DNA from: Oceanispirochaeta sp.
Lineage (GTDB): Bacteria; Spirochaetota; Spirochaetia; DSM-2461
Length of the DNA stretch: 64,000 nt
NCBI GenBank assembly: GCA_963677615.2
Contig: CAXXQW010000006.1
Coordinates: forward strand, 33,520-97,519
Direction of reading: 5' to 3'
Position 1 is the first letter of the stretch, and every line of letters starts with the position of its first letter. Below the pieces are notes generated by a model, which saw only the letters and a list, made by a program, of their open reading frames with translations, made no database searches and was not told where the DNA came from. A program made the position numbers and the translations under genes. Of the stretch, positions 1-64,000 are shown one piece after another.

Positions 1-221
1 AGGTTCCTGTCAACAGTCGGTCCTATTCCAGCCGTCAGGATAATATTATGCTCTTCTGCACACCGTCTGATAGTTTCTAGTTGATCATCACTGTATTCCA
101 GTATCTGATGAGCAGCAATTTCCAGGATATCAAATCCAATCTCTGATACTTTTTTTATATAGTGGATATAATCTCCATCCCACTCCTGTTCCCAAAAAGC
201 GTAATATATTCCATGTTTCAT
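1..221 (-). CDS. dpe: D-psicose (D-allulose)/D-tagatose 3-epimerase family protein, 5' part only (runs off left edge; not in ORF track)
   Basis: Manual translation from ATG at 221 (SD GAGGA upstream): MKHGIYYAFWEQEWDGDYIHYIKKVSEIGFDILEIAAHQILEYSDDQLETIRRCAEEHNIILTAGIGPTVDRN. This closely matches the N-termini of characterised ketose 3-epimerases as recalled (MKHGIYY.YWE.EW...GFDI.E.AA...I.LT.G.GP). Confidence 0.88.
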   Translation of the reverse strand, partial: MKHGIYYAFWEQEWDGDYIHYIKKVSEIGFDILEIAAHQILEYSDDQLETIRRCAEEHNIILTAGIGPTVDRN

Positions 222-249
222 TTGATTTCCTCATTAAAGAAAGATTGAA

Positions 250-1950
250 TTATTTATCAATTTTTTCAGTAGTAATAACTGGTAAAATGACACGTGAAGG
301 GTAATCTTTTCCCATATAGAAGTTCTGTTTAGCTTTTTTCTTTGTTATCTGCTCCGACCAAACACCTGGAAGATTAGGATGGATTGAATATTGGGGAAAA
401 TCCGATGATTGTATATCAATTCTCAATTGAGAGCCTTTTTTGAATTGAAAAGCAATATCCCAGAGATCTATATTTACTTCAACAATCTCTCCCGGTTTAT
501 ATCCCACCCTTTTTTTGGAGTTGTTACGATAGCCCAGAGTTGTTATTCCGGACCTGACATTGTAGCTACTCCCATCCTTGAGAATGTTCATTATTTTTAC
601 TGAAAAGGATGTATCTTCAACATCAGTGCTGACATAAAGAAGAACATTTATCTTTCCCCATACCGTTATATCCTGATGCAAGGTACTGCTAATAAAACTG
701 ATGACATCTTCCCTGTAATCGGGTCCCGGCTGAAGAAGACTACCAATAGCCTCTCTTGTCTTTAACATGGATTCTGCCCCCCAACTGGGTACTGGGTCAT
801 CCGGATTATATTGAAAAGAAAATGTATGATTTTTTTCGAGAGATGTTATCATAGGAGTAAGCTCTTTTCGTTCCTTCTCCATATTAAAATACAATTCCAG
901 AATTTCCTGATTCTCTAAATTATAATCAGCCTGATCGATCCAATAATCCCCACCAATGACATAGGAAGAGACTCCTGTATCATGATTATCTTTTTTTACT
1001 TGAAGATCATAAAACCATTTAAAAGACCTGATCAGATCATTATTTTCGTAATTTTTCCCTATATGCCCCTGAATAGGGACATCAAACCAATGATCCCATG
1101 GACCAACAACAAGCTTGCTCTTCTTTCTGCATTCATCCGATAACGCATGGTAGGACAAGAGACCGGAACCCAGGTGATGATCATACCATCCTTCACTAAT
1201 GAGTAAGGGAATTTTCACTTTTTGGGGAATTGTTTTCAGAATCCCCCAAACTCCTTCATTCCAGTATTCATCATCCCCATCGGTAGAAGTAACCCATTTT
1301 TTATACCACTCCAGATGCTTTCCCCATAGGTTACCGCTGACGTCACAGTGAGGCTGATACTTACAGGTTTCAAGATAGTCGGCCTTTACATCATAACCGG
1401 CATTTTCCATAGCCCAAGCTGTTAAAACATCATGGCGGAAAAGTCCGTCTTTATAAGCAGAAATATGACGAAAAACACCATAATTGGACAGATACATAGT
1501 CTTCACTTTTTCCGGGAGAATATCTGCAATTATCCATCCCGTAAGAGCCATATAGGAAACTCCCATATAACCCACATTTTCCACCCAGGCCTGTGAGCAG
1601 ACCCAATCTATAGTATTTTTCCCGTCCCTTCTTTCATTGACATTAGGTTCCCATTCTCCTTCAGATCCTCCTGTTCCACGGCAGAACTGTGTTATAAATG
1701 CAAAACCTCTATGTGCATATTCCACAGCAATGGCCTTATACCAATCCTCCAGATCTTTATAGGGTGTTCTTACCAGAATTGCAGGATAACTTTCATCATC
1801 GCTAACAGGTCGGGAGATAAAAGTTCTGAGATTGACTCCATCACCCATGGTGAGCCTAATTTCTGAGGATTCTATGCTGTTGTGTGTTTCCGGGTATTCG
1901 CTGGATGAAAATTTATTGTGAATATCCTGTATTTTATCACTATCGCCCAT
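250..1950 (-). CDS. CocE/NonD family serine hydrolase (S15/X-Pro dipeptidyl-peptidase-like), copy 1
   Basis: RTPY, CRGTGGSEG, nucleophile GVSY, GWYDHH (Asp), GPWDH (His), C-terminal PepX_C-like jelly-roll (RIDIQSSDFP). No signal peptide. Confidence 0.9.
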   Translation of the reverse strand: MGDSDKIQDIHNKFSSSEYPETHNSIESSEIRLTMGDGVNLRTFISRPVSDDESYPAILVRTPYKDLEDWYKAIAVEYAHRGFAFITQFCRGTGGSEGEWEPNVNERRDGKNTIDWVCSQAWVENVGYMGVSYMALTGWIIADILPEKVKTMYLSNYGVFRHISAYKDGLFRHDVLTAWAMENAGYDVKADYLETCKYQPHCDVSGNLWGKHLEWYKKWVTSTDGDDEYWNEGVWGILKTIPQKVKIPLLISEGWYDHHLGSGLLSYHALSDECRKKSKLVVGPWDHWFDVPIQGHIGKNYENNDLIRSFKWFYDLQVKKDNHDTGVSSYVIGGDYWIDQADYNLENQEILELYFNMEKERKELTPMITSLEKNHTFSFQYNPDDPVPSWGAESMLKTREAIGSLLQPGPDYREDVISFISSTLHQDITVWGKINVLLYVSTDVEDTSFSVKIMNILKDGSSYNVRSGITTLGYRNNSKKRVGYKPGEIVEVNIDLWDIAFQFKKGSQLRIDIQSSDFPQYSIHPNLPGVWSEQITKKKAKQNFYMGKDYPSRVILPVITTEKIDK

Positions 1951-1997
1951 ATTTCTGAATTCTCCCTATAACTGTAGAAGCTTCAAATATTTAGCCT

Positions 1998-2669
1998 TCA
2001 AAAAATTTCAACCTGCCGGCAATCTTCGGCAATAACAATATTGGCTTTGGTATTTTCCAGAATAAAATCTTCTGTATAGGGTTTAAAGATTTCTTTGAGT
2101 ACAAATGCCCCATCGGATATTTCAAAATAACCGACATCTGTAACAAGCACATCAACCTCATTCTGAGCTGTCAGAGGCAAACGGCACTCCTTCAGCAGCT
2201 TGCAATTCCCATGTTTGTCAAAATGGACAGTTGCACCAATCACTTTCCGTGCGCCTACAGTAAGGTCCATCCCGCCCCCCATTCCCGGTACCATTTTTCC
2301 GGGGATTTTATAATTGGCCAGATTTCCCTGCTGATCCACTTCCAGCACTCCAAGAACAGTGTAATCCACATGACCACCGCGGATAATCCCGAAGGAAACA
2401 GCCGAATCAAAGTAACAGCCACCTGGTAAAAGAGTAACTGGCATTCCACCGGCATTAACAAGATAAGGATCTATACCGCTCTCATCAGGCTTAGGCCCCA
2501 GACCGATAAACCCATTTTCCGAATGAAAAATTATATCTATCCCTTCGGGGATGTAGTTACCAACTTCAGTGGGTAGTCCTATTCCCAGATTAACCACGTT
2601 ACCATTAGCAAAAATCTGAGCTATACGTTTTGCAATAATATCTTTCCGGGGAGTATATTCAATCATCAC
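1998..2669 (-). CDS. atoA: 3-oxoacid/acyl CoA-transferase subunit B (class I)
   Basis: VNLGIGLPT, catalytic SENG, GMGGGMDL motifs. Confidence 0.9.
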   Translation of the reverse strand: MMIEYTPRKDIIAKRIAQIFANGNVVNLGIGLPTEVGNYIPEGIDIIFHSENGFIGLGPKPDESGIDPYLVNAGGMPVTLLPGGCYFDSAVSFGIIRGGHVDYTVLGVLEVDQQGNLANYKIPGKMVPGMGGGMDLTVGARKVIGATVHFDKHGNCKLLKECRLPLTAQNEVDVLVTDVGYFEISDGAFVLKEIFKPYTEDFILENTKANIVIAEDCRQVEIF

Positions 2670-3355
2670 ACAACCTGCCTGTTCCTGGTTTCTACCAGAT
2701 AGTTAACAAAAATTGAGGGAGTCACTACTGAATCCGGATCCAGTTCTCCTATTTCAACAATTTCATCTGCCTGCACTATGACGGTATCACAAGCCATAGC
2801 CATAAGGGGATTGAAATTTCTTGCAGATCGAGCATAGACAAGATTTCCCGCCCGATCTGCTTTTTCAGCATGAATCAGTGCCACATGCCCGGGAAGGGCC
2901 AACTCAAGCAGATATTTTTTTCCGTCTGTCTCAATGATCTGCTTACCTTCCTCAACTTCGGTACCAACTCCTGTAGGAGTCAAAAAACCTCCGATTCCAT
3001 AACCTGCAGACCTGATTCGCTCGGCCAGTGTTCCCTGAGGGACAAGTTCGACTTCTGTTTCACCGGCAATCATTTGCCTTTGAATCTCTATATTCAAACC
3101 GATATGACTTGCAATTACTTTTACGAACTGGTGAGCCAATATATTTTCAGAGACACCATTTACTTTTCCCTTATCGGGAAGATACCATCCACAATCAGTA
3201 CTGATTAAAGTAAGATTATTGGTTCCCTGCTCTTTTAGAGCCTTAAGCAGTTCAGGAGGTGCACCACACCCCATAAAACCTCCGACCATTACAGTCTGAC
3301 CCGACTGAACGACTGTCAGAGCATCCTTACTAGACAGGATTTCTTTCTTAACCAT
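2666..3355 (-). CDS. atoD: CoA-transferase subunit A (class I)
   Basis: VGGF.GCG.P, PQGTLAERIR.GG.GIGGFLTPTGVGT, GNLVY...ARNFNP. Start trimmed to MVKKEIL (3355); overlaps subunit B by 4 nt. Confidence 0.9.
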   Translation of the reverse strand: MVKKEILSSKDALTVVQSGQTVMVGGFMGCGAPPELLKALKEQGTNNLTLISTDCGWYLPDKGKVNGVSENILAHQFVKVIASHIGLNIEIQRQMIAGETEVELVPQGTLAERIRSAGYGIGGFLTPTGVGTEVEEGKQIIETDGKKYLLELALPGHVALIHAEKADRAGNLVYARSARNFNPLMAMACDTVIVQADEIVEIGELDPDSVVTPSIFVNYLVETRNRQVV

Positions 3356-3368
3356 GAACAATTCTCCA

Positions 3369-4547
3369 TTACAATTCGATGCACATTGCGGCACCCATTC
3401 CTCCGCCGATACAGAGTGTAGCCAGCCCTTTTTTCAAACCTCTCCGTTTCATTTCATAAATCAATGTAACAAGGATTCGTGTCCCGCTTGCTCCGATCGG
3501 ATGACCGATTGCAATTGCTCCCCCATTGACATTAATTACCGATGTATCCCATCCCAGTTCTTTATTTACAGCAATAGCCTGAGCGGCAAAAGCTTCGTTT
3601 GATTCAATCAATTCCAGGTCTCCAATCGACCACCCGGCTTTTTTAAGGGCTTCCCTGGTTGCTCCTACAGGACCAATCCCCATGATTTCGGGAGGACAAC
3701 CAGCGTATCCATAGGATGCTATTCGCGCCAGAGGCTCGGAATTTCTCAAACGTAATTCATCTTGTGAAACCAGTAATGCAACTGCCGCAGAATCATTTAT
3801 TCCCGAAGAGTTGCCGGCAGTGACAGTTCCATCCTTCTTGAAAGCAGGACGCAGCCTGGAAAGGGATTCAACAGTAACCCCATGACGGATATACTCATCA
3901 TTCTGGAAGATGATGGGATCACCCTTATGCTGGGGAATAGAAACAGGGATAATTTCATCTTTGAATTTTCCGGTTTTTTGAGCTTCTTCCGCCTTATTCT
4001 GAGAACAGCAGGCAAACTGATCCTGTTCTTCTCGGCTTATACCGTATTTCTCAGCAAGATTCTCAGCAGTAATACCCATATGATAGTCGTTGAATTTGTC
4101 CCAGAGACCATCATAAATCATACTGTCTATAATCTCCCCATTTCCCATGCGGTATCCACTACGGGCTTTTGGCAGGATATAGGGAGCCATTGACATATTC
4201 TCTACTCCACCTGCTAGAACCATATTTGCATCACCGCATTTGATACTTTGAGCTGCAAGCATCAAGGCACGTAATCCTGAACCACAGACCATATCTATCG
4301 AAAGAGCGGTCTTCTCTTTTGGAATCCCCGCATTTACCGCTGCCTGTCGGGCAACATTCTGTCCCAATCCGGAACCCAGAACATTTCCCAGAATCAATTC
4401 ATCAATTCTTTCCGGTTCAATTGCATTTCGGGAAACCAGATCGGAAATAACAACTTCAGCCAAATCAGAAGGATGAATAGAAGAAAGGGTTCCTCCAAAG
4501 TTTCCTACAGCAGTCCTGGCACAATCCAATACATAAACATCCTTCAT
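3369..4547 (-). CDS. atoB: acetyl-CoA C-acetyltransferase (thiolase II)
   Basis: DMVCGSGL (active Cys), NEAFAAQ, GHPIGASG, CIGGGMG. Start trimmed to MKDVYV (4547, SD AGGAG). Confidence 0.95.
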   Translation of the reverse strand: MKDVYVLDCARTAVGNFGGTLSSIHPSDLAEVVISDLVSRNAIEPERIDELILGNVLGSGLGQNVARQAAVNAGIPKEKTALSIDMVCGSGLRALMLAAQSIKCGDANMVLAGGVENMSMAPYILPKARSGYRMGNGEIIDSMIYDGLWDKFNDYHMGITAENLAEKYGISREEQDQFACCSQNKAEEAQKTGKFKDEIIPVSIPQHKGDPIIFQNDEYIRHGVTVESLSRLRPAFKKDGTVTAGNSSGINDSAAVALLVSQDELRLRNSEPLARIASYGYAGCPPEIMGIGPVGATREALKKAGWSIGDLELIESNEAFAAQAIAVNKELGWDTSVINVNGGAIAIGHPIGASGTRILVTLIYEMKRRGLKKGLATLCIGGGMGAAMCIEL

Positions 4548-4569
4548 TACAAGATCTCCTTCACAAGTA

Positions 4570-5523
4570 TTATTCAAACAACGTACAAGATACGAAATGC
4601 CCTTCTTCTACTTCAATCATGGGGATATCACGATCCTTGCATTTATCGCTTACTTTCGGACAGCGGGCAGCAAACCGGCATCCCGGCTTTGGTTCGATAG
4701 GACTTGTGAGTTCTCCGCGCATAATATTTTTTGACAATTTCTTTCCCGTCAGACGAGGAGCCGGGATTGCATCGAGTAGACCGATAGTATACGGATGGAG
4801 TGGATTGCTGAAGAGCTTTTTCTTCTCGGTAAACTCTACACATTGCCCGAGATACATAACAGCAATATGGTGGCTTATATGCTTCACCACACTAAGATCA
4901 TGGGTTATGAACATGTAAGCTATTCCCTTTTCTTCCTGTAAGTCCATCAAAAGGTTTAAAATTTGTGCCTGTATTGATACATCAAGCGCAGAAACAGGCT
5001 CATCACAAACGACAAACTCAGGATTCAGGGCAAGAGCCCGGGCAATTCCGATTCTCTGCCGCCGACCGCCATCCAGCTCATGGGGATAACTGTGCAAGTA
5101 GCGATGAGCTATTCCGACAGTTTTCATCAATTGGTTCACCTTGTCGTTATATTCATCGCGGCTCTCATAGTTTTTGTAGATTTTCAAAGGCTCTCCGATC
5201 AACTCACCAACAGAATTTCTCGGATCCAGTGATGAAAAAGGATCCTGGAATATTAGTTGCATTTTAGGTCGAAGTTCATGCATCTCTTTTTTGTTGAAAT
5301 TCAGAATATTCCTGTTCTGAAAAAGAACTTCCCCATCAGTTACATCCAAAAGACGAAGTATGAGATTTCCCAGCGTGGTTTTTCCGCAACCCGATTCTCC
5401 CACGACACCAAGAGTCTTCCCCTTGGCAATATTAAAACTAACATTGTCTACGGCGTGGAGCATTCCTCTATGAGTTTTAAAGTATTTCTTAAGATTCTTG
5501 ACCTCTACCAAAGTATCATTCAT
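4570..5523 (-). CDS. oppF: oligopeptide/dipeptide ABC transporter ATP-binding protein (OppF/AppF-like)
   Basis: GESGCGKTT, FQDP, variant signature LDGGRRQRI, CDEPVSALD, C-terminal oligo_HPY domain (HPYT...CRFAARC). Confidence 0.92.
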   Translation of the reverse strand: MNDTLVEVKNLKKYFKTHRGMLHAVDNVSFNIAKGKTLGVVGESGCGKTTLGNLILRLLDVTDGEVLFQNRNILNFNKKEMHELRPKMQLIFQDPFSSLDPRNSVGELIGEPLKIYKNYESRDEYNDKVNQLMKTVGIAHRYLHSYPHELDGGRRQRIGIARALALNPEFVVCDEPVSALDVSIQAQILNLLMDLQEEKGIAYMFITHDLSVVKHISHHIAVMYLGQCVEFTEKKKLFSNPLHPYTIGLLDAIPAPRLTGKKLSKNIMRGELTSPIEPKPGCRFAARCPKVSDKCKDRDIPMIEVEEGHFVSCTLFE

Positions 5524-6512
5524 TGTGCTTCTCCATTGCCGATGTTTTTAAACAAGTGACATCTGATAAAGTGCCCCGGCTCAACTTCCTGCATAACCTG
5601 CGTTTGCCTGCAAACATCACTAACTTTCTTACACCTATCTGCAAACCGGCACCCTTTTATTTCCTCTGTTGGATCCGGCATCAAGCCTTCTATGGTATCC
5701 AGCCTATCAGTGTCTTCATCAAGTTTGGGTATGGCACCAAACAGTCCTTCCGTGTAGGGATGTCTGAATTCTCCTTCAAATATCGATTCAATCCTCCCGC
5801 TTTCAATAATCTCTCCGGAATACATTACAGCCACTTTCTCACAGGTTTGGGCAACAACTCCCAGATCATGTGTAATTAAAACCATAGCTGTGTTCAGTCT
5901 GACTTTGAGATCATTGATAAGAGAAAGCATCTGAGCCTGAATAGTTACATCCAGAGCAGTCGTCGGTTCATCCGCAAGAATCAATTTTGGCTCACATGCC
6001 AGGGCTATGGCAATAATGATTCTCTGCTTCATCCCTCCGGAAAACTGATGGGGAAACTCATTCTTCCGGTAGGCAGGAATACCAACCAGTTCCATCATCT
6101 CGTCAACAACTTTATTGAGCTCTTCTTTTGACAATTCCCTACGGTGAATAGCCAACACTTCAAGAATCTGGTTTCCAACAGACATAACTGGATTCAAACT
6201 GGTCATGGGATCCTGAAAAATCATGGAAACAACATCACCCTGCATCTTACGGATCTGCTCTGATGGGCAGTTAAGAACATCAATCCCATCAAGAGATAGG
6301 CTTCCGCCGGTGACATAACCAATATCCTGTGGCAACAGACGCATTATACTTAATGCTGTTGTTGTTTTCCCGGCACCAGTTTCGCCCACTAATCCAAGTG
6401 CTTCTCCATATCCCAGTGAAAGGCTCAAACCATTCACAGCGTATACATTGCCGTCCTCAACTCTGTATTCGACATGCAAATCTTTTATTTCAAGTAAGTT
6501 ATTAGTACTCAA
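5520..6512 (-). CDS. oppD: oligopeptide/dipeptide ABC transporter ATP-binding protein (OppD/DppD-like)
   Basis: GETGAGKTT, FSGGMKQR, ADEPTTALD, HPYT...CRFADRC. Confidence 0.92.
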   Translation of the reverse strand: MSTNNLLEIKDLHVEYRVEDGNVYAVNGLSLSLGYGEALGLVGETGAGKTTTALSIMRLLPQDIGYVTGGSLSLDGIDVLNCPSEQIRKMQGDVVSMIFQDPMTSLNPVMSVGNQILEVLAIHRRELSKEELNKVVDEMMELVGIPAYRKNEFPHQFSGGMKQRIIIAIALACEPKLILADEPTTALDVTIQAQMLSLINDLKVRLNTAMVLITHDLGVVAQTCEKVAVMYSGEIIESGRIESIFEGEFRHPYTEGLFGAIPKLDEDTDRLDTIEGLMPDPTEEIKGCRFADRCKKVSDVCRQTQVMQEVEPGHFIRCHLFKNIGNGEAQ

Positions 6513-7420
6513 CGTTTTTTCCTTTCAAACAGGCTGATTCTCTTTACAGTACCAAGAGAGCCGCGTAGTCGCGGATCCAATGCATCCCTTACCGCATCTC
6601 CAACGATATTGAAACACAAAACGATCAAAAAGATAAAAATACCCGGGGCTACGGCCAGTACCGGAATCATTCTCAGGAATGTATTCCCATCAGCGACCAT
6701 CCCCCCCCAAGAGGGAAGAGGTGGATTGATTCCCAATCCCAGAAAGCTCAGGTTTGCTTCCGCTAAAATTGCCGTTCCCAGATTCATGGTCATCAATACA
6801 ATATTAGGGGAAATACAGTTTGGTAGAATGTGCTTGAGGGTTGTACGGAACTTCGAGGAGCCACATATGGTGCTAGCTGTAATATAATCACTTCCCCGGA
6901 CTGTAAGGACCTGTCCTCTAGTTAGCCGGGCAAAACTTGGTGCCGCGCTTATTCCAACCGAAAGCATGACATTCGGAAGTCCCTTCCCAAGAATTCCTCC
7001 CAGAAATATAGCCAGAACAATCAAAGGAATGGACATCATGGCATCCATCAACCTCATTATGATTGTATCGACGATTCCACCTACAACACCTGCAGTAACT
7101 CCAAGAATCATGCCTATAGTACCTGCAATTAACACAGAAGCTAGACCGACGGAAAAAGAGATTCTCGTTCCATAGATGATTCGGGAAAATGTATCCCTAC
7201 CCAACGAATCAGTTCCGAAAATATGTTCCAGAGAACTAGTCTTCAAAGTATTATTCAGATCCTGTTTATAAGGATCATAGGGAGCAACAAAAGGGGCAAA
7301 AACAGCGGCAAATGCCAAAGCAAGTAGTATTATGAGGCATATAACAACCGCCTTTCTTGCCAATAGAACCCTGAAAAATCTTTTCATCTTCTGCGAAGCG
7401 GCCTTTTCATTATTTTTCAT
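6509..7420 (-). CDS. oppC: peptide ABC transporter permease (OppC/DppC-like)
   Basis: HIFGTDSLGRD, EAA-type loop, KHILPN, FLGLG, GDAVRDALDP. Confidence 0.92.
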   Translation of the reverse strand: MKNNEKAASQKMKRFFRVLLARKAVVICLIILLALAFAAVFAPFVAPYDPYKQDLNNTLKTSSLEHIFGTDSLGRDTFSRIIYGTRISFSVGLASVLIAGTIGMILGVTAGVVGGIVDTIIMRLMDAMMSIPLIVLAIFLGGILGKGLPNVMLSVGISAAPSFARLTRGQVLTVRGSDYITASTICGSSKFRTTLKHILPNCISPNIVLMTMNLGTAILAEANLSFLGLGINPPLPSWGGMVADGNTFLRMIPVLAVAPGIFIFLIVLCFNIVGDAVRDALDPRLRGSLGTVKRISLFERKKR

Positions 7421-7471
7421 GGCGATACTCTCTCCCTATTCTCTCATTTTGAACTATACACATCATATATC

Positions 7472-8434
7472 TCACTTTCTGTCTCTTATACGCGGATCAA
7501 CAACACCATAAAGTAGATCTACTATTAAATTGCAAATTATTATGAATACTGAAATAACAAAAACAACATTCTGAACAACCATAAAATCTTTACTTCTAAT
7601 CGCTGTTATCATTGTAGAGCCAAGACCGGGTATAACAAAAAGTGACTCAATAATAATGGTCGTTCCCACCATAATTCCCAGCTGAAATCCCATAACAGTA
7701 ATAATGGGAATCAGTGCATTCCTCAGCTGGTGTTTAAGAATTATATTTTTTCTGTCTAGCCCCTTTGCTCTGGCGGTTCTAACATAATCCTGACGAATAA
7801 CTTCCAGCATTGCAGACCTGGTCTGTCGGGTAAAAACAGCCGTAGGGGTTAAGGAACAGATAATCACCGGCATAATAAGCGGTTTTATCGACTTACCAAA
7901 ATCAACCCATGGAGGGACATATCCCTGTACAGGCAGCATGCGTAACTTAATGGAAAAGATAAGAATCAAAAGAATACCAAGCCAGAATATCGGCATGGCC
8001 ATTCCAAAATTAGCCAGGGTTGATACTACAGAATCAAGAGGCTTCCCCCTATGCAGAGCGGCTATGATTCCAAAAGTGGAACCTATAATTACGGCAAGAA
8101 AAAAAGCCGGTAAAACCACTGAAAGAGTAATCGCCAGTTTTTCAAATATAAACTGGGATATATCTTTCTGCATTAATACAGAGCGGCCCATCTGACCATG
8201 AAATAGGTTGCTTATCCATTTACCATATTGAACAAGTATAGGCTGATCATACCCAAATAGTTTCGTATAGTGGTCAATTTGTTCCATCGTTGCAGAAGGC
8301 CCCAGAAAGATACGAATGGGATCTCCTGGAACAGCCTGCATTACCATGAACACAATAAAAGTTACGACGACTAATACTATGAGTGAATGAGCAACCCTTG
8401 ATAAAATCATTTGTAATAATTTGTTCTTCATCAT
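7472..8434 (-). CDS. oppB: peptide ABC transporter permease (OppB/DppB-like)
   Basis: PGDP, QDYVRTARAKGL, RNALIP, DLLYGVVDPRI. Start trimmed to MMKNKLL. Confidence 0.92.
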   Translation of the reverse strand: MMKNKLLQMILSRVAHSLIVLVVVTFIVFMVMQAVPGDPIRIFLGPSATMEQIDHYTKLFGYDQPILVQYGKWISNLFHGQMGRSVLMQKDISQFIFEKLAITLSVVLPAFFLAVIIGSTFGIIAALHRGKPLDSVVSTLANFGMAMPIFWLGILLILIFSIKLRMLPVQGYVPPWVDFGKSIKPLIMPVIICSLTPTAVFTRQTRSAMLEVIRQDYVRTARAKGLDRKNIILKHQLRNALIPIITVMGFQLGIMVGTTIIIESLFVIPGLGSTMITAIRSKDFMVVQNVVFVISVFIIICNLIVDLLYGVVDPRIRDRK

Positions 8435-8570
8435 ATATCTCCAATTTCTCATCGGCAATGAACTAGTAAACCGTCACTAGCCGGATCTGATAAAAACAAA
8501 CTCCGGTTTCATTCACATTTACGATCACTTGAATTTCCATTCTCCGAGTAGTAAGTAAAAAATGAATACT

Positions 8571-8596
8571 GGGGACCAGATTTTTATCTGATCCCC
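8571..8596 (-). terminator. stem-loop between oppA and oppB (mRNA-stabilising hairpin or partial terminator)
   Basis: Inverted repeat ggggaccagat / atctgatcccc with 1 mismatch, just after the oppA stop. Confidence 0.5.
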
Positions 8597-8613
8597 GATT
8601 TCTCTATATATTG

Positions 8614-10176
8614 TTATTCGATCCAGGCGTTTGCAGGATCCCAGGTATAAACATGGTCCCAGTTGATTCTTGTATCATGGAGCGTTTTCACTTTGAATAC
8701 AAAAGGCTTTTGAATATAAAGAGGCTGACCAAACAACGCATATTTATCATAGGCCATAACCTGCATCTTCCACTCAAGTGCTACTTTTTCTTCATCCGTA
8801 GGGGCAACTCGTATCTGATGCAGAAGGTCCAGCATTTCCTGAGGATGCTGAAAACCTCCAGCATAGAAGGGAGCATCCGGATCTAGGTGTCTACCCATGA
8901 ACAAACCGAGGTCGGGAGAGATGGAGTGATAGTGACCCATTATTCCTTCCCAGGTACTGGAAAACATATTAAAGATTGTGGGGTCGTCCACCAGGTTTAC
9001 AGTAGTCCGGATACCTGCTTCAGTCAGCATGTTTGCAGCTGCGGTAAACATATCCTTAGTTTGGGGAGGTGTATTGATAACTGTATCAAAACCATTGGGA
9101 TATCCAGCTTCAGCAAGTAATTTTTTAGCTTTTTCAGGATTATAAGGATACCCTTTAACATTGGGATTATATGTTTTTGCACCTTTGGCTGCCCACTGAT
9201 TTGTAGAATCAAGAAGACCGTATCCGAAAGTTCTTACCAGAGCTTCTGCATCTATTGCATAACACATGGCCTGTCGAACCTTAACATCTGCAAAAGGTGA
9301 GTCTGGATCGGCACTATTAGGAATAAGCCCTGTTCCTACAAGACCGCGACCGGATTTATTCTCTTCCATGTCGTAGATGCCTGCATTCATCAGCTGCTGA
9401 CCAGCAATTATATCCTCTATCAGAATGGCATCATATTCCCCATTTTGAAACGCCAGGGCGATGGTCTGGTTTTCCTGAATAATGTCAAAATTGATCGCAT
9501 CCAGATAGGGCTTGCCTTCCTGCCAGTAATTTTCGTTCTTAACATAACGTACTTTTACGTTGTTTACAAATTCAGAGACAATGAAAGGACCTGTTCCCGC
9601 AGAAGACGACCGTAGTTTATCTACATCTTCAAGAGCTTTGGGTGAAGCGTAGAATACATAGAATCCCATACCTTCAAGAGTCGATGAATTCCAGTCTTTA
9701 AGTATCAGTTTTACCGTATAATCATCAATGATATTGATACTGGCAATATTTTGGGTCTCGTTTCTTCCTACACTCTGGTACTCCTCAATGTTCCTTTTAA
9801 CTGCTGCGGCGTTGAAGGGTTCACCATCGGAGAATTCTACTCCCTGACGAAGTGTCCATGTGATACTAGGTTCTGACGGGTCAGTAGTCCAGGCAGTCGC
9901 CAGACTCGGAATAACATTCCCCTTTTCATCATATTTGATAAGTGATTCATATGCTGAATAAACATAGAGCAAAGGTCCATTTGAGGTAACTTCCGGCATA
10001 TAACCGGAATTAGGCAGCTGATTGAACAAACCAAAACGTAATACGCCTCCGTATTTACCGTCTTTCTTGACAGTTGTTTGTTCTGTTTCCTGGCCGCCAT
10101 TAGCTAATACTGGACTGATAAATACAGCCATGATCGCCAAGGCAATGATAGTTCTAAATAGTTTTCTTGAACTCAT
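8614..10176 (-). CDS. oppA: family 5 ABC substrate-binding protein (OppA/DppA-like)
   Basis: Signal peptide ending LA-NGGQE, YESLIKYD...PSLAT.W...LRQGVEFSDG.PFNA.AVK, AGTGPF, KVRQAM.YAID, YNPEKAKKLLAEAGYP. Confidence 0.9.
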   Translation of the reverse strand: MSSRKLFRTIIALAIMAVFISPVLANGGQETEQTTVKKDGKYGGVLRFGLFNQLPNSGYMPEVTSNGPLLYVYSAYESLIKYDEKGNVIPSLATAWTTDPSEPSITWTLRQGVEFSDGEPFNAAAVKRNIEEYQSVGRNETQNIASINIIDDYTVKLILKDWNSSTLEGMGFYVFYASPKALEDVDKLRSSSAGTGPFIVSEFVNNVKVRYVKNENYWQEGKPYLDAINFDIIQENQTIALAFQNGEYDAILIEDIIAGQQLMNAGIYDMEENKSGRGLVGTGLIPNSADPDSPFADVKVRQAMCYAIDAEALVRTFGYGLLDSTNQWAAKGAKTYNPNVKGYPYNPEKAKKLLAEAGYPNGFDTVINTPPQTKDMFTAAANMLTEAGIRTTVNLVDDPTIFNMFSSTWEGIMGHYHSISPDLGLFMGRHLDPDAPFYAGGFQHPQEMLDLLHQIRVAPTDEEKVALEWKMQVMAYDKYALFGQPLYIQKPFVFKVKTLHDTRINWDHVYTWDPANAWIE

Positions 10177-10245
10177 AATTTTCTCCTTCTTGTTTATGTT
10201 CTACAAATGCCTGAACGGGCCCTGAACCGGCATTATGTAAATCGC

Positions 10246-12054
10246 TTAAATTAATGCGGGAAGCAAGATACAACTAGGATAATCCCCTCCGTACATAAGG
10301 GTATTAAAGGTTATGCAATCTTCTTCCTGTAAAGACCATATTTCATCATGATTCCTGTGAATATTGTACATGGGAAAATTCGAGGAGCTGATATCAACTC
10401 GGATTGTACTTCCAGCAGAGACTTTCCAGGCAACCGGCCACATCTCTATTTTTAATTGAGTGACATCATGAGGGGTGTACTCTCTTGCCATTCCATTTCC
10501 AGCTCTAAATCTGATAGTTGAAATGCCATCGCATATGTTAAAATACTGTCCTTGAATCTCTTCCATTATCTTTACGGCAATACATGTATCGGGTGCATCA
10601 GAACTGACATTAAGTAGCACCTTGATATTCCCGACAAGATCAATATCCTCTTCAAAAGGCTTCGATATAAATGTTACAACGTCATCTCTGAACTCCGGCT
10701 CCGGCTGCAGCACACATCCATGTTTCGCTCCTTTGAAATCAGGATTTATCCATGCTAAAAGAGCGCTTCCTCCAATAGTATGAACCGGGTTGGAAGAGTC
10801 ATACACAAATTCCCTGGTATATGTATTCTCAGGAGCTACCTCTCTTAAAATGCCAATTCTATTATTTACCAGATTCTCTGAATCTAAATAAAGACACTTT
10901 TGTTCAGCATCAACCGGCCACTTATCATGGGCTATCCATTTTCCGCTGTTTACCAGATAGGTTTCCACATTTCCGACTTCATGAGGATAGTTTTCACCCT
11001 TCAACTGAAAATCAAACCATTCAATAGCTTCCCTGACACAGAATGTACTCAAAGCAATTTTCCCTGCAAAACCCTTATCTCCAGGAGTTTTGAATGAATG
11101 ATCCCAGGGACCGATAAGAAAGCGGCTTTTATTCCTGATGGATTGGGGAAGATTGTTATATGCCTCACACATTCCATCAAGATGATGGTCAAACCAGCCG
11201 GCAATCATGTGAACTGGAATACTTATTTTCGAAGGGACTTTCTGGAGATCATACCAAAGACCGGAACTCCACAAATCCGAATCGACTGATGGATTGGTTA
11301 CCCAGTCCCGGTACCAGGATATTTCAGTATTGAACAGATTATAATCCATCTCTATATGGGGTTTAACTTTTAATGCTTCCTGGTAAAGATCTCCCGGATT
11401 CTTTTCTGTTGTAATCCCTGAATTTTCAACAGCCCACATGGTATAGATTTCATGACGGAACATACCACCCATATACATTTGGCGATACCGCTCTGTTCCC
11501 GCAACAGTAAAAAACAGGGTTTTTACTTCCACTGGTACAGCATCAGCCATCAACCACTGATTGATTGAAAGATAGGATGGACCGAACATTGCAATTCTAT
11601 TCTGGCTCCAGGGCTGTGCCTTTATCCATTCGATAGCAAGAAGTCCATCGTTACGCTCATTGACAAAGGGAATCCACTCTCCTTTTGAAGATCCAGTACC
11701 CCGACAATCCTGTACAACGACAACATACCCGTACATAGCCATTAATGAAGCAGCACAGAACAATTGTATTCCCGTTGACAAAGCAGAATAGGGAGATCGA
11801 ATAAGAATAACCGGGTATTCCTTTTCGAAGTTGGGCGAAATAACCTCGGTAAAAAGGGTTACATCTTCATCCACGTCTACCATAAAGGATCGTGAAACAA
11901 CACTTCGGTTTGTAACTTCCTGGTTTTCAAATATCATGTCATTTATTACAGAGCGGTTAGTTTCATCAATATTATCAGGAATGAGTTCGGTATAATTGAT
12001 TATTCTCTCCGCATCGTATTCACAATCCATACTGATTTTCACCTTTCTTTTCAA
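10246..12054 (-). CDS. CocE/NonD family serine hydrolase, copy 2
   Basis: RSPY, CRGTGSSKG, GPSY, GWFDHH, GPWDH, RVDISSSNFP. No signal peptide. Confidence 0.9.
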   Translation of the reverse strand: MKRKVKISMDCEYDAERIINYTELIPDNIDETNRSVINDMIFENQEVTNRSVVSRSFMVDVDEDVTLFTEVISPNFEKEYPVILIRSPYSALSTGIQLFCAASLMAMYGYVVVVQDCRGTGSSKGEWIPFVNERNDGLLAIEWIKAQPWSQNRIAMFGPSYLSINQWLMADAVPVEVKTLFFTVAGTERYRQMYMGGMFRHEIYTMWAVENSGITTEKNPGDLYQEALKVKPHIEMDYNLFNTEISWYRDWVTNPSVDSDLWSSGLWYDLQKVPSKISIPVHMIAGWFDHHLDGMCEAYNNLPQSIRNKSRFLIGPWDHSFKTPGDKGFAGKIALSTFCVREAIEWFDFQLKGENYPHEVGNVETYLVNSGKWIAHDKWPVDAEQKCLYLDSENLVNNRIGILREVAPENTYTREFVYDSSNPVHTIGGSALLAWINPDFKGAKHGCVLQPEPEFRDDVVTFISKPFEEDIDLVGNIKVLLNVSSDAPDTCIAVKIMEEIQGQYFNICDGISTIRFRAGNGMAREYTPHDVTQLKIEMWPVAWKVSAGSTIRVDISSSNFPMYNIHRNHDEIWSLQEEDCITFNTLMYGGDYPSCILLPALI

Positions 12055-12368
12055 TCAGTTTCAATTTCCATATCAAGAATTGCTGAACTTAAGGTTTTCC
12101 CATGCATATCAATCGATAAAGAACGAGTAACTCCCCCTCCCAGAGCATTGTCCATCACAAAGTTCAAAGCGCCAAGCTGAGGTAGTTCATATCGGACAAC
12201 CTCACCAAAAACTATTCCGGAAAACCAATCCCTCACCCTTTCCGCTGTAACATATTTTTCCAGGATTCCGTAATCTTTCATATCATATGCAATGACTGAA
12301 ATATTAGAGATATTACCTTTGTCTCCTGCTCTCGTATGAGCAACTTCGCGTAACTTTACCATATTCAT
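12051..12368 (-). CDS. small AtuA C-terminal-domain-like protein
   Basis: VAHTRAGDKGN.SNISVIA...V.RYELP.LGALNFV...LGGG...SL.ID.HGK.LS. Overlaps both neighbours by 4 nt. Confidence 0.8.
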   Translation of the reverse strand: MNMVKLREVAHTRAGDKGNISNISVIAYDMKDYGILEKYVTAERVRDWFSGIVFGEVVRYELPQLGALNFVMDNALGGGVTRSLSIDMHGKTLSSAILDMEIETD

Positions 12369-13735
12369 GTTCTCTCAAAATGTACTTTAATCTCTGCGTC
12401 AGATTCAGGAATAAAAATCGAGACAACAGAGATTTGTTCTTTGGTTGACGAGCGAAAACCACCGCCTGCGGCAGGTCCATTGAGATATAAAGTTTCTACT
12501 TCTCTGGCAACTGCTTCGGCAGAATCCTTTTCAGCTGTATTGGCTATTATTCGAACACGGATTTCAGAAAACCGCTTTTCAGCGCCCAGCAACTTATCAC
12601 TTAATTCATCACCATATAGAGAATTAAGACCTATATAATCAAATTTAAGTCCTTCAATTGGAAGTTTCAGACGTTTAAAACGTTTTTCTAGTATTTCTAC
12701 TGCAAGCCTGGCCCGATCAAGAGCACCGGGCCCGCCGTAACTGAATTCGCTCTCACTAACATAGCAGTCCCGGTATCCGATACTGACTTTCAACTTTCCT
12801 GTTGAAGGATGGCCAGATCCATTGGAGACTTTTACCCGGTTTTTACCAACCTCTTCAACGACCACCTGTGAAAAATCAGCTATTCCATCTGGGGTAATAT
12901 ATGCATGTGGATCATGGAGTTCATAGAGGATCTGTTCTGTACATGTGGCACGGTTTACAACCCCGCCTGCTTCATCAAGCTTACTAATCTCAATGGTCCC
13001 ATCGGGAGAGATTTCCCCAATCGGAAATCCAACATTCCATAAATCTGGAACATCTTTGTACCCAGGATCCGCGAAATACCCCCCTGTGACCTGTGCTCCG
13101 CATTCAAGGAGGTGCCCTGCAAGGATTCCCTTCCCAATCAATTCAAAATCATCAGTCTGCCAGCCGAACTCATGAATAATTGGAGCAAGTACCAATGCAG
13201 GATCTGAAACCCTTCCGCAGATAACAATATCAGCTCCGCTGTTGAGTGCTTTTACAATTCCTGAAGATCCAATGTAAGCATTTGCAGAAACAATTTCTTT
13301 ATTAAGTTCCCGCAGGGTTCCCCCTGTCTCCAGAACCTCGTTATCCAAATATTTATCAATTTTATCAGAAATGGAATCACCTGTAACATAGGCTATTTTC
13401 ATTCCATTAAATCCCAACTTCCTTGCCAGTTCAGATACTACATGAGCAGCGGATTTTGGATTAGCAGCACCCATATTGGTAATAACTTTAATTCCTGAAA
13501 TATGGCAAAGGGGGAGAACCTGCTCCATTCGGGCTACCAGCAGTTCATTATACCCCTTTTCAGGATCCTTCAATTTATCCTTCTGTGCCAGGGCTATTGT
13601 TCTTTCTGCCAGACATTCAAAGATAATGTAGTCAAGATTTCCTTTTTCCATAAGCTGAATAGCAGGATCTATCCGGTCACCGCCATATCCAGCTCCGGTA
13701 CCAATCCTCAGGCTTGAAGACTTTTTTTCTATCAT
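12365..13735 (-). CDS. acyclic terpene utilisation AtuA family protein (DUF1446)
   Basis: RIGTGAGYGGDR, ECLAERT, NAYIG, GRVSDPAL, GHLLECGAQVTGG, EQILYELHDP..YITPD, LNGPAAGGG. Confidence 0.9.
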   Translation of the reverse strand: MIEKKSSSLRIGTGAGYGGDRIDPAIQLMEKGNLDYIIFECLAERTIALAQKDKLKDPEKGYNELLVARMEQVLPLCHISGIKVITNMGAANPKSAAHVVSELARKLGFNGMKIAYVTGDSISDKIDKYLDNEVLETGGTLRELNKEIVSANAYIGSSGIVKALNSGADIVICGRVSDPALVLAPIIHEFGWQTDDFELIGKGILAGHLLECGAQVTGGYFADPGYKDVPDLWNVGFPIGEISPDGTIEISKLDEAGGVVNRATCTEQILYELHDPHAYITPDGIADFSQVVVEEVGKNRVKVSNGSGHPSTGKLKVSIGYRDCYVSESEFSYGGPGALDRARLAVEILEKRFKRLKLPIEGLKFDYIGLNSLYGDELSDKLLGAEKRFSEIRVRIIANTAEKDSAEAVAREVETLYLNGPAAGGGFRSSTKEQISVVSIFIPESDAEIKVHFERT

Positions 13736-13745
13736 ACCAAAACTT

Positions 13746-13762
13746 ATGCAATGTTCGTGCCA
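13746..13762 (-). promoter_or_regulatory. sigma54 (-24/-12) promoter of the atuA...dpe operon
   Basis: Minus strand reads TGGCAC-GAACA-TTGCAT, matching consensus TGGCAC-N5-TTGC(A/T). An adjacent gene encodes a GAFTGA activator. Confidence 0.9.
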
Positions 13763-13888
13763 GCTATCAAATTTATATGTTTTTTTTCATTAGATGTAAA
13801 ATTACCCTTTTAAAAAAGAGATCAAACATCCAGTTTTTTTAGTAATCGAGAAAATACGGTACGTTCAGGAATAAGATATTTTACAAAT

Positions 13889-13937
13889 TTCTAATTTTCT
13901 GGAAAAATCAAGCTTCTAAATTTCTAAAATTTTAGAA
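13889..13937. promoter_or_regulatory. candidate upstream activator sequences (bEBP binding sites)
   Basis: Perfect palindrome TTCTAAAATTTTAGAA (13922-13937) and imperfect copy TTCTAATTTTCTGGAA (13889-13904), 33 bp apart and about 130-175 bp upstream of the -24 element. Confidence 0.6.
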
Positions 13938-14078
13938 TTTCATTATTGTAAGTCACCATCATAGGAAACAACAGGTATTCTCATTTTAAAATTTTGAATA
14001 CAATTATAGCTCCTGGTATAATTATGTACCAATTTCTGAGAATTGATCTAAAGTCTTTATTAAGAGTTCTGAAAAAGA

Positions 14079-15428
14079 TTAAGGATTTGCTTTTTTTAGT
14101 TTATTGTAGAGTGATGCCAAAGAAATCCCCAGGGCTTTTGCAACTTCTTTCTTTCCTTCAACAGAATTTCCATATTTTTCAAGGGCTTGTGCAATCAACT
14201 TATGTTCTGCCTGATCTACTATCTTTGAAAGTGGCTGCAAACCTGTATCATGTTTTTCCTGAATAATATCTTTAATAGATTTGGGAAGATGGTTTAATTC
14301 TATTATTTCATCTTCACACATCATATAGCTGTATTCAATAGCATTCTTCAATTCTCTGATATTTCCAGGCCAAACATATTTCCTGAATATGTTCAGCACT
14401 TCTTCAGATATAACCTTGTCTGTTTTTTCAACACAATTCAATTCAGAAAGAAAATAATTCACGAGATGTTCGATATCTCCGGTACGCTCTCTGAGGGGAT
14501 TCAGATTAATTCCGAATACACAAAGACGGTAGTATAGATCTGCTCTGAATTCTTTTTTTGATATAAGCTCTGGAATATCCTTATTAGTTGCAGCAATGAC
14601 ACGAACATCAATTGGAATTTCCCTGGCACCACCGACAGGACGAATAGCCTTTTCCTGAAGGGCCCTGAGAAGTTTAGCCTGGATTTTGCAATCCATCTCA
14701 GTGACTTCATCCAAAAAAACGGTTCCCCCATTAGCTTCTTTAAATAAGCCCGTTTTACCGCCTTTTTTAGCGCCCGTAAATGCCCCATCCTGATATCCAA
14801 ACAACTCACTTTCCAATAAAGAGTTATCCAGGGTGGCACAGTTTACCGGAATAAAAGGACTATCCCTTCTGCTGCTTTCATTATGTATGGAATGGGCATA
14901 AAGCTCTTTACCAGTTCCACTTTCTCCGAAAATGAGAACATTTATATCTTTGTGGGCAATTTTCTTTGCAAGATTAATATTATCAAGGGATTTTTGATCT
15001 GTATAAATGATATCATCAAAAGTATACCTGGCACCTTTCAATTTTCTGACCTTGGCTTCAAGGTCTTTTATTATCATTCCGGATCTTTTAAGTTTTTTTG
15101 TAAGCTTCCCTATATCACTGATATCATTTAATAATGAAATACCACCTGTTATCTTCTCATTCTCAATTATAGGTACCATATTCACAATATACTCACGATC
15201 TCCAACTTTACGATGGACACCTAATAGTTGCTCACCTGTTTGCAGAACAGTCTGTAGTTTACTTCCGGGTCTTACTGACAGAGGTTTTCCAACAATATCA
15301 TCAAATGCAACAGAAGTGATTTTAGAATAGGATTTATTCACATAACGAACAATCGAATTGGAATCTACAATGAGGATTCCATCGTATAATGAGTCAAGAA
15401 TAACTTTTACTAAACTAGTAATTTCCAT
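14079..15428 (-). CDS. sigma54-dependent enhancer-binding activator (PAS-AAA+-Fis HTH)
   Basis: N-terminal PAS (ILDSLYDGILIVD), GESGTGKE, GAFTGA, FLDEV, FRADLYYRL, WPGNIREL, C-terminal ALGISLASLYNKL. Confidence 0.95.
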   Translation of the reverse strand: MEITSLVKVILDSLYDGILIVDSNSIVRYVNKSYSKITSVAFDDIVGKPLSVRPGSKLQTVLQTGEQLLGVHRKVGDREYIVNMVPIIENEKITGGISLLNDISDIGKLTKKLKRSGMIIKDLEAKVRKLKGARYTFDDIIYTDQKSLDNINLAKKIAHKDINVLIFGESGTGKELYAHSIHNESSRRDSPFIPVNCATLDNSLLESELFGYQDGAFTGAKKGGKTGLFKEANGGTVFLDEVTEMDCKIQAKLLRALQEKAIRPVGGAREIPIDVRVIAATNKDIPELISKKEFRADLYYRLCVFGINLNPLRERTGDIEHLVNYFLSELNCVEKTDKVISEEVLNIFRKYVWPGNIRELKNAIEYSYMMCEDEIIELNHLPKSIKDIIQEKHDTGLQPLSKIVDQAEHKLIAQALEKYGNSVEGKKEVAKALGISLASLYNKLKKANP

Positions 15429-15776
15429 ATCAATTTGTCTTTTCTTTCATATTAAAAACGCCTAATCAGGATAAATCTTGTGATTTTCATTTGTCAATGT
15501 TGATTATCACTTGAAAAGACTTTCTACATTCTGCTTTTGAACTTCATCTCTGCGCAAGAAGTATTGGCACATTTTACATCTTTGATAACCCGTTGTAAAT
15601 GATTAATACATGATTAAGATATTGTACTACAAAGTTTGGTTTTACCCATATCCATTATTCTCTTCTTGAATGGTCAATATCTACCATCTACACTCAGGCA
15701 ATTTAAATTAGATCCCCCTTGATTGGGCAATTTCTCTTTCAGGAGACCGGGTTTGGGAACTCAGATGGGCAATCAT

Positions 15777-15815
15777 AAAAGGCGGCCCCGGATAAGGAGG
15801 AGAAACCGGGGCCGC
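15777..15815 (-). terminator. rho-independent terminator after the fused E1 gene
   Basis: GCGGCCCCGG...CCGGGGCCGC hairpin followed by TTTT on the minus strand. Confidence 0.75.
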
Positions 15816-15865
15816 AACAACACAAATCTATTCTAAAAAGGTATTGGTCTATCTGTTACCGGAAA

Positions 15866-18325
15866 TCAAACTCCCTCCCTGAGGCGTCTCATCCAGTCAC
15901 CGTTTGTCTGAACGGTTTCCACCTTATGCCCTGCCAGCGGCATAATCTGCTCATGAATGGCATCTACAATCCACGAAACCTGGGGAAAGTAGATCTCTTC
16001 CATTTCTGCAGGAGGGGAAATCCAGTTTCTGGAGCCCACGACCACAGGAGGAGCATCCAGATAGTCAAAGGCCAAACGGGTCAGATTGGAGGCGATATTA
16101 TGGGTAAAGGCACCTTTTTCCACGGCATCTGATACGAGGATGCAGCGGCCTGTTTTTTTCAGGGACTCTACCAGGGGTTCATAATTCAGAGGAGTCAAGA
16201 ACCTCAGGTCGATCACTTCCACAGAAAGACCGTATTTTTCTTCCAGCACTTTAGCTGCATCCATGGCGGGATACAGGGTGGCTCCAATAGACATGATAGT
16301 CAGATCGTTCCCCTCTTTCCGGATAGCAGGTTCCCCTTCAGGAACTTCATAGTACCCTTCGGGAACACCTTCTTTCTCAAAAAGTTCGGCTTCGCCGTAG
16401 ATTTTCTGGCTTTCCAGAAAGATCACCGGATCGGTTCCTCTCAGGGCCAGGTTAAGCATACCTTTGGCATCGTAGGGAGTCGCAGGGAACATAACCTTCA
16501 ATCCGGGGATATGGGAAACAATAGCCGACCAGTCCTGGGAGTGCTGTGCTCCGTATTTGGCACCGACAGAGACTCTCAGCACCAGAGGCATCTTCAGAAC
16601 ACCTGCGGACATGGACTGCCACTTGGGCATCTGGTTGAAGACTTCGTCTCCCGCCCTACCCAGGAAGTCACAGTACATAAGCTCTACAACGGCACGGCCG
16701 CCGGCCATGGCGTATCCCACAGCAGAACCGACAATGGACGCTTCTGATATGGGAGAGTTAAAAAATCTATGGTAGGGCAGCAGCTCTGTCAAACCTCTGT
16801 AACAGGCGAACGCTCCGCCCCAGTCCCTGACATCTTCACCGTAGGCAATCATGGTGGGATCTTCTGCAAAGCGGTGAGCCATGGCTTCAAAAATACCGTC
16901 ACGGAAAGCATAGGTTTTGGAAGCAGGCAGTTTTTTGCCGTTTTCGTCATAGCCGTACCTGGCTTTCCTTTTCAACTGTTTCACACGGGGGTTCTCTTCC
17001 AGAGGCTGAAGGAGTTCGGCTTCCCTGTCTTCCATTTTGGGAACATTACCGCCCGAAAACATAACAGATTCAATGAACTGCCCGTCCACATGGGGGCTGA
17101 TGGCATCATCGATGGCAATTTTCATGGTAGTCGTTATTTTTTCAACAACCGTCTCTTTCATGGCGTCCAGCTCTTTCTGGGTTGCCACTTTGCCGGCTTT
17201 CAGATATTCACCGAACTCCACGATGCAGTCCATATTGGTAAAAGCATCGATCTCTTCTTTTGTTCTGTAGGAAGAAGCATCTGAAGGAGAGTGTCCGGAG
17301 AGCCTGTAGGTAATGGTATCCAGAAGGGCAGGACCCTGACCTTTCAGAAGGATCTCTTTCTTTCTGGCAGTTGCTTCCGCAACAGCCAGGGGATTGAATC
17401 CGTCAACTCTTTCGGCATGCATATTCTCTTCGTTAACACCGGCACCGAGACGGGCGGCAACACCGAATCCCATGGTTTCTCCCACAGGTTGTCCGCCCAT
17501 GGCGTAGAAGTTGTTAAAAACATTCAGCAGGTAAGGGGGCATACCACCCAGATCCTTGTCCCAGAGGGTCTTGTACTGATCCATGGCAGCCATCATCAGT
17601 CCTTCCCACACAGGGCCGCAGGCAAGAGATCCGTCACCGATATTGGCAATGACAATACCGTTTTTCCGGTTCACCCTTTTAAAGAGAGCCGCACCCAGAG
17701 CGATATCACCGGAACCACCGACAATAGCGTTATTGGGCATACTGCCGAAGGGAGCAAAGAAAGTGTGCATGGATCCGCCGAGCCCCCGGCTGAATCCGGC
17801 TCTTCTGGCAAAGATTTCCGCCAGAGCACCGTAGAGAACAAAGTTTTCTGCAGTATCCCGGACAGAGCTGCCATTATGATGATCCTGGACAACTTTCAGA
17901 GTATCACCGTCCATAAAGGATTCCATAACAGAAGTCAGATCTTTTTCTTCCATGGCATGAACAGCTTTGAAACATTTGGCCAGAATCTCACCATGAGAGC
18001 GGTGGGATCCGAAGATAAAATCGTCCGTATCCAGAGCCAGAGCCTGCCCGACATAGGCTGATTCCTGACCAATCGCCAGGTGAGCGGGACCTTTGTGGTT
18101 ATACTCTATTCCCTGGTAATGTCCCTCTTTTTTGATGGAGTTCAGCATGGATTCGAATTCCCGGATAATGAGCATGTCGTAATAAGCCTGCTTCAACCCG
18201 TCTTTTCCATACTTTTTGATCTCTTCCTTGATATCTCCCTTGTACTGGTTTACAGGAATATCTTTCAGTTTGATCACTTTGGATTCTCTGATCTTTTTAG
18301 GATCTACCGTAATCTGCTGTGCCAT
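15866..18325 (-). CDS. fused E1 alpha-beta subunit of a 2-oxoacid/acetoin dehydrogenase complex (ThDP-dependent)
   Basis: HLAIGQE, HRSHG, GGSMH, GDG...NN ThDP motif, YRLSGHS (alpha half); GEDV, SPISE, GAQHSQ, VIDLR.L.PL (beta half). Confidence 0.9.
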
Positions 18326-18485
18326 TTAAATATCTCCTTTGGCCGGTGGGCCGCTTATTTTTTTTGTTGTAACGTATCTGAATTCTTGTCGTTATGGCTT
18401 AAAGATTTGATCCGGAGACAAGGCAGAAAACGCGGAGCGTACGAAGGTACGTGAGCATTTTCAACGCAGAATCCGGATCAAAGAT

Positions 18486-19823
18486 TCAGTCTATCTCCCA
18501 CAAAGCGTCTTTTATGATTTCTGAAATAGAGGGATGGGGAAAAATAATCTCCTTCACATCCTGTACCCTCAGTTCCATCTCCAGCATAGCCGCTGCGCTA
18601 TGAATAATCTCCGAGCTGTAGGATCCCAGCAGATGGACTCCCAGAATTTCACCCGTATCTGCATCCGCCACTACTTTGCACATACCAGGGGCTTTCTTTC
18701 CCTGCTCTGCCAGAAAACGGCCGTTGGCCCGCATCTGAATGACACCGGTTTTGACATGATACCCCTGTGCTTTGGCATCTTTTTCGGTTAAGCCGCATCC
18801 GGCGGCTTCCGGTTCGGTATAGAGAGCCCAGGGAACAGCGCTGTAACGCATCCGGTCCTGTTTTCCCAAAATGGAATTGACTGCGACTTCTGCCATCCGG
18901 GATGCCGAATGGGCCAGAAGGGATTTTCCGTTTACATCCCCGATGGCATAGATTCCGGGAAGGTTGGTTCTCATCTGCTCATCTACCCGGATTCCCTGGG
19001 GAGCCACATCCAGCCCGATCTTTTCCAGTCCCATGGTAATGGGTCGCCGGCCGACTGCCATAAGAACCATATCTGCATCCAGTGCCGTTTCTGCTCCGTC
19101 TTTTTCAAAATAGACTTTCTTCTCATCGATTTTTGTCACTTTGGCCTTCAGGTGGAAATCCACCTTATCCAGACTCTTGCGTAGTGTGACAGAAAAATCG
19201 GCATCCATCAGAGGTATGATTTCCTCCATCATTTCCACAACCGAAACTTTGACTCCGATGTTGCTGAAAAAAGAGGCAAACTCCACACCGATAACACCTC
19301 CGCCGATGACAACCAGGTTTTCAGGAATCCTCTCAACATTCAGGATTCCCTTGTTGTCCAGTACATGGGGAAGGTCCGAACCGGGAATGGGAGGGACAAA
19401 AGCGGTGGATCCGGTAGCAATAATCAGATTATCAAAACCGTAGCTTTTACCATCGGCCACCACCGTATCGGTTGCTGTAACTTCCGCTTCGGCCATTACC
19501 ACATCCACTTTGTTTTTCTTCATAAGAAAAGCGATCCCTTTCCGCAGGGTATCGATGGTATCCTGCTTGTGGGCCATGGCTTTTTCCAGGCTGAACTGTA
19601 CGTTTTCGGCGGTTACACCGAAGGATTCGCTGGATTTGGCTTTTTTATAGAGCTTGGATGAGTTTAATAGGCTTTTGGTAGGAATACAGCCCCAGTTGGT
19701 ACAAACACCACCCAGGTTTTCTTTTTCAATAAGAAGGACTTTCAATCCTTCATGACCGGCTCTTTCGGCGGCGATATAGCCGCCCGGTCCGGCTCCGATG
19801 ACAATCAGATCGTATTTTTCCAT
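18486..19823 (-). CDS. lpdA: dihydrolipoyl dehydrogenase (E3)
   Basis: GAGPGG, GGVCTNWGCIPTK redox disulfide, GGGVIG, AIGDV, HPSISE. Confidence 0.97.
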   Translation of the reverse strand: MEKYDLIVIGAGPGGYIAAERAGHEGLKVLLIEKENLGGVCTNWGCIPTKSLLNSSKLYKKAKSSESFGVTAENVQFSLEKAMAHKQDTIDTLRKGIAFLMKKNKVDVVMAEAEVTATDTVVADGKSYGFDNLIIATGSTAFVPPIPGSDLPHVLDNKGILNVERIPENLVVIGGGVIGVEFASFFSNIGVKVSVVEMMEEIIPLMDADFSVTLRKSLDKVDFHLKAKVTKIDEKKVYFEKDGAETALDADMVLMAVGRRPITMGLEKIGLDVAPQGIRVDEQMRTNLPGIYAIGDVNGKSLLAHSASRMAEVAVNSILGKQDRMRYSAVPWALYTEPEAAGCGLTEKDAKAQGYHVKTGVIQMRANGRFLAEQGKKAPGMCKVVADADTGEILGVHLLGSYSSEIIHSAAAMLEMELRVQDVKEIIFPHPSISEIIKDALWEID

Positions 19824-19834
19824 AATTTCCTTCC

Positions 19835-21211
19835 TTACAGAGCCAGTATCAGATCGATGTTTTCGAGGTTATTAACAAGAGCCTTCAGAAACCGGCCGGC
19901 CGGCGCCCCATCGGTTGCCTGATGGTCGAAGGTCAGGGAAAGCCCCATATGGGGAACAAAGGAAACATCTTCCCCTTTCATAACCGGCTTGGGCTGAACG
20001 GCACAGACACCCAGGATTCCCACTTCCGGCTTATTCAATACCGGCGTAAAGCTTTCGATCCCCATAGCACCCAGGTTGGTGATGGTAAATGTCCCGCCTG
20101 TGAGTTCTTCAGGTTCGGCCTGCCCTTCCAGACATTTTCCAAAGAGCCTTTTGGTTTCGGTTCCCAGTTCTTTCAGGCTCAGCCTGTCTGCATAACGGAC
20201 AACCGGAACCAGCAGCCCCCGGGGGGTGTCCACAGCGCATCCCAGATGCACATGGGAGAACTGTTTGATCGTATCACCCAGCCAGTGAGCGTTCATTTCA
20301 GGGAAATCCACCAGAGTTCTGGCCGTAACAAGCATAACCAGATCGTTGATGGTGATCTTCTGGAGTCCCATCTCTTCAGGAGACTCTTTAAGCCGTTTTC
20401 TTAATGCCAGGATGCGTGTCGCATTGGCAGAGGTATTCATTGTGAGCTGGGCAGTCTGCTGTATGGACTGCAGCATAAGTGAGGCCGTGACTTTTCTTAC
20501 ACCCTTTACCTTGATTTCTTCTACCGGTCCGGGGAATTCCATGGAAACGGATGATGTCGCGGCTGCGGAGGCGGCAGGAGCGGCATCCGTCAAGTCGGAT
20601 TTGAGAACCCGGCCTCCCAGGCCCGTACCTTTGACGGGAGCTGTTTTGCCTGTTCTGATCATCTCTTCCAGAGCTGCGGGAGTCAGAGGAGCCTGCCCTT
20701 CCATGGCAGAAAGGACATCCCTTTCAATAATCCTTCCCTCGGGACCTGTTCCCGGCAGGGAGGAGAGATTCACGCCTTTGGCTGCCGCAAGATTTCTGGC
20801 CCTGGGAGAGGCAAATCCCCCAATCTCTCCGGAGACTTCCGGAGCAGACGCTGAAGCAGGAGCGGCGGCTGTTGTTTCCGCCTGGGCTTTTGCAGTCTCT
20901 TCAGCTGCGGGCTCAGGTGCGGTACTTTCTCCTCCGGACTGAACTTCCGCAAGGAGTGCGGTGATATCTTCTCCCGGAGTACCGACGATAGCCAGGGGAA
21001 GCATAACAGGAACATCGTCATCTACCTGATAGAGCTGCTTCAGCAGGACTCCTTCTGCTGTTGATTCAACCGAGACTGTAGCTTTATCGGTTTCTGCTTC
21101 ACAGAGTATATCACCGATGCTTACCGCATCGCCCTCCTGTTTGGACCATTCCAGAATAATACAGGACTCTACTGAGTTTCCCGCTTTCGGCATGACAACA
21201 ATTTCCGCCAT
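19835..21211 (-). CDS. pdhC: dihydrolipoamide acyltransferase (E2)
   Basis: Lipoyl domain ETDKA, Ala/Pro linker, PSBD ASPRARNLA..GTGP.GRI, catalytic domain ...FDHQATDGA. Confidence 0.93.
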   Translation of the reverse strand: MAEIVVMPKAGNSVESCIILEWSKQEGDAVSIGDILCEAETDKATVSVESTAEGVLLKQLYQVDDDVPVMLPLAIVGTPGEDITALLAEVQSGGESTAPEPAAEETAKAQAETTAAAPASASAPEVSGEIGGFASPRARNLAAAKGVNLSSLPGTGPEGRIIERDVLSAMEGQAPLTPAALEEMIRTGKTAPVKGTGLGGRVLKSDLTDAAPAASAAATSSVSMEFPGPVEEIKVKGVRKVTASLMLQSIQQTAQLTMNTSANATRILALRKRLKESPEEMGLQKITINDLVMLVTARTLVDFPEMNAHWLGDTIKQFSHVHLGCAVDTPRGLLVPVVRYADRLSLKELGTETKRLFGKCLEGQAEPEELTGGTFTITNLGAMGIESFTPVLNKPEVGILGVCAVQPKPVMKGEDVSFVPHMGLSLTFDHQATDGAPAGRFLKALVNNLENIDLILAL

Positions 21212-21379
21212 GGACCTCTCCTTAAATTTTATATTTCCTTTAATTGCTTTACAATTATCTTTCTTTTTACTTTCGATTGTATTTCAATTTGCCTTTCAAA
21301 TCAAGCATTAATTGATATATTTTTACTAAAAAGAGGGATTTTTCTAGGCCGTCGGCAATTTCCTCAGTATATTAATAGT

Positions 21380-21895
21380 ATGAAAAAGGAGATATCAGAG
21401 CTTACAGAGGCGCTTCTTACCCTGGAAGGCCTTTTATATGGAATTTCTGCCGACGGGATTATCAGCGACAAAGAACTTGCCAAGCTGAAAAACTGGAAAA
21501 AACAGCATTTTGATACCATCAGACACCACCCTGTGGGAGATCTGTTTTCCATAATAGATTCGACAACCGAGGGAAGGATCCTTCTGGAACACGAAAGGGA
21601 ATTTATAGAGCAGTTCTGCCAGCAGTACGGAGCTTGTGAGGATGAAGACGATCAGGTCCTGTGCGATTCCATCAGATTGAAGGGATACATTGAGGGTATC
21701 CTGATGGACAAAAAAATATACGAAGCGGAAATCCGGTCGCTCAGGACATGGCTGATGGAACGCCCTCATTTGAAAACACTGAGCGTCTATTCAGAGATTT
21801 TGGATAATCTGGAGAATTTTATCCAGGGACGGCAGATCAGCAGCGAGGAACTCTTTTATTACCTGAAAGAGATTGAGAAAGAAATACTGAACTGA
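21380..21895 (+). CDS. hypothetical helical protein with internal duplication (resembles the N-terminal region of BRCT-domain-containing proteins, but has no BRCT)
   Basis: Two repeats: L.GLLYGISADG.I..KEL..L..W and L.GYIEGILMD.KI.EAEI..L..W. Confidence 0.6.
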   Translation: MKKEISELTEALLTLEGLLYGISADGIISDKELAKLKNWKKQHFDTIRHHPVGDLFSIIDSTTEGRILLEHEREFIEQFCQQYGACEDEDDQVLCDSIRLKGYIEGILMDKKIYEAEIRSLRTWLMERPHLKTLSVYSEILDNLENFIQGRQISSEELFYYLKEIEKEILN

Positions 21896-22060
21896 TTTAA
21901 CACAGTAAATCAGATAAAACTGCACAAAAAAGAGTTTTTCCTCACTGGAGACAATCCTGAAACTGGAATGGAATTCCCTCCGTCAGGACAGGAAAATCAC
22001 ATTGACAGAACCCCGGGGCCTCACTATGTTGTAATAACACAAATCGGAGGAGCCCATCCC

Positions 22061-23332
22061 ATGCTTTACGCCGCTGTCGGAAATGAACATACGAATCTTT
22101 CCCGCGAAGACCTTCAGAAGATTCTTTACGGAGCACTAGACAAAATTCCTGCCAAAGAAAGGACCCTTATCATTCCTCCTGACATGACCCGTCTTCATTC
22201 CCGGGCGGGCGAACTGACAGAGCTGGCATGGCAATACCTGGGAAAAAAGCTTCAGGCTGTCATCCCGGCGTTGGGTACCCATTTCCCCATGAGCAAAAAT
22301 GAGCTGAAAAAAATGTATGGGCATCTCCCTCTTGAACTGATAAAAGAGCATAACTGGCGATGCGGTCTCACCGAACTGGGAAGATTGAGCGGAAAATTCA
22401 TCAGAGAGATTTCCGGAGAAAAGCTGGATTATGACTGGCCTGTAGAGGTTAACAGGATTCTCATTGATCACCCATGGGATCTTATCCTCTCCATCGGTCA
22501 GGTCGTCCCCCATGAAGTCGTGGGTATGGCTAACTATACCAAAAACATTATGGTGGGAGTAGGCGGTAAAGAAGCGATTGATAAAAGCCATTTCCTTGGC
22601 GCCGTTTGTGGCATGGAAAGGATCATGGGAAGGAGTGAAACACCGGTACGGCAGCTCTTCGACCGGGGAGCCGACGAGTTCTGCAAAGACCTGCCTATTG
22701 TTTATGTTCTCACCGTCGTAGCTACTGATGAGGCTGGGAACAATATCACAAAAGGTATCTTTATCGGCGATGACCGGGAATGCTATGAAAAAGCCGCTGA
22801 ACTCTCCCGAAATGTGAATATAAAAAAGCTTGAGAAAGCCCCGAAAAAGGTTGTGGTGTATCTGGAACCTGAGGAGTTCCGCAGCACCTGGCTGGGCAAC
22901 AAAAGCATCTACCGGACCAGAATGGCCATGGCAGACCGGGGGGAGCTGATAGTTCTGGCTCCGGGTGTTCACTGCTTCGGGGAGAATGAAACCATTGATA
23001 AGCTGATCCGCCGGTACGGATACAGAGGAACGGAACAGACCCTCAAGGCGGTTAAAAATAATCCTGATCTGGCGGAAAATCTCAGCGCCGCAGCCCATCT
23101 GATTCACGGCTCATCGGAAGGACGATTTACCATAACTTATTGTCCGGGAGGCTTGTCCCGTGAGGAGATTGAAAAAGCAGGTTACCAGTTTGGAGATCTG
23201 GAATCTTATAGAAAAAGGTACAATCCGGAAAAGCTGAAAGAAGGGTGGAACACCATGGATAACGATGAGGAAATCTATTTTATTTCCAACCCGGCTCTGG
23301 GCCTGTGGGTATGGGAAGAGAAGTTCTTATAG
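22061..23332 (+). CDS. LarA (lactate racemase) superfamily nickel-pincer enzyme, possibly a sugar-acid 2-epimerase
   Basis: IIPPDMTR.H, PALGTH.PM, HNW, VVPHEVVGMANYTK, HLIHGS. Start trimmed to MLYAAV at 22061 (SD GGAGG). Confidence 0.8.
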   Translation: MLYAAVGNEHTNLSREDLQKILYGALDKIPAKERTLIIPPDMTRLHSRAGELTELAWQYLGKKLQAVIPALGTHFPMSKNELKKMYGHLPLELIKEHNWRCGLTELGRLSGKFIREISGEKLDYDWPVEVNRILIDHPWDLILSIGQVVPHEVVGMANYTKNIMVGVGGKEAIDKSHFLGAVCGMERIMGRSETPVRQLFDRGADEFCKDLPIVYVLTVVATDEAGNNITKGIFIGDDRECYEKAAELSRNVNIKKLEKAPKKVVVYLEPEEFRSTWLGNKSIYRTRMAMADRGELIVLAPGVHCFGENETIDKLIRRYGYRGTEQTLKAVKNNPDLAENLSAAAHLIHGSSEGRFTITYCPGGLSREEIEKAGYQFGDLESYRKRYNPEKLKEGWNTMDNDEEIYFISNPALGLWVWEEKFL

Positions 23333-23333
23333 A

Positions 23334-23810
23334 TCAGATTTCTTTTATGTTCTTTTCCATCATTTCCAGGGAATATGCAGTTATGTCTTGAAAGCAAGAA
23401 AAATCAACAAGATTTTCTGTTAATAGAAACTCAATCCCATGAGTCTTCATGGTTGAAACAATATTGGCATCATGGATCTTTTTCCCTTTTAAATCATGCT
23501 TTATGGCAAGATGTGACAGGATTTCTGATGTAACCCGAGTGTCCTCTTTTATTAAAATAAACTTTTTAAAAACTTCAATATTCTGAAAGACATCTTCAGA
23601 CTTCAATCCCAACCCATTTTTATCCAAAGGTCTGGTAGCAACTACCATATACTCTCTGATGACCTGACCACTAAAAACGGGATGAAAGCCATTCTTGTAT
23701 AGTTCTTTGATAACAGTTTTTGCCGTATAATGATTATTCCGGGAACTATCAGTTGCAGTTATTAGTATATTAGTATCCAGAAATACCGTATCACCTTCCA
23801 TCATCACCAT
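23334..23810 (-). CDS. vapC: PIN-domain toxin (VapC/FitB-like)
   Basis: VFLDTNIL, QVIREY, IHDANI, LLTEN..DF acidic PIN residues. Overlaps the upstream antitoxin. Confidence 0.85.
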   Translation of the reverse strand: MVMMEGDTVFLDTNILITATDSSRNNHYTAKTVIKELYKNGFHPVFSGQVIREYMVVATRPLDKNGLGLKSEDVFQNIEVFKKFILIKEDTRVTSEILSHLAIKHDLKGKKIHDANIVSTMKTHGIEFLLTENLVDFSCFQDITAYSLEMMEKNIKEI

Positions 23811-24021
23811 AGATTTCTTCTCTATTCCAATTTGTATGTAATCCAGTGTGGACAGTAATTAAATTCAGTTCTAGATCATCTGGATCCTGCAGATCCATTT
23901 GAGAAGCTTTCTCTAAAATGAAATGTAATTCACCTTGTAATGACCTATGATGCCTAACAGCCAAACGTTTAAGAGAATGCAGTACTTTTTCATCAACATT
24001 TCGAATATGCAGCGACTTCAT
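23791..24021 (-). CDS. fitA: ribbon-helix-helix antitoxin (FitA-like)
   Basis: SLHIRNVDEKVLHSLKRLAVRHHRSLQGELHFIL matches the FitA/Arc-like RHH pattern. 76 aa, directly upstream of the PIN gene. Confidence 0.85.
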   Translation of the reverse strand: MKSLHIRNVDEKVLHSLKRLAVRHHRSLQGELHFILEKASQMDLQDPDDLELNLITVHTGLHTNWNREEIYGDDGR

Positions 24022-24027
24022 ACCAGT

Positions 24028-24056
24028 ATCATAATGCTACCGCTAAAAGCTGTTAA
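24028..24056 (-). promoter_or_regulatory. sigma70-type promoter of the TA operon (leaderless)
   Basis: TTAACA-17 nt-TATGAT, followed by only 6 nt and then the ATG. No SD. Confidence 0.6.
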
Positions 24057-24090
24057 ATATCCTGATCAATTACAGGAAAATGTTCTGATT

Positions 24091-24282
24091 TTATAGTATT
24101 TTCTGAACCCTGCCGACCTGACCGTCCTGAAGCCGGACTTTGATTCCGTGGGGGTGATGGGGCGAGTTTGTGAGGATATCCGCCACCAACCCTTCGGTGA
24201 GTTTACCCGACCTCTGGTCCTCTTTCAGAACGATTGCGACCTTCAGGCCGGGTTTGATATTGGCGCGTGTTTTTCCATTCAT
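24091..24282 (-). CDS. ywbE: YwbE family protein (DUF2196)
   Basis: IKPGLKV.IVLK.DQRSGKLTEG.V.DILT.S..HPHGIKVRL.DGQVGRV. Confidence 0.9.
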   Translation of the reverse strand: MNGKTRANIKPGLKVAIVLKEDQRSGKLTEGLVADILTNSPHHPHGIKVRLQDGQVGRVQKIL

Positions 24283-24301
24283 AGAGGGATAGTATCACAT
24301 T

Positions 24302-25342
24302 TTACTGTATTTGACTCAGAATCTTCAGAAACAACCGGATCTGCTCGTCCGGAACAGACTTGTCAATTCCCACACAGGAGAGAGAAACCGATGATTCCGG
24401 GCCGCCAGCTTGCTGAACCATACGGGAAAGATCAGCCCGCAGATCCTCTTGTGGCACATCAGCAAGCACAACCGGGGAGTATCTCAGATTCAGCCAGCAC
24501 CCGGGAAGTGCCTTCCTCACAGCTGCGATATCCGAACCGGCTCCGACTTCGGCAAAGACAAGACCGGGAACGCCCGCATACCCTTCGACCACATGCTCCA
24601 TGGACTGACCGCAGTGATGAATTCCGTAGGGCTGAAATAACTGGGCAAGTTTCACATCATATTCCAGAAGGAAATCCCGGTAGCTGTCCAGAGAGATCAT
24701 TTCCACGGAACAGTTGGAATGAACATAGAGGGAAGGAAAATCCAGGTAATTGGTAATAGCAGTCACCCCTCCTGAAAGCCAGTCAGAAACCTCGCTGAGC
24801 CTATTGCCCACCTGAACGGACAGGTCAAAACACTTGTCAAAGAGCTGTCTGGCACCCTGTTCATTCTGGTACATATCGATAAAAACGGAATCCCCCCGGA
24901 TATCCAGAGCAAGATTCAGAATTCCCTGCAGATTAATGGCGGAATGGACAGAACCGTATTCTTTCTGCAGCCAGCTGATCTGATCTTCTACAATCCGCCA
25001 ATCCTCACTATCTGTAAGATTTGGCGCCTGAAAATTCTGCATATCCTCTTCAGAAAGATGGGCACAGATCACTTCCGGCGGAGCATCTTCACTAAACCGG
25101 ACATCGCATCCCATCAGACTGGAATACAAATACCCGCTGGCAATCAGATCACTGCCGAGAAGGGGTCTGGGCTCGGGATGTTCCTCCCCGATGCCCCACT
25201 CTCCGAATCTTTCAAACAGAAATCGCCGCATTTTCACATCAGATGCGATCCTGTATGCAGGGTTATTGAAAAACTCTTCTGTGAACCGGATACCCAGGTT
25301 CTGATTCCACCAGGAGGGGTGGAAGGTTATATCATATTTCAT
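24302..25342 (-). CDS. URO-D/MtaA-fold protein (putative Zn-dependent methyltransferase-like)
   Basis: QGILNLA..IRG...F.DMY, SNCSVEMIS, IHHCG, C-terminal LSCVG. Lacks the HemE RQAGR motif. Start trimmed to MKYDIT (25342). Confidence 0.7.
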   Translation of the reverse strand: MKYDITFHPSWWNQNLGIRFTEEFFNNPAYRIASDVKMRRFLFERFGEWGIGEEHPEPRPLLGSDLIASGYLYSSLMGCDVRFSEDAPPEVICAHLSEEDMQNFQAPNLTDSEDWRIVEDQISWLQKEYGSVHSAINLQGILNLALDIRGDSVFIDMYQNEQGARQLFDKCFDLSVQVGNRLSEVSDWLSGGVTAITNYLDFPSLYVHSNCSVEMISLDSYRDFLLEYDVKLAQLFQPYGIHHCGQSMEHVVEGYAGVPGLVFAEVGAGSDIAAVRKALPGCWLNLRYSPVVLADVPQEDLRADLSRMVQQAGGPESSVSLSCVGIDKSVPDEQIRLFLKILSQIQ

Positions 25343-25361
25343 CTGAATTTCCTTTTTTATT

Positions 25362-26489
25362 TTATGAAATCTTATGAATCCTGTTATAAACGGTTTCCTG
25401 ATCTTCAGGTGTTTCGCAGTAGGTGGTGACAATACATTTGAGTCCGTCCTGCTTCAGTTTTCCGTAATACTCCAGAACTGTTTCGGCAGACCCGACAATT
25501 CTTACATGAAGGACCTTACCGGAACCTGAAAAGGCCTTTCCCAGCAATTCCGGATCATTGGGAGAGGGATCGGTCTGTTTTCCCACTGCACCATCAGCCA
25601 TCAGCAGGGAGGGGATGGACTTTACCAGATCAGCCCTGCCCGACCAGTTTCCGCATGAGTGAAAAACCGGGCCTGAAAAAGACCGGGAGGCTGAAACCAT
25701 GGACGGGATACCGAAACGCGCATAATCCTCATCGCTGAACATCAGGATATTGTCGTCACTGAAGCCTATCCCTTCAAAGGCCCGGGAAGAGGCAAATCCA
25801 TGACCCGGTTTCGCAAGAGCATCACCAATCAGGTTCAGCTGTTGATCCAGGAATTCCTTTTCCATTTCGGCAACCGTATCAATCAGCTCCTTAAGATCTT
25901 CCGGGTGATCAAAGGTTTCATACATAAAAGCTGTGGACTCCATCAGGTAGGAAGAGACAATATTCAATGGAGACTGGGTATCCCCCGGGCTCAGAGGAAT
26001 TTTCCCTTTGGTCTGGTCCAGAAAATATTCAATCATTTCCAGAACCTTCTTTCCTTCGGGACTCTCTCCCACAGAACAGACCCTATGGTTCAGAGCGTCT
26101 TTCGCGCTGGTAAAAGGGCCTTCCACAGCAGGAGCTTGCCCCTCTTTCCAGAGATAGGGAACCCCGAAAGCACTGGAAACCACGCCGATTCCGTACCAGG
26201 GTTCCAGGAAATTGGGAATATCCGCTTTAAAGGCCATACTCTTTTGTAAAGCTGCCAGCTGAAGCCCCAGAGAGAGTTTTCTATCCCTGCATCCCCAGGA
26301 AAACACCTCGGGCACACGGAAACGCCGGTAAACCGCAATGCCGTCCTCAGCCTGCCAGAAACTCCGGCACCGGTCCAGGAGGGCCCTTTCATAATCGGCA
26401 TATCCCTCCAGGTCAAAATCGTCTACAGCCACAGGTTCTACCGAAGTTCCCTGGGAATCCGCCAGGGCGGTATTGAATTCATCTTTCAT
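25362..26489 (-). CDS. URO-D/MtaA-fold protein, second copy
   Basis: EPWYGIGVVSSAFG, DTQSPLNI, SDDNILMFS, VFHSCGNW. Start trimmed to MKDEFN (26489, TAATG overlap with the esterase). Confidence 0.7.
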   Translation of the reverse strand: MKDEFNTALADSQGTSVEPVAVDDFDLEGYADYERALLDRCRSFWQAEDGIAVYRRFRVPEVFSWGCRDRKLSLGLQLAALQKSMAFKADIPNFLEPWYGIGVVSSAFGVPYLWKEGQAPAVEGPFTSAKDALNHRVCSVGESPEGKKVLEMIEYFLDQTKGKIPLSPGDTQSPLNIVSSYLMESTAFMYETFDHPEDLKELIDTVAEMEKEFLDQQLNLIGDALAKPGHGFASSRAFEGIGFSDDNILMFSDEDYARFGIPSMVSASRSFSGPVFHSCGNWSGRADLVKSIPSLLMADGAVGKQTDPSPNDPELLGKAFSGSGKVLHVRIVGSAETVLEYYGKLKQDGLKCIVTTYCETPEDQETVYNRIHKIS

Positions 26490-27292
26490 TATTTCTGTCC
26501 ATTTGTTGTTTGAATTTCGAGCCATCCAAGAGCGAGATGGAACCACTGGGCCACATGGGGATCGGAGAGACGGTTTTTCTCAGGCTGATCCACCTCGGGA
26601 GTTGCCAGGGACAAACCATGTTCTCCCTTGGGAAAAACATGAAGTTCCGCCGCAACTCCTGCTTTTTTCAGGGCAGAAAAGAAATGGAGAGAATTCTCTA
26701 CCGGCACCTCCCTGTCGTCTGCGGTGTGCCATAAAAAGGTAGGGGGAGAGCTCTTTTTTACCTGGAATTCCAGAGAAAAATACTCCCGCAGGGCGGGATC
26801 TCCCCCGGTAAGATGACGCATGGAGCCTTGATGATAATCCTGGCTCATGGAAATCACAGGATAGCTGAGAACCACAGCATCAGGCCGGCAGGTTACGGCA
26901 GGAGAGGAGGCTCCCGCTTCATCCGTAAACTGCTGATCCACAGATGCCCAGTGAACTCCCAGAGAAGCAGCCAGGTGTCCTCCTGCGGAAAACCCGCAGA
27001 CAGCAACCCGCACATACCCCATGGCCCGGACTTCCCGGACAGCTCTGCCCAGAGAGCACAGAGGTTCAAAGCGCAGAGGTTCGTCCCGGGTGTCATCCTT
27101 AACAGGATAACGGAGCACAAAAGGCTGCCACCCGCCGGCGGCATAGGCATCCGCCACCGGTTCAGCTTCCCGGTCGGCCAGCATTTGATACCCGCCGCCA
27201 GGGCAGATGACAACCGCCCCCTTAGCCTGTGGAACCTTTGGAAAGGAGCTAAGTCCTTTCATAGAAAAATCTTTATCCTTCATATATGACAT
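26489..27292 (-). CDS. alpha/beta-hydrolase carbohydrate esterase (PaeX/BD-FAE-like acetylesterase)
   Basis: ICPGGGY, GFSAGGH, SYPVIS, PPTFLWHTADD..VP, HGL. Cytoplasmic. Confidence 0.85.
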   Translation of the reverse strand: MSYMKDKDFSMKGLSSFPKVPQAKGAVVICPGGGYQMLADREAEPVADAYAAGGWQPFVLRYPVKDDTRDEPLRFEPLCSLGRAVREVRAMGYVRVAVCGFSAGGHLAASLGVHWASVDQQFTDEAGASSPAVTCRPDAVVLSYPVISMSQDYHQGSMRHLTGGDPALREYFSLEFQVKKSSPPTFLWHTADDREVPVENSLHFFSALKKAGVAAELHVFPKGEHGLSLATPEVDQPEKNRLSDPHVAQWFHLALGWLEIQTTNGQK

Positions 27293-27317
27293 GGCAACCT
27301 TACTTGAGAGTTAAAAA

Positions 27318-28628
27318 TCAGTTTCCCGTTGCCAGGGGCATCAGTTTATCCGGAAGGAACATAACAATACCGGGCACATAGGAGATAATCAGAAGCACGG
27401 CGATCATAATCATAAAGAAGGGCAGCAGCTTTTTAACCAGTTTCTCAATCGGCACTCCCGACACAGCAGACCCCACAAAAAGGGTTCCCCCTACGGGAGG
27501 TGTAATAAGGCCGATTCCCAGGTTCAGAATCATCACAACACCAAAGTGGACAGGATCCATTCCGATGGTCCGGGCTATGGGGAGGAGAATGGGAGTCGCC
27601 ACAAGAATAATGGCGGACATATCCATGATAGTCCCCAGGACAAGCATAACAATATTGAGAATGATCATAATGACAATCTTGTTCTGAGTCAGACTGAGAA
27701 TTCCGTTGGCAACCAGTTCAGGCATGTGAAGATAAGTCAGCAGCCAGCCGAAAACCTGAGAAGTGGAAATCAGGATCATAACAATAGCCAGAGTATTGAG
27801 TGACCGTTCCATCAGATGCCAGATTTTTTTGGGTGTCAGTTCCTTATAGACTATAATTCCCACAAGGATGGCCCATACAACCGCAATAGCAGCAGACTCG
27901 GTAGCTGTAAAAATACCGCTCACAACTCCTACAACAACAATAAGGACTGTAATCAGCCCCCAGATGGAATCTCCAAGGGTTCTGAACAGGGTTTTAAAGC
28001 TAAACGCATCTCCTTTGGGGTATTTATGACGGACTGCTTCGATATAACTGAAAACCATCAGGGCAATTCCCAAAAAAACACCGGGTATAATCCCCCCCAG
28101 AAACAGGCGTCCCACCGAAACACCGCCGGCAACCATGGCATACATAACCATATTGTGACTGGGTGGAATCAAAAGCCCCTGAACCGAACTGGCCATGGTA
28201 ATATTGGTGGCAAACTCCTTGTCATACCCTTCCTTGGCCATCATGGGAATAAGAATGGTACCCAGCGAAGCAGTATCAGCTGTGGATGACCCGGAGATTC
28301 CTCCGAAAAACATGGAAGCCATAACATTTACCGTAGCAAGACCTCCCCGCATCCATCCGATAATCGCATTGGAAAGCTTGATCAGGCGGTTGGAAATTCC
28401 CCCTGCCCCCATGAGCTCTCCGGCAATAATAAAGAAAGGCACTGCCATAAGGGTGTAGACATTCACTCCTTTTACCATGAGCTGAGCTATCTGCATGATG
28501 GGTAGTCCCAGATAGATGGTTGTCACGATACTGGAGACACCGATAGCAAATGCGATAGGGACTCTCAGAACCAGAAAAATAAAAAATGACCCCACCAGAA
28601 TGAGGGTGGCTGTAGTATTAAGATCCAT
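27318..28628 (-). CDS. dctM: TRAP transporter large permease
   Basis: AVPFFI.AGELM, SMFFGGISGSS.AD, LIPPSH, GLITPPVG. Confidence 0.95.
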   Translation of the reverse strand: MDLNTTATLILVGSFFIFLVLRVPIAFAIGVSSIVTTIYLGLPIMQIAQLMVKGVNVYTLMAVPFFIIAGELMGAGGISNRLIKLSNAIIGWMRGGLATVNVMASMFFGGISGSSTADTASLGTILIPMMAKEGYDKEFATNITMASSVQGLLIPPSHNMVMYAMVAGGVSVGRLFLGGIIPGVFLGIALMVFSYIEAVRHKYPKGDAFSFKTLFRTLGDSIWGLITVLIVVVGVVSGIFTATESAAIAVVWAILVGIIVYKELTPKKIWHLMERSLNTLAIVMILISTSQVFGWLLTYLHMPELVANGILSLTQNKIVIMIILNIVMLVLGTIMDMSAIILVATPILLPIARTIGMDPVHFGVVMILNLGIGLITPPVGGTLFVGSAVSGVPIEKLVKKLLPFFMIMIAVLLIISYVPGIVMFLPDKLMPLATGN

Positions 28629-28630
28629 TA

Positions 28631-29203
28631 TTAATTATCCTCGCAGTGTTGGATGATTTCTGCAGCATCTTCCACAAGAGCTTCCGCTTCTTCTTCCTGA
28701 CATCGGGTTATTTCAAGCTTCTGCCCTGTGGCCATCCGGTGGCAGAAGTTAATAAAACGTTCTATTTCCATCAGCATTATGGCGGCACCTGATATGGGGC
28801 CGGCCAAAAAAAGCCAGCTAGACTTGATAGACATCCCGGTAATGACATTCCGATTGGCAATGCTCAGGAATTTACTCCCGTATATAAACAGAAAAAGGCC
28901 GAAACCGAACATGAGAATCTGTCCGAATGCCCTTATGACAGGCATAGCTTTATCCGGAACCAGGTAGTCGATAATCTGCATACGGATATGAGTGTCTTTC
29001 CGGATGGCCAGAGCGGCGCTTATAAGGGACATGTACACCATAAACATAAGAACAACCGGTTCACCCCATGTCATAGGTGATTTGATAAAATAGCGGTTTA
29101 TAATAACCCAGGTTGTAATAACAATCATTCCGATAAATCCGATTTTACAGATTGTCAGAAAGATCCAGTAAACCGTATCGAAAAATTTTTTAACTGCTTT
29201 CAT
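28631..29203 (-). CDS. dctQ: TRAP transporter small permease
   Basis: Four TM segments, RY....TWGE, HIRMQI; lies between dctP and dctM. Confidence 0.9.
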   Translation of the reverse strand: MKAVKKFFDTVYWIFLTICKIGFIGMIVITTWVIINRYFIKSPMTWGEPVVLMFMVYMSLISAALAIRKDTHIRMQIIDYLVPDKAMPVIRAFGQILMFGFGLFLFIYGSKFLSIANRNVITGMSIKSSWLFLAGPISGAAIMLMEIERFINFCHRMATGQKLEITRCQEEEAEALVEDAAEIIQHCEDN

Positions 29204-29336
29204 TTGAACTCCTCTCTCCCCATTCCCTGATTAAACTTTTAATACAGGCTCCCCTCCGGACAACAGCAAGAGGGGGGCCGGAGATAGTCAATCAGGAAAT
29301 GACAGACCTCCTCGGAAGGAGGCAGTATTCACTCAA

Positions 29337-30359
29337 TTACTTAGAGAGAATCGCTTCGTAATAGTCTTCCAGACCTTCGATATATTTCAGCACAACAGGT
29401 TTGGCCAGTTCGACATAAGCGGCTTTATCGGAGACTTCGGAAACACTGGCACCGGCAGCTTTGATCTTTTCGATAAGCTCACCGTCAAGCTTTTCAATAG
29501 AAGCGCGGTTCCACTCTTCCGCTTCTTTACCGGCTTCCATGATAATCGCCTGATCTTCAGCATCCAGTTTGTTGAATACCGCTTCGCTCATAAGAACGAT
29601 AGAGGGGCTGTAGGTATGTCCGGAAAGGGTGTAGTTGGGCGCAACTTCAAAGAAGTTATTGGAAAAGTAACCTGAGTAGGGCTGTTCCGCTCCATCTACT
29701 GTTCCAGCCTGAAGTGCAGAATAAAGCTCACCGAAACTGATGGGAGTAGGCTGTACACCCAGAGCCTGGAAAGTCTCAGACATCAGCTGGGTAGTGGGAA
29801 CTCTCAGTTTCAGACCTTTCAGATCTTCCACGCTGCTGATTTCAATTCCGGGTTTGGTAAAAATATGACGGGCTCCTTCGTCCAGGTAAAAAAGTCCAAC
29901 CATTCCGGTGTTGGTTTCCTGAGGTTCTTTCAGGAACTCTGCCCCGATTTCACTGTTCAGAACATTCCAAAGATGTTCTCTGTCCCGGAATATAAAGGGA
30001 AGACCGAAAAGGGTCAGTTTCTGTACGCCAAAATCACCCAGTGAGTTGGTATTTCCGCGGCACATATCGATGGCGCCGCCGCCCATCTGAAGAGACTGAT
30101 ACATGGTTTTTTCATCACCCAGCTGACCGGCAGGGAAAACCTCGATTTTAATGCGGCCGTCAGACTTTTCATAAACAAGCTCAGCAAACTTGGAATCCAC
30201 CTGTTCCATAATATGATCTTTGGGGTTCAGTTCCGCAAATTTAAAGGTGTAGCTCTTTTTTGCTCCGTCAGAAGCACCACTTTCACCCTGGCCATTGGAC
30301 CAGGCCAGTACAGAAACCATCATTAATACAGCAGATAGCAAAACAATTCTTTTTTTCAC
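29337..30359 (-). CDS. dctP: TRAP transporter substrate-binding protein
   Basis: IEVFPAGQLG.E, LPFIFRD, DLKGLKLRVP, PTPISFGELYSALQ.G.VDGAE. GTG start; signal peptide ending WS-NGQGE. Confidence 0.95.
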   Translation of the reverse strand: MKKRIVLLSAVLMMVSVLAWSNGQGESGASDGAKKSYTFKFAELNPKDHIMEQVDSKFAELVYEKSDGRIKIEVFPAGQLGDEKTMYQSLQMGGGAIDMCRGNTNSLGDFGVQKLTLFGLPFIFRDREHLWNVLNSEIGAEFLKEPQETNTGMVGLFYLDEGARHIFTKPGIEISSVEDLKGLKLRVPTTQLMSETFQALGVQPTPISFGELYSALQAGTVDGAEQPYSGYFSNNFFEVAPNYTLSGHTYSPSIVLMSEAVFNKLDAEDQAIIMEAGKEAEEWNRASIEKLDGELIEKIKAAGASVSEVSDKAAYVELAKPVVLKYIEGLEDYYEAILSK

Positions 30360-30524
30360 AAGAATCCTCCATTTAATATGTACGCCATTCGATAAACTAT
30401 TATCAAAAGGCTGTTAAATGGTATGACGGGTTTTCCGAACCCGCTCTATGGAAGATTTTGAAAATTTAGGGAATTGTATTTTCTTTCTATGCGATTGTAC
30501 TTTAAACCTCAGTGATTGTATTAA

Positions 30525-32438
30525 TCAGGCCTTTTTCTGGGAATTTTTCCACTGGGTGGGGGACATTCCCGTCTCTCTTTTAAAAAGCGAACTGAATGAG
30601 TTGGGAGTCTGGTACCCCACATCCAGGGCAATCTCAGTGACAGATTTTTCGGTTGTATTCAGAAGATTCTTGGCCTGATTCATTCTGACAACCGTCAGAT
30701 ATTCCGAATAGGAGTAGCCGCTGCTCTTTTTGAAGATCGATTTGAAATAGGATTCGCTGATGCAGACAGCATCGGCCACATCCTTTACCGAAATGGCTTC
30801 GGCATAGTGTTCGTTGATATACTCTTTCGCCTTGATCACCAGATTTTTGGACCGGTTGGAGTGAGACCGGGATACAATCTGGATAATATCTTCCGTGCGG
30901 GACTTCAGCCACTCCAGCAGCTGCGCCTGGCTCCGGATAATAGCCGATTCGGAGAAAAGTTTTTCACTGAGCTCCAACAGCTCATCCACATCTCCCCCTC
31001 CGGCAATGGCCGACTCCACCATAGTACCCAAAAGCTCATAAGTACGGACTTTTTGGAGTTTGTCGGTTTCACTGCCGTAACTGAACAGGAGGCTCATCAG
31101 TTTCTGAAGCTGATCCTGGGCTTTCACACTATCTCCCATACGGATAGCCGAAAGAAAGGCGTTTTTCTCTTTCAGAGGGTACTCCCGCCGGGGCTCCTCA
31201 TCCTGAAGATCCGTAATATGGACAACCTGCCCGCCCTCTATACGGTTTGCGTATTCAACAGCTGTGACCGCCTCGTGGTAAGACCGTTTCAGATCCTCCA
31301 GCCCCTTATAGGTCCGGCCGATTCCGAAATCATAATTTCGCAGCATTTCTACGGAACTCTTCAGGTTCTCGCAAATCCGGATGGTTTCACTCCTGCACAA
31401 ACCTGTATCTGAGGAAACAGGAAGGCATATACCCAGCATATCCGTTCCCATGGGCATAAGGATATACTGATTCGCCCCGAGGGTTTTATCCAGAAGGCTT
31501 GCAGCATCCCGGAGCAGAAGGTCGTTAAAATCCCTGCTTCCGCTCTCCTTGTCTTTCCCCGAAGAGTTTTGTTTCAGCACAATAAAGGTGTTGATATCTT
31601 CCGGTATATGAAGAAGCTTCAGCATATCAGCAACCTGCTGGTGCATCTGGACATCCAGGGACAGATCCTGAATCAGATCTTCCCGTATATAGGCAACAAC
31701 TTTCTGCATCCTGGTTCTGTTCTCCCTGATCTCCCGGGCAATTCCGTACCCCAGAAAAGAGACGCTCACCAGAGCTCCCACATAATAGATCCACCACTGA
31801 TGTATCAGCGCTCCGCAGAAGAACGTGAGAGCAAAAATCATTTTGCCTGTGTTATAGAGATAAACCTTGTTCAGAAAGCCTTTTCCCCTGGCATGATTTA
31901 GTCTGTACCTCTGAATTTTGGCGATCGAATCCAGAAAGAGGATGGTTGCCAGGACAAGATAGATGGCAATGGTCACCTCTCTGCCATAGTAAGGATCAGA
32001 GCGGCTGGGAGTCACAGAATCGTATACGTTCAAATTCCCGATGGTAAATATGACTTCCGCACCGGTTGTCGTTACCGTATTGAAAATACTGTAGACAATG
32101 CCGATCAGAATGCCTGTAATAATCAGAGGCCAGAAAAGGGAGCGCCTGTTTTTGGCAGGGCGGGAAAAATCAGCCAGGATCACCATGGGAATGGTAATGG
32201 AACTGAAAATAAAGGAACGGATATTATTGATGATCACCGGAGCAGGATGCCCTCCCGAAAGGATCTGAACCGGACGGCCAATGAGAAACAGACCGAAAGA
32301 GATTAGAAAAACCGTAAAGTAACGGATTGAGTTGTCTTTCGACTCTTCAATAAGAACAAAATAGAGAACATAAATTAAAAGTATTATACCCGTCAGAGCC
32401 GGGATAAGTATGTTTCCGAAAATTTCCAGTACTGGCAT
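30525..32438 (-). CDS. membrane-anchored AraC-family transcriptional regulator
   Basis: About 230 aa N-terminal multi-TM region, central degenerate GGDEF/CdaR-like domain (GIG.....LEDL..SY.EA..A), C-terminal AraC double HTH (YFKSIFKK...IALDVGY...SFSSLFKR.TGMSP..W). Confidence 0.88.
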   Translation of the reverse strand: MPVLEIFGNILIPALTGIILLIYVLYFVLIEESKDNSIRYFTVFLISFGLFLIGRPVQILSGGHPAPVIINNIRSFIFSSITIPMVILADFSRPAKNRRSLFWPLIITGILIGIVYSIFNTVTTTGAEVIFTIGNLNVYDSVTPSRSDPYYGREVTIAIYLVLATILFLDSIAKIQRYRLNHARGKGFLNKVYLYNTGKMIFALTFFCGALIHQWWIYYVGALVSVSFLGYGIAREIRENRTRMQKVVAYIREDLIQDLSLDVQMHQQVADMLKLLHIPEDINTFIVLKQNSSGKDKESGSRDFNDLLLRDAASLLDKTLGANQYILMPMGTDMLGICLPVSSDTGLCRSETIRICENLKSSVEMLRNYDFGIGRTYKGLEDLKRSYHEAVTAVEYANRIEGGQVVHITDLQDEEPRREYPLKEKNAFLSAIRMGDSVKAQDQLQKLMSLLFSYGSETDKLQKVRTYELLGTMVESAIAGGGDVDELLELSEKLFSESAIIRSQAQLLEWLKSRTEDIIQIVSRSHSNRSKNLVIKAKEYINEHYAEAISVKDVADAVCISESYFKSIFKKSSGYSYSEYLTVVRMNQAKNLLNTTEKSVTEIALDVGYQTPNSFSSLFKRETGMSPTQWKNSQKKA

Positions 32439-32447
32439 ATGCGCTGT

Positions 32448-32456
32448 AGTATATCA
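32448..32456 (-). promoter_or_regulatory. extended -10 promoter of the AraC gene
   Basis: TG-A-TATACT, 9 nt upstream of the ATG at 32438. Confidence 0.5.
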
Positions 32457-32530
32457 CGGAAAATTTGATTCTGAGTATGCAGATTTCAGGCTGTTTTTTT
32501 CAGGAATTTTCCCAATGACGGTTTTTTTCA

Positions 32531-32580
32531 TTGACAAATCTGGTTAACCAGTTATATTAATCTAACACGATGGTTAACCA
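32531..32580 (+). promoter_or_regulatory. sigma70 promoter with two FadR-type operators
   Basis: TTGACA (32531)-16 nt-TATATT (32553). Perfect palindrome TGGTTAACCA at 32541-32550 (in the spacer) and again at 32571-32580. Confidence 0.75.
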
Positions 32581-32608
32581 ATCTTAAGAAAGTGGCAGGA
32601 GCTTTTCC

Positions 32609-33142
32609 TTGGAGAAAACAGAGACTTTCCGGTTCAAAACAAATATGGATGAAAAAACATTCAGAGATTTTGCTTTTTTTAACAGTTTCCTGTCCCGGGG
32701 CCGATGGAAGAGTCTGGCTCTTTTTCCTGTGGCAATGGCAGGTATGGGCCTTTTGAATTTAAAAACCGGAAGCCCCTTTCTCTTTAAACTTTTCCTTGTA
32801 CTGGCAGCAGCCGGTCCTGTTTTGTACATTCTTTTTTTTAAAATCACCCTGAAGAATCAGATAAAAGCCAATAATCTGAAAGAAGGCCGCCTTGTCTATA
32901 CAGCCCTTTTCAGGGATGGTCTGATCGAAATAGCCAATGACCATGAAAAACAGCCTGTAGAATGGGAGAATATCTACAGGATCTACAGATATAAGGATTA
33001 TTTCTACCTTTATGCCACCCTCACCCATGCGTTTATCCTGCCTGCAAAGGGGTTGATAGAAGGATCTTCGATTGAAAATTTCTGGAAATTTGCAAAACAG
33101 ATGGCACCGGAAGGAAGGAGCAAATCCTATAAAAAAGCTTGA
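32609..33142 (+). CDS. YcxB family membrane protein
   Basis: Two TM helices then a C-terminal YcxB-like domain (VEWENIYRI...DYFYLY.....AFILP). TTG start with SD AGGAG. Confidence 0.7.
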   Translation: MEKTETFRFKTNMDEKTFRDFAFFNSFLSRGRWKSLALFPVAMAGMGLLNLKTGSPFLFKLFLVLAAAGPVLYILFFKITLKNQIKANNLKEGRLVYTALFRDGLIEIANDHEKQPVEWENIYRIYRYKDYFYLYATLTHAFILPAKGLIEGSSIENFWKFAKQMAPEGRSKSYKKA

Positions 33143-33209
33143 TGGAACCGTAAGAAATCCGGTTTTTCAGGTTGATAATCCCCTGGAAAACCTTTTTTTA
33201 CGAACAAAC

Positions 33210-33250
33210 TGGTTAACCAATTACGGCATATTAAAATCTGGTAAACCAGA
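33210..33250 (+). promoter_or_regulatory. two further FadR-type operators upstream of the regulator
   Basis: TGGTTAACCA at 33210-33219 and TCTGGTAAACCAGA at 33237-33250. Confidence 0.7.
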
Positions 33251-33276
33251 TAAAAGACTTAAGGGGGGAATAACAA

Positions 33277-34017
33277 ATGGGAAATGAGACTTCAGCCATA
33301 GTGTCCATAGAGCTATTTGAAAACAGGGAAACAGAACTGGCTCCGGAAGATTACATTCTCACAAGAATCAGGGAACTGGTGGTATCCGGCCAGCTTCATC
33401 CCGGGGCAAAACTCCCTTCCGAAAGGGCTCTGGCGGAAAAGCTGGAAACCACCAGAGGAACAATCCGAAAGGCTCTGCAGAAACTGGACTTCTACGGCCT
33501 GGTGGAGATTTCTCCCCAGAGCGGTACCAGAATCGCCAATCTTCATGCGGGGACAGTGGAACAGCTAATGCAGTCCATCCCGGTCAGTAAAAACCAGAAG
33601 ATGGCGGATCTTATGGAAGCCCGTTTTATCCTGGATGTTCAGTGCGCCAGACTGGCCGCCGAAAGACGGTCCGAGACAGACCTGGAACTTATCGAGAAGA
33701 GACAGGAAGAGTTTCTCTCCCGCTTTTACGGCAAAGAAGACTACCTGGAAGAGGATTACCTTTTTCATCTGGCCATAGCCCATGCAACAGGCAATCATGT
33801 TCTGGTATCCCTTTTCAGCCAGCTGACTCCCAGAATCGTCATGCAGGACCAGCCCCATCTGAAGCAGAAGGATAAGGACTTTTCCCGCATTCCCATGGAA
33901 CATATCCGCATACTCGAAGCCATACGGCAGGGAAATCCCGACGAAGCCGAAGCAGCTATGATCCAGCATCGGGAATGGGCTTTAAAGCGGGTTTTTTCAA
34001 GTAAAGAGAAGGAATAA
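33277..34017 (+). CDS. GntR/FadR-family regulator (UxuR/ExuR-like by context)
   Basis: PGAKLPSERALAE.L..TR.TIR.AL..L wHTH, FCD domain (D..FH.AIA.A.GN..L; EH..I..AI). Confidence 0.92.
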   Translation: MGNETSAIVSIELFENRETELAPEDYILTRIRELVVSGQLHPGAKLPSERALAEKLETTRGTIRKALQKLDFYGLVEISPQSGTRIANLHAGTVEQLMQSIPVSKNQKMADLMEARFILDVQCARLAAERRSETDLELIEKRQEEFLSRFYGKEDYLEEDYLFHLAIAHATGNHVLVSLFSQLTPRIVMQDQPHLKQKDKDFSRIPMEHIRILEAIRQGNPDEAEAAMIQHREWALKRVFSSKEKE

Positions 34018-34057
34018 TCCTTCTAAACATACACAGGAATCAAATCAGGAGTAAAAA

Positions 34058-35539
34058 ATGAGTCAAGTAACAGATAAAGTACTGAATGCATCAGTCGCAG
34101 CGGAAAAAGGCTGTGTAAAACAGAAGAGGCCGGAGAGGATCCTCCAGTTCGGTGAAGGGAACTTCCTCCGCTGCTTTATAGACTGGCAGGTGGATATTCT
34201 GAACGAAAAAAAAGGTCTGAATGCGGGAGTCGTAGTCGTTCGTCCCATAGATACAGACTTCCCCCCCCTGCTGGATACCCAGGACGGGCTTTATACCTCC
34301 ATCATACGGGGTTACGATGAGCAGGGTGAACTGAAAAATGAAAAGCGTCTGATATCCTGTATTACCCGGGAAATCCCCGTTTACAAAGAGTATGACAAGT
34401 TCCTCGCTCTGGCGGAAAATCCGGATCTGCGGTTTATCGTGTCCAACACCACAGAAGCGGGGATTGCCTACAACCCTGAAGACAGATACGATGACCGTCC
34501 ACAGTCTGCCTATCCGGCCAAACTGACCCGGTTTCTCCATGAGAGATTCAAAAAGTTCGGAGGATCCTCCGATTCGGGTTTTATCCTGATTCCCTGCGAG
34601 CTGATTGATTACAACGGAGACGCCCTCAAAGAGATTGTCCTGAAGTATGCAGATCTCTGGAATCTGGAGGAGGAATTTGTCTCCTGGATTGAAAAAGACA
34701 ATACCTTCTGCTCCACCCTGGTGGACCGCATTGTTACCGGATACCCCCGGGATGAAGTGGAAGAACTGACGAAAGAACTGGGATACAAAGACAATTTTAT
34801 TACAACCGGAGAATACTTTCACCTCTTTGTTATTCAGGGACCAGACTTCGTGGGAGAAGAACTTCACCTGAAAGGCAGCGGTCTGAATATCAAGCTGGTG
34901 GAAGACTTAAAGCCCTACAAACAGAGAAAAGTGGGAATCCTGAACGGCTGTCATACAGCCCTGGTTCCCGTTGCCTATCTCTGCGGCATAGAGCTGGTGA
35001 AAGACGCTGTGGAAAATCCAGATCTTGCCGCCTTCATCCAGAAGCTCCTGGACAATGAGATTATCCCCAACCTGGGAATGCCGGTGGATTATCTGAAGGA
35101 CTATGCCGAAACGGTTCTGAACCGGTTCAGAAACCCTTTTATCAACCATCAGCTGCTTTCCATTTCTCTCAACTCCATGACCAAGTTTAAAACAAGACTG
35201 CTACCCCAGTTTATGGAATACTATAAATCCAATTCCTCCGTCCCCCCTCTGATGTCACTCTCCCTGGCAGCTCTCATCTGCTTCTACAGAGGAACCCTGG
35301 ACGGAAAAGAGTATCCCGTCAACGACGACAAACCCTTCCTGGATCTGTATAAGGAACTCTGGCAAAAGGATCCTGAATCCCTTGAAGATGCCATGGACAT
35401 TGCTGGCAGGATTCTCTCGCTAGATGATCACTGGGGTGTTTCTCTCAAAAGCCTGGATGGTCTTCACCAGAAAGTGGGTGAAGATATTCTGAAAATCATC
35501 ACCAATGGTATGACAAAAACACTGGAGGAGTACCTTTGA
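34058..35539 (+). CDS. uxaB: tagaturonate reductase (altronate oxidoreductase)
   Basis: LQFGEGNFLR.F.DW, SNTTEAGI, PCELI..NG..L, TLVDRIVTG, KV.ILNG.HT, RF.NPFI.H.L.SISLNS. Confidence 0.93.
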   Translation: MSQVTDKVLNASVAAEKGCVKQKRPERILQFGEGNFLRCFIDWQVDILNEKKGLNAGVVVVRPIDTDFPPLLDTQDGLYTSIIRGYDEQGELKNEKRLISCITREIPVYKEYDKFLALAENPDLRFIVSNTTEAGIAYNPEDRYDDRPQSAYPAKLTRFLHERFKKFGGSSDSGFILIPCELIDYNGDALKEIVLKYADLWNLEEEFVSWIEKDNTFCSTLVDRIVTGYPRDEVEELTKELGYKDNFITTGEYFHLFVIQGPDFVGEELHLKGSGLNIKLVEDLKPYKQRKVGILNGCHTALVPVAYLCGIELVKDAVENPDLAAFIQKLLDNEIIPNLGMPVDYLKDYAETVLNRFRNPFINHQLLSISLNSMTKFKTRLLPQFMEYYKSNSSVPPLMSLSLAALICFYRGTLDGKEYPVNDDKPFLDLYKELWQKDPESLEDAMDIAGRILSLDDHWGVSLKSLDGLHQKVGEDILKIITNGMTKTLEEYL

Positions 35540-37041
35540 AACCCGAACTGTTTTTTCTGGATGAAAAAGATAATGTGGGAATCACCTTTGCCGATCTTAC
35601 AGCAGGATCATCTGTAACTGCCGGACAAGCGGAAGTTACAGTGGTCAGCGACATTCCCAAGGGACATAAAGTAGCTGTCAGAGAGATAAAGGAGGGAGAA
35701 GCTGTCCTGAAATACGGAGCGGTAATAGGCTATGCCCTCTCGGATATAAAAACGGGAGAACATGTTCATGTTCATAACATTAAGACCGGCCTTTCCGGAC
35801 AGACCGAGTACAAATATGAACCGGAGATAGATGCCTCGGAAGAGACTCCCCTCACATCGGTTCCCCGTTTATACAAAAGGAAGAACGGCAAAGCCGGGAT
35901 CCGGAATGAACTGTGGATTCTCCCCACAGTGGGCTGTGTCAACGGGACGGCCCAGCAGATTCTTCAGCAGTTCCTTATGAAAAAAGGAAAAGACGGTCTG
36001 GCCGGTGTAGACGGGGTGTACTGCTTTACCCACCCCTACGGCTGTTCCCAGCTGGGAGAGGATCATGTGAGGACCCGCAGGGTTCTTCAGAATATGGCCC
36101 TTCATCCCAATGCGGGTGGAGTCCTGATTCTGGGGCTCGGCTGCGAGAACAACCAGATCAAAGCCTTTCAGGAAACCATGCCGGAAGCACCGGATCCCGC
36201 CAGAATCAGATACCTGGAATCCCAGAGTGTGGAAGATGAAATTGAAGCGGGCATTGCCTGCCTGGAAGAACTTCTGGAAGAGGCATCAAAAGACGAAAGG
36301 ACGCCCGGCTCCTGGTCGGATCTTGTGATCGGCCTGGAGTGCGGCGGCTCGGATGCCTTCTCGGGAATTACAGCCAACCCCCTGATCGGAGCCGTATCAG
36401 ACAGGGTGATCAGATCGGGAGGAACAACAGTTCTGACCGAAGTCCCCGAGATGTTCGGAGCTGAAAATGTTCTGATGAAACAGTGTGCTGATGAATCCAT
36501 CTTTGAAATGACCAAAGAGATGATAGAAAGCTATAAAAGATATTACCTTTCCCACAATCAGCCTGTGTATGAAAACCCCTCCCCCGGAAACAAGGCCGGC
36601 GGAATTACCACACTGGAGGATAAATCTCTGGGATGCATCAGGAAGTCCGGAAAGTCCGAAATTGTGGATGTTGTTAAAATGGACGGGATGATCCAAAAGA
36701 CCGGACTCAACCTTCTGTATGCACCGGGGAATGATATTGTAGCCACCACGGCACTGGGTACTGCCGGATGCCAGCTGGTTCTTTTCTCTACCGGAAGGGG
36801 AACGCCTCTGGGTGGATTTATACCCACATTGAAGATAGCCAGCAATACAGCTCTGGCGGAACACAAAAAGAAGTGGATCGACTTTAACGCGGGGATCATT
36901 GCAGACGGAACCTCGGGCATGGCCGAAGCAGCCGGGCTTCTGCTGGAAAAAATCCTCAGAGTTGTGAACGGAGAAGAGACCGCTGCAGAAAAAAGCGGTA
37001 TCAGAGAAATAGCCATTTTCAAAGACGGCGTAACCCTTTAA
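35536..37041 (+). CDS. uxaA: altronate dehydratase
   Basis: N-terminal SAF domain (IPKGHKVA...VHVHN), PTVGCVN, HPYGCSQLG, LECGGSD, NPSPGNKAGG.TTLE.KSLG. Confidence 0.95.
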   Translation: MKPELFFLDEKDNVGITFADLTAGSSVTAGQAEVTVVSDIPKGHKVAVREIKEGEAVLKYGAVIGYALSDIKTGEHVHVHNIKTGLSGQTEYKYEPEIDASEETPLTSVPRLYKRKNGKAGIRNELWILPTVGCVNGTAQQILQQFLMKKGKDGLAGVDGVYCFTHPYGCSQLGEDHVRTRRVLQNMALHPNAGGVLILGLGCENNQIKAFQETMPEAPDPARIRYLESQSVEDEIEAGIACLEELLEEASKDERTPGSWSDLVIGLECGGSDAFSGITANPLIGAVSDRVIRSGGTTVLTEVPEMFGAENVLMKQCADESIFEMTKEMIESYKRYYLSHNQPVYENPSPGNKAGGITTLEDKSLGCIRKSGKSEIVDVVKMDGMIQKTGLNLLYAPGNDIVATTALGTAGCQLVLFSTGRGTPLGGFIPTLKIASNTALAEHKKKWIDFNAGIIADGTSGMAEAAGLLLEKILRVVNGEETAAEKSGIREIAIFKDGVTL

Positions 37042-37062
37042 ACCACAGGAGAACTGAAAGAT

Positions 37063-38457
37063 ATGAAATTTATCCATGATGATTTTTTACTGGAGAATGC
37101 CTTTGCCAGAAGGCTTTACCACGATTATGCGGAACACCAGCCGATTGTTGACTACCATTGTCACCTGAATCCGAAAGAGATAAGGGACAATATCAGCTGG
37201 GAGAATATTACCCAGGTATGGCTCTATGGAGACCACTACAAATGGCGTACCATGAGAAGCAACGGTATCAGCGAAGATTTCTGTACCGGAGATAAATCCG
37301 ACAGGGAAAAGTTTCAGAAATTCGCCGAAACCATGCCCTATCTTCTCAGAAACCCCATGTACCACTGGAGCCACCTGGAGCTGGCCCGCTATTTTGGAGT
37401 GGATGACACCCTCCTCTCAGGTGAAACCGCTGAGGAAATCTGGAACAGAACCGGAGATGTTCTTAAAGGGGGACTTTCAGCCCGGAAACTCATGACCGAC
37501 AGCAAAGTGGTTGTCTCCTGTACAACCGATGACCCTATCGATTCACTGGAACATCACAAAGCTCTGAAAGAGGAAGGATTTGAAGTGAAGATTCTTCCTG
37601 CCTGGCGGCCTGATAAATCCATGGCCGTCGAAAAGGATTTCTGGAACTCCTACATAGACCAGCTGGCTGAAGCGGCAGACAGGACCATCGGATCCTACGG
37701 AGATCTGATTGAAGCCCTGAGAATCCGCCATCAGTACTTTCACGATGCGGGCTGCCGGCTCTCCGACCATGGTCTGGATACGGTGTATGCCTCGGATTTT
37801 ACGGATGCTGAAATAACAGCCATTTTTAATAAGGCCCGCTCCGGAGCCGATGTGACACCGGAAGAGGCAGATACGTTCAAAACAGCCATGATGCTGGAAT
37901 TCGGACGGATGGATGCCGAAAAGGGCTGGACCAAACAGCTCCATATCGGGGCCTTAAGGAGCAACAACTCCCGGCTTTTTGCCAAACTGGGGCCTGATAC
38001 AGGATTTGACTCCATTGACGATCAGAACTATGCCCGTCCCCTTGCTTCGTATATGGACAGGCTCGACAGGGAGAACAGACTCCCTAAAATGATTATTTAC
38101 AATCTGAACCCCAGAGACAACGAAGTGATCGCCACCATGCTGGGAAATTTCCAGGACGGCAGTGTGGCCGGAAAGATTCAGATGGGGTCAGGCTGGTGGT
38201 TCCTGGATCAGAAAGACGGTATGGAGAGGCAGATGGAAGCCCTTTCGCAGCTGGGACTCCTAAGCCGCTTTGTGGGCATGCTCACAGACAGCCGCTCCTT
38301 TCTCTCCTACACCAGACATGAATACTTCAGAAGGGTTCTCTGCAATATCCTGGGAAAGGATATGGAAAAAGGACTGATCCCCATGGATTTCAATCTGGTG
38401 GGATCCATGGTGGAAAACATCTGTTTTAAAAACGCCGACACCTATTTCGGTTTCTGA
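37063..38457 (+). CDS. uxaC: glucuronate/galacturonate isomerase
   Basis: DYHCHL, DHYKWR.MR.NG, NPMYHW.HLEL, WWFLDQ..GM, GMLTDSRSFLSY.RHEYFRR. Confidence 0.97.
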   Translation: MKFIHDDFLLENAFARRLYHDYAEHQPIVDYHCHLNPKEIRDNISWENITQVWLYGDHYKWRTMRSNGISEDFCTGDKSDREKFQKFAETMPYLLRNPMYHWSHLELARYFGVDDTLLSGETAEEIWNRTGDVLKGGLSARKLMTDSKVVVSCTTDDPIDSLEHHKALKEEGFEVKILPAWRPDKSMAVEKDFWNSYIDQLAEAADRTIGSYGDLIEALRIRHQYFHDAGCRLSDHGLDTVYASDFTDAEITAIFNKARSGADVTPEEADTFKTAMMLEFGRMDAEKGWTKQLHIGALRSNNSRLFAKLGPDTGFDSIDDQNYARPLASYMDRLDRENRLPKMIIYNLNPRDNEVIATMLGNFQDGSVAGKIQMGSGWWFLDQKDGMERQMEALSQLGLLSRFVGMLTDSRSFLSYTRHEYFRRVLCNILGKDMEKGLIPMDFNLVGSMVENICFKNADTYFGF

Positions 38458-38480
38458 CAGTGAAAATCTGATGAGTTAAC

Positions 38481-38513
38481 AGGCGGCTTTGTTTTTTCAA
38501 AGCCGTCTTTTTT
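38481..38513 (+). terminator. rho-independent terminator after uxaC
   Basis: AGGCGGCTTTG / CAAAGCCGTCT stem followed by TTTTT. Confidence 0.75.
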
Positions 38514-38562
38514 CTGCTCTGAATGTGCTATGATGGTTTCCATTATGAAAAAAGGAGATACC

Positions 38563-39060
38563 ATGACAATCCTGATTTTAATGGGCGTAAGCGGATGCGG
38601 CAAAACAACCCTGGGAAAAGCCCTGTCAGAAAAGCTGAACCTGCCTTACTTCGAAGCGGATGATCTTCATCCTGAAGAGAATATCAGAAAAATGAGCAGC
38701 GGCATTCCCCTTACAGACGATGACCGCCGGCCCTGGCTCGAACGTATCCGGAGTATCATAAACACTCAGCAGAATACCGGTGAATCTGCAGTGATCTCCT
38801 GTTCGGCCCTGAAAGAATCATACAGGCAGTATCTGCAGGAAGGACTCTCAGACTCTCCCGTATGGGTCTACCTGAAAGGCAGCTTTGACACTCTTGCGGC
38901 CCGCTTGGAAAACAGAAAGAACCATTTTTTTAAAAAAGAGATGCTGGAAAGTCAGTTTGCCGCACTGGAAGAGCCGGAATACGGGATAGTGGTGGATATA
39001 GAGCTCCCCCTGGAAGAGAAAATCAGTCTGATAATGGAAAAACTGGAAGATTCACCCTGA
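38563..39060 (+). CDS. gntK: gluconokinase
   Basis: MGVSGCGKTT, EADDLHP.ENI.KM..G.PL.DDDR.PWL, SCSALK..YR, HFF...L.SQF..LE.P. Start trimmed to MTILIL (SD AGGAG); own extended -10 TGcTATGAT. Confidence 0.93.
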   Translation: MTILILMGVSGCGKTTLGKALSEKLNLPYFEADDLHPEENIRKMSSGIPLTDDDRRPWLERIRSIINTQQNTGESAVISCSALKESYRQYLQEGLSDSPVWVYLKGSFDTLAARLENRKNHFFKKEMLESQFAALEEPEYGIVVDIELPLEEKISLIMEKLEDSP

Positions 39061-39068
39061 TACAGAAT

Positions 39069-39095
39069 AAAAAAGGGCCCTCCGAAGAGAGCCCT
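39069..39095 (-). terminator. terminator of the sugar ABC operon
   Basis: AGGGC...GCCCT hairpin followed by TTTTTT on the minus strand. Confidence 0.65.
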
Positions 39096-39123
39096 GATTG
39101 TTTAACTTTTTGCTACGAGGATA

Positions 39124-40221
39124 TCAGTCGTACAGAAGTCCGGCGATATCGGCATCATCCATATTGTCTTTGGTATAGAACTTGGCACCGGTATCCACGT
39201 CGGAAACAGGTTTTCCTTCGTAGGCCATGAAAGCCAGCTCAACAGCTTTGTAACCGATAGAATAGGGATCCTGGGTAATGGAACCGAGGAAGTATTCGTT
39301 TCTTACAGCATTTTTCTGTCCTTCACCGGCATCAAATCCGATGGCGATCAGACCGGGATATTTCGCGGGAAGATCAGCACCGTCATTGGTTGCAGCCAAA
39401 AGACCTTTTACAGTAGCTTCGTTGGAACAGAAGATACCGAGGATATTATCATCAGCCACTTTGTTCAGAACAGCAGAAGCGGAAGCCATGGCGTCGGTGT
39501 TGGCCGCAGAAGCGGGGACAACCATTTCGATCATAACTTTTTTACCGCTGGTGGGGTTTTTGGGATCAATGTATGCGGGGTTACCCATAACTTTGATGTC
39601 TGCTTCACTCATGGCAGTTTCTTTTACGATCAGGTCAACCATGGTATCTCTAAAACCTTTACCGCGGCTTAACAGAGATTCACCGGCAGCATCCTGATTA
39701 AGGACAACGATTTTTACAGGTGATGCTTCAGTTGCCGCTTCGATGTCAGCCTTGATCACTTTGAACATCTCTTTGGCAGCCATACCGGCAGCATTGAAGT
39801 TGTCAGTAGAAGCGTTGGCATAGATGGATCCTGCAGGAGCATTGGGAACACCCGAGTCAAAACCGATGACGGGAACTCCGTTGTCTTTGCACTGCTGGAG
39901 CTGATCCATTACAGATGTCGTATCAAGAGCGGCCAGAGCAATAGCCACAGGTGCTTTTGCCATGGCGTTGTTCAGCATTTCCACCTGGATCTGAACATCA
40001 CTTTCTGAGGGAGGTCCTTCAAAAGTTACATCAACGCCATATTTTTCAGCAGCGTCCATGGACCCCAGTTTTACCTGCTGCCAGAAGTCATGCTGTTCCC
40101 CTTTTGAAACCACAGCGATGTAGGGCTTTCCGCCGCCATCTTTCTGTCCATTAGCAAAAGTGCTGAAACTAACGGCTAAAAGCACGATCAGTACAATTGC
40201 AATCCTCTTAGATAATCTCAT
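39124..40221 (-). CDS. sugar ABC transporter substrate-binding protein (RbsB-like fold)
   Basis: Signal ...FA-NGQKD, VSKGEQHDFWQQVK.G, VIGFDSG, GFDAG, ITQDPY.IGY. Confidence 0.9.
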   Translation of the reverse strand: MRLSKRIAIVLIVLLAVSFSTFANGQKDGGGKPYIAVVSKGEQHDFWQQVKLGSMDAAEKYGVDVTFEGPPSESDVQIQVEMLNNAMAKAPVAIALAALDTTSVMDQLQQCKDNGVPVIGFDSGVPNAPAGSIYANASTDNFNAAGMAAKEMFKVIKADIEAATEASPVKIVVLNQDAAGESLLSRGKGFRDTMVDLIVKETAMSEADIKVMGNPAYIDPKNPTSGKKVMIEMVVPASAANTDAMASASAVLNKVADDNILGIFCSNEATVKGLLAATNDGADLPAKYPGLIAIGFDAGEGQKNAVRNEYFLGSITQDPYSIGYKAVELAFMAYEGKPVSDVDTGAKFYTKDNMDDADIAGLLYD

Positions 40222-40298
40222 AAAATCCTCCTGTATTTTTACCCGGTTCGATCATGACCGGAATCCGGGTTTATACCTTTTTTGGGAAAACCGGTTTA

Positions 40299-41519
40299 TT
40301 ACTGGTTTTTCATTTCCATGGCAAACTGCCTCTCCGCCTCTTTTTCCTGGGCCAGGACACGCATTTTCTCGGCTTTTTCCTCAGCTTTCATTTTTGCGAA
40401 ATTTTCTTTCAGCTCTTTTTTAAGAGCAGCAATTTCTGCAGTTTTTCCTTCCAGCTTCAGGTTGTTGATTTTTCTGGTCATCTCTTCCTTGTACATATCA
40501 GAAGGCGCCAGGATTCTTACTTCCGAAGCTTTCTTGTTCCGGTAGATATCAAGGAGTACCGCACCGATAACAACCACACCTGTAAAGAAGGTCTGATAGT
40601 GGGACTGAAGATCCATGGAAGGAAGTCCGGTTCTCAGAACACTCATGATATACACACCGATCATGGTTCCGAAGATCGTACCGATACCGCCGGAAAGGGA
40701 GGTACCGCCGATAACTGCACCGGCAATGGCATACAGTTCAAATCCCTGTCCCTGTGCCGGCATAACAGTAGTGTAAACCGCAGCAAACGCAATGGCTCCG
40801 ATACCGGACATGACTCCGCTGACCACATAGGCCATCATTTCCCATTTCTTGACATTTACACCGGAAAGTCTGGCAGCTTCCTTGTTGCTTCCTACAGCAA
40901 AAATGTAACGGCCCATCTTTGTTTTTGTCAGAATAATAAAACAGATAAAAGCCGTGCCGAACAGGACTAAAGCACCGGTGGGAAAGGAAAAGTTATCTTC
41001 CGTAATATACTTGAAAATATTCTTGAACCATCCATCCTCATTGGCTCTGGTGGGGAAAGTGGCACTTCTGACATTGGAGACAATGGACCCGATACCCATG
41101 GAAATCATCATGGTACCCAGAGTGGCGATAAAAGGCGGCAGGTTTAAACGGGAAACCATAATTCCGTTGAAAAACCCGAAGGCAATCGCCACAGCCATAA
41201 TCAGAACCAGTGAGAGCCACATGGGCCATCCCCAGGATTTATAGGCTGTACCTCCGATAATGGCGGCGGCCATCATAACCGTACCGCAGGAAAGGTCTAT
41301 ACCGCCTGTGATGATAACAAAGGTTACCCCGATGGCGATAAAACCGATGTAATAGGAGGAATCCAGGATATTCACCAGGGTGGTGTAGGAAAAGAAGTTC
41401 CTCCCGAAGATTCCAAAAAAGATGTAAAGGATAATCAGGGCCGCAGGCGCCAGAAACTTCTGGAGGCCGATTTCACGGATCTTGTCTCCCATGCTTTTTT
41501 CATTCAATTTGGTTTCCAT
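40299..41519 (-). CDS. sugar ABC transporter permease with charged C-terminal extension
   Basis: VIITGGIDLS, PPFIATLG, GSN.EAARLSG, IAGAVIGGTSL.GG.G. Confidence 0.92.
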   Translation of the reverse strand: METKLNEKSMGDKIREIGLQKFLAPAALIILYIFFGIFGRNFFSYTTLVNILDSSYYIGFIAIGVTFVIITGGIDLSCGTVMMAAAIIGGTAYKSWGWPMWLSLVLIMAVAIAFGFFNGIMVSRLNLPPFIATLGTMMISMGIGSIVSNVRSATFPTRANEDGWFKNIFKYITEDNFSFPTGALVLFGTAFICFIILTKTKMGRYIFAVGSNKEAARLSGVNVKKWEMMAYVVSGVMSGIGAIAFAAVYTTVMPAQGQGFELYAIAGAVIGGTSLSGGIGTIFGTMIGVYIMSVLRTGLPSMDLQSHYQTFFTGVVVIGAVLLDIYRNKKASEVRILAPSDMYKEEMTRKINNLKLEGKTAEIAALKKELKENFAKMKAEEKAEKMRVLAQEKEAERQFAMEMKNQ

Positions 41520-41525
41520 AGTCTC

Positions 41526-43025
41526 TTAATCCCTCTTAGTCGCGTATTTCATAATTTCTTCCTGACTGGCATCTTTGATATCCAGTTCGCCTGTCACTCT
41601 TCCTTCGCACATTACAAGAACCCGGTCGCTCATACGCAGGATCTCGGGGAGTTCGGAAGAGATCATAATGATGGACTTTCCCTCTTTCACCAGAGCATTC
41701 ATCAATGTATAGATCTCACTTTTCGCACCCACATCAATTCCTCTTGTGGGCTCATCGAAAATCAGGATATCACTGTTCTTGATCAGCCATTTGGCAATAA
41801 CGACTTTCTGCTGATTACCGCCGGAAAGGTTCTTCAGAAGCTGTTCCACCGAAGGTGTCTTGATTTTCAGGGTATCCACATACTCACTGGTGATTTTTGC
41901 CACCTTCTTTTTATGAACAAACAATCCGTGTTCAAAGTCGTCATAAGCCGCCAGGATAGAGTTCTCTGTTACACTCAGCCCCAGAGCCAGTCCGTATCTT
42001 TTTCTGTCCTCCGACAGGTATCCGATCCCGTGTTTGACCGCATCCATGGGCGAAGAGATTTTCACGGGTTTCCCGTGGATCTCAATATATCCCCCGTCCA
42101 GAGGATCCGCGCCGAACAGGGCTCTTGCCGTTTCTGTTCTTCCGGCTCCCATAAGGCCTGCGAATCCCAGGATTTCCCCTTTCCGCAGTTCAAAAGAGAC
42201 ATTTTTCACCAGCCTTCCAGCGTTCAGGTTGTTGACCTTCAGTACAACTTCCGCATCGGCAGGAACATTACTCTGCTGTTTGGGCTCTTCGTATATTACC
42301 CGGCCGACCATCATATTGATGATATCTTCCTTGGTCAGGTCTTTCGTATTGCCCATACCGGCATTCTCCCCATCGCGCATAACTGTTACCCGGTCGGTAA
42401 TCTGACCGATTTCATCCATACGGTGAGAGATATAGATCATTCCTACTCCCTTGGATGCCAGATCGCGCATAATGGCAAATAGCTCATTTATCTCTGTTTC
42501 GGTTAACGCAGCTGTTGGCTCATCCAGAATCAGGATTTTCAGATTGTGGGATACGGCCTTGGCAATTTCCACCATCTGCTGTTTTCCGACAGTCAGGTTT
42601 CCCAGGGTTTCCCGGGGATCAATATTCATGTTCAAACGCTGAAAGAGCGCTTCCGCCCGCTGGTTCAGTTTCTTTTCATCCAGAAAGAGGCCCTTCCCTT
42701 TTGTAGATTCCCTTCCGATGAAAATGTTCTGTGCTACTGTCAGATGCTCCATCATATTCAGTTCCTGATGGATAATGCCGATCCCTTTTCCCAGGGCTTC
42801 CTTGGGATCACGGGGATTATAAAGTTTGCCCAGGTAGTAAATTTCACCTGAGTCCTTGGGGTAAATACCGGTGAGGGCTTTCATCAATGTGGATTTCCCT
42901 GCTCCGTTTTCACCCATAAGCGCGTGGATCTCGCCAGCACGCAACTCGAAGTCTACACCCTTCAGGGCATGCACTCCGGAAAAACGTTTATCGATTTTTT
43001 GCATCGAGAGTATTACTTCTCCCAA
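41526..43025 (-). CDS. sugar ABC transporter ATP-binding protein (tandem NBD, RbsA/MglA-like)
   Basis: GENGAGKST, LDEPTAAL, LSGGNQQK, DEPTRGIDVGAK, ISSELPE. TTG start. Confidence 0.95.
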   Translation of the reverse strand: MGEVILSMQKIDKRFSGVHALKGVDFELRAGEIHALMGENGAGKSTLMKALTGIYPKDSGEIYYLGKLYNPRDPKEALGKGIGIIHQELNMMEHLTVAQNIFIGRESTKGKGLFLDEKKLNQRAEALFQRLNMNIDPRETLGNLTVGKQQMVEIAKAVSHNLKILILDEPTAALTETEINELFAIMRDLASKGVGMIYISHRMDEIGQITDRVTVMRDGENAGMGNTKDLTKEDIINMMVGRVIYEEPKQQSNVPADAEVVLKVNNLNAGRLVKNVSFELRKGEILGFAGLMGAGRTETARALFGADPLDGGYIEIHGKPVKISSPMDAVKHGIGYLSEDRKRYGLALGLSVTENSILAAYDDFEHGLFVHKKKVAKITSEYVDTLKIKTPSVEQLLKNLSGGNQQKVVIAKWLIKNSDILIFDEPTRGIDVGAKSEIYTLMNALVKEGKSIIMISSELPEILRMSDRVLVMCEGRVTGELDIKDASQEEIMKYATKRD

Positions 43026-43175
43026 AATCTCACACTCCTTTATGGGATTTTTCCTGTGAGGATAGAAAAATTATCCCCCCGAATTTCAAATCGCGAAATT
43101 GAGGATTTTACGGAGAATGTTTAAATTTTTCCTAAAAGGTGGAGTTTTTTTAACAAAAAAAGGGAAACAGGAACT

Positions 43176-44909
43176 CTATTGATAAATACAGATGCGGTTT
43201 TTTCCCTGTTCTTTTGCTGTTAAAAGAGCCTGATCCGCCTTATTGACAGCATCCATGAGAGAGCTTCCGGGATGCCAGGAGGCAAACCCCAGGGAAAGGC
43301 CGAGAAGGCACTCTTTTTCAGACAGCTCACGGCTGATCTTTTCTACCAGATTCTGAAACTCCTCATGAAGACGCCGGCTCAGCTGACGGGCCGGCTCAGA
43401 AGGGGTTGAAGGCATGAGAATGAGAAACTCATCACCCCCGTAGCGAAAAATCAGATCATCCGAACGGAGATGGGTCATGAGAAAACGGGAAAAATCTTCC
43501 AGGATCCGGTCTCCCGCAGGATGGCCGAAGTTATCATTGTAATATTTAAAATTATCAAGATCAGCAAAAAGGATACTCAGCTCTTCCCGGTAGTTGTTCT
43601 CTATCTCCTGTATTTTATCAAGCATACAGGCTCTGTTCAGCAGACCCGTAAGAGGATCTCTGTATACCGTATTCTGCAGCTCTTCCGTTCTGGCCTTTAC
43701 ACTTCTGTCTACATGGGAGTGAAATGTTTTTCTCAGGGCTGTGTACCGCAGATCCAGGTCAGCCTGTCTCATGGCCATACTGTAACTCATAATCAGGGCA
43801 TGTATCATCGTACCGGTCACAAGAAGGAGCCCCTGCCGGCTTGAAGAGAGAAAATCCGTATAGGCAAAAAGATTGTCCAGGAGCCCCCCGGTAACAAGGG
43901 GCAGAAAACTGAGGAGGACCAGACGGGATACCCGGTCCCCTTTAAAACTCTTTCTGAAAATAAAATAGAGGATGTAAACCAGTGCAGGAATAATGAGGAG
44001 ATTCATAATGTCCCCCAGCACAGGAGTGGGTCTTATAAGGGAAAATGCGGTAATCAGAACAAAAAGGGCAATAAAACCTGTAAGGATCCGCCCCTCCCGG
44101 CCCCTGCCGGATATTCTGAAAAAAGCTTTTGAAAAGAGAAGACTGAAGAGAATTGCCAGGGAATTAAAAAACAGATAGATAAAATACCCATAGGGTCTTC
44201 CCGGCAGAAATATGTAACTGAAGATCCTCTGCTTTCCCAGTAGCGTAATAACCAGACAGATCATGACCAGCGCATAGTAGAGATAAAACTGTTTTCTGCC
44301 CGCAAGATACAGGAAAAAATGATACAGGGCAACGATAATAATGAAACTGAACGAGAAGTAAAGGAATCCATTCCTCTTTCCGGCCTGCAGCAGAAACATT
44401 TCTGGAGAAACCAGCCGTACCGTTATGGATTTTTCCTGATAATCCTGCACATGAATAAATAAATCCGTTTCTGAGGCATCCGATAGCTCAAGAGGAATAA
44501 TCAGAGAGGGATGGGGCAGGTCTCTCCTGTTCATGGGAATCTGATCACCCGAATAGAGTGAGACCCAGCTGTTTCTGATCCGGGAGAAATAAAAGATTTC
44601 CACCAGTTCAAACTGGGACTGGAATTCCAGACACCACCGTTCCCTCCCGGTAGTGTTGTGAACTGTAACCGCCAGGTAACGGTCTGTTTTCAGAGGCGAA
44701 TCATAGAGATACCGCTTCTCAAGAGAGTTTTCAACATGATCAGGAACAGAGTTCTGCCAGACTTGCCGGGATATATCATCAATTTTCCGGAAAGTCTCCT
44801 CTCCCGCATTCACCGGAGAAAAAGAGAAAACCGGTACGGAACAGAGTATCAGAATCAGGCAGAACAGGATTTTTATATTTATTTTATACATGCAGGAATT
44901 TTCATTCAA
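43176..44909 (-). CDS. 7TM-DISM diguanylate cyclase
   Basis: Signal peptide, periplasmic DISMED2-like domain, about 7 TM, DPLTGLLNR, DLDNFKYYND.FGH..GD, I-site RSDD, RYGGDEF. Confidence 0.9.
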   Translation of the reverse strand: MNENSCMYKINIKILFCLILILCSVPVFSFSPVNAGEETFRKIDDISRQVWQNSVPDHVENSLEKRYLYDSPLKTDRYLAVTVHNTTGRERWCLEFQSQFELVEIFYFSRIRNSWVSLYSGDQIPMNRRDLPHPSLIIPLELSDASETDLFIHVQDYQEKSITVRLVSPEMFLLQAGKRNGFLYFSFSFIIIVALYHFFLYLAGRKQFYLYYALVMICLVITLLGKQRIFSYIFLPGRPYGYFIYLFFNSLAILFSLLFSKAFFRISGRGREGRILTGFIALFVLITAFSLIRPTPVLGDIMNLLIIPALVYILYFIFRKSFKGDRVSRLVLLSFLPLVTGGLLDNLFAYTDFLSSSRQGLLLVTGTMIHALIMSYSMAMRQADLDLRYTALRKTFHSHVDRSVKARTEELQNTVYRDPLTGLLNRACMLDKIQEIENNYREELSILFADLDNFKYYNDNFGHPAGDRILEDFSRFLMTHLRSDDLIFRYGGDEFLILMPSTPSEPARQLSRRLHEEFQNLVEKISRELSEKECLLGLSLGFASWHPGSSLMDAVNKADQALLTAKEQGKNRICIYQ

Positions 44910-44931
44910 ATCAAAAAAAAAGTAAAGTTCT

Positions 44932-45924
44932 TTATTCGTTTATATTTGAAAAAGGAAAAAGCAGCTCCTGAAACTCCCTCTCAAACATATTGTCTTTTGT
45001 AATCAGAACAGAACCAGTATCGATGAAAGGAGGAACAACCTCTCCTTTCAGGAAATCCGCGGCAACCTTTACGGAAAGGTACCCCATATTATAGGGTCTC
45101 TGCACCACTGTCGCTTTCAGAACCCCCTCTTCCAGATACGAAAGTTCCCGGACGGCATTATCAAACCCCACAACCAGAACACGATCCTGGGCATCCGCTT
45201 CGTCAATGGCCCGGCAGACTCCCAGGGTGGAGACTTCATTCAGAGCGACGATCCCCCCGAGAGAGGGATTTTTCAAAAGATCTTTTGTAATCTGGTAGGC
45301 GATCTCCTGATCCACATCACAAAACCAGGTTCCGATAACAGCTTCTCCCTCCAATCCGCCTCTCACCCCGGATTCCCTGTCGATAGCCGTAGCGGTTCCC
45401 TTTATATGACTGACAATAGCCACTTCCCTTCGGGAAGAGCTCTGAAGTAGCCGTTTCATCTCCCGTCCCGCCTTATGACCGGCAATGATATTGTCGGTGG
45501 CAATAAAGGATACAGGAATATCAGAGTCGATTCCCGAATCTATGGTAATCACGGGAATCCCGGCTTCCTGGGCCTTTTTCACCGGCTCTACCAGCTGGGT
45601 ATAATCCGTGGCGGCCAGAATGATCAGCGGCGGGTTTTTCGAGATCACGTTTTCCAGAATATGGACCTGCCTGTTTATCTCCCTTTCATACCGGGGTCCC
45701 GAGATCTCCACGGGAAGGCCGAACTCCTTGGAGGCTTCCTGAATTCCCTGATCCACCACATTCCAGAAATCCATGGCAGGCCCGATAGTGGATTTGAGAA
45801 CGATTTCCACCGGCGCATTCATCACCGGGGCTTCAGGCCCTGAAGAGTTATACAGAAACGAGAGGGCCATAAACAGAAAGAGGGCCGCAATAAGGCTCAG
45901 CAGAAGAAGGTACCAGTTTTTCAC
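44932..45924 (-). CDS. periplasmic sugar-binding protein associated with the two-component system
   Basis: N-terminal anchor, FW..V.QG, VITIDSG, FIATDN..AG, VVGFD, VVQRPYNMGY. GTG start overlapping the kinase stop. Confidence 0.85.
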   Translation of the reverse strand: MKNWYLLLLSLIAALFLFMALSFLYNSSGPEAPVMNAPVEIVLKSTIGPAMDFWNVVDQGIQEASKEFGLPVEISGPRYEREINRQVHILENVISKNPPLIILAATDYTQLVEPVKKAQEAGIPVITIDSGIDSDIPVSFIATDNIIAGHKAGREMKRLLQSSSRREVAIVSHIKGTATAIDRESGVRGGLEGEAVIGTWFCDVDQEIAYQITKDLLKNPSLGGIVALNEVSTLGVCRAIDEADAQDRVLVVGFDNAVRELSYLEEGVLKATVVQRPYNMGYLSVKVAADFLKGEVVPPFIDTGSVLITKDNMFEREFQELLFPFSNINE

Positions 45925-47726
45925 AGGACAGCCTCCAGAGAAGAAGCGGGCATCTTCACGCGGATCCTGGTGCCTTCACTGGGGGAACTGATACAGGTCA
46001 GGCCGTACTCACTGCCGAAATACAGACGGATCCGCTCATGAACATTCCGGACTCCCATCCCCTGCCGGGAAAGCCGGGGCCTTTTTTCCGGCGGTGTTTC
46101 CAGGCCCTGAATCATCTCGTTCAGCTGATCCTGATCCATTCCTCTTCCGTTGTCTTTTACTTCCAGGATCATATTGTTATCCTCCAGCCACCCTGTTATC
46201 AGGATATATCCCTGATAATCCACCTCTTTGATCCCGTGATATATCGCATTTTCCACCAGGGGCTGAAGGGTTATTTTCAGGGTGATCATATCATAAAGGT
46301 CCGGATCGATATCCATCTCGTAGGTGAATTTATCCCGGTAACGCATCTCCTGGATGGTCAGATAGGACTGAACATGCTCCATTTCATCCCGGATGGGGAT
46401 GAGTTCCCGGCCTTTGCTGATACTGATACGGAAGAGCTTGGAGAGAGCGGAGGTCATCTGCACGACTTTATCGCTCTGGCCCATCTCCCCCATCCAGATA
46501 ATGGAATCCAGGGTATTGTACAGAAAGTGGGGATTAATCTGGGCCTGAAGGGCTTTCAGATCGCTCTTTCTTTTCTGCTCCTGCTCCCGGGTGTTTGCTT
46601 CCATAAGCTCCCGGATACGGGTTACCATCAAGTCATATTCCCGGGCCAGTTCCCGGATCTCGTCGGTTGCCCTGATGGAACCCACCTGCCGGAACTCCCC
46701 GGTTTCCACGCTCTGCATGATTTCCTGGAGTTTTCTCACAGGTTTTGTAATGCCCGATGAGATCCTGTTGGTTGCAAGACCGACGATCAGAAAAAGGATC
46801 AAACCTATTATGGCATAGATAAGCTGAACCGATTTCCATTCGGTGACAATATCACTGTCATGGGTCACATTGACCACATGCCACCCTGTGAGATCCGAGG
46901 TTTCCACCAGATAGTAGCGGTCTCCGTCCTGAAAAGAGAAGAGTTCCGGATTATCCACGGTCTGAAGAATCTGACGGACCGGTTCTTTCTTGATATTGCT
47001 GTATACCAGCTGCTGGGTGGGATGAAAAACGTAATTCCCCTCTTTGTCCAGAATAAAGTTGTACCCTTTGCGTCCGATCACAAGAGAGTGGCACAGCTCT
47101 TTGATACGGTTGAATTTCAGATCTACCAGAAGCACTCCGATGATCCTCCGGTCCTCTAACGAGAGTATGGCCCGGCTGAGAGAAACAACCCAGGAGTATC
47201 TGTCCCTGATAAGGTTCTGAACATACGATGAGGAGACCACGGTTCTGTCGAAGGCAGCCTCAGCGCCGGAAAACCAGTCCTTTTCCCGGATGGAAGTCCA
47301 TGGGTTGATAACCGCATCAATATCGCTGGCGATCACCTCGCCGTTATAGCCGATGACCAGGATATCTGAAATATCCTCCCTGGCCTGAGTATAGTTGAAA
47401 AGGCGGTTTTGCACCGTGCCATTCAGGTTTTTCTTCACTTCTTCCGTGAGGACGGGAGAATCCTCATTCCGGTTAAGAAGCCGCTGAATTTCCTGATCCG
47501 CTGCGACAGCCATGGAAATCTGCTCCATCCCCTGAATATAGGTGTCCATCTGATTGACCAGCTGCTGCAGCATGGCCCGGTTGCTCTCCAGGGTAGAGCT
47601 CCTGACCGTATTGATGGTGAACCGGAAAGAAACCAGCTGCATAATAAAAATGGCAAGGAAGATCATCAGAGTGAAGATGGTATAGATTCTGGAATCCAGG
47701 GTGCCGAATCGCAAGGTGTTTTTCAT
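45921..47726 (-). CDS. yesM: YesM/LytS-type sensor histidine kinase (dCache-HAMP-His_kinase)
   Basis: LKALQAQINPHFLYNTL, LQPLVENAIYHG, DNGRGM, GMGVRNV.ERI. Confidence 0.93.
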   Translation of the reverse strand: MKNTLRFGTLDSRIYTIFTLMIFLAIFIMQLVSFRFTINTVRSSTLESNRAMLQQLVNQMDTYIQGMEQISMAVAADQEIQRLLNRNEDSPVLTEEVKKNLNGTVQNRLFNYTQAREDISDILVIGYNGEVIASDIDAVINPWTSIREKDWFSGAEAAFDRTVVSSSYVQNLIRDRYSWVVSLSRAILSLEDRRIIGVLLVDLKFNRIKELCHSLVIGRKGYNFILDKEGNYVFHPTQQLVYSNIKKEPVRQILQTVDNPELFSFQDGDRYYLVETSDLTGWHVVNVTHDSDIVTEWKSVQLIYAIIGLILFLIVGLATNRISSGITKPVRKLQEIMQSVETGEFRQVGSIRATDEIRELAREYDLMVTRIRELMEANTREQEQKRKSDLKALQAQINPHFLYNTLDSIIWMGEMGQSDKVVQMTSALSKLFRISISKGRELIPIRDEMEHVQSYLTIQEMRYRDKFTYEMDIDPDLYDMITLKITLQPLVENAIYHGIKEVDYQGYILITGWLEDNNMILEVKDNGRGMDQDQLNEMIQGLETPPEKRPRLSRQGMGVRNVHERIRLYFGSEYGLTCISSPSEGTRIRVKMPASSLEAVL

Positions 47727-49288
47727 ATCTTCCGGCTCCTGCGGTATTCCATGGCGGTCATCCCGGTCTGTTTTTTAAAGATAATGGTAAAATACCGGGG
47801 ATCCGTATAACCCACTTTTTCGGCCACCTCATACCCCTTCAGATCGGTTCCTGCCAGAAGTTTTTTCGCCTCCTCCACCCGGCAGGCTGTGAGGTACTCC
47901 ACAAAAGTCTGACCGGTTCCTTCCTTAAAGAGCAGGCTGAACTGGCTGGTGGAGAGATAAAGCTCATCGCAGATATCCTGAAGGGAAAACCGGCTTTCCC
48001 GGAACCTCTCCCGGATTATTGCTTTAGCCCTGTCTATTCTGGAAAGGAGCATATCGTTTCTTCTCTGATTGATTTTCTCATCCAGTCCGGCAATCTGGTT
48101 TCTGAAAAAATCCGCTGCCTTTTCCAGAGACGCAAAGGCATCCTTCTGATTCAGAAGGCTCTCCTGATTTTCCGAAACAAGATCCATATCGCGGGAAAAG
48201 GCATCCAGCATCTGATAGAAGTGCATAAAGCCGATAACCAGCTGATCCGAAGTCAGATAGTGGGATTCCAGATAGTTCAGAAGTTCATCAAGGGCCGCAA
48301 GACTCTTCTCTTTGCCCCCCTCTTTCAGATTTTCAATAATCCTGCCGCAATAGGTATTGAACTGCTCCGGAGAAATGGCTTCTCTGGTTCTGATATCCTG
48401 AACTGACAGGATATGGGCCAGTCCGAGGATCCGGGCATATTCCACCGCATTCTGAGCGCCCTTGTAGGAAAACTCCAGCTTATCCACCCCATCAACCACT
48501 TCTCCGCAGCCGATGGAAACCTGAAGGTCTCCTTTCCGGGATGTAACACGAAACGCTTCTTCTGCCATCAGAAGGGTTCGTTTCTCCAGCTCTTCCCTCT
48601 CCCGGCTCTGCAGAAACAGAATAAGATCTTCGTCTCTGTTAAAAAAGACCTCGTCCTGGTGCCGCACTTTTTCCCTGATCGATTCAGAAAGAGAGAATCG
48701 ATCAAGATCATCCCAATCCAGAGGGAACCGGACAACAACCACCGCATAAAACCCGCCCAGATCGGTCCATCCCATAAAATCCCCGCGGGATTCCAGTTCA
48801 CCCCGGGTAAGCCTTCCGTTCAGCAGACGGCATAGGAATCTCTCTTTTAAAAGGGGAAAACTCTGTTCCAGCTTCTGGAGCAGTATTTCATGGGCTCTCC
48901 GGCTCTCCTGTTTCCGGTCCAGCTCATCCTTAATGGTAGTGATCACTTTGGAAAGTTCTTTTCTGGTAATGGGTTTGAGCAGAAACTCCCGAACCTGATA
49001 TTTCACAGCTTCCTGGGCGTACTCAAAATCATCATAACCGGTCAGGAGAATGACTGTAATATCGGGAAACCTCTCCCCCAGAATCCGGCTCAGGGTCAGG
49101 CCGTCCATCCGGGGCATATTAATATCCGACAGAACGACATCAACCTTGTGAGTTTCAATATATTCCAGGGCCTGCTGACCGTGTTCAAAGACGCCGGCCA
49201 GAAAGAAGCCGTTCTCCTCCCAGGGAATCACACTGGAGATACCCTCACGGATTATGGCTTCATCATCCACCAGGATCATGTTATACAT
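47723..49288 (-). CDS. yesN: YesN-type response regulator (REC-AraC)
   Basis: LVDDE, SDINMPRMDG, LTGY.DFEYA, FLLKP, C-terminal AraC (KVGY.DPRYF..IFKK.TG). Confidence 0.93.
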   Translation of the reverse strand: MYNMILVDDEAIIREGISSVIPWEENGFFLAGVFEHGQQALEYIETHKVDVVLSDINMPRMDGLTLSRILGERFPDITVILLTGYDDFEYAQEAVKYQVREFLLKPITRKELSKVITTIKDELDRKQESRRAHEILLQKLEQSFPLLKERFLCRLLNGRLTRGELESRGDFMGWTDLGGFYAVVVVRFPLDWDDLDRFSLSESIREKVRHQDEVFFNRDEDLILFLQSREREELEKRTLLMAEEAFRVTSRKGDLQVSIGCGEVVDGVDKLEFSYKGAQNAVEYARILGLAHILSVQDIRTREAISPEQFNTYCGRIIENLKEGGKEKSLAALDELLNYLESHYLTSDQLVIGFMHFYQMLDAFSRDMDLVSENQESLLNQKDAFASLEKAADFFRNQIAGLDEKINQRRNDMLLSRIDRAKAIIRERFRESRFSLQDICDELYLSTSQFSLLFKEGTGQTFVEYLTACRVEEAKKLLAGTDLKGYEVAEKVGYTDPRYFTIIFKKQTGMTAMEYRRSRKI

Positions 49289-49444
49289 GGATTTTCCTTT
49301 TTCTCGCGATTATGATCTCCCAGTATAATCGACTTTGGCAAATCGTACAGGCTTTTCTCAGGGATAATTATATATTTGAATTTTTATAATATATCGGGAT
49401 TTACTGAGAATCCCTGAAGAAGATCAGATCAGTGATCGATTTTT

Positions 49445-50185
49445 TTAAAAATTCGACATGTCATCCCGGGAAACTTTTCCCTTCAGCTCAGGATCCCGGC
49501 TTCTTATAATTTCAGGGAGATTCCCCATGGCACCCAGCTTATCGTCTCTGATGACAAGGCATCCCGCAATGCCTTCAATACCCATCAAATGCTCCATGGC
49601 AGATTCTATAGACTCTTCCGATAAAACCAGATTCCCCCCCAGAGTGGCAGCTGCATCCGCCAGAGAAGCATCTGAAGAAAAAACCGTGACCACATCCGCA
49701 TCCCCCAGGCTCAGGGAATGCCCCATTCTGCCTGAAGAGGAGCAGACCGCCAAAGGCATCATGTCCGCCGGGATCCTCAAAGCCAGAGGACCGAATCTGT
49801 CATTAGTTCCGGTATAGAGACCCAGAATAACTTCTGACTCACAATCCAGGAAGAGATCTCCGCCATTCTCGATTATGGTTTCCAGAGAACCCTTTTTCCG
49901 GGAGGTTTCTGCAGCCAGCTGGGCCATTGTACCGGCCACAGCCGCCATAGGACCGAGTCCTGTGGAAAGGGACGCCCTGTGCATCCTTTTTACAGACTCC
50001 GGAGCTCCCTGAAGATCCAGATCGGCCAGGGGAGAAAGTGCCGTGGTAAAACCGGGGTTCTGCAGGATAAAAGCTTCGAGGTTCAGACGGTCTTCCACAA
50101 TGCGAGTGACCACATCATCCCACCACTCTGTATGGATGTGGAAATGGGCATCCCTGTACTGGAAACTCCGGATGTCTCTTTTCAT
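49445..50185 (-). CDS. UPF0280 (COG2122, ApbE-like) protein
   Basis: GPMAAVAG, ENGGD, VCSSSG..GHSLSLG.ADVVTV, ADAAAT..GN. Confidence 0.9.
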   Translation of the reverse strand: MKRDIRSFQYRDAHFHIHTEWWDDVVTRIVEDRLNLEAFILQNPGFTTALSPLADLDLQGAPESVKRMHRASLSTGLGPMAAVAGTMAQLAAETSRKKGSLETIIENGGDLFLDCESEVILGLYTGTNDRFGPLALRIPADMMPLAVCSSSGRMGHSLSLGDADVVTVFSSDASLADAAATLGGNLVLSEESIESAMEHLMGIEGIAGCLVIRDDKLGAMGNLPEIIRSRDPELKGKVSRDDMSNF

Positions 50186-50197
50186 GAAAATATGAGA

Positions 50198-50626
50198 TCA
50201 GAAGAGAGAAGAGACCGCGCCGAAAGGACAGACTTTCAGACAGCTGAGACACTCAATACACTCTTCGGAATTGAAAACGACTTCCATGGTATTTCTATCG
50301 GGAATACTCAGAGCCTTGGTCGGACAGTGGGGCACGCAGCTCCCGCACTGGACGCACTTATCCCTCTCCCAGCGGACACCCTTTTCGGTAGTGCTGATCC
50401 GGATATCCAGATCCTCGATAAAGCGGATTCCTTTTTGGATATTCTCCTCAGTTCCGGTCACATCCAGAACCAGATACCCTTCGTCATCAGGAGTCACACG
50501 GGCCCGGAATATATTAATAATCAGATCATAGTCTTTGACCAAATGGTAGACGATGGGCTTTTCGGTTTCGCACTCGGGAAAGTAGAGCATCAGTTTTCTG
50601 GTAACTTTTTCATCTTTCTGACTCAT
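50198..50626 (-). CDS. NIL domain + 2[4Fe-4S] ferredoxin protein
   Basis: NIL region (PIVYHLVKDYDL.INIF.A.V) plus CVQCGSCVPHCP and CIECLSCLKVCP. Confidence 0.92.
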   Translation of the reverse strand: MSQKDEKVTRKLMLYFPECETEKPIVYHLVKDYDLIINIFRARVTPDDEGYLVLDVTGTEENIQKGIRFIEDLDIRISTTEKGVRWERDKCVQCGSCVPHCPTKALSIPDRNTMEVVFNSEECIECLSCLKVCPFGAVSSLF

Positions 50627-50630
50627 CGGC

Positions 50631-51809
50631 TCAAACCTCTTTCATGGGTTTCATCCCCTGTTCTACAGGCAGGGATGCAATAGGAGATGAGACAAGGAAA
50701 TCTCCTCTTTTGATTTCATCCTGCAAAATCGCGGCAATTTTCCTGGCCCCGGCATAGGAGGAGAGGCTTCCTGCTTCGATCTTTTGCCCATTCAGCTCTA
50801 TCTGCCCGGATTTCAGCTCTTCGTAACTGACGCTACCCAGAACCTTCCCGGTCCGCTGGGGATAGTCGGTGGAATAATCTATCACCTGGGCCTTGATATC
50901 CCTGTCGCGGATGGTCGTCTGAAGGAGCATCTGTTCATCCAGAATGGGAATGGGAATCCCCACCCCGAGAGAGAGGGAGACGCCGTACCCTTTCAGGCTG
51001 ACCCCCCGGACAAATTCCGGAAGCATCTTTTTCATATCACCTGTAAGGGCCAGGGTTCCTGCTCCTTCAGAAGGCACTCCCAGAACACCCCTTTCACAGC
51101 TGGGAGAATGCTGGGTTCCCTCTGCATAGACATGCCCCTGAGCGCCCGCCAGCCAGACCCTCGTCCCTACTCCGATGGTTCTGTAGAACGGATCATTCAG
51201 CAGGGGAGAAAGCTGCCCGGCGCTGGAATACCCGCAATTCTTCATCCGGGGCTTCAGATACCCCAAATAGGTATGGATGGGATTGTCCGAAGTATTCACA
51301 GCCACATTGTAATTCTGATAACAGTTACGGGGATTCACCATAATCGCCTGATTCAGATCATCTATGGTTATTCGGGTACGAAGCTCCCGGTTGGGATAGT
51401 CATCGGTCCCGTAGGAGAGGGCAAACAGCTGAACCTCTTCTCCGGCCACGAGTTTTTCGATCACATGGCCTCCCCCGAACTTGAAATCCCCGGGATATTC
51501 AATATTCGCAGGATCATTGGCTCTGAGCTGGGTGGCTCCCAGATAGAGATCTACCGCAGCAATTCCCGAATAGGCCAGAACATCATCCAGCCAGGCTTCG
51601 GTTATCCGGATTTTCGGTTTGCTATGCCCGAAATTGAGGAAACATCCGGAAGAGCACATGGGGCCGAAGGTGGCGGTGGTAACAACGTCCACTTCTCTGG
51701 CTGCCTGCTCCAGCCCTTTTTTATCAACATAATCGATCACTTCCTCGGCGGTAAGAACCACCGCCTTGCCGGAACTGATCCTGTCGTTTATCTGTTCTAC
51801 AGTTTTCAT
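50631..51809 (-). CDS. DUF39 homocysteine biosynthesis protein (aspartate-semialdehyde sulfurtransferase type), no CBS domains
   Basis: INDRI..G.AVVLTAEE, DVVTTATFGPMCSSG, AAVD.Y.GATQ, PRN.YQNY, SSAGQLSPL.NDP, G.GVSL..GVGIPIP. Confidence 0.92.
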   Translation of the reverse strand: MKTVEQINDRISSGKAVVLTAEEVIDYVDKKGLEQAAREVDVVTTATFGPMCSSGCFLNFGHSKPKIRITEAWLDDVLAYSGIAAVDLYLGATQLRANDPANIEYPGDFKFGGGHVIEKLVAGEEVQLFALSYGTDDYPNRELRTRITIDDLNQAIMVNPRNCYQNYNVAVNTSDNPIHTYLGYLKPRMKNCGYSSAGQLSPLLNDPFYRTIGVGTRVWLAGAQGHVYAEGTQHSPSCERGVLGVPSEGAGTLALTGDMKKMLPEFVRGVSLKGYGVSLSLGVGIPIPILDEQMLLQTTIRDRDIKAQVIDYSTDYPQRTGKVLGSVSYEELKSGQIELNGQKIEAGSLSSYAGARKIAAILQDEIKRGDFLVSSPIASLPVEQGMKPMKEV

Positions 51810-51969
51810 GATTGTCTAGAATATCAGAGCTGTGTCATCCTGACCAGTCCGGCCTCTCAAAGGAGAAAGAGTTTATAAGGGAGGAGGAGCGATAACAAAA
51901 TTATTCAATAGAGAGGAACTTAAGTATGCTGGATGATTAAAAGTTACTCGCGAGTTGAAAAAGAAGGAA

Positions 51970-52998
51970 TCAGATAACTTCTTCCACACTCTTCCAGTAG
52001 GCTTTTTTCTCTTTGGGAGACAGGAAAGTGGAATCCAGGGTATTTTTCATAACCCCCAGAAGTTCTTCCTGTGAAAAATTCAGCTTTTCATAAAGATTCA
52101 TGTATTCCTGATTCAGATCCACATCAAAAAGAACGGGATCATCCGTATTGAGAGTCACATTCAACCCTTTGTCATAGAAAGACCGGATCGGGTGCTCTTC
52201 CATGGCGCTGACATATTTTTTGGTTATGATGTTACTGGTGGGACAGATCTCCAGGGGGATCCGGTTTTTTTTCAGGTACCCTACCAGCTTCTCATCGAAC
52301 ATGGCGCTGGTGCCGTGCCCGATCCTTTCTGCTCCCAGATCCTCAACCGCATGCCAGATAGATTCCGAACCGACTTCCTCCCCTGCATGGGCAACGGTGT
52401 GGAGTTTTTTCTTCTGGGCCAGTTTAAAAACATCCCTGTATTCCAGACAGTCGTTACCGGCTTCCGCGCCCCCCAGTCCGATACCGATAAACCGGGATTT
52501 TCTGTTTTTCTTCAGGTATTCCAGAAGGGTTTCCAGATTGCTCATGGCATTATCAGGGCCGAATGAACGGGAAACATCCACGATAACTCTGATGTCAATG
52601 CCGTGATTTTTATGAATATCCTGAAAAGTATCATTCAGAATTTGGTAAACCGAGAGAATATCCACATACCCTAACTGTACAATTTTGGAAGGAGAAAAAT
52701 AGACTTCCATATAGGTGATGTTATTGTTCTGTGCATACTCCAGAACATCCCGGGCCATGAACTGATAATCTTCCTCGTTCCTGTAGAAGGTCTGGAGATG
52801 AAGAAAAAAATTGATCATGTCCTTCAGATCTCTGAAAGAGAGGTGTTTCTGATAGTCTTCGGAGGTTTTCAAAGAGCTGTCAATATTATATTTCCGGTTT
52901 AGCTCCATATAGGATGAGATTTTCACCACTGCTTCCAAATGGAGATGTATTTCTGTTTTAGGAACTTTTTTTATCCATGCCAACATTGTGTGATCCAT
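51970..52998 (-). CDS. add: adenosine (adenine) deaminase
   Basis: PKTEIHLHLE, AHAGE, RIGHG, EICPTSN, LNTDDP. Confidence 0.93.
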   Translation of the reverse strand: MDHTMLAWIKKVPKTEIHLHLEAVVKISSYMELNRKYNIDSSLKTSEDYQKHLSFRDLKDMINFFLHLQTFYRNEEDYQFMARDVLEYAQNNNITYMEVYFSPSKIVQLGYVDILSVYQILNDTFQDIHKNHGIDIRVIVDVSRSFGPDNAMSNLETLLEYLKKNRKSRFIGIGLGGAEAGNDCLEYRDVFKLAQKKKLHTVAHAGEEVGSESIWHAVEDLGAERIGHGTSAMFDEKLVGYLKKNRIPLEICPTSNIITKKYVSAMEEHPIRSFYDKGLNVTLNTDDPVLFDVDLNQEYMNLYEKLNFSQEELLGVMKNTLDSTFLSPKEKKAYWKSVEEVI

Positions 52999-53177
52999 AT
53001 TTCAGCTCCTTAAAAAGGATATATCAAATTCAATACAAAACAACTTTAAAATGCAAGGCAATAGAAATAATTGCATTAAAGCCCTTCGGGAATTTGTAAA
53101 ATAGTATATATATTATATCGTATTATTTTGATTTTTCTTAATTATTAAATAGAATCGCTGAAAAATGATAAATTCCC

Positions 53178-53936
53178 TTACAGCTCTTCCACTCTGACCA
53201 GACCGGCCTGAAGCTGTTCGATCACCCGCATGGCACTGCTTAAGGGCTGGATTACCGCATCAGCCAGCATCTCACCCAAAAGGGTATGTTTTCCGCAGAA
53301 ATGGACCTCCGGACCGTTTCCGGAAAAAACCAGGATCGAATCGGTCCCCGTACCGCTGGCGATCCGTCCGGTAACAGGGCTCTTTACCTGAAAATCACAA
53401 AGGGTCCAGGCCCTGGCTTCCGCCGCCAGCATCAGGGCTTCCGCCAGAGCGGCTTCGCTGAGACAGGCATTTGTCCCCAGGGCGATATTGATGGTGCCTG
53501 AACCTGCCTGATGAGCTTCCAGCTCCACACAATCCGCCGGATCTCCTGCAGCCCGGGCATTGGTGGTTCCCACTGTCATAAAGCAGAAAGCGTAAAGTTC
53601 CCCTTCCTCTCTGAGGTGCCACCGGAAACTTTTCATGGAGGCGGATGTCATCATTCCCGCCATGGGTGTTTTCAGCCCCAGGGATGCGGCTTTTGCTTCC
53701 AGCTGATGTCCGGGAGGATCGAATCCCCCGTAATGTTCGGAAGTGTTGTGACCGACCTGCATATTCAGCAGTGAGGAAATCGTCTGCCTCCCTCCGTTAT
53801 ACAGGGCGGAAGAAAGAACCTCTACAGGAGAGTCCCATTGGAGGGTCACACAATCCTCCATGGGTGAAACTGTCAAGCCCAGAGATCCCATCTGCAGGCG
53901 AATCGGTTTGAATTCCATTTTTTTCACAGGAAACAT
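53178..53936 (-). CDS. cbiZ: adenosylcobinamide amidohydrolase
   Basis: LSSA..NGG, GMMTSA, TVGTTNA, GTINI, EAR..A, SGTGTD, GKHT.LGE. Located in a riboswitch-led btu operon. Confidence 0.85.
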   Translation of the reverse strand: MFPVKKMEFKPIRLQMGSLGLTVSPMEDCVTLQWDSPVEVLSSALYNGGRQTISSLLNMQVGHNTSEHYGGFDPPGHQLEAKAASLGLKTPMAGMMTSASMKSFRWHLREEGELYAFCFMTVGTTNARAAGDPADCVELEAHQAGSGTINIALGTNACLSEAALAEALMLAAEARAWTLCDFQVKSPVTGRIASGTGTDSILVFSGNGPEVHFCGKHTLLGEMLADAVIQPLSSAMRVIEQLQAGLVRVEEL

Positions 53937-53939
53937 CCT

Positions 53940-54737
53940 TTATATTTCACCTAAAGGCCCCGGCCCCAGAATGGGAGAGCCTTTACCCCGAGCGGGATAA
54001 TAGTAGTCCATATCGGTATCATAAACCTGACGGATCCTTTCGGGAGTGACAACCTCTTTGACAGGACCATGAACAACACAGCGTCCTTCTTTCATCAGAA
54101 TAACCCTGTCAGCATGTAAAAGCGCCTGATTCACGTCGTGGAGTATGGCGATTACGGTTTTTCCATGGTCAGCCTGTTTCCGCAGGAGCTTCAAAAGGGT
54201 GTCCTGATGGCGCAGATCCAGATGATTGGCCGGCTCATCCAGAAGAAGAACCCCCGGATTCTGAAGGAGGACCCGGGCCAGGAGGACCCGCTGATATTCT
54301 CCCCCGCTGAGACTGTCTACAGGCCGGTAACGGAAGGAGATCAGATCACACTGATCCAGCACATCTTCCAGAGCCTCCTCCTGAGCTTTCCCAAAGTGGC
54401 AGAAGGCGCTTCCAAACCGGTAGGCTCCCATTTTCACCACATCTTCCACGGTAAAATCATAGGGGGATTCATTCAGCTGAGGTACGAGCCCTACCAAAGA
54501 CGCTCTTTGAACATCATGAACACGGGAAATATCTCTGTTATTAATATAGATAGCCCCCTCTTCGGGTTTCAGACGACCCCGGATCAAGGCGAAAAGAGTG
54601 GATTTTCCCGAACCGTTCGGCCCCAGGATCGCTGTAACCTCACGGGGATTCATCTCCAGATTCTCCAGGGAAAGGTGAAATCCTTTGGCGTAGGAAAATT
54701 TCAGGGCCGGGATTCTGACCCCTTCGGCAATAGGCAT
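53940..54737 (-). CDS. btuD: cobalamin ABC transporter ATP-binding protein
   Basis: GPNGSGKST, LSGGEYQR, LDEPANHLD, LHDVNQA. Confidence 0.9.
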   Translation of the reverse strand: MPIAEGVRIPALKFSYAKGFHLSLENLEMNPREVTAILGPNGSGKSTLFALIRGRLKPEEGAIYINNRDISRVHDVQRASLVGLVPQLNESPYDFTVEDVVKMGAYRFGSAFCHFGKAQEEALEDVLDQCDLISFRYRPVDSLSGGEYQRVLLARVLLQNPGVLLLDEPANHLDLRHQDTLLKLLRKQADHGKTVIAILHDVNQALLHADRVILMKEGRCVVHGPVKEVVTPERIRQVYDTDMDYYYPARGKGSPILGPGPLGEI

Positions 54738-55768
54738 CAGACAGCCTTCCTGGATTTGATATACTGCCTGAGAAGATAAAGGAAAAAAGGACCTCCCAGC
54801 ATTGCGGTAATAACTCCCACCGGGATTTCAAGCGGAGCCATGACGCTCCGGGCCACCAGATCTGAAAGGATCATAAGAATGGCTCCTGAGGGGAGAGAGA
54901 GAACCATAACCCTGCGGTTCTCCGACCCGGCCAGGATCCTGACAATATGAGGAACCAGGAGGCCCGTAAAACCGATGATCCCGGAAAAGGAGACAATCGC
55001 CGAAGTGATGATACAGGCTGTTCCCAGAAGAATCAGGCTCTGCCTTTCCGGATTTATCCCCAGGGAGTGGGCCTCTTCGCTTCCCATGGCCAGAAGGTTC
55101 AGTTCCCGGCTTTTCAGAATAAGGAACCCCGTTGCGGGGGTCAGAACGCACAGGAGGATCAGGATTCTCACCCAGTCGGCGCTTCCGAAGCTCCCCATCA
55201 TCCAGAAGATAATCCGCTCAGCCCGGTCCCTGTGAAGCATCATCAGAAAGGATACACCCGCCTGAGCAATATTGCTGAAAGCGATACCCGCCAGAAGAAG
55301 GCTTCCGATATTGCCTCTGGTTCTGCCTGCCACGGCCATAATCAGAAACATGGCAGCGATCCCTCCCAGAAAAGCCGAGACTGTCACTCCCAGGACGGGC
55401 AGAATGAGAACAGGAAGATTCAGGAGAAAAAACAGAGCCGCACCCAGAGAAGCCCCCGAGGAGATTCCCAAAAGATAGGGTTCCGCCATGGGGTTACGGA
55501 ATACACCCTGAAAAATCACACCCGAAATAGCCAGCCCCGCTCCTGCCAGTCCTGCATAAAGAACCCTGGGAAGGCGGATTTTCATCAGGATGGTCTGGTG
55601 AGACTCTATCAGGCCGGCCTCCCCCCTGCTGGTGAAAAACTTCAGGATTCCCAGAGGATCTATGGCTACAGCGCCTATGGAGGAGGCAATAGGGATCAGG
55701 CAGACCAGGATAAAAAGGAGAAGGGGCATCATCCAGGGGTTTTTCACAGAGGCTTTATCAGTTTTCAA
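54737..55768 (-). CDS. btuC: cobalamin ABC transporter permease (FecCD family)
   Basis: IRLPR, FRNP.AEPYLLG.SSGA, GSEEA.SLG, IGF.GL.VPH. Confidence 0.92.
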   Translation of the reverse strand: MKTDKASVKNPWMMPLLLFILVCLIPIASSIGAVAIDPLGILKFFTSRGEAGLIESHQTILMKIRLPRVLYAGLAGAGLAISGVIFQGVFRNPMAEPYLLGISSGASLGAALFFLLNLPVLILPVLGVTVSAFLGGIAAMFLIMAVAGRTRGNIGSLLLAGIAFSNIAQAGVSFLMMLHRDRAERIIFWMMGSFGSADWVRILILLCVLTPATGFLILKSRELNLLAMGSEEAHSLGINPERQSLILLGTACIITSAIVSFSGIIGFTGLLVPHIVRILAGSENRRVMVLSLPSGAILMILSDLVARSVMAPLEIPVGVITAMLGGPFFLYLLRQYIKSRKAV

Positions 55769-56663
55769 TGTTTTCCCTGAAGATCCGGGCTAACAGTTCC
55801 AGCCCGTCAATCAGACGCGGCCCCTGACGTACCAGAATATTTTCATCAATCTCATAGACCTTTCCCGCCCGGGAGGCCGAGAGGTCTTTGTATATGGGCA
55901 GGGTCAGAAAATTCTCCTTTTTTCCCATTCCCATAAGGATGAGCTCGGGATCCTGATCAACCAGCATCTCTTTGGAGTAGGACCATCCTTCCTGAGTCAC
56001 GATGTTCTCTCCTCCGGCCATGGTAATAAGGCTGTCCATAAAAGTTCCGGCGCCGGCGGTCCAGTCTCCTCCGTCACCAAACCCCAGAGCGTAATAGACC
56101 CGGGGATGTCTCGGCCAGGCAGCCGCCTCTTTTTCCACCCGGGCGATTCTCTCATCCAGATCCTCAAGGATACGGCGTGCTTCCGCTTCGGCTCCCAGCA
56201 GAGTTCCGCATCCGCTGATAACATCGGCCAGTCCGGAAAAGTCCTCTTCGCCGTACAGAAGAGCTACAGGAATTCCGACCTGTTCCAGGGTTTGCACAGT
56301 TTCTTCGGAAACATGGGTGGAGGCGATCACCAGATCCGGTTCCATACTGATGATGATTTCCAGATTGGGTTCCTGCAGGGTTCCGATAGACGGAACATCC
56401 TGAGCTTCCGCAGGATAATCGCACCAGTCGGTCCGTCCCGCGAGAAGATTCCCTCGTCCCAGGGCAAAAACGGTTTCTGTGATATTCGGCCCCAGAGAGA
56501 TTACTTTTTCAGGGTATCGGCCGAGGCGGATTTCCCGGCCTTTGGAATCGGAAAGGGAAATCTCCGTATTTCCTGCAGTTTCTCCGGCTCCCGAAGGGAA
56601 CATCTGAGAGAAAGGGAGAATCAATATAAGGAGAAGAAGGCTTCTTCGCAGACGTTCCAACAT
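55758..56663 (-). CDS. btuF: cobalamin ABC transporter substrate-binding protein
   Basis: PEKVISLGPNITE..FALG, GRTDWCDYP, PNLE.I....PDLV, RQGPRL. Directly downstream of a cobalamin riboswitch. Confidence 0.9.
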   Translation of the reverse strand: MLERLRRSLLLLILILPFSQMFPSGAGETAGNTEISLSDSKGREIRLGRYPEKVISLGPNITETVFALGRGNLLAGRTDWCDYPAEAQDVPSIGTLQEPNLEIIISMEPDLVIASTHVSEETVQTLEQVGIPVALLYGEEDFSGLADVISGCGTLLGAEAEARRILEDLDERIARVEKEAAAWPRHPRVYYALGFGDGGDWTAGAGTFMDSLITMAGGENIVTQEGWSYSKEMLVDQDPELILMGMGKKENFLTLPIYKDLSASRAGKVYEIDENILVRQGPRLIDGLELLARIFRENIEN

Positions 56664-56664
56664 T

Positions 56665-56847
56665 GTATATACCTCGTATACGTTATTTGGTTTTCATAAC
56701 GGAAGGTCTTCTGGCTTTCAGATCATCAGCTGATTTCACCCTTCCCGGGGGTTCCCAGTGGGCGGTGGTAAAACCTGAAAAATCAACTTCCCTGATTACA
56801 GCGGCGGGACCGCGGAGGAATCTCACCTCTCTTCCCTGTTCCGTATG
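56665..56847 (-). ncRNA. cobalamin riboswitch (controls btuFCD-cbiZ)
   Basis: Minus strand: AGGGAA-gaga-GGTGagATTCC...GGTCCCGCCGCTGTAA...GCCCACTGG...GGGAAG...AAGCCAGAAGACC. P1 CATACGG/CCGTTATG. The 3' hairpin GTATA-CGAGGTA-TATAC carries the SD of btuF. Confidence 0.93.
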
Positions 56848-56964
56848 AATTGTAAGTAGAAAACTGGGGCATAAAAGACGAATTGTCAACATGAATAGCA
56901 AATGATTACAAAAACATCGCTATTTTTTTATGGAAGGATCCGTTCAAACCGGTTTACCATGTCA

Positions 56965-57133
56965 GCGTTATTTCAGAGGAAGTCAGGTGAAAAGCCTGCA
57001 CGGACCCGCCACTGTAAGGGTGTAAGGCGATCTGCAAGACCATTGGGAAAAACCGGGAAGGGCAGATACGTATACCCCGAGTCAGGAAACTCTGGTAACG
57101 CAACAACAAGTATCAGGCTTCGAGGACTAAGCC
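56965..57133 (+). ncRNA. cobalamin riboswitch (controls lipoprotein-btuB-btuG operon)
   Basis: AGAGGAAGTCAGGTGAAAAGCCTG...GGACCCGCCACTGTAA...GACCATTGG...GGGAAGG...GAGTCAGGAAAC. P1 GCGTTA..TCAGAG/CTCTGGTAACGC. 3' hairpin GGCTT-CGAGGACT-AAGCC. Confidence 0.93.
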
Positions 57134-57233
57134 GGGATATGTCTATAAAAAACCATTTTTAAAAATAGTTTTTAAAATTCGGACTTTTTATAATACCTAT
57201 CCTGTCTTTTCCGGCCTTACCGAGGAAGGAAAA

Positions 57234-57731
57234 ATGAAAACATTGAAAAACTGGATTGTACTGCTGACTGCTCTTTTTGTATTGGGCGGAATGATGTCAT
57301 GTGAACTGTTTGAAGAAGAGGAAGAAACCATTGAAATCATTGGAACGTGGGACGCTGGAATTATTATTGATGGTGATCTGATATCCTTCAATAATTTTGA
57401 TTATTATCCGGATGAAGCAAAATATACTGCTGATATTATTTCATTTAGCAATCAATCATTTAATGCAGGAGAAACCGGAGAAGGTAATTGTGGTTACGTG
57501 GTTGTTTGTTATAACAATTCTCCCGATTATTCAGCCTGGGGTTTTGGTGTAAATGAGATTGAGGGAAAATACATGGTTATCAGATGGCAAAATCTAGAAG
57601 AAGTAGATGGTGTAATCTCAATGAGATATGCAGAAGGATATGGAACTTACTTTGATACCGCTGATGATGCGATAGAGAATGCAACAGATTCAAACGGATA
57701 TTTCTCATTTAGCTCTACAACACAAGAGTAG
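57234..57731 (+). CDS. uncharacterised lipoprotein (possible beta-barrel/lipocalin-like)
   Basis: Signal with lipobox MMS-C23, acidic tether ELFEEEEE, IIGTW motif. SD GAGGAAGG. Confidence 0.75.
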   Translation: MKTLKNWIVLLTALFVLGGMMSCELFEEEEETIEIIGTWDAGIIIDGDLISFNNFDYYPDEAKYTADIISFSNQSFNAGETGEGNCGYVVVCYNNSPDYSAWGFGVNEIEGKYMVIRWQNLEEVDGVISMRYAEGYGTYFDTADDAIENATDSNGYFSFSSTTQE

Positions 57732-57733
57732 GA

Positions 57734-58681
57734 ATGATAAAGCAATTGATATCAACAACCCTAATCATAGGGTTGTTAATTTCACTATTAAACTGTGGTG
57801 GAGAAGATTCTCCCTTATCTCCCTATACTCCTGATACGGACGAGACTTCCGATATGACATGGGAGGAACTCCTTGCCAGCGATTCCAGTTACCCGGACAA
57901 TGTGTATCTAACCGAGTTTGTCGAGTGGAATCCCGGGCTGGTTGGTTCTGCCCGTATGGGAACTGAATACACAGACGATTCGGGTTATCCATTGGAAAGT
58001 TTAACAGTAGATGCGCTTGGTCCCCCCGAGGGAGGAGGACCCCACACCGGCGGAGACGGATTAACCTGTCCTGTTGGAATCAACGGCTGGGCTGTATGGA
58101 AGTTCAACCCCGACTATGTCATTGTGGATGGTACGGGGGATGATTTTATGACCTTTACCAAAACCTGGGCCTGGGGCAGCGCCGAAGACGGACTCTGCTG
58201 CGAACTGGCCTTTGTGCAGGTATCGGAAGACGGCACCACCTGGTACGAAGTGGATCCTGATCCAACTATATTAAAATATGACACAAACCCTTCTCCTACG
58301 GTTGATAATGACAGCTATGTCTATGCCAACGTGGCCAACCTGCACGGCAACAACCCCACCAACGCAAACTTCCGGAAGGATATGCCCGCCGAAGCGATCC
58401 AGACCATTGACGGCGAAAGGATCTGGGCCGAGGTGGAGGGAGAAACGGTAAGCCGGTATTTCGAACCGGATGATCCCTACCTGGGGGGTATTTCATTTGA
58501 TTTAGCCAACTTCGTTCTGGTCAGCGATAACTCTCAGAGCTGGCCGTCAGATGGAAAAATGCGGTACCTCAAGATCATCGACAGCGATACGATTCTGGAC
58601 GGACAGGATTACAGCAAAGACTGGTGCCTGGGTGCCAATCTGATGTCCGCCATGGGTATCAATACCGAGGCAGCTCCTTAA
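57734..58681 (+). CDS. acidic surface lipoprotein, 'cell surface protein'/BtuH-like candidate corrinoid-binding protein
   Basis: Lipobox LLN-C. Motif series ALGPP.GGG, G.NG..V..F, I.DG.G.DF, E.A.V.VS.DG..W, GG.SFDLA, RY.KI.D, recalled from cell-surface proteins in B12 loci. Confidence 0.6.
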   Translation: MIKQLISTTLIIGLLISLLNCGGEDSPLSPYTPDTDETSDMTWEELLASDSSYPDNVYLTEFVEWNPGLVGSARMGTEYTDDSGYPLESLTVDALGPPEGGGPHTGGDGLTCPVGINGWAVWKFNPDYVIVDGTGDDFMTFTKTWAWGSAEDGLCCELAFVQVSEDGTTWYEVDPDPTILKYDTNPSPTVDNDSYVYANVANLHGNNPTNANFRKDMPAEAIQTIDGERIWAEVEGETVSRYFEPDDPYLGGISFDLANFVLVSDNSQSWPSDGKMRYLKIIDSDTILDGQDYSKDWCLGANLMSAMGINTEAAP

Positions 58682-58682
58682 T

Positions 58683-60638
58683 ATGAAATTTTCCCGAAGG
58701 TTTCCCATATTTGTCGTTCTATTCACATCTCTGGCTCTCCCCCTGACAGCTCAGGAAGGAACAACAGACGACCCCATCCTGATTGAGGATGAACGCCTGC
58801 AAACAGAAACCGAAGCGGGACAGAAAAGTGTGATTGAAAAGGAAACCTGGGAACAGAAAGGAGCCCGAACGGTTTCCGAGGCTATTCAGTTTACCCCGGG
58901 TTTGACGATGAGCAAAACCGGCACCACCCTGGAAAACACAACTGTCAGCATCAGAGGTACAAGCGGACAGCAGGTTCTGGTTATGGTCAACGGCATACCC
59001 CTGAACAACGGGAAGGGAGATGCGGTCAACCTGAACACCCTCAGCCTGAATAACGTGGTGAAAATAGAGGTAATTCGGGGCGGCAACAGCGCGGTTTACG
59101 GCGAGGGAGCTTTCGGCGGTGTAATCAATATCATTACAGAAGAAGAACCCCCTCTCTACTTCCAGGGAGATATCTACGGAAAAGCCGGGTCTTTTTCCAC
59201 CTATACAGGAGGGGGGGATTTCCGCTTTCCTGTAAATTTCTCCGGAACCCTGACCGGCAATATATCCGGTGAATACCGGATGACCCGGGGAGATTACAGC
59301 TACGAATCCAGCCAGGGTGATGTTGACCGGTCCAACAGCGAAGGATGGGCCGACAATGCGGCTGCCGGACTGGACTGGAATATCGGCGGGATGGACCGCC
59401 ACAGGATATCCCTGAAAACCTCCTGGTACCAGGGCGGCCGGGGAATCCCCGGTCTGATGGAGTACTTAACACCCGAAGCCCGGCTGGACGACTCCCGGCT
59501 GAACCTTTCCACCCGTTATGTTTTTACCGGCTACAGTCAGGAAGTTCTGGACAGCGAGTTTACCTGGATCCGTCAGGATTCCCTCTATGAAAATTCCGAA
59601 TCCGGAACCCTGCAGGACCATGAAAATTCCTCTCTCCGGGGACGGGTGGATTTTACCCTGCCTATGGGAAGAGGCGTTTTGACCTGGACCCCTTTTCTGG
59701 GCACAGCCGTTTCCAGCGATTCTTTAACATCCACCAGTTTGAGAAGCAGCGACGGCACAAACCTCCCGGGAGAAGCAAAGCAGACCGCTCTCTCAGCTTA
59801 TGGTCGCATTACACTGACAGGACAGGATTTCACTCTGACTCCGGCCTATCGCTGGGATGGCAGCGACACATCCTATGCGGGATGGGATTCCCGGTCAGAC
59901 AGCCACTCATCCTATTCACTGTCCGGAACCTATACCCTTCCGTTCTACAGGAGATTGACTGTAAAGAGTAATATAGGAACAGCATATCACAGCCCGGGGT
60001 TTGATGACCTGTTCTGGAGCGGTGGAGCTTTTGCAGAGGGAAATCCGGATCTCCTCCCGGAGGAGAACTTCAACTGGGATACCGGGATCTATCTCACTCC
60101 TGCCAGAGGTCTGGAGCTAACAACGGTGTACTTCCAGAGCCGGACAAAAAATCTGATCCAATGGATGCCAACTGCCGGAGGAACCTGGAGGCCTGTCAAT
60201 ATCGGAGAAGTGGACAGTTTTGGACTGGAAAACAGTCTCTCCTGGCTCCAGCCGCTTATGGATGAGAATTTATTTATGGAACTGAGCGGAACCTACTCCT
60301 GGATGAAACTGACCGATACCTCGGAAGACTCCATCAATCAGGGGAATCAGCTCCCCTATCGGCCTGTGCATTCCGGATCAGGGTCAGTCTCACTTTTGTA
60401 TAAGCGACACAGCCTGACTTTTTCCTCCCGGTATATGGGGCAGAGATTTACCAACATGGCCAATACAAAAGATCTGGCACCGGCCCTCATTATGGATACG
60501 GTATTACTGCTTCAGTTTGAATCGGGATTTTATACATCTCTGGCTGTGCTGAACCTGGCTGATCTTCAATATATTGACAAATTAGGTTATCCCGTTCCCG
60601 GCCGGGAATGGACTGTGACCGGAGGATACAGATTTTGA
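58683..60638 (+). CDS. btuB: TonB-dependent outer-membrane receptor (BtuB-like)
   Basis: Signal peptide; plug motifs IRG...QVLVMVNG.P and IEVIRG.NSAVYG.GA.GGVINIIT; GNPDLLPE; C-terminal PGR...GGYRF. Riboswitch context. Confidence 0.9.
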   Translation: MKFSRRFPIFVVLFTSLALPLTAQEGTTDDPILIEDERLQTETEAGQKSVIEKETWEQKGARTVSEAIQFTPGLTMSKTGTTLENTTVSIRGTSGQQVLVMVNGIPLNNGKGDAVNLNTLSLNNVVKIEVIRGGNSAVYGEGAFGGVINIITEEEPPLYFQGDIYGKAGSFSTYTGGGDFRFPVNFSGTLTGNISGEYRMTRGDYSYESSQGDVDRSNSEGWADNAAAGLDWNIGGMDRHRISLKTSWYQGGRGIPGLMEYLTPEARLDDSRLNLSTRYVFTGYSQEVLDSEFTWIRQDSLYENSESGTLQDHENSSLRGRVDFTLPMGRGVLTWTPFLGTAVSSDSLTSTSLRSSDGTNLPGEAKQTALSAYGRITLTGQDFTLTPAYRWDGSDTSYAGWDSRSDSHSSYSLSGTYTLPFYRRLTVKSNIGTAYHSPGFDDLFWSGGAFAEGNPDLLPEENFNWDTGIYLTPARGLELTTVYFQSRTKNLIQWMPTAGGTWRPVNIGEVDSFGLENSLSWLQPLMDENLFMELSGTYSWMKLTDTSEDSINQGNQLPYRPVHSGSGSVSLLYKRHSLTFSSRYMGQRFTNMANTKDLAPALIMDTVLLLQFESGFYTSLAVLNLADLQYIDKLGYPVPGREWTVTGGYRF

Positions 60639-61807
60639 AAAAGCTCTTTTTCTTTTTTGTGACGTCCCTGATCCTGCTTTCCTGTGAAGAAGAGATACAA
60701 TCGGACTATCAGAAATATATGGATAAAAACTACAGTGAAGTCCTCTTTATTCTGAATGGAGAGGCCGAGTCGTTCAGTGCCTATGCCCCATCGGACGGCG
60801 CCATGTACCGGGATATTCAGCTTGTAGGGTTTTCCGGGTCCAGCGAAGCCTGGCCCAAAGATATTCTCTACACAAATGACAGTATCTATGTGGTGAACTC
60901 CGGGCAAAACACAATAGAGCGTTTCAATGCGGCGACTCTGGATTATGAGGATGATCTGTACCTGGATAATGGATTCAACCCTATGACACTCTGCCTGGTG
61001 GGAGGCGGAACCAGAGCAGCCATTTCCGGTTATGGAGCAGACCAGGTAAAACTGGTTGACCTGGATCTGATGACAATACTGGATTCTGCCAATGTTTACG
61101 GGTCAACAGCAGAAACCAATGCAACCGATGACAGTTATGATAGAAACCCTACCGGTTTAGCCGCTGCTGGCACAACTCTGTATGCTTCCAATATCCGATA
61201 CAGCGGAACAGGGTTCAGAGAAGCCACCATAAGTATTTTCAGTATAGATGGGGCATACGGAACCCTGAACCTTGTCAAAGAGATCAATCTGGAAGAGATG
61301 TACGATACCTTCAGCGGAGAAAGCTATACCTCCGATTACGGTCTGAACCCCCAATCCCTTTTTGTGCTGAATGAAAAACTCCATGTGATCTGTACCGGAA
61401 CCAACGGAGGCAGTGAAGGAGATGACGGAAAAATCCTGATCCTGGATATTACCGACTCCACCTCCCCCACAATGCATAAAGTGCTGGAGATTGGTGGATC
61501 CCCTGAGGGATTCCGTTCCTCCATGGACACTTTAAATGGCGTGATGTATCTGGCCGGTGTTGGCGGTGTACAGTCCTACGATTATGTAAACGAAACAATC
61601 CTTCATGACTCAAGGGATCTAATCCTTGCCGGAAGTGATTCCACCCTGGATTATTACTCTCATGTGCTTTACAACAATGGCATCCTCTATGTTTCTGACT
61701 GGACCCATGACAAACTGAACCTCATAGACGTTTCGTCTAACGATGAACCGATCGATTCCATCACCTGCGGAGACGGCCCCGGAGCCCTGCTCTATTTGAC
61801 CTATTAA
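60635..61807 (+). CDS. YncE/BtuG-like seven-bladed beta-propeller lipoprotein
   Basis: TTG start at 60635 (SD GGAGG, TTGA overlap with btuB), lipobox LLS-C. Repeated blade starts WPKDI, NPMTL, NPTGL, NPQSL, SPEGF, YYSHV, GPGAL. Confidence 0.75.
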   Translation: MKKLFFFFVTSLILLSCEEEIQSDYQKYMDKNYSEVLFILNGEAESFSAYAPSDGAMYRDIQLVGFSGSSEAWPKDILYTNDSIYVVNSGQNTIERFNAATLDYEDDLYLDNGFNPMTLCLVGGGTRAAISGYGADQVKLVDLDLMTILDSANVYGSTAETNATDDSYDRNPTGLAAAGTTLYASNIRYSGTGFREATISIFSIDGAYGTLNLVKEINLEEMYDTFSGESYTSDYGLNPQSLFVLNEKLHVICTGTNGGSEGDDGKILILDITDSTSPTMHKVLEIGGSPEGFRSSMDTLNGVMYLAGVGGVQSYDYVNETILHDSRDLILAGSDSTLDYYSHVLYNNGILYVSDWTHDKLNLIDVSSNDEPIDSITCGDGPGALLYLTY

Positions 61808-61824
61808 CACCTATAAAAGCGGCC

Positions 61825-61919
61825 CTTCGACTCCGCTCAGGGACCGCTTAAATTTTCCATAAGTCTCATATCGGATTCTCTGGTTTTTTGTAAATTCTGG
61901 TAGCTGAGCGGAGCCGAAG
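61825..61919. repeat. REP-like inverted repeat pair between convergent genes
   Basis: CTTCGACTCCGCTCAG (61825-61840) and inverted CTGAGCGGAGCCGAAG (61904-61919), 15/16 identical, each within its own small hairpin. Confidence 0.7.
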
Positions 61920-62633
61920 CTAGCTTATCAAACGGAATGAGAAGGTTTTCCAGACGCGGATGTCTTCGTCCCTTTTGGGGAAGCGCCAGGCTTTTTCCAC
62001 GGTTTTAACCACTGTATCATCAAGAACATCGTATCCTGAGCTGTCTTCCACACAGATGCTCTCTACGCGGCCTTTATGATTAATGACAAACGAAACGGTC
62101 ACATCTCCCTCCCATTCCATGCGTTTTGCCTGGGAAGGATAGGCAGGAACAGGCATTCTGGCCCCGTTCAAATCTATTTTTTCCAGTTTAATCCCTGCAT
62201 AAACCGGTGGGGCCTGTGTTTCTGTAGGGACTTCCGCAGCCTCCCCCGTCCCTGCGGTTTCGGCAGCCGGGGGAACAGGGTCTTCAATAGCAGGAACCGC
62301 CGGTTCCAAGATGTCTGTTTCTACCGGTTGAGCAGAATCAGCCGGTACCATTTCCACAGGAGGGTCCGTTCCGGGAGCTTCGGAAACAGGAGGGGTTTCA
62401 ACCGGTTCGGGAGCAACTTTATCCGGTTCCGGCAGGGAGGGAAGAGGTAAGGATTCGGGAGTTGCCGGAACCGGAACCTCCGGTACAAAAAGGGACACCT
62501 TCATGGGGGAAAAATCCGGCATATCCAGTGTTTTGGAACCTGTAATATTTTTTTCCAGCACAAAGAGTAACACCCCATGGGCAGCTATTGAAACCAGCAG
62601 GGCTCTTTTAAAGATTTTCTCTGATGCGTACAA
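61920..62633 (-). CDS. tonB: TonB energy transducer
   Basis: N-terminal TM with S...H (SIAAHG), Pro/Glu-rich linker, TonB_C (YPSQAKRMEWEG.V.V.F.I...G.V...V..SSG...LD). Confidence 0.88.
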   Translation of the reverse strand: MYASEKIFKRALLVSIAAHGVLLFVLEKNITGSKTLDMPDFSPMKVSLFVPEVPVPATPESLPLPSLPEPDKVAPEPVETPPVSEAPGTDPPVEMVPADSAQPVETDILEPAVPAIEDPVPPAAETAGTGEAAEVPTETQAPPVYAGIKLEKIDLNGARMPVPAYPSQAKRMEWEGDVTVSFVINHKGRVESICVEDSSGYDVLDDTVVKTVEKAWRFPKRDEDIRVWKTFSFRLIS

Positions 62634-62752
62634 AGGCAGACTTTCCTTGATTATTGGGTTATATTATACAGGAATCCTCAGAATCTTCCAATAGAAAAAT
62701 GGGTGAAGAATCGGATTCGTCTTCATTATTTCTGTATTCCGGAGAGTTTTTT

Positions 62753-63397
62753 ATGAACCTTTCACAACGTCTGTTTATGCTGTTGTTTTTTCTTATACCT
62801 GCAGCACTCTTATCTGCCCATCCCCATATGATGCTGACCAGCCGATGCACCATTCACACCACGGAAAAAGGAGTTGCAGGCATAACCCTGGAATGGGAAT
62901 TTGATAAATTTTTCAGTGCCGATGTGAATATGAATTTCGATGAAGACAAAAACGGGATTTTCGATTCTTCCGAAACAGAAAATGTTTTTCAATACGCTTT
63001 CAGTAACCTGAAAAAATACAACTATTTTGTCTTTTTCAGACAGGGAGACAGGCGTTTCAGTCCTCACAGGGTTGAGGACTTCCGGGTATGGAATAAAAAC
63101 GGGGATACCATGGTTTACAGTTTTTTCGTATCCACAGAAGACTATCCAGATCAGGATATAAGCCTTGCGGTTTACGATTCCAGTTTTTTCTGCCATGTGA
63201 GCTACGACAAGGACAATCCCGTAACATTCGACAGCAAAACAGACTCCCGACCTTACCGTTACACCCTGAAAGAAAACAAAGATTATCCGGTCTATTATGA
63301 TCCCTTTGCCCCGGCAACAGATTTAACGGTATACACAGAGTGGCGGCCGGGACTGAAAACATTTTATCCCACGGAGATTCAGATTGAACTCCCATAA
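62753..63397 (+). CDS. DUF1007 family periplasmic metal-binding protein (ZevA-like)
   Basis: Signal peptide followed by AHPHM, W.FD.FFS, YF..F, AVYD.SFF. Start trimmed to MNLSQR (62753). Confidence 0.8.
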   Translation: MNLSQRLFMLLFFLIPAALLSAHPHMMLTSRCTIHTTEKGVAGITLEWEFDKFFSADVNMNFDEDKNGIFDSSETENVFQYAFSNLKKYNYFVFFRQGDRRFSPHRVEDFRVWNKNGDTMVYSFFVSTEDYPDQDISLAVYDSSFFCHVSYDKDNPVTFDSKTDSRPYRYTLKENKDYPVYYDPFAPATDLTVYTEWRPGLKTFYPTEIQIELP

Positions 63398-64000
63398 TGG
63401 TCAAATCCCCCCTGTTGTTTTCACCATGTTATTGCTGATCTTTCTGGTTCTGCCTGCAGGAGCCAATCCGTTTCTGGGATCTTCGGAACAAACAGTTCCC
63501 CAGGTAGCGACAGCCGGGCAAACCAGAGCGGATCTGGCGGAAAAACAGCTGGATTTGAGAAACAGAATGGCCAATATCATGCTGGATCTGAAAGAGTCCG
63601 GTTCCGGCAGGTTTCATCTGTTTCTGTACGGCATGGCTTTTCTTTACGGCATGCTCCACGCTTCCGGCCCGGGTCACAGAAAAACCATTGTCTTTTCACT
63701 CTACCTGGGAAAAGAATCCAGACCGCTGGAACCGTTAGCCATGGGTCTCCTCCTCTCTCTCCTGCATGGGGGAAGTGCGGTTTTTCTTGTACTTTTATTC
63801 AAATCCCTGACCGGCCCTCTTTTTTCACAGTCACTCAATAACTCGACCCTGCAGATGGAAGGCTGGGCGTATTCACTCCTTACTGTGATATCGTTTTTTC
63901 TGGTTATATCGGCAGTAAGACATGCGGGAAAGGGCCATATCCATGATCATACAGCGGGCAGACGCTCCTTCTGGGCTATTGCCATGACCGGCTTTTTTCC
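63384..64000 (+). CDS. RcnA/HoxN-like nickel/cobalt transporter (ZevB-like), 3' end beyond window; not in ORF track
   Basis: Manual translation gives ...FLYGMLHASGPGHRKTIVFSLYL...LLHGGSA...GHIHDH.... Probable TTG start at 63384 (SD GGAG); alternative ATG at 63426. Confidence 0.8.
   Translation, partial: MNSHNGQIPPVVFTMLLLIFLVLPAGANPFLGSSEQTVPQVATAGQTRADLAEKQLDLRNRMANIMLDLKESGSGRFHLFLYGMAFLYGMLHASGPGHRKTIVFSLYLGKESRPLEPLAMGLLLSLLHGGSAVFLVLLFKSLTGPLFSQSLNNSTLQMEGWAYSLLTVISFFLVISAVRHAGKGHIHDHTAGRRSFWAIAMTGFF

Follow-up and report, generated by a model that had tools for sequence, protein, structure and literature searches.

A TRAP importer (dctP-dctQ-dctM), an esterase and two genes of the URO-D superfamily, referred to here as U1 and U2, lie on the minus strand at positions 24302-30359 of the window, i.e., of the whole 64 kb stretch of DNA that was analysed. 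We tentatively propose, with confidence somewhat short of even, that this operon serves to take up and trim substituted uronic acids and would feed the adjacent UxaC/UxaB/UxaA. The proposal is based on the observed gene content and fold, on the invariance of the metal-type ligands, on the association with uronate/pectin genes across phyla and on the occasional presence of corrinoid and C1 genes in the same operons.

Organization of the operon and its neighbors

All of the genes that the initial annotation had described as tightly linked were found, including the TAATG overlap between the esterase stop and the U1 start. The gap between dctP and dctQ is 133 nt and the remaining gaps are 2, 25, and 19 nt. 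Because of the short gaps and the overlap, it is plausible that dctPQM-esterase-U1-U2 constitute one operon. The described divergence from a hexuronate operon (gene order gntR-uxaB-uxaA-uxaC) was also seen, but the two are separated by an AraC-type regulator gene and a small conserved ORF (Table 1). This regulator is upstream of the TRAP operon on the same strand, and its family (cluster 9) also precedes the TRAP-U1 operon in Oceanispirochaeta/Marispirochaeta loci (L013-L016, L018, L010); it is the probable activator of the TRAP-U1-U2 operon.

Table 1. Features of the 64 kb window discussed in the text.
Feature	Position	Strand	Matches
U2, URO-D superfamily, 346 aa	24302..25342	-	PF01208 39.5 bits
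U1, URO-D superfamily, 375 aa	25362..26489	-	PF01208 38.6 bits
Alpha/beta-hydrolase serine esterase	26489..27292	-	Pfam BD-FAE, Abhydrolase_3, Peptidase_S9
DctM, TRAP large permease subunit	27318..28628	-	PF06808 E 8e-117, TIGR00786
DctQ, TRAP small membrane subunit	28631..29203	-	PF04290 E 1.4e-23
DctP, TRAP solute-binding subunit	29337..30359	-	PF03480 E 7e-75, TIGR00787
AraC-type regulator, 637 aa	30525..32438	-	Pfam: C-terminal HTH_18/HTH_AraC, GGDEF_2-like domain
GntR/FCD regulator, head of divergent hexuronate operon	33277..34017	+	PF00392, PF07729
uxaB-like oxidoreductase	34058-35539	+	Mannitol_dh, Mannitol_dh_C
uxaA altronate dehydratase	35536-37041	+	GD_AH_second, GD_AH_C
uxaC glucuronate isomerase	37063-38457	+	UxaC E 4e-202
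HcyBio gene	50631-51809
Cobalamin riboswitch	56684-56885	-
Cobalamin riboswitch	56976-57092	+

The N-terminus of DctP is signal/lipoprotein-like, and its two best relatives in the PDB are 4n8y (E 8e-54) and 4x8r (E 2e-51), of which 4N8Y is galacturonate-bound and 4X8R glucuronate-bound (PMC11668362). Judging by this sequence kinship, the ligand of DctP is probably of the hexuronate type. The esterase is of cytoplasmic type, with a G-F-S-A-G nucleophile motif and 6a6o, 3bjr, 3hxk, and 4bzw as its PDB relatives. Its scores against the NCBIfam models for lp_1002 arylesterase (172 bits), PaeX (131 bits), and AxeA1 (100 bits) are all below the curated cut-offs. A PaeX-like match is present, but because the score is far under the PaeX equivalog cut-off, "pectin acetylesterase" is a resemblance only, and by its sequence features the protein is a generic BD-FAE/PaeX-like serine esterase. 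The same esterase family also precedes U1 in L013-L016 and L082; among loci in general the esterase family differs (BD-FAE, AXE1-like, or GDSL) and the uronate genes are retained.

Fold and putative metal site of U1 and U2

The length of U1 assumes a start at the ATG in the TAATG overlap with the esterase gene, and that of U2 a start at an ATG with AAAGGA in front. Both proteins score above the PF01208 gathering score of 23.9; with the MtaA/CmuA models they reach 13-27 bits, far under the curated cut-offs of 235-600, and U2 shows weak matches to the MtbA and MtaA-CmuA models. The two proteins match each other by hhalign with 96% probability and 17% identity. In Foldseek searches with the AF2 models (pLDDT of 93 for U1 and 94.6 for U2), the top match of U1 was MtaA (4ay7), followed by HemE, and that of U2 was also MtaA (4ay8/4ay7, TM 0.70), followed by HemE and, weakly, by MetE. 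The best PDB fold match of both proteins is hence a methylcobamide:CoM methyltransferase, and the models predict that U1 and U2 are MtaA-like TIM barrels.

The RQAGR motif is absent from both U1 and U2 and an H-x-C-G motif is retained (FHSCG in U1, IHHCG in U2), as the initial annotation had indicated. A late Cys was attributed by it to one protein only; this residue is found in U2 (LSCVG), but U1 also contains one (C358, in TTYC). The putative Zn-site residues are H277-x-C279, D299, and C358 in U1 (alignment A2) and H242-H-C244, E265, and C323 in U2 (alignment A1), all of them invariant across 29 sequences per family, to ~48-50% identity. Because of this invariance, the conserved sequence motifs are more than a chance occurrence. 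Other invariant features are YRRFR, EPWYG, DTQSP, PGHGF, TDPxPN, and R330 in U1, and TFHPSWW, C79, and N210-C211 in U2. The metal-type residues are spaced 2/20/59 in U1 and 2/21/58 in U2, similar to the zinc ligands His618/Cys620/Glu642/Cys704 of MetE (spacings 2/22/62; PMC539065), including the fourth carboxylate ligand. The invariance in both families and the MetE-like spacing reinforce the earlier view of H-x-C...C as a zinc-type set, and U1 and U2 may bind zinc through this His/Cys/Cys(+Glu or Asp) set.

The Pfam URO-D matches, and the public records that label U1 and U2 as "uroporphyrinogen decarboxylase family protein," would fit with ordinary HemE uroporphyrinogen decarboxylases placed here by chance. 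However, the TIGR01464 hemE equivalog (cut-off 303) scores 13 bits with U1 and does not match U2, none of the solved HemE proteins is matched at the sequence level, and the invariant Cys/His set differs from the metal-free HemE (PMC539065). Further, a tetrapyrrole-synthesis context was never seen around U1/U2 in the loci examined. Upon these grounds, together with the missing RQAGR, a HemE identity was rejected and its likelihood is negligible; the distinction from HemE made in the initial annotation agrees with the AF2/Foldseek, PF01208, and hemE-model results.

Distribution and gene neighborhoods of the two families

The U1 family was found in 355 species genomes. Its conservation is very strong, with identities of at least 50% across phyla. 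Both families are widespread in anaerobes, and all hosts found belong to anaerobe-type lineages. Gene neighborhoods were compared at 73 genome loci with a called U1 and at ~160 related loci. A transporter of the SSF, TRAP, MFS, or ABC type is located at most three genes from U1 in 49 of the 73 loci; of the same 73, GH28 is encoded in 15, UxaE in 7, and an esterase in 12. Recurrent neighbors of U1/U2 include GH28, UxaE, UxaA/B/C, UxuA/B, a BH0493-type uronate isomerase, acetyl-esterases, GH138-like, GH78, and GH88 proteins, and a third paralogue, U3, which is absent from the 64 kb window. The gene order is uxuB-uxuA-HK-RR-dctPQM-U1-U2-[BH0493-type uronate isomerase, E 3e-159]-U3-cupin-uxaB-uxaA in Desulfitibacter (L006), dctPQM-U1-uxaE in Sedimentisphaerales (L011) and dctPQM-U3-U1-U2-...-uxaC-uxaB-uxaA in L064, and in metagenomes the arrangements U3-U2-U1-uxaB-uxaA and U2-uxaB-uxaA are repeated. 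Several Planctomycetota loci show the set transporter-U1-(esterase)-GH28-UxaE, in which uxaC is not seen. U1 is frequently present without U2, and in Bacteroidales and Planctomycetota it is often alone beside a transporter. The link to uronates suggested in the initial annotation is strengthened both by the kinship of DctP to 4N8Y/4X8R and by these uxa/uxu/GH28 neighbors in other phyla. A literature search yielded no paper on the U1/U2 families and no experimental link of a methylated uronate to these genes.

In six human-gut metagenome loci, U2 is found between a GH78 rhamnosidase and a close homologue of BPa0997 (6hze, E 5e-193), which we take to be a GH138 enzyme. BT0997, the B. thetaiotaomicron counterpart of BPa0997, is the RG-II chain A alpha-galacturonidase (PMC13501991), and RG-II includes methyl-etherified GalA and methyl-esterified GlcA/GalA (PMC8218411). 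One protein of 724 aa (P0241) is an end-to-end U2-U1 fusion (E 6e-93 for the U2 part and 7e-164 for the U1 part), whose U1 half is without the late Cys (TYA); it could be a frameshift/assembly artefact of two overlapping genes.

A tblastn search with three corrinoid proteins (E <= 1e-3) detected no homologue in the 64 kb window, in accordance with the initial annotation, and neither MeTr nor an activase was found there. The B12 uptake locus that it had noted was located: the window encodes B12 uptake and salvage under riboswitch control, and the two cobalamin riboswitches have BtuF/BtuC/BtuD-like genes and CbiZ to one side and a TonB-dependent receptor to the other. A corrinoid protein is encoded in 6 of the ~160 related loci, some of which also have MeTr, MTHFR/ETF, a MetH-activation-like protein or MtaB, but in ~96% of the loci the 6-10 kb surrounding U1/U2 are free of genes for a corrinoid protein, MeTr, or activase. 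The order in L083 is ABC-U1-U3-U2-PocR/AraC-corrinoid protein-MTHFR-ETFb-ETFa-MeTr (NF005719, 344 bits)-HcyBio; in L046 and L078, MeTr/ETF/ETF-MTHFR are divergent from U1-MFS-corrinoid protein-MtaA/CmuA-like MT-MetH-activation-like protein; in L092 it is U1-SSF-...-MtaB (E 4e-163)-corrinoid protein; and in L124 and L160 the corrinoid protein adjoins U3. Overall, the corrinoid protein is directly beside a U3-type gene in five of these six loci, beside MtaB in the sixth, and next to U1 or U2 in none, so that the C1 evidence touches U1/U2 only via paralogy and shared operons. Corrinoid, MeTr, MTHFR, and MtaB genes recur in U1/U2-type operons of three phyla. Stand-alone corrinoid proteins are, to our knowledge, uncommon in Bacteroidales and Planctomycetota. 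In known corrinoid methyltransferase systems the genes are normally co-localised (PMC10418091).

Proposed function and alternative explanations

In the proposed module, the TRAP system would bring in a hexuronate still bearing plant-type decorations, the serine esterase would take off O-acetyl, or possibly methyl-ester, groups, and U1 and U2, as two distantly related Zn-dependent MtaA-fold enzymes, would strip an O-methyl group to give plain galacturonate or glucuronate. The substrate may be the methyl-etherified GalA in side chain A of RG-II, 4-O-methyl-glucuronate derived from xylan or arabinogalactan, or a uronate methyl ester. Monomeric methyl esters are disfavored as the imported species because binding proteins of TRAP systems require the carboxylate to be free. 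Both the methyl removal and the substrates are presumptive. The zinc at the His/Cys/Cys(+Glu or Asp) set may polarise the methylated oxygen or hold a nucleophile, and the methyl would leave by SN2, most probably to cob(I)amide on a corrinoid protein whose gene is located elsewhere in the genome; the methyl acceptor would then be a corrinoid in trans, or there may be none. A partner in trans, as guessed initially, gains support because six related loci have a corrinoid protein, but the large majority are without one. The broader initial idea, that uronates are de-esterified and O-demethylated before entering UxaC/B/A, is likewise favored by the fold, the zinc-type set, and the uronate context, but tempered by corrinoid evidence that is mostly beside U3. 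The proposal is further favored by the B12 uptake in the window and by the U2 loci with RG-II-type enzymes. It is weakened by the usual co-localisation of genes in known corrinoid systems, by the low MtaA/CmuA model scores, by the absence of U3 from the window, and by the lone U1 genes of Bacteroidales and Planctomycetota.

Methylated or otherwise substituted uronates may also be handled without a corrinoid, as in cobalamin-independent methionine synthase, possibly by a face-to-face pair of barrels in which a Zn-activated nucleophile (a thiol, e.g., homocysteine, or else water, with methanol as the product) takes the methyl directly; alternatively, methanol could be eliminated from a 4-O-methyl uronate. 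The MtaB/corrinoid modules would then have been added by C1-using organisms to harvest the released product. We regard this explanation as unlikely. It is favored by the rarity of corrinoid proteins and by loci where U1 and a transporter are often the whole unit, by the MetE-like ligands and spacing, by the fusion P0241, as MetE itself is a duplicated double barrel (PMC539065), by the pairing of the corrinoid protein with methanol-specific MtaB in L092, which fits methanol release next to U1, and by HcyBio, which adjoins C1 genes in L083 and is also present in the window. However, direct attack of a thiolate or hydroxide on a sugar methyl ether, with an alkoxide as the leaving group, is chemically difficult, and the biological O-demethylations without O2 that we know of use Co(I). 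An obligate U1-U2 double barrel is also unlikely because U1 frequently lacks U2, the sole fusion is possibly an artefact whose U1 half lacks the late Cys, and the HcyBio link consists of two cases.

It is unlikely that U1 and U2 are Zn-dependent TIM-barrel uronate isomerases, epimerases, decarboxylases, or hydratases without methyl chemistry, which would add a step to hexuronate catabolism or provide an alternative to one, e.g., as a uronate isomerase of non-orthologous type or an enzyme acting on a rarer uronate epimer. In the Planctomycetota sets that have no uxaC in view, U1 is at the expected position of the isomerase. The founder of the URO-D family is a cofactor-free decarboxylase, Cys2His(+Asp) zinc sites also occur in enzymes that carry out no alkyl transfer (e.g., beta-carbonic anhydrase and alcohol dehydrogenase), and the cross-phylum identity of U1 would suit one common small substrate. 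However, UxaC or the BH0493-type isomerase shares the locus with U1/U2 in the window, L006, and L064, so that a simple equation of U1 with the isomerase does not hold; the best structural match is a methyltransferase that shares the metal motif, the recurrent C1 genes are not predicted by a non-C1 enzyme, and substrate-specific methyltransferases typically come as two to three paralogues in a locus. Much less probable is a module for aromatic methoxylated acids, in which the esterase frees ferulate/hydroxycinnamate, the TRAP system imports it and U1/U2 O-demethylate it like OdmB, VdmB, and MtvB. TRAP systems for hydroxycinnamates exist, and the esterase relatives include BD-FAE (a feruloyl-esterase family) and lp_1002 arylesterase. 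The URO-D superfamily is also known to include MT I enzymes that act on phenyl methyl ethers (PMC10418091). Against this are the uronates bound by the nearest solved DctP relatives, the recurrent neighbors GH28, UxaE, UxaA/B/C, uronate isomerase, GH138-like, GH78, and GH88 with no aromatic-acid genes, and an esterase family that varies where the uronate genes stay.

For the uptake and trimming of substituted uronates, the anaerobe-type lineages of all U1/U2 hosts found fit with a demethylase that needs no oxygen, as a counterpart to the P450 sugar demethylases (PMC6292453). If this proposal is true, U1 and U2 would represent an anaerobic demethylation route for plant uronic acids, present in hundreds of anaerobes; we know of no anaerobic enzyme that strips methyl groups from plant-derived uronic acids.

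The operon and its surroundings

The six genes of the TRAP operon, which encode the transporter (dctPQM), an alpha/beta-hydrolase esterase and two proteins of the URO-D superfamily (U1 and U2), are closely spaced on the minus strand and run from 30359 down to 24302. The initial annotation had described dctPQM, the esterase and the two URO-D genes as tightly linked, with a TAATG overlap, and as divergent from a uxa operon, and this observation stands with small corrections. The TAATG sequence is the overlap of the esterase stop with the U1 start, while the remaining gaps in the operon are of 2, 25, and 19 nt, with 133 nt after dctP. A scan for promoter patterns around the operon was uninformative (15 promoter-like sites vs. 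12 expected), and a scan for terminators in the same region found none that was convincing after U2. The positions of these genes and of other features are summarized in the table.

Features of the window and of related loci
Feature	Source	Position	Strand	Annotation
2-Oxoacid dehydrogenase complex	window	15866-21211	-	fused E1 alpha/beta (819 aa), E3, E2
LarA_N-like protein	window	21968-23332	+	
PIN-domain protein	window	23334-23810		
Short ORF	window	about 24100-24280	-	directly downstream of U2
U2, 346 aa	window	24302-25342	-	PF01208
U1, 375 aa	window	25362-26489	-	PF01208
Esterase, alpha/beta-hydrolase	window	26489-27292	-	BD-FAE/Abhydrolase_3 group
dctM	window	27318-28628	-	PF06808, TIGR00786
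dctQ	window	28631-29203	-	PF04290
dctP	window	29337-30359	-	PF03480, TIGR00787
AraC-type regulator, 637 aa	window	30525-32438	-	upstream of the operon, same strand
177-aa ORF	window	32609-33142	+	TTG start; probable gene
gntR	window	33277-34017		divergent from AraC-type regulator
uxaB-like oxidoreductase, uxaA, uxaC	window	34058-38457		divergent, after gntR
Binding-protein, ABC and sensor genes	window	39124-49288		
HcyBio	window	50631-51809	-	PF01837
BtuF-like/FecCD/ABC-ATPase/CbiZ operon	window	53178-56663	-	
Cobalamin riboswitch	window	56684-56885	-	81.7 bits
Cobalamin riboswitch	window	56976-57092	+	61.8 bits
TonB-dependent receptor	window	58683-60638		
'GHL10?' and 'unk633' genes	L007	13277-16610		
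ETF alpha-like/MTHFR fusion	L046	5604-7421		
ETF alpha-like/MTHFR fusion	L078	3972-5801		
HcyBio	L083	19553-20731		directly after MeTr
mtaB and mtaC-like corrinoid gene	L092	14716-16778		mtaB, E 4e-163

All three subunits of the TRAP transporter are present and adjacent, and the TIGR00787 and TIGR00786 models were matched above their cut-offs. Among solved structures, those nearest to DctP are 4N8Y, which has galacturonate bound, and 4X8R, which has glucuronate bound; hexuronates are its candidate ligands. The esterase scored 39.9 bits against the BD-FAE family (Pfam cut-off 26.8), whereas its best NCBIfam match, the lp_1002 arylesterase, scored 172 bits (cut-off 300) and its resemblance to AxeA1 was also sub-threshold. 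It shares with PaeX of Dickeya the alpha/beta-hydrolase type and a GxSxG nucleophile, but with 131 bits against the PaeX equivalog NF041902 (cut-off 550) it is not a member of that family. BT1017, the RG-II methylesterase of Bacteroides, belongs to an unrelated esterase family, and its methyl-ester substrates are outside the cytoplasm; methyl ethers are substrates of neither PaeX nor BT1017. Studies on BT1017 have shown that the methyl decorations of RG-II uronates must come off for growth, and that B. thetaiotaomicron requires a dedicated esterase for the methyl esters of RG-II (PMC7939467).

Several other features of this region were also noted. The 177-aa ORF between the AraC-type regulator and gntR is probably a real gene, since homologues of it (cluster c42) hold the same position in three Oceanispirochaeta loci (L013-L015). 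Downstream of U2, no recurrence of the short ORF, the PIN-domain gene or the LarA_N-like gene was seen beside U1 or U2 in distant loci, and L015, a close relative, is the only locus that also has the LarA-like gene with its neighbours. The GC content steps from ~0.37-0.40 to ~0.50 at roughly 16 kb of the window, and a 2-oxoacid dehydrogenase complex is encoded at 15866-21211. More genes for sugar uptake and signalling lie between 39124 and 49288; they code for a Peripla_BP_4 binding protein, an ABC permease and ATPase, a 7TMR-DISM GGDEF protein, and a second binding protein accompanied by a Cache/His_kinase sensor and a response regulator of the AraC type. The window is a portion of a larger carbohydrate-utilisation region.

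Fold, family placement, and putative metal site of U1 and U2

Both proteins scored above the gathering threshold of PF01208 (23.9 bits), U2 with 39.5 bits and U1 with 38.6 bits, the U1 match covering residues 100-224 only. Neither protein reaches the curated score of any named family. Against TIGR01464, the hemE equivalog with a cut-off of 303, U1 scored 13.2 bits and U2 gave no match, and the RQAGR motif is absent from both proteins, whose N-terminal regions have YRRFR (U1) and TFHPSWW (U2). In view of the failed equivalog, the missing RQAGR motif and a gene context that is never that of tetrapyrrole synthesis, it is extremely improbable that either is a true HemE. With the MtaA/CmuA models TIGR01463 and NF004889 (cut-offs 235-244), U2 scored 21-27 and U1 13-22 bits, and over all of the named models of the MtaA/CmuA type their scores were 13-27 bits vs. 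cut-offs of 235-600. The neighbours of the U3 type (a third URO-D paralogue present in other loci) scored 58-132 bits on the MtaA/CmuA models, likewise below the cut-off.

Comparisons of U1 and U2 with PDB chains, by single sequences and by profiles, gave nothing usable (best match HemE, E 0.16), and only fold comparison placed them among solved structures. AlphaFold (AF2) models built from 29-sequence alignments had pLDDT values of 94.6 for U2 and 93.0 for U1. In Foldseek searches the best PDB match of both models was MtaA of Methanosarcina mazei (4ay7/4ay8), followed by more than 20 HemE entries (E 1e-8 to 5e-13, TM 0.55-0.70), and U2 also weakly matched MetE (E 5e-5, TM 0.47). Both proteins are thus predicted to form a distorted (beta/alpha)8 barrel superposable on HemE and MtaA. 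When aligned with each other by hhalign (96% probability, 17% identity), they proved to be remote paralogues only. A 724-aa protein (P0241) was also observed in which U2 and U1 are joined end to end; its U1 half has TYA for TYC, with Ala replacing the late Cys, and its U2 half has HYCG and CCVN. P0241 is either a real Rosetta-stone fusion or the product of a frameshift joining two overlapping genes.

The zinc ligands of MetE are His618, Cys620, Glu642, and Cys704 (spacing 2/22/62); MetE and MtaA have been grouped as zinc-dependent thiol alkyltransferases, and uroporphyrinogen decarboxylase is the closest fold, but is metal-free (PMC539065). In 29 sequences of each family, down to about 48-50% identity, the residues H242-H-C244-G, E265, and C323 of U2 and H277-S-C279-G, D299, and C358 of U1 are invariant, with a spacing of the ligand-type residues of 2/21/58 in U2 and 2/20/59 in U1, where the acidic residue is Asp. 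The His-x-Cys and distal Cys that mark the zinc site of MtaA/CmuA are therefore present in both, at the level of sequence. Because these residues are invariant and their spacing is close to that in MetE, we infer that U1 and U2 both carry a putative catalytic zinc site of the alkyl-transfer type.

U1 and U2 share with MtaA, MtbA, and MtsA of methylotrophic methanogens the size of the TIM barrel, the H-x-C motif with a late Cys, and weak profile matches (U2 to MtbA, E 1.6e-6; U1, E 8e-5). In contrast, their scores are 10-40 times below the cut-offs, identity in the structural alignment is ~15%, their hosts are bacteria without coenzyme M, no corrinoid protein or MT1 is adjacent, and they stand in a context of uptake and breakdown of sugar acids, not of methanogenesis. 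The Mlp proteins, ~30% identical to MtaA/MtbA, are far closer to these enzymes than U1 and U2 are. In Type 1 mlp clusters of anaerobic bacteria, 2-3 divergent MtaA-like URO-D paralogues stand side by side, with no function assigned and no H4folate methylase in the cluster (PMC10418091), whereas the U1/U2 module has a transporter, esterases and uronate genes. The preprint on these clusters, which are of a different type, is the nearest literature; no direct report was found on the U1/U2 families, nor on corrinoid enzymes with which bacteria demethylate 4-O-methylglucuronate or methylated sugars.

Distribution and gene neighbourhoods

Both families are large: our searches identified 453 proteins for U2 and 1971 for U1, which in their sources are named, where at all, only as 'hypothetical' or 'uroporphyrinogen decarboxylase family' proteins. 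In a scan of one genome per species, U1 was present in at least 355 species. It is 76-82% identical in Oceanispirochaeta/Marispirochaeta, from which an origin of the window in such a spirochaete is very probable. Further hosts include Bacteroidales, Clostridia, Planctomycetota, KSB1, Atribacterota, Cloacimonadota and more, all of them lineages of the anaerobe type. At the level of phyla, Bacteroidota, Bacillota, Spirochaetota, Planctomycetota, Atribacterota, and others are represented. A comparison of U1 with 1.84 billion representatives (50% identity clusters) yielded a handful of full-length clusters, and its conservation is unusual.

To characterise the neighbourhoods, ORFs were called and clustered in 80 genome and 80 metagenome loci, U1, U2, and U3 were classed by family HMMs, and recurrent neighbour clusters were named by Pfam, NCBIfam, and PDB searches. 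The neighbour counts cover the 73 of 80 genome loci in which U1 was called and, as many contigs are short, they are lower bounds. A transporter lies within three genes of U1 in at least 49 of the 73 loci (SSF 21, MFS 12, TRAP 10, ABC 6), U2 in at least 28, and U3 in at least 16. At least 15 loci contain GH28, at least 12 an esterase (BD-FAE, AXE1-like, or GDSL), at least seven the tagaturonate epimerase UxaE, and at least 4-5 UxaA/UxaB. In nearly every case U1 is linked with a transporter and with genes for pectin or uronates. The idea that U1 and U2 form an obligate heterodimer was given less weight, as 45 of the 73 loci have no U2 within three genes of U1 and U2 also occurs without U1.

The gene order in Desulfitibacter (L006) is uxuB-uxuA-HK-RR-dctPQM-U1-U2-X-U3-cupin-uxaB-uxaA, where X is a uronate isomerase of the BH0493 type (E 3e-159 to 2q08). 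Other arrangements include dctPQM-U1-uxaE in Sedimentisphaerales (L011), dctPQM-U3-U1-U2 adjoining uxaC, uxaB, and uxaA in Clostridia (L064), LacI-sugar ABC-U1-U2 in Blautia, a TonB receptor with U1-SSF-...-GH28-GH28 in KSB1 and Cytophagia, and, in metagenome loci, U3-U2-U1-uxaB-uxaA and U2-uxaB-uxaA. The U3 proteins are of different types, that of L046 (332 aa) being nearer to MtaA/CmuA than the 380-aa U3 of L006. In six human-gut metagenome loci, U2 is flanked by two glycoside hydrolases, viz. a GH78 rhamnosidase (3w5m, E 5e-166) and a close homologue of the GH138 enzyme BPa0997 (6hze, E 5e-193). In B. thetaiotaomicron the counterpart of BPa0997 is BT0997, the alpha-galacturonidase for side chain A of RG-II (PMC13501991). 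The association of U1 and U2 with the uptake and catabolism of uronic acids, those of pectin above all, is robust and independent of the window.

Two families almost without Pfam or NCBIfam annotation ('GHL10?', ~463 aa, and 'unk633', ~633 aa) recur between U1-SSF and GH28 in KSB1, Cytophagia and Pirellulales (L007 and its relatives), and they are candidates for new pectin-active enzymes.

Corrinoid and one-carbon genes, and the reactions considered

In known corrinoid methyltransferase systems, the gene for the corrinoid protein is usually adjacent (PMC10418091). No gene for such a protein was detected by tblastn in the 64 kb window, and among about 160 related loci one was found in six (L046, L078, L083, L092, L124, and L160), about 96% being without it. 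In L083 (Atribacterota) the order is ABC-U1-U3-U2-PocR/AraC-corrinoid protein-MTHFR-ETFb-ETFa-MeTr-HcyBio, where MeTr is a methyl-THF:corrinoid methyltransferase (NF005719, 344 bits). In L046 and L078, from rumen Bacteroidales, the genes for MeTr, ETF, and an ETF-MTHFR fusion are divergent from an arm consisting of U1, MFS, the corrinoid protein (detected in L078 by tblastn and not by ORF calling), an MtaA/CmuA-like methyltransferase and a MetH-activation-like protein, with GH88 nearby. The MetH-activation-like protein occupies the position of a RACE-type activase, none of which was seen in the U loci. In L092 (Cytophagia), mtaB and an mtaC-like corrinoid gene are inserted between genes that are adjacent in the sister loci L007, L020, L041, and L052 (U1-SSF-...-GH28-GH28), and in L124 and L160 the corrinoid protein is beside U3. 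These arrangements have independent origins in three phyla, and this is difficult to account for if the U enzymes do not handle a one-carbon unit. A weakness of this argument is that it reaches U1 and U2 only via paralogy and shared operons: in five of the six loci the direct neighbour of the corrinoid protein is a U3-type gene, in the sixth it is MtaB, and the window has no U3.

The fusion in L046 and L078 is a single protein of 605-609 aa in which an MTHFR domain is joined to an ETF alpha-like part; it adjoins an ETF beta-like gene and the MeTr gene, an unusual architecture for methyl-THF oxidation. L092 also provides an instance of a methanol methyltransferase in Bacteroidota adjoining pectin genes of the GH28 type.

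The window contains two back-to-back cobalamin riboswitches, of which one heads the BtuF-like/FecCD/ABC-ATPase/CbiZ operon and the other an operon for two unknown proteins, the TonB-dependent receptor and a 399-aa unknown protein. The presence of CbiZ suggests cobamide remodelling or salvage, and this locus shows that the organism depends on imported cobamides, which does not imply a link to the TRAP operon. Near it lies an HcyBio gene (homocysteine biosynthesis by sulfur incorporation), which in the corrinoid-containing L083 directly follows MeTr; the pairing may be a coincidence, or homocysteine or methionine may be tied to methyl flow.

According to the main reading, the operon would import substituted uronates, which would be de-esterified and then relieved of their methyl group, so that plain hexuronate could enter the UxaC/UxaB/UxaA pathway. 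One candidate substrate, 4-O-methyl-glucuronate, is the common decoration of xylans and arabinogalactans. A free carboxylate is needed by the TRAP binding protein, and hence methyl ethers or partly esterified oligomers are favoured over monomeric methyl esters as substrates. Further candidates are present in RG-II, where GalA occurs in methyl-etherified and, like GlcA, also in methyl-esterified form (PMC8218411). We give demethylation by U1 and U2 with a corrinoid acceptor supplied in trans somewhat less than an even chance. The phenyl methyl ether O-demethylases (OdmB/VdmB/MtvB) are similar in that their MT I belongs to the same superfamily, their hosts are anaerobic with several MT I paralogues per genome, and a corrinoid protein, a MeTr-type MT II and MTHFR are co-operonic with U-type genes in L083 and L046/L078. 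They differ in that the corrinoid partner is absent from most U1/U2 loci and from the window, and their substrates are aromatic, whereas the context of U1 and U2 points to uronic acids; aromatic O-demethylation by U1 and U2 is very unlikely.

The absence of a corrinoid protein from most loci is evidence for a corrinoid-independent reaction on the same substrates, by direct transfer as in MetE or by release of methanol, which we consider rather unlikely. The corrinoid protein of L092 is paired with the methanol-specific MtaB, and the putative metal site of U1 and U2 resembles that of MetE, in which His, Cys, Glu, and Cys are on strands 5, 6, and 8; the candidate ligands of U1 and U2 have nearly the same spacing and may lie on the equivalent strands. 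MetE consists of two related barrels, and the U2-U1 fusion P0241 could be its parallel, although P0241 may owe its existence to a frameshift, and the late Cys is missing from its U1 half. MetE differs, however, in having no sequence-level similarity to U1 and U2, which lack a Meth_synt Pfam match, in its Glu where U1 has Asp, and in its unrelated substrates; U1, moreover, is often without U2. The more specific proposal is that U1 and U2, along with U3, would be the first O-demethylases for carbohydrates in anaerobes, a Zn-dependent, MtaA/MetE-like family working in most hosts without a corrinoid protein, through direct methyl transfer or methanol release by a two-barrel U1/U2 unit. This is in our view unlikely; they would then remove methyl ethers from uronic acids such as MeGalA of RG-II or 4-O-Me-GlcA. 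The only carbohydrate demethylases found in our literature searches are the O2-dependent P450s with which aerobic marine bacteria demethylate 6-O-methyl-galactose (PMC6292453). The role proposed for U1 and U2, removal of a methyl ether that blocks sugar catabolism, is the same, but the fold, cofactor and O2 requirement of the P450s are unrelated, making them functional analogues only. It is likewise unlikely that U1 and U2 are uronate enzymes without methyl chemistry; a role of U1 as a plain replacement of uronate isomerase was rejected, being contradicted by the UxaC or BH0493-type isomerase co-encoded with it in the window, L006, and L064.

In fold and in the motif of the putative metal site, U1 and U2 are like the MtaA-type methyltransferases, and the presence of several paralogues side by side recalls the aromatic O-demethylase systems and the mlp clusters. 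We rate U1 and U2 as an uncharacterised, widespread branch of the URO-D/MtaA proteins that has been recruited for the breakdown of uronates and pectin. Ordinary catabolism of sugars is blocked by methyl ethers, which concerns the anaerobes of guts, rumen, and sediments that meet 4-O-methyl-glucuronate of xylan and arabinogalactan or the methyl-etherified galacturonate of RG-II. If the main reading is true, a large mis-named family would gain a role, models of pectin and xylan fermentation would be supplied with a missing step, and the methyl groups of plant walls would in some lineages be tied to B12 and C1 metabolism. Should the corrinoid-free reaction be the true one, sugar methyl ethers would be cleaved in a novel manner, and the methyl groups of plant walls would follow a route not seen before in guts and sediments.

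Follow-up and report, generated by a model that had tools for sequence, protein, structure and literature searches.

Does a riboswitch-led operon of a marine-type, Oceanispirochaeta-like spirochaete encode a lipoprotein-assisted corrinoid scavenging system related to that of Bacteroides thetaiotaomicron? In the latter organism the surface beta-propeller BtuG caps the transporter BtuB and binds cobalamin very tightly, and BtuH is a further surface B12-binding protein. BtuG is characterised by binding the corrinoid very tightly on one propeller face and by capping BtuB stably, the EL8 loop of BtuB displacing the B12. BtuG has been reported to be exclusive to Bacteroidetes (PMC6143338). The operon studied here is located within 64,000 nucleotides of Oceanispirochaeta sp. 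DNA (the whole stretch analysed, hereafter the window) and was originally predicted to encode an analogous, BtuB-centred multi-lipoprotein capture system outside Bacteroidetes. Such a system is supported by both fold and profile evidence; the relation is one of homology, not mere analogy, and the operon represents a new, highly diverged version of the known BtuBG(H) system within Spirochaetota. We consider it likely that it specifies the outer-membrane half of a corrinoid scavenging system, where a BtuB-type transporter would be served by BtuG- and BtuH-related lipoproteins predicted to capture the ligand at the cell surface.

The operon includes the genes of lipoprotein A, lipoprotein B, a TonB-dependent transporter and a propeller lipoprotein (Table 1). 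It is headed by a cobalamin riboswitch aptamer, which lies on the same strand 142 nt 5' of the A gene and scores above the gathering threshold. The four genes are separated by 2 nt (A/B), 1 nt (B/transporter) and an overlap (transporter/propeller). Every element of the predicted operon was found in its place, as was the convergent tonB gene. In the putative expression platform, the Shine-Dalgarno sequence GAGGAAGG (about 57221-57229) may pair with the upstream CCGGCCUU in a weakly predicted hairpin. A second, divergent riboswitch precedes btuF-btuC-btuD-cbiZ.

Table 1. Features of the operon and its surroundings (positions are those of the window)
Feature	Position	Strand	Basis and details
cbiZ, adenosylcobinamide amidohydrolase (corrinoid salvage/remodelling)	53178..53936	-	PF01955, E 6.3e-47
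btuD-like ABC ATPase	53940..54737	-	ABC_tran, E 2.4e-31
btuC-like ABC permease	54737..55768	-	FecCD, E 7e-87; NCBIfam BtuC, E 1e-75
btuF-like periplasmic binding protein	55758..56663	-	Peripla_BP_2, E 2.3e-30; NCBIfam BtuF, E 2.5e-20
Second cobalamin riboswitch, divergent, ahead of btuF-btuC-btuD-cbiZ	56684..56885	-	RF00174, 81.7 bits, E 1.4e-18, full-length model
Cobalamin riboswitch aptamer	56976..57092	+	Rfam RF00174, 61.8 bits vs gathering score 31.5, E 7e-13, model positions 45-169
Putative expression platform	57093..57233	+	minimum-free-energy fold of 57080-57250, z-score only -1.9
Lipoprotein A, 165 aa	57234..57731	+	ORF; lipobox ...GGMMSC23 (LGGMMSC)
Lipoprotein B, 315 aa	57734..58681	+	ORF; lipobox SLLNC21; distant BtuH-domain relative
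BtuB-type TonB-dependent outer-membrane transporter, 651 aa	58683..60638	+	Plug domain, E 6.7e-25
Seven-bladed beta-propeller lipoprotein	60635..61807	+	lipobox ILLSC; 390 aa from TTG 60635, 399 aa from ATG 60608
tonB, convergent with the operon	61920..62633	-	TonB_C PF03544, E 5.9e-17
DUF1007 gene, just downstream	62654-63397		

The lipid Cys is invariant or almost so in the family alignments of A, B and the propeller. The acidic character initially noted for B is real but not special to it, since all three mature lipoproteins have a pI of about 4.05. For the propeller gene, the TTG codon at 60635 overlaps the transporter stop TGA at 60636-60638 (TTGA) and is located 8 nt after GGAGGA; this is probably the start, giving the shorter of the two products listed.

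The cassette was found in 15 further spirochaete loci, 11 of which have the complete A-B-transporter-propeller order. A cobalamin-class (cobalamin or AdoCbl) riboswitch is located directly upstream in all 14 cassettes with upstream DNA, and the arrangement is far beyond chance. In an Oceanispirochaeta locus (L001) tonB has identical position and orientation, and a DUF1007-NicO pair is adjacent; in another locus (L004) cbiZ is again found 3' of btuFCD, and the cassette and btuFCD-cbiZ are fused into one operon. B-family genes also follow cobalamin riboswitches in one Myxococcales MAG (L019) and one unclassified MAG (L027, L029), and in a Desulfobacteraceae MAG (L024) they are close to transporters led by riboswitches. 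The association of B with cobalamin riboswitches thus extends over at least three phylum-level groups.

The best PDB sequence matches of the transporter are BtuB2, BtuB3 and BtuB1 of B. thetaiotaomicron (E 1e-19 to 5e-19), followed by CirA and E. coli BtuB. BtuB is defined by a Plug domain plus a 22-strand barrel, and the protein was classed as BtuB-type on the basis of its Plug domain and of BtuBs as the closest characterised relatives. It also aligns over the full length with the NCBIfam BtuB model PRK10641, under the cut-off: the scores with the equivalog models TIGR01779 and PRK10641 are 128 bits vs 600 and 109 vs 836, respectively, and the NCBIfam models of haem and siderophore receptor subfamilies score similarly. 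Because of these scores, the BtuB assignment is drawn from the context.

The AlphaFold2 model of the propeller (pLDDT 89.7) has 28 strands, i.e., seven blades, which together with the TTGA overlap bears out its description as a translationally coupled seven-bladed lipoprotein. The best Foldseek matches in PDB were BtuG2, BtuG3 and BtuG1 of B. thetaiotaomicron, and the 13 best ones were all BtuG structures (8bai, 8bmy, 8bmz, 8p97_B, 8bn0, 8okv, 3dsm) bar one YVTN propeller. The matches to BtuG had E of 4e-13 to 5e-12 and TM of 0.6-0.76. The generic YVTN propeller 1l0q nearly equals BtuG in this search (E 2.5e-12 vs 3.7e-13), and since BtuG1 itself matches 1l0q, a part of the fold signal is of superfamily level.

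Profile comparison has connected the two families via intermediates: by hhalign, the propeller family of the window is related to propellers of other spirochaetes (100%, E 1e-54), which in turn are related to the G-domain of Bacteroides BtuG1 (98%, E 2.4e-13), with cross-controls below 1%. Direct hhalign of the propeller family to BtuG gave only 7.3%, and the family profile had no match among PDB sequences. For scale, the E values of BtuG1 with BtuG2 and with BtuG3 are only 1e-9 to 1e-11. Pfam does not recognise the window's propeller. None of the 30 propeller relatives matched DUF5074 (PF16819, the BtuG/BtuK family) at E up to 1, a model that matches B. thetaiotaomicron BtuG1 itself only partially (47.8 bits); eight of the 30 weakly matched PF09826. 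Two loops found in most relatives, about 57 residues in total, are absent from the window's propeller. The Foldseek ranking and the hhalign chain uphold the BtuG-like call and support the propeller as a very remote BtuG homologue.

Lipoprotein B had been called BtuH-like from motif similarity only, and this call has now gained both fold and profile backing. In a Foldseek search with its AlphaFold2 model (pLDDT 91.9), the sole PDB match with E below 0.001 was 8blw_B, a BtuG1 chain with a C-terminal BtuH domain (E 1.6e-6, TM only 0.39 when normalised to the query). BtuH2 (7BIZ) was absent among the PDB fold matches listed, so the fold support for a relation to BtuH is moderate. In hhalign, the B family matched BtuH-like proteins of spirochaetes (90.9%, E 1.2e-6, 93-187 columns), which in turn matched the BtuH domain of Bacteroides (99.7%, E 6e-26, 228 columns); the controls were below 1%. 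Direct hhalign of the B family with BtuH gave only 12.9%; the B-family profile had no match among PDB sequences, and B is not recognised by Pfam. These results support B as a remote homologue of BtuH's B12-binding domain, connected through intermediates.

Among the motifs common to B and BtuH, DDFxTF corresponds to YDFxxxGN, and ELAxVxVSxDG..WY to E406-PGIVWVMxDxNGNG..WY. The invariant E157 of B aligns with the BtuH2 metal-site residue E406. We compared the whole set of B12 and metal contacts of BtuH2 (Q333, F334, N399, F401, E406, Y475, H476, Y510, D522, W577, S582, E584), placed on 7BIZ (numbering offset +100), and found it only partly recognisable in B: the window's subfamily does not conserve N399, and neither the YH motif (Y475/H476) nor the C-terminal residues can be aligned reliably. 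The B family covers 53 related clusters. Some of its members are PEP-CTERM proteins whose genes follow c-di-GMP riboswitches and have no transporter in the vicinity (L003), so the B fold is not exclusively linked to B12.

Lipoprotein A has no match in Pfam, NCBIfam or PDB. The initial impression that it lacks a recognisable family has nevertheless to be revised, because 72 representative clusters are related to it; they form an unannotated, mainly spirochaetal family of small lipoproteins. In the family alignment C23, G37, W39, N77, G87 and W118 are invariant, and of the 15 further spirochaete cassettes 13 start with A.

BtuJ was tried as an identity for A, B and the propeller. These DUF4465 jellyroll B12 binders are secreted or lipoprotein B12-capture accessories of btuB loci, as the cassette lipoproteins may be, and they have been reported in Spirochaetota too (PMC13398666). 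Neither the three proteins nor their families matched DUF4465 (PF14717), while the positive control, B. thetaiotaomicron BtuJ1, was matched at E 1.7e-48; hhalign against the BtuJ1 alignment gave 0.5% or less, and BtuJ identity was rejected.

The following scheme can be proposed for the whole locus. Intracellular cobalamin would switch the operon off via the riboswitch. The BtuB-type transporter would be energised by the adjacent TonB. By analogy with BtuG, the propeller most likely covers BtuB like a lid from the extracellular side, captures corrinoids with high affinity and hands them over to the barrel, and B most likely binds or relays corrinoids at the surface as well. In the periplasm, the corrinoid would be taken on by the divergently encoded, riboswitch-controlled BtuFCD, and CbiZ may remodel imported corrinoids. 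A can be expected to be an accessory, candidate roles being those of another binder, of an adaptor or of an assembly factor. We would only tentatively suggest, as a rather doubtful extension, that A constitutes a new corrinoid-binding or hand-off class and that the A-B-BtuB-propeller cassette represents an ancient relay for extracellular cobamides which spirochaetes elaborated independently. If both were true, lipoprotein-capped BtuB would be a cross-phylum strategy found in marine sediments and mats and not a speciality of gut Bacteroidota.

The lipoproteins of the same B12 operon could instead reside below the surface, anchored in the leaflet of either the outer or the inner membrane that faces the periplasm, and act after BtuB, for example by receiving corrinoids in the periplasm or by stabilising the transporter. 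Lipoprotein sorting rules of spirochaetes differ from those of Bacteroidota and are unreadable from sequence, which leaves room for this arrangement, as do the short and acidic tethers that follow the lipid Cys. We regard it as unlikely, since a dedicated periplasmic binder, BtuF, is already encoded next door, the PEP-CTERM tails of some B-family members are a cell-surface sorting signal, and the homologous BtuG and BtuH are surface-exposed in B. thetaiotaomicron (PMC6143338, PMC8941943). Quite unlikely, too, is that neither the propeller nor B binds corrinoids, both being accessories with a structural or envelope-remodelling function, and that the transporter alone binds the vitamin. There is a precedent: BtuK2 (a BtuG-like propeller) and BtuL of B. 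thetaiotaomicron are encoded in btu operons and co-regulated by riboswitches but do not bind cobamides (PMC13616437). The partial conservation of the BtuH2 contact residues in B and its c-di-GMP-regulated PEP-CTERM paralogues point in the same direction. Against this stand the btuG position of the propeller gene and its translational coupling to btuB, the recurrent association of B with cobalamin riboswitches across phyla, and the fact that B is the best conserved protein of the cassette (43-65% identity vs 35-48% for the propeller).

Very improbable, in our opinion, is the import of a non-corrinoid, for instance a cobalt chelate or a different tetrapyrrole, with the riboswitch merely coupling import to the B12 status. 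Cobalt transporters are among the known targets of cobalamin riboswitches. This reading could draw on that, on the low NCBIfam BtuB scores and similarly scoring haem and siderophore receptor models, and on the DUF1007 gene next to tonB together with the DUF1007-NicO pair of L001. It is opposed by the best solved relatives of the transporter, which are BtuBs, by the relation of the accessory proteins to BtuG and BtuH, and by the pairing of the operon with btuFCD-cbiZ, up to their fusion in L004. A surface corrinoid capture system remains the reading we prefer.

Among known systems, BtuB-BtuFCD of E. coli shares with the Oceanispirochaeta locus a TonB-dependent BtuB, the periplasmic BtuF, the BtuCD ABC importer and riboswitch control, but it lacks accessory lipoproteins, and its genes lie dispersed instead of forming one divergent locus. 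The BtuB-BtuG complexes of B. thetaiotaomicron (BtuB1G1, BtuB2G2, BtuB3G3; PDB 8BLW, 8BMX, 8P97/8P98) are similar in being under cobalamin-riboswitch control with btuFCD nearby, whereas the window system belongs to another phylum, Spirochaetota. The propeller gene is located directly 3' of btuB, in the same order as in B. thetaiotaomicron locus 1; its product is about 14% identical to BtuG. Like BtuH (BtuH1 BT1488; BtuH2 BT1956, PDB 7BIZ; the H-domain of BtuG1 BT1490), B is a lipoprotein of about 270 folded residues, is encoded beside btuB under a B12 riboswitch and agrees with it in the core motifs of the N-terminal half, among them the counterpart of the metal-site residue E406. Unlike BtuH, it has a C-terminal half that cannot be aligned confidently, lacks PKD domains, carries an ALGPPEG motif common only to spirochaete BtuH-like proteins and belongs to a family that includes PEP-CTERM members with no link to B12.

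Further counterparts are the spirochaete 'version 2' cassettes (e.g., L014 1923-7205, L009 2176-7037, L010 6051-13184), which share the phylum and the order of riboswitch, (A), BtuH-like gene, transporter and propeller. The A family is common to both versions, and the 'version 2' propeller is related to that of the window at 100% by hhalign. In contrast to the window, the BtuH-like protein (HMM E 1e-21 to 1e-27) and the propeller (HMM E 1e-9 to 1e-14) of these cassettes are recognisably Bacteroides-like, and the propellers are shorter (about 360 aa); several of these loci hold a window-type B gene in addition. As the propeller and B of the spirochaete operon are very distantly related to BtuG and BtuH, lipoprotein-assisted B12 scavenging would not be confined to Bacteroidota.

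Two cobalamin riboswitch aptamers are located back to back in the window (Rfam). The plus-strand aptamer is followed, with almost no spacing between the genes, by four ORFs coding for a small lipoprotein (A), a second lipoprotein (B), a TonB-dependent transporter and a propeller protein. The minus-strand aptamer leads btuF, btuC, btuD and cbiZ. Each half of the uptake pathway is thus regulated by a riboswitch of its own, both lying in a single 300-nt intergenic region. That cbiZ is present points to salvage or remodelling of corrinoids, not simple import. In all three non-transporter proteins of the operon the signal peptide ends at a lipobox Cys, which is invariant or nearly invariant across the family alignments. 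The most likely start of the propeller gene is the TTG at 60635, which forms TTGA with the transporter stop codon, lies 8 nt behind a GGAGGA and coincides in position with the TTG from which several propeller homologues are called. Rfam, ORF and lipobox analysis thus confirmed the elements described at this locus in the original prediction, with small corrections. Promoter and terminator scans of the locus gave results no better than shuffled sequence, and the search for its transcripts yielded a single run, in which the locus is present as contigs.

Features of the B12 uptake locus in the window and of comparison loci in other genomes (L numbers; unprefixed positions are those of the window)
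Feature	Position	Strand	Evidence or remark
Cobalamin riboswitch aptamer	56976-57092	+	Rfam RF00174, 61.8 bits; gathering score 31.5
Cobalamin riboswitch aptamer	56885-56684	-	Rfam, 81.7 bits
A	57234-57731	+	ORF, 165 aa
B	57734-58681	+	ORF, 315 aa
TonB-dependent transporter	58683-60638	+	ORF, 651 aa
Propeller protein	end at 61807	+	ORF
tonB	61920-62633	convergent with operon	TonB_C match, E 6e-17
DUF1007 gene	62654-63397	+	follows tonB
btuF	55758-56663	-	led by minus-strand aptamer
btuC	54737-55768	-	led by minus-strand aptamer
btuD	53940-54737	-	led by minus-strand aptamer
cbiZ	53178-53936	-	led by minus-strand aptamer
HcyBio gene	50631-51809	-	homocysteine biosynthesis
B'	L009:2441-3898, L014:2905-4104, L015:6748-7866, L010:6901-7968		BtuH-domain HMM, E 1e-21 to 1e-27
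PROP'	L009:5958-7037, L014:6123-7205, L010:11988-13184		BtuG-domain HMM, E 6e-14 to 9e-9
Bacteroides-like cassette	L014:1923-8840		example of B'/PROP' version
B paralogues	L003:5960-10745		PEP-CTERM-tailed
DUF1007-NicO pair	L001:4931-6479		adjoins cassette
HcyBio gene	L004:1-1108		near cassette
BtuG1 gene	L030:11957-13948		H-domain, residues 398-654

The transporter contains a Plug domain. Compared with all solved structures, it is closest to the three BtuB proteins of B. thetaiotaomicron (E 1e-19 to 5e-19); CirA and E. coli BtuB follow. Its scores fall short of the NCBIfam BtuB equivalog cut-offs, so its assignment to corrinoids rests on this structure-set similarity combined with the accessory genes, btuFCD-cbiZ and the riboswitch. 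A non-corrinoid cargo is the least likely of the alternative readings of the locus.

Two neighbouring genes recur near the cassette. A DUF1007 gene comes after tonB in the window, with no riboswitch detected ahead of it, and a DUF1007-NicO pair (putative Ni/Co transporter) adjoins the cassette in L001, the locus of a cultivable Oceanispirochaeta isolate (assembly GCA_003346715.1); this may represent a linked cobalt-uptake function. In L004 as in the window, an HcyBio gene is located within a few kb of the cassette, which may reflect a link to methionine metabolism or coincidence.

The propeller family comprises 33 clusters, and all those with a source name are from spirochaetes. The AlphaFold2 model built from a 30-sequence alignment is a confident one (pLDDT 89.7, pTM 0.87) and has 28 strands forming seven blades. 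In the Foldseek comparison proposed with the original prediction, 12 of the first 13 PDB matches were BtuG structures (E 4e-13 to 9e-12, TM up to 0.76), namely BtuG2 (8bai, 8bmy, 8bmz, 8bn0), BtuG3 (8p97_B, 8okv) and the BtuG-family entry 3dsm; their margin over the generic YVTN propeller 1l0q (E 2.5e-12) is small. The propeller profile found no match among PDB sequences, none of the 30 family members matched Pfam DUF5074, and the only Pfam trace was a weak match to PF09826 (Pfam and NCBIfam searched). With 399 aa, the window propeller is shorter than its homologues (455-495 aa), lacking two insertions present in nearly all of them, about 57 residues in total and corresponding approximately to columns 205-290 and 378-407 of the family alignment. 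This insertion-lacking part of the protein includes several of the blocks that are modelled with least confidence (pLDDT 68-79, residues 241-270).

The B family includes 53 clusters. B is confidently modelled as a beta-sandwich (AlphaFold2 pLDDT 91.9), and 8blw_B alone among PDB entries matches this fold at E below 0.001 (E 1.6e-6; Foldseek). This entry is B. thetaiotaomicron BtuG1, which joins a propeller to a BtuH domain of some 250 residues at the C terminus (PMC10404256). Neither Pfam nor NCBIfam assigned a family to B, whether for the single protein or for the family as a whole, and a profile search found no PDB sequence match; an autolysin hit of B (E 0.002, 57 residues) was set aside because it is short and rich in W and Y. 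PDB searches with the individual sequences of A, B and the propeller likewise gave no useful match. The Leptospira model NF033170 of NCBIfam, "LIC_13355 family lipoprotein", weakly matches 16 of 46 B-family members (best E 4e-4), a hint that leptospires have a related lipoprotein family.

Direct hhalign comparison with the Bacteroides proteins was non-significant for both families: 7% for the window propeller against the BtuG1 alignment, and 13% (P 0.002) for B against the H-domain, the best of four comparisons. The links to BtuG and BtuH became significant only once intermediates had been found in spirochaetes. Bacteroides btu locus 1 was retrieved from gut metagenomes with a BtuB1 query whose sequence had been taken from a PDB alignment. 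In the fetched locus (L030), BtuK1, BtuK2, BtuH1, BtuB1, BtuG1 and BtuJ1 were identified, and alignments were built for the H-domain, G-domain, BtuJ and BtuK families. GTDB genomes were scanned with the B alignment, giving 25 loci, and all their ORFs were searched with the Bacteroides HMMs. Some spirochaete cassettes proved to contain a Bacteroides-like pair, the BtuH-like B' and the propeller PROP'. B' aligns with the Bacteroides BtuH domain (99.7%, E 6e-26, 228 columns) and with the window B family (90.9%, E 1.2e-6, 93 columns; 187 at mact 0.05). PROP' aligns with the Bacteroides BtuG domain (98.0%, E 2.4e-13, 174 columns) and with the window propeller family (100%, E 1e-54, 317 columns). 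For comparison, BtuG1 detects BtuG2 and BtuG3, its own paralogues, with no better than E 1e-9 to 1e-11 across some 100 residues. Cross-controls all remained below 1% (B against G, J and K; the propeller against H and J; A against all). By this chain of alignments, the window propeller is a remote homologue of BtuG, and B is remotely related to the BtuH domain; the original BtuH-like call was right. A 2026 review (PMC13616437) sets the BtuH domain at the BtuGH N terminus, while the sequence and PMC10404256 place it at the C terminus.

The order A-B-transporter-propeller is found in L001, L004/L018, L005, L006, L008, L011, L020 and L025 and, truncated by contig ends, in L013 and L021, while L009, L010, L014 and L015 carry the B'/PROP' version. 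All 14 spirochaete loci with upstream DNA have a cobalamin (RF00174) or AdoCbl (RF01482) riboswitch immediately ahead of the cassette, and in L004 the cassette is continuous with btuF-btuC-btuD-cbiZ. The closest relatives of the window are Oceanispirochaeta-type MAGs, supporting the earlier assignment to a probable spirochaete; identity to L006 is 65% for B, 63% for the transporter and 48% for both the propeller and A. Spirochaetales have two versions of the cassette, Bacteroides-like (B'/PROP') and diverged window-type. In several loci a window-type B gene stands beside a B'/PROP' cassette, suggesting duplication and divergence or repeated transfer.

B-family genes also occur behind cobalamin riboswitches in an unclassified MAG (L027, L029), adjoin riboswitch-led transporters in a Desulfobacteraceae MAG (L024), and in a Myxococcales MAG (L019) follow a cobalamin riboswitch, a transporter and one ORF. 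In L003 (ENA MAG, contig_83), B paralogues form two divergent groups, each preceded by a c-di-GMP-I-GGC riboswitch (RF03167), and no TonB-dependent transporter was found near them. This branch of the B fold probably has no part in B12 uptake, and as a counter-example it tempers the B12 inference for the B family.

A word-indexed homologue search with A returned only A itself. Its apparent orphan status was overturned by same-position genes in L001 (39% identity) and in another spirochaete, L004 (27%), which share the Cys and the GTW, RW and FDT motifs with A, and by an exhaustive HMMER search, which gave 72 representative clusters. Therefore, of the earlier description of A as having no recognisable family, the lack of Pfam, NCBIfam or PDB relatives stands, while a family of its own does exist. 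Hhalign detected no relation to BtuJ, BtuH, BtuG or BtuK. A is the first gene of both cassette versions in 13 of 15 spirochaete loci (L009 has none, and L007 begins inside B). Tandem or fused A domains occur in P0088, P0092, P0119, P0123, P0124 and P0154: tandem proteins of 258-399 aa contain two matched stretches, the weakest match, P0154 (E 2.7e-4), contains six, and some members carry Big_2 Ig-like domains. The gene next downstream of the P0124 fusion (L111) is BtuH-like. Judging from the tandem copies and Big_2 fusions, A appears to be a modular domain of extracellular type; that its GxW...RW motifs might be lipocalin-like is speculation.

By analogy with the B. thetaiotaomicron system (PMC10404256, PMC6143338, PMC8941943, PMC13616437), the propeller would cap BtuB, hold the corrinoid tightly and yield it to the barrel at lid closure. 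B may serve as an extra surface binder or relay, import would be energised by TonB and completed by BtuFCD, and the corrinoids would be remodelled by CbiZ. What the analysis itself shows is control by a riboswitch, the structure of the operon, the lipoprotein signals and folds, the remote homology and the conservation of linkage. In a less likely reading, the lipoproteins would be located below the surface.

In another less likely reading, the lipoproteins would be accessories that do not bind corrinoids, for which BtuK2 and BtuL are precedents. The published BtuH2 contacts were placed on the 7BIZ sequence (offset +100), where they fall within the PGQF, GNxFxGSSE, YH, GYW, GYVDN and GWxGExSTE motifs. 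The N-terminal half is collinear across the B, B' and BtuH alignments, SLGxxGG corresponding to GINGWAVW and YDFxIxGN to DDFxTF. E406-PGIVWVMxDxNGNG..DDxWY of BtuH2 corresponds to E157-LAxVxVSxDG..WY of B, and E157, invariant in B, is aligned on the metal-site residue E406. N399 is not conserved in the subfamily to which the window's B belongs, and neither the YH pair nor the C-terminal ligands can be reliably placed; B12 binding by B is therefore plausible only.

Lipoprotein-assisted "pedal-bin" B12 uptake is usually framed as an adaptation to gut competition. Here the same module, diverged past the reach of Pfam and BLAST, is present in free-living Spirochaetota, which widens the recorded distribution of the mechanism. 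Such distant BtuG and BtuH sequences can help to sort out essential features, A and window-type B are candidate new corrinoid-handling proteins, and the cassette offers annotation pipelines a naming rule for dozens of "hypothetical proteins". In the literature consulted, BtuG is described as exclusive to Bacteroidetes (PMC6143338), BtuH as essentially limited to Bacteroidota (PMC13616437), with three Firmicutes besides, and of these proteins only BtuJ/DUF4465 is reported in Spirochaetota (PMC13398666); full-text searches brought up no account of a BtuBG-type system in spirochaetes. Overall, the system is of a known kind, and the window locus is a strongly diverged variant of it in another phylum, with one further family that lacks annotation (A) and another, derived from BtuH (B), that current domain libraries miss.
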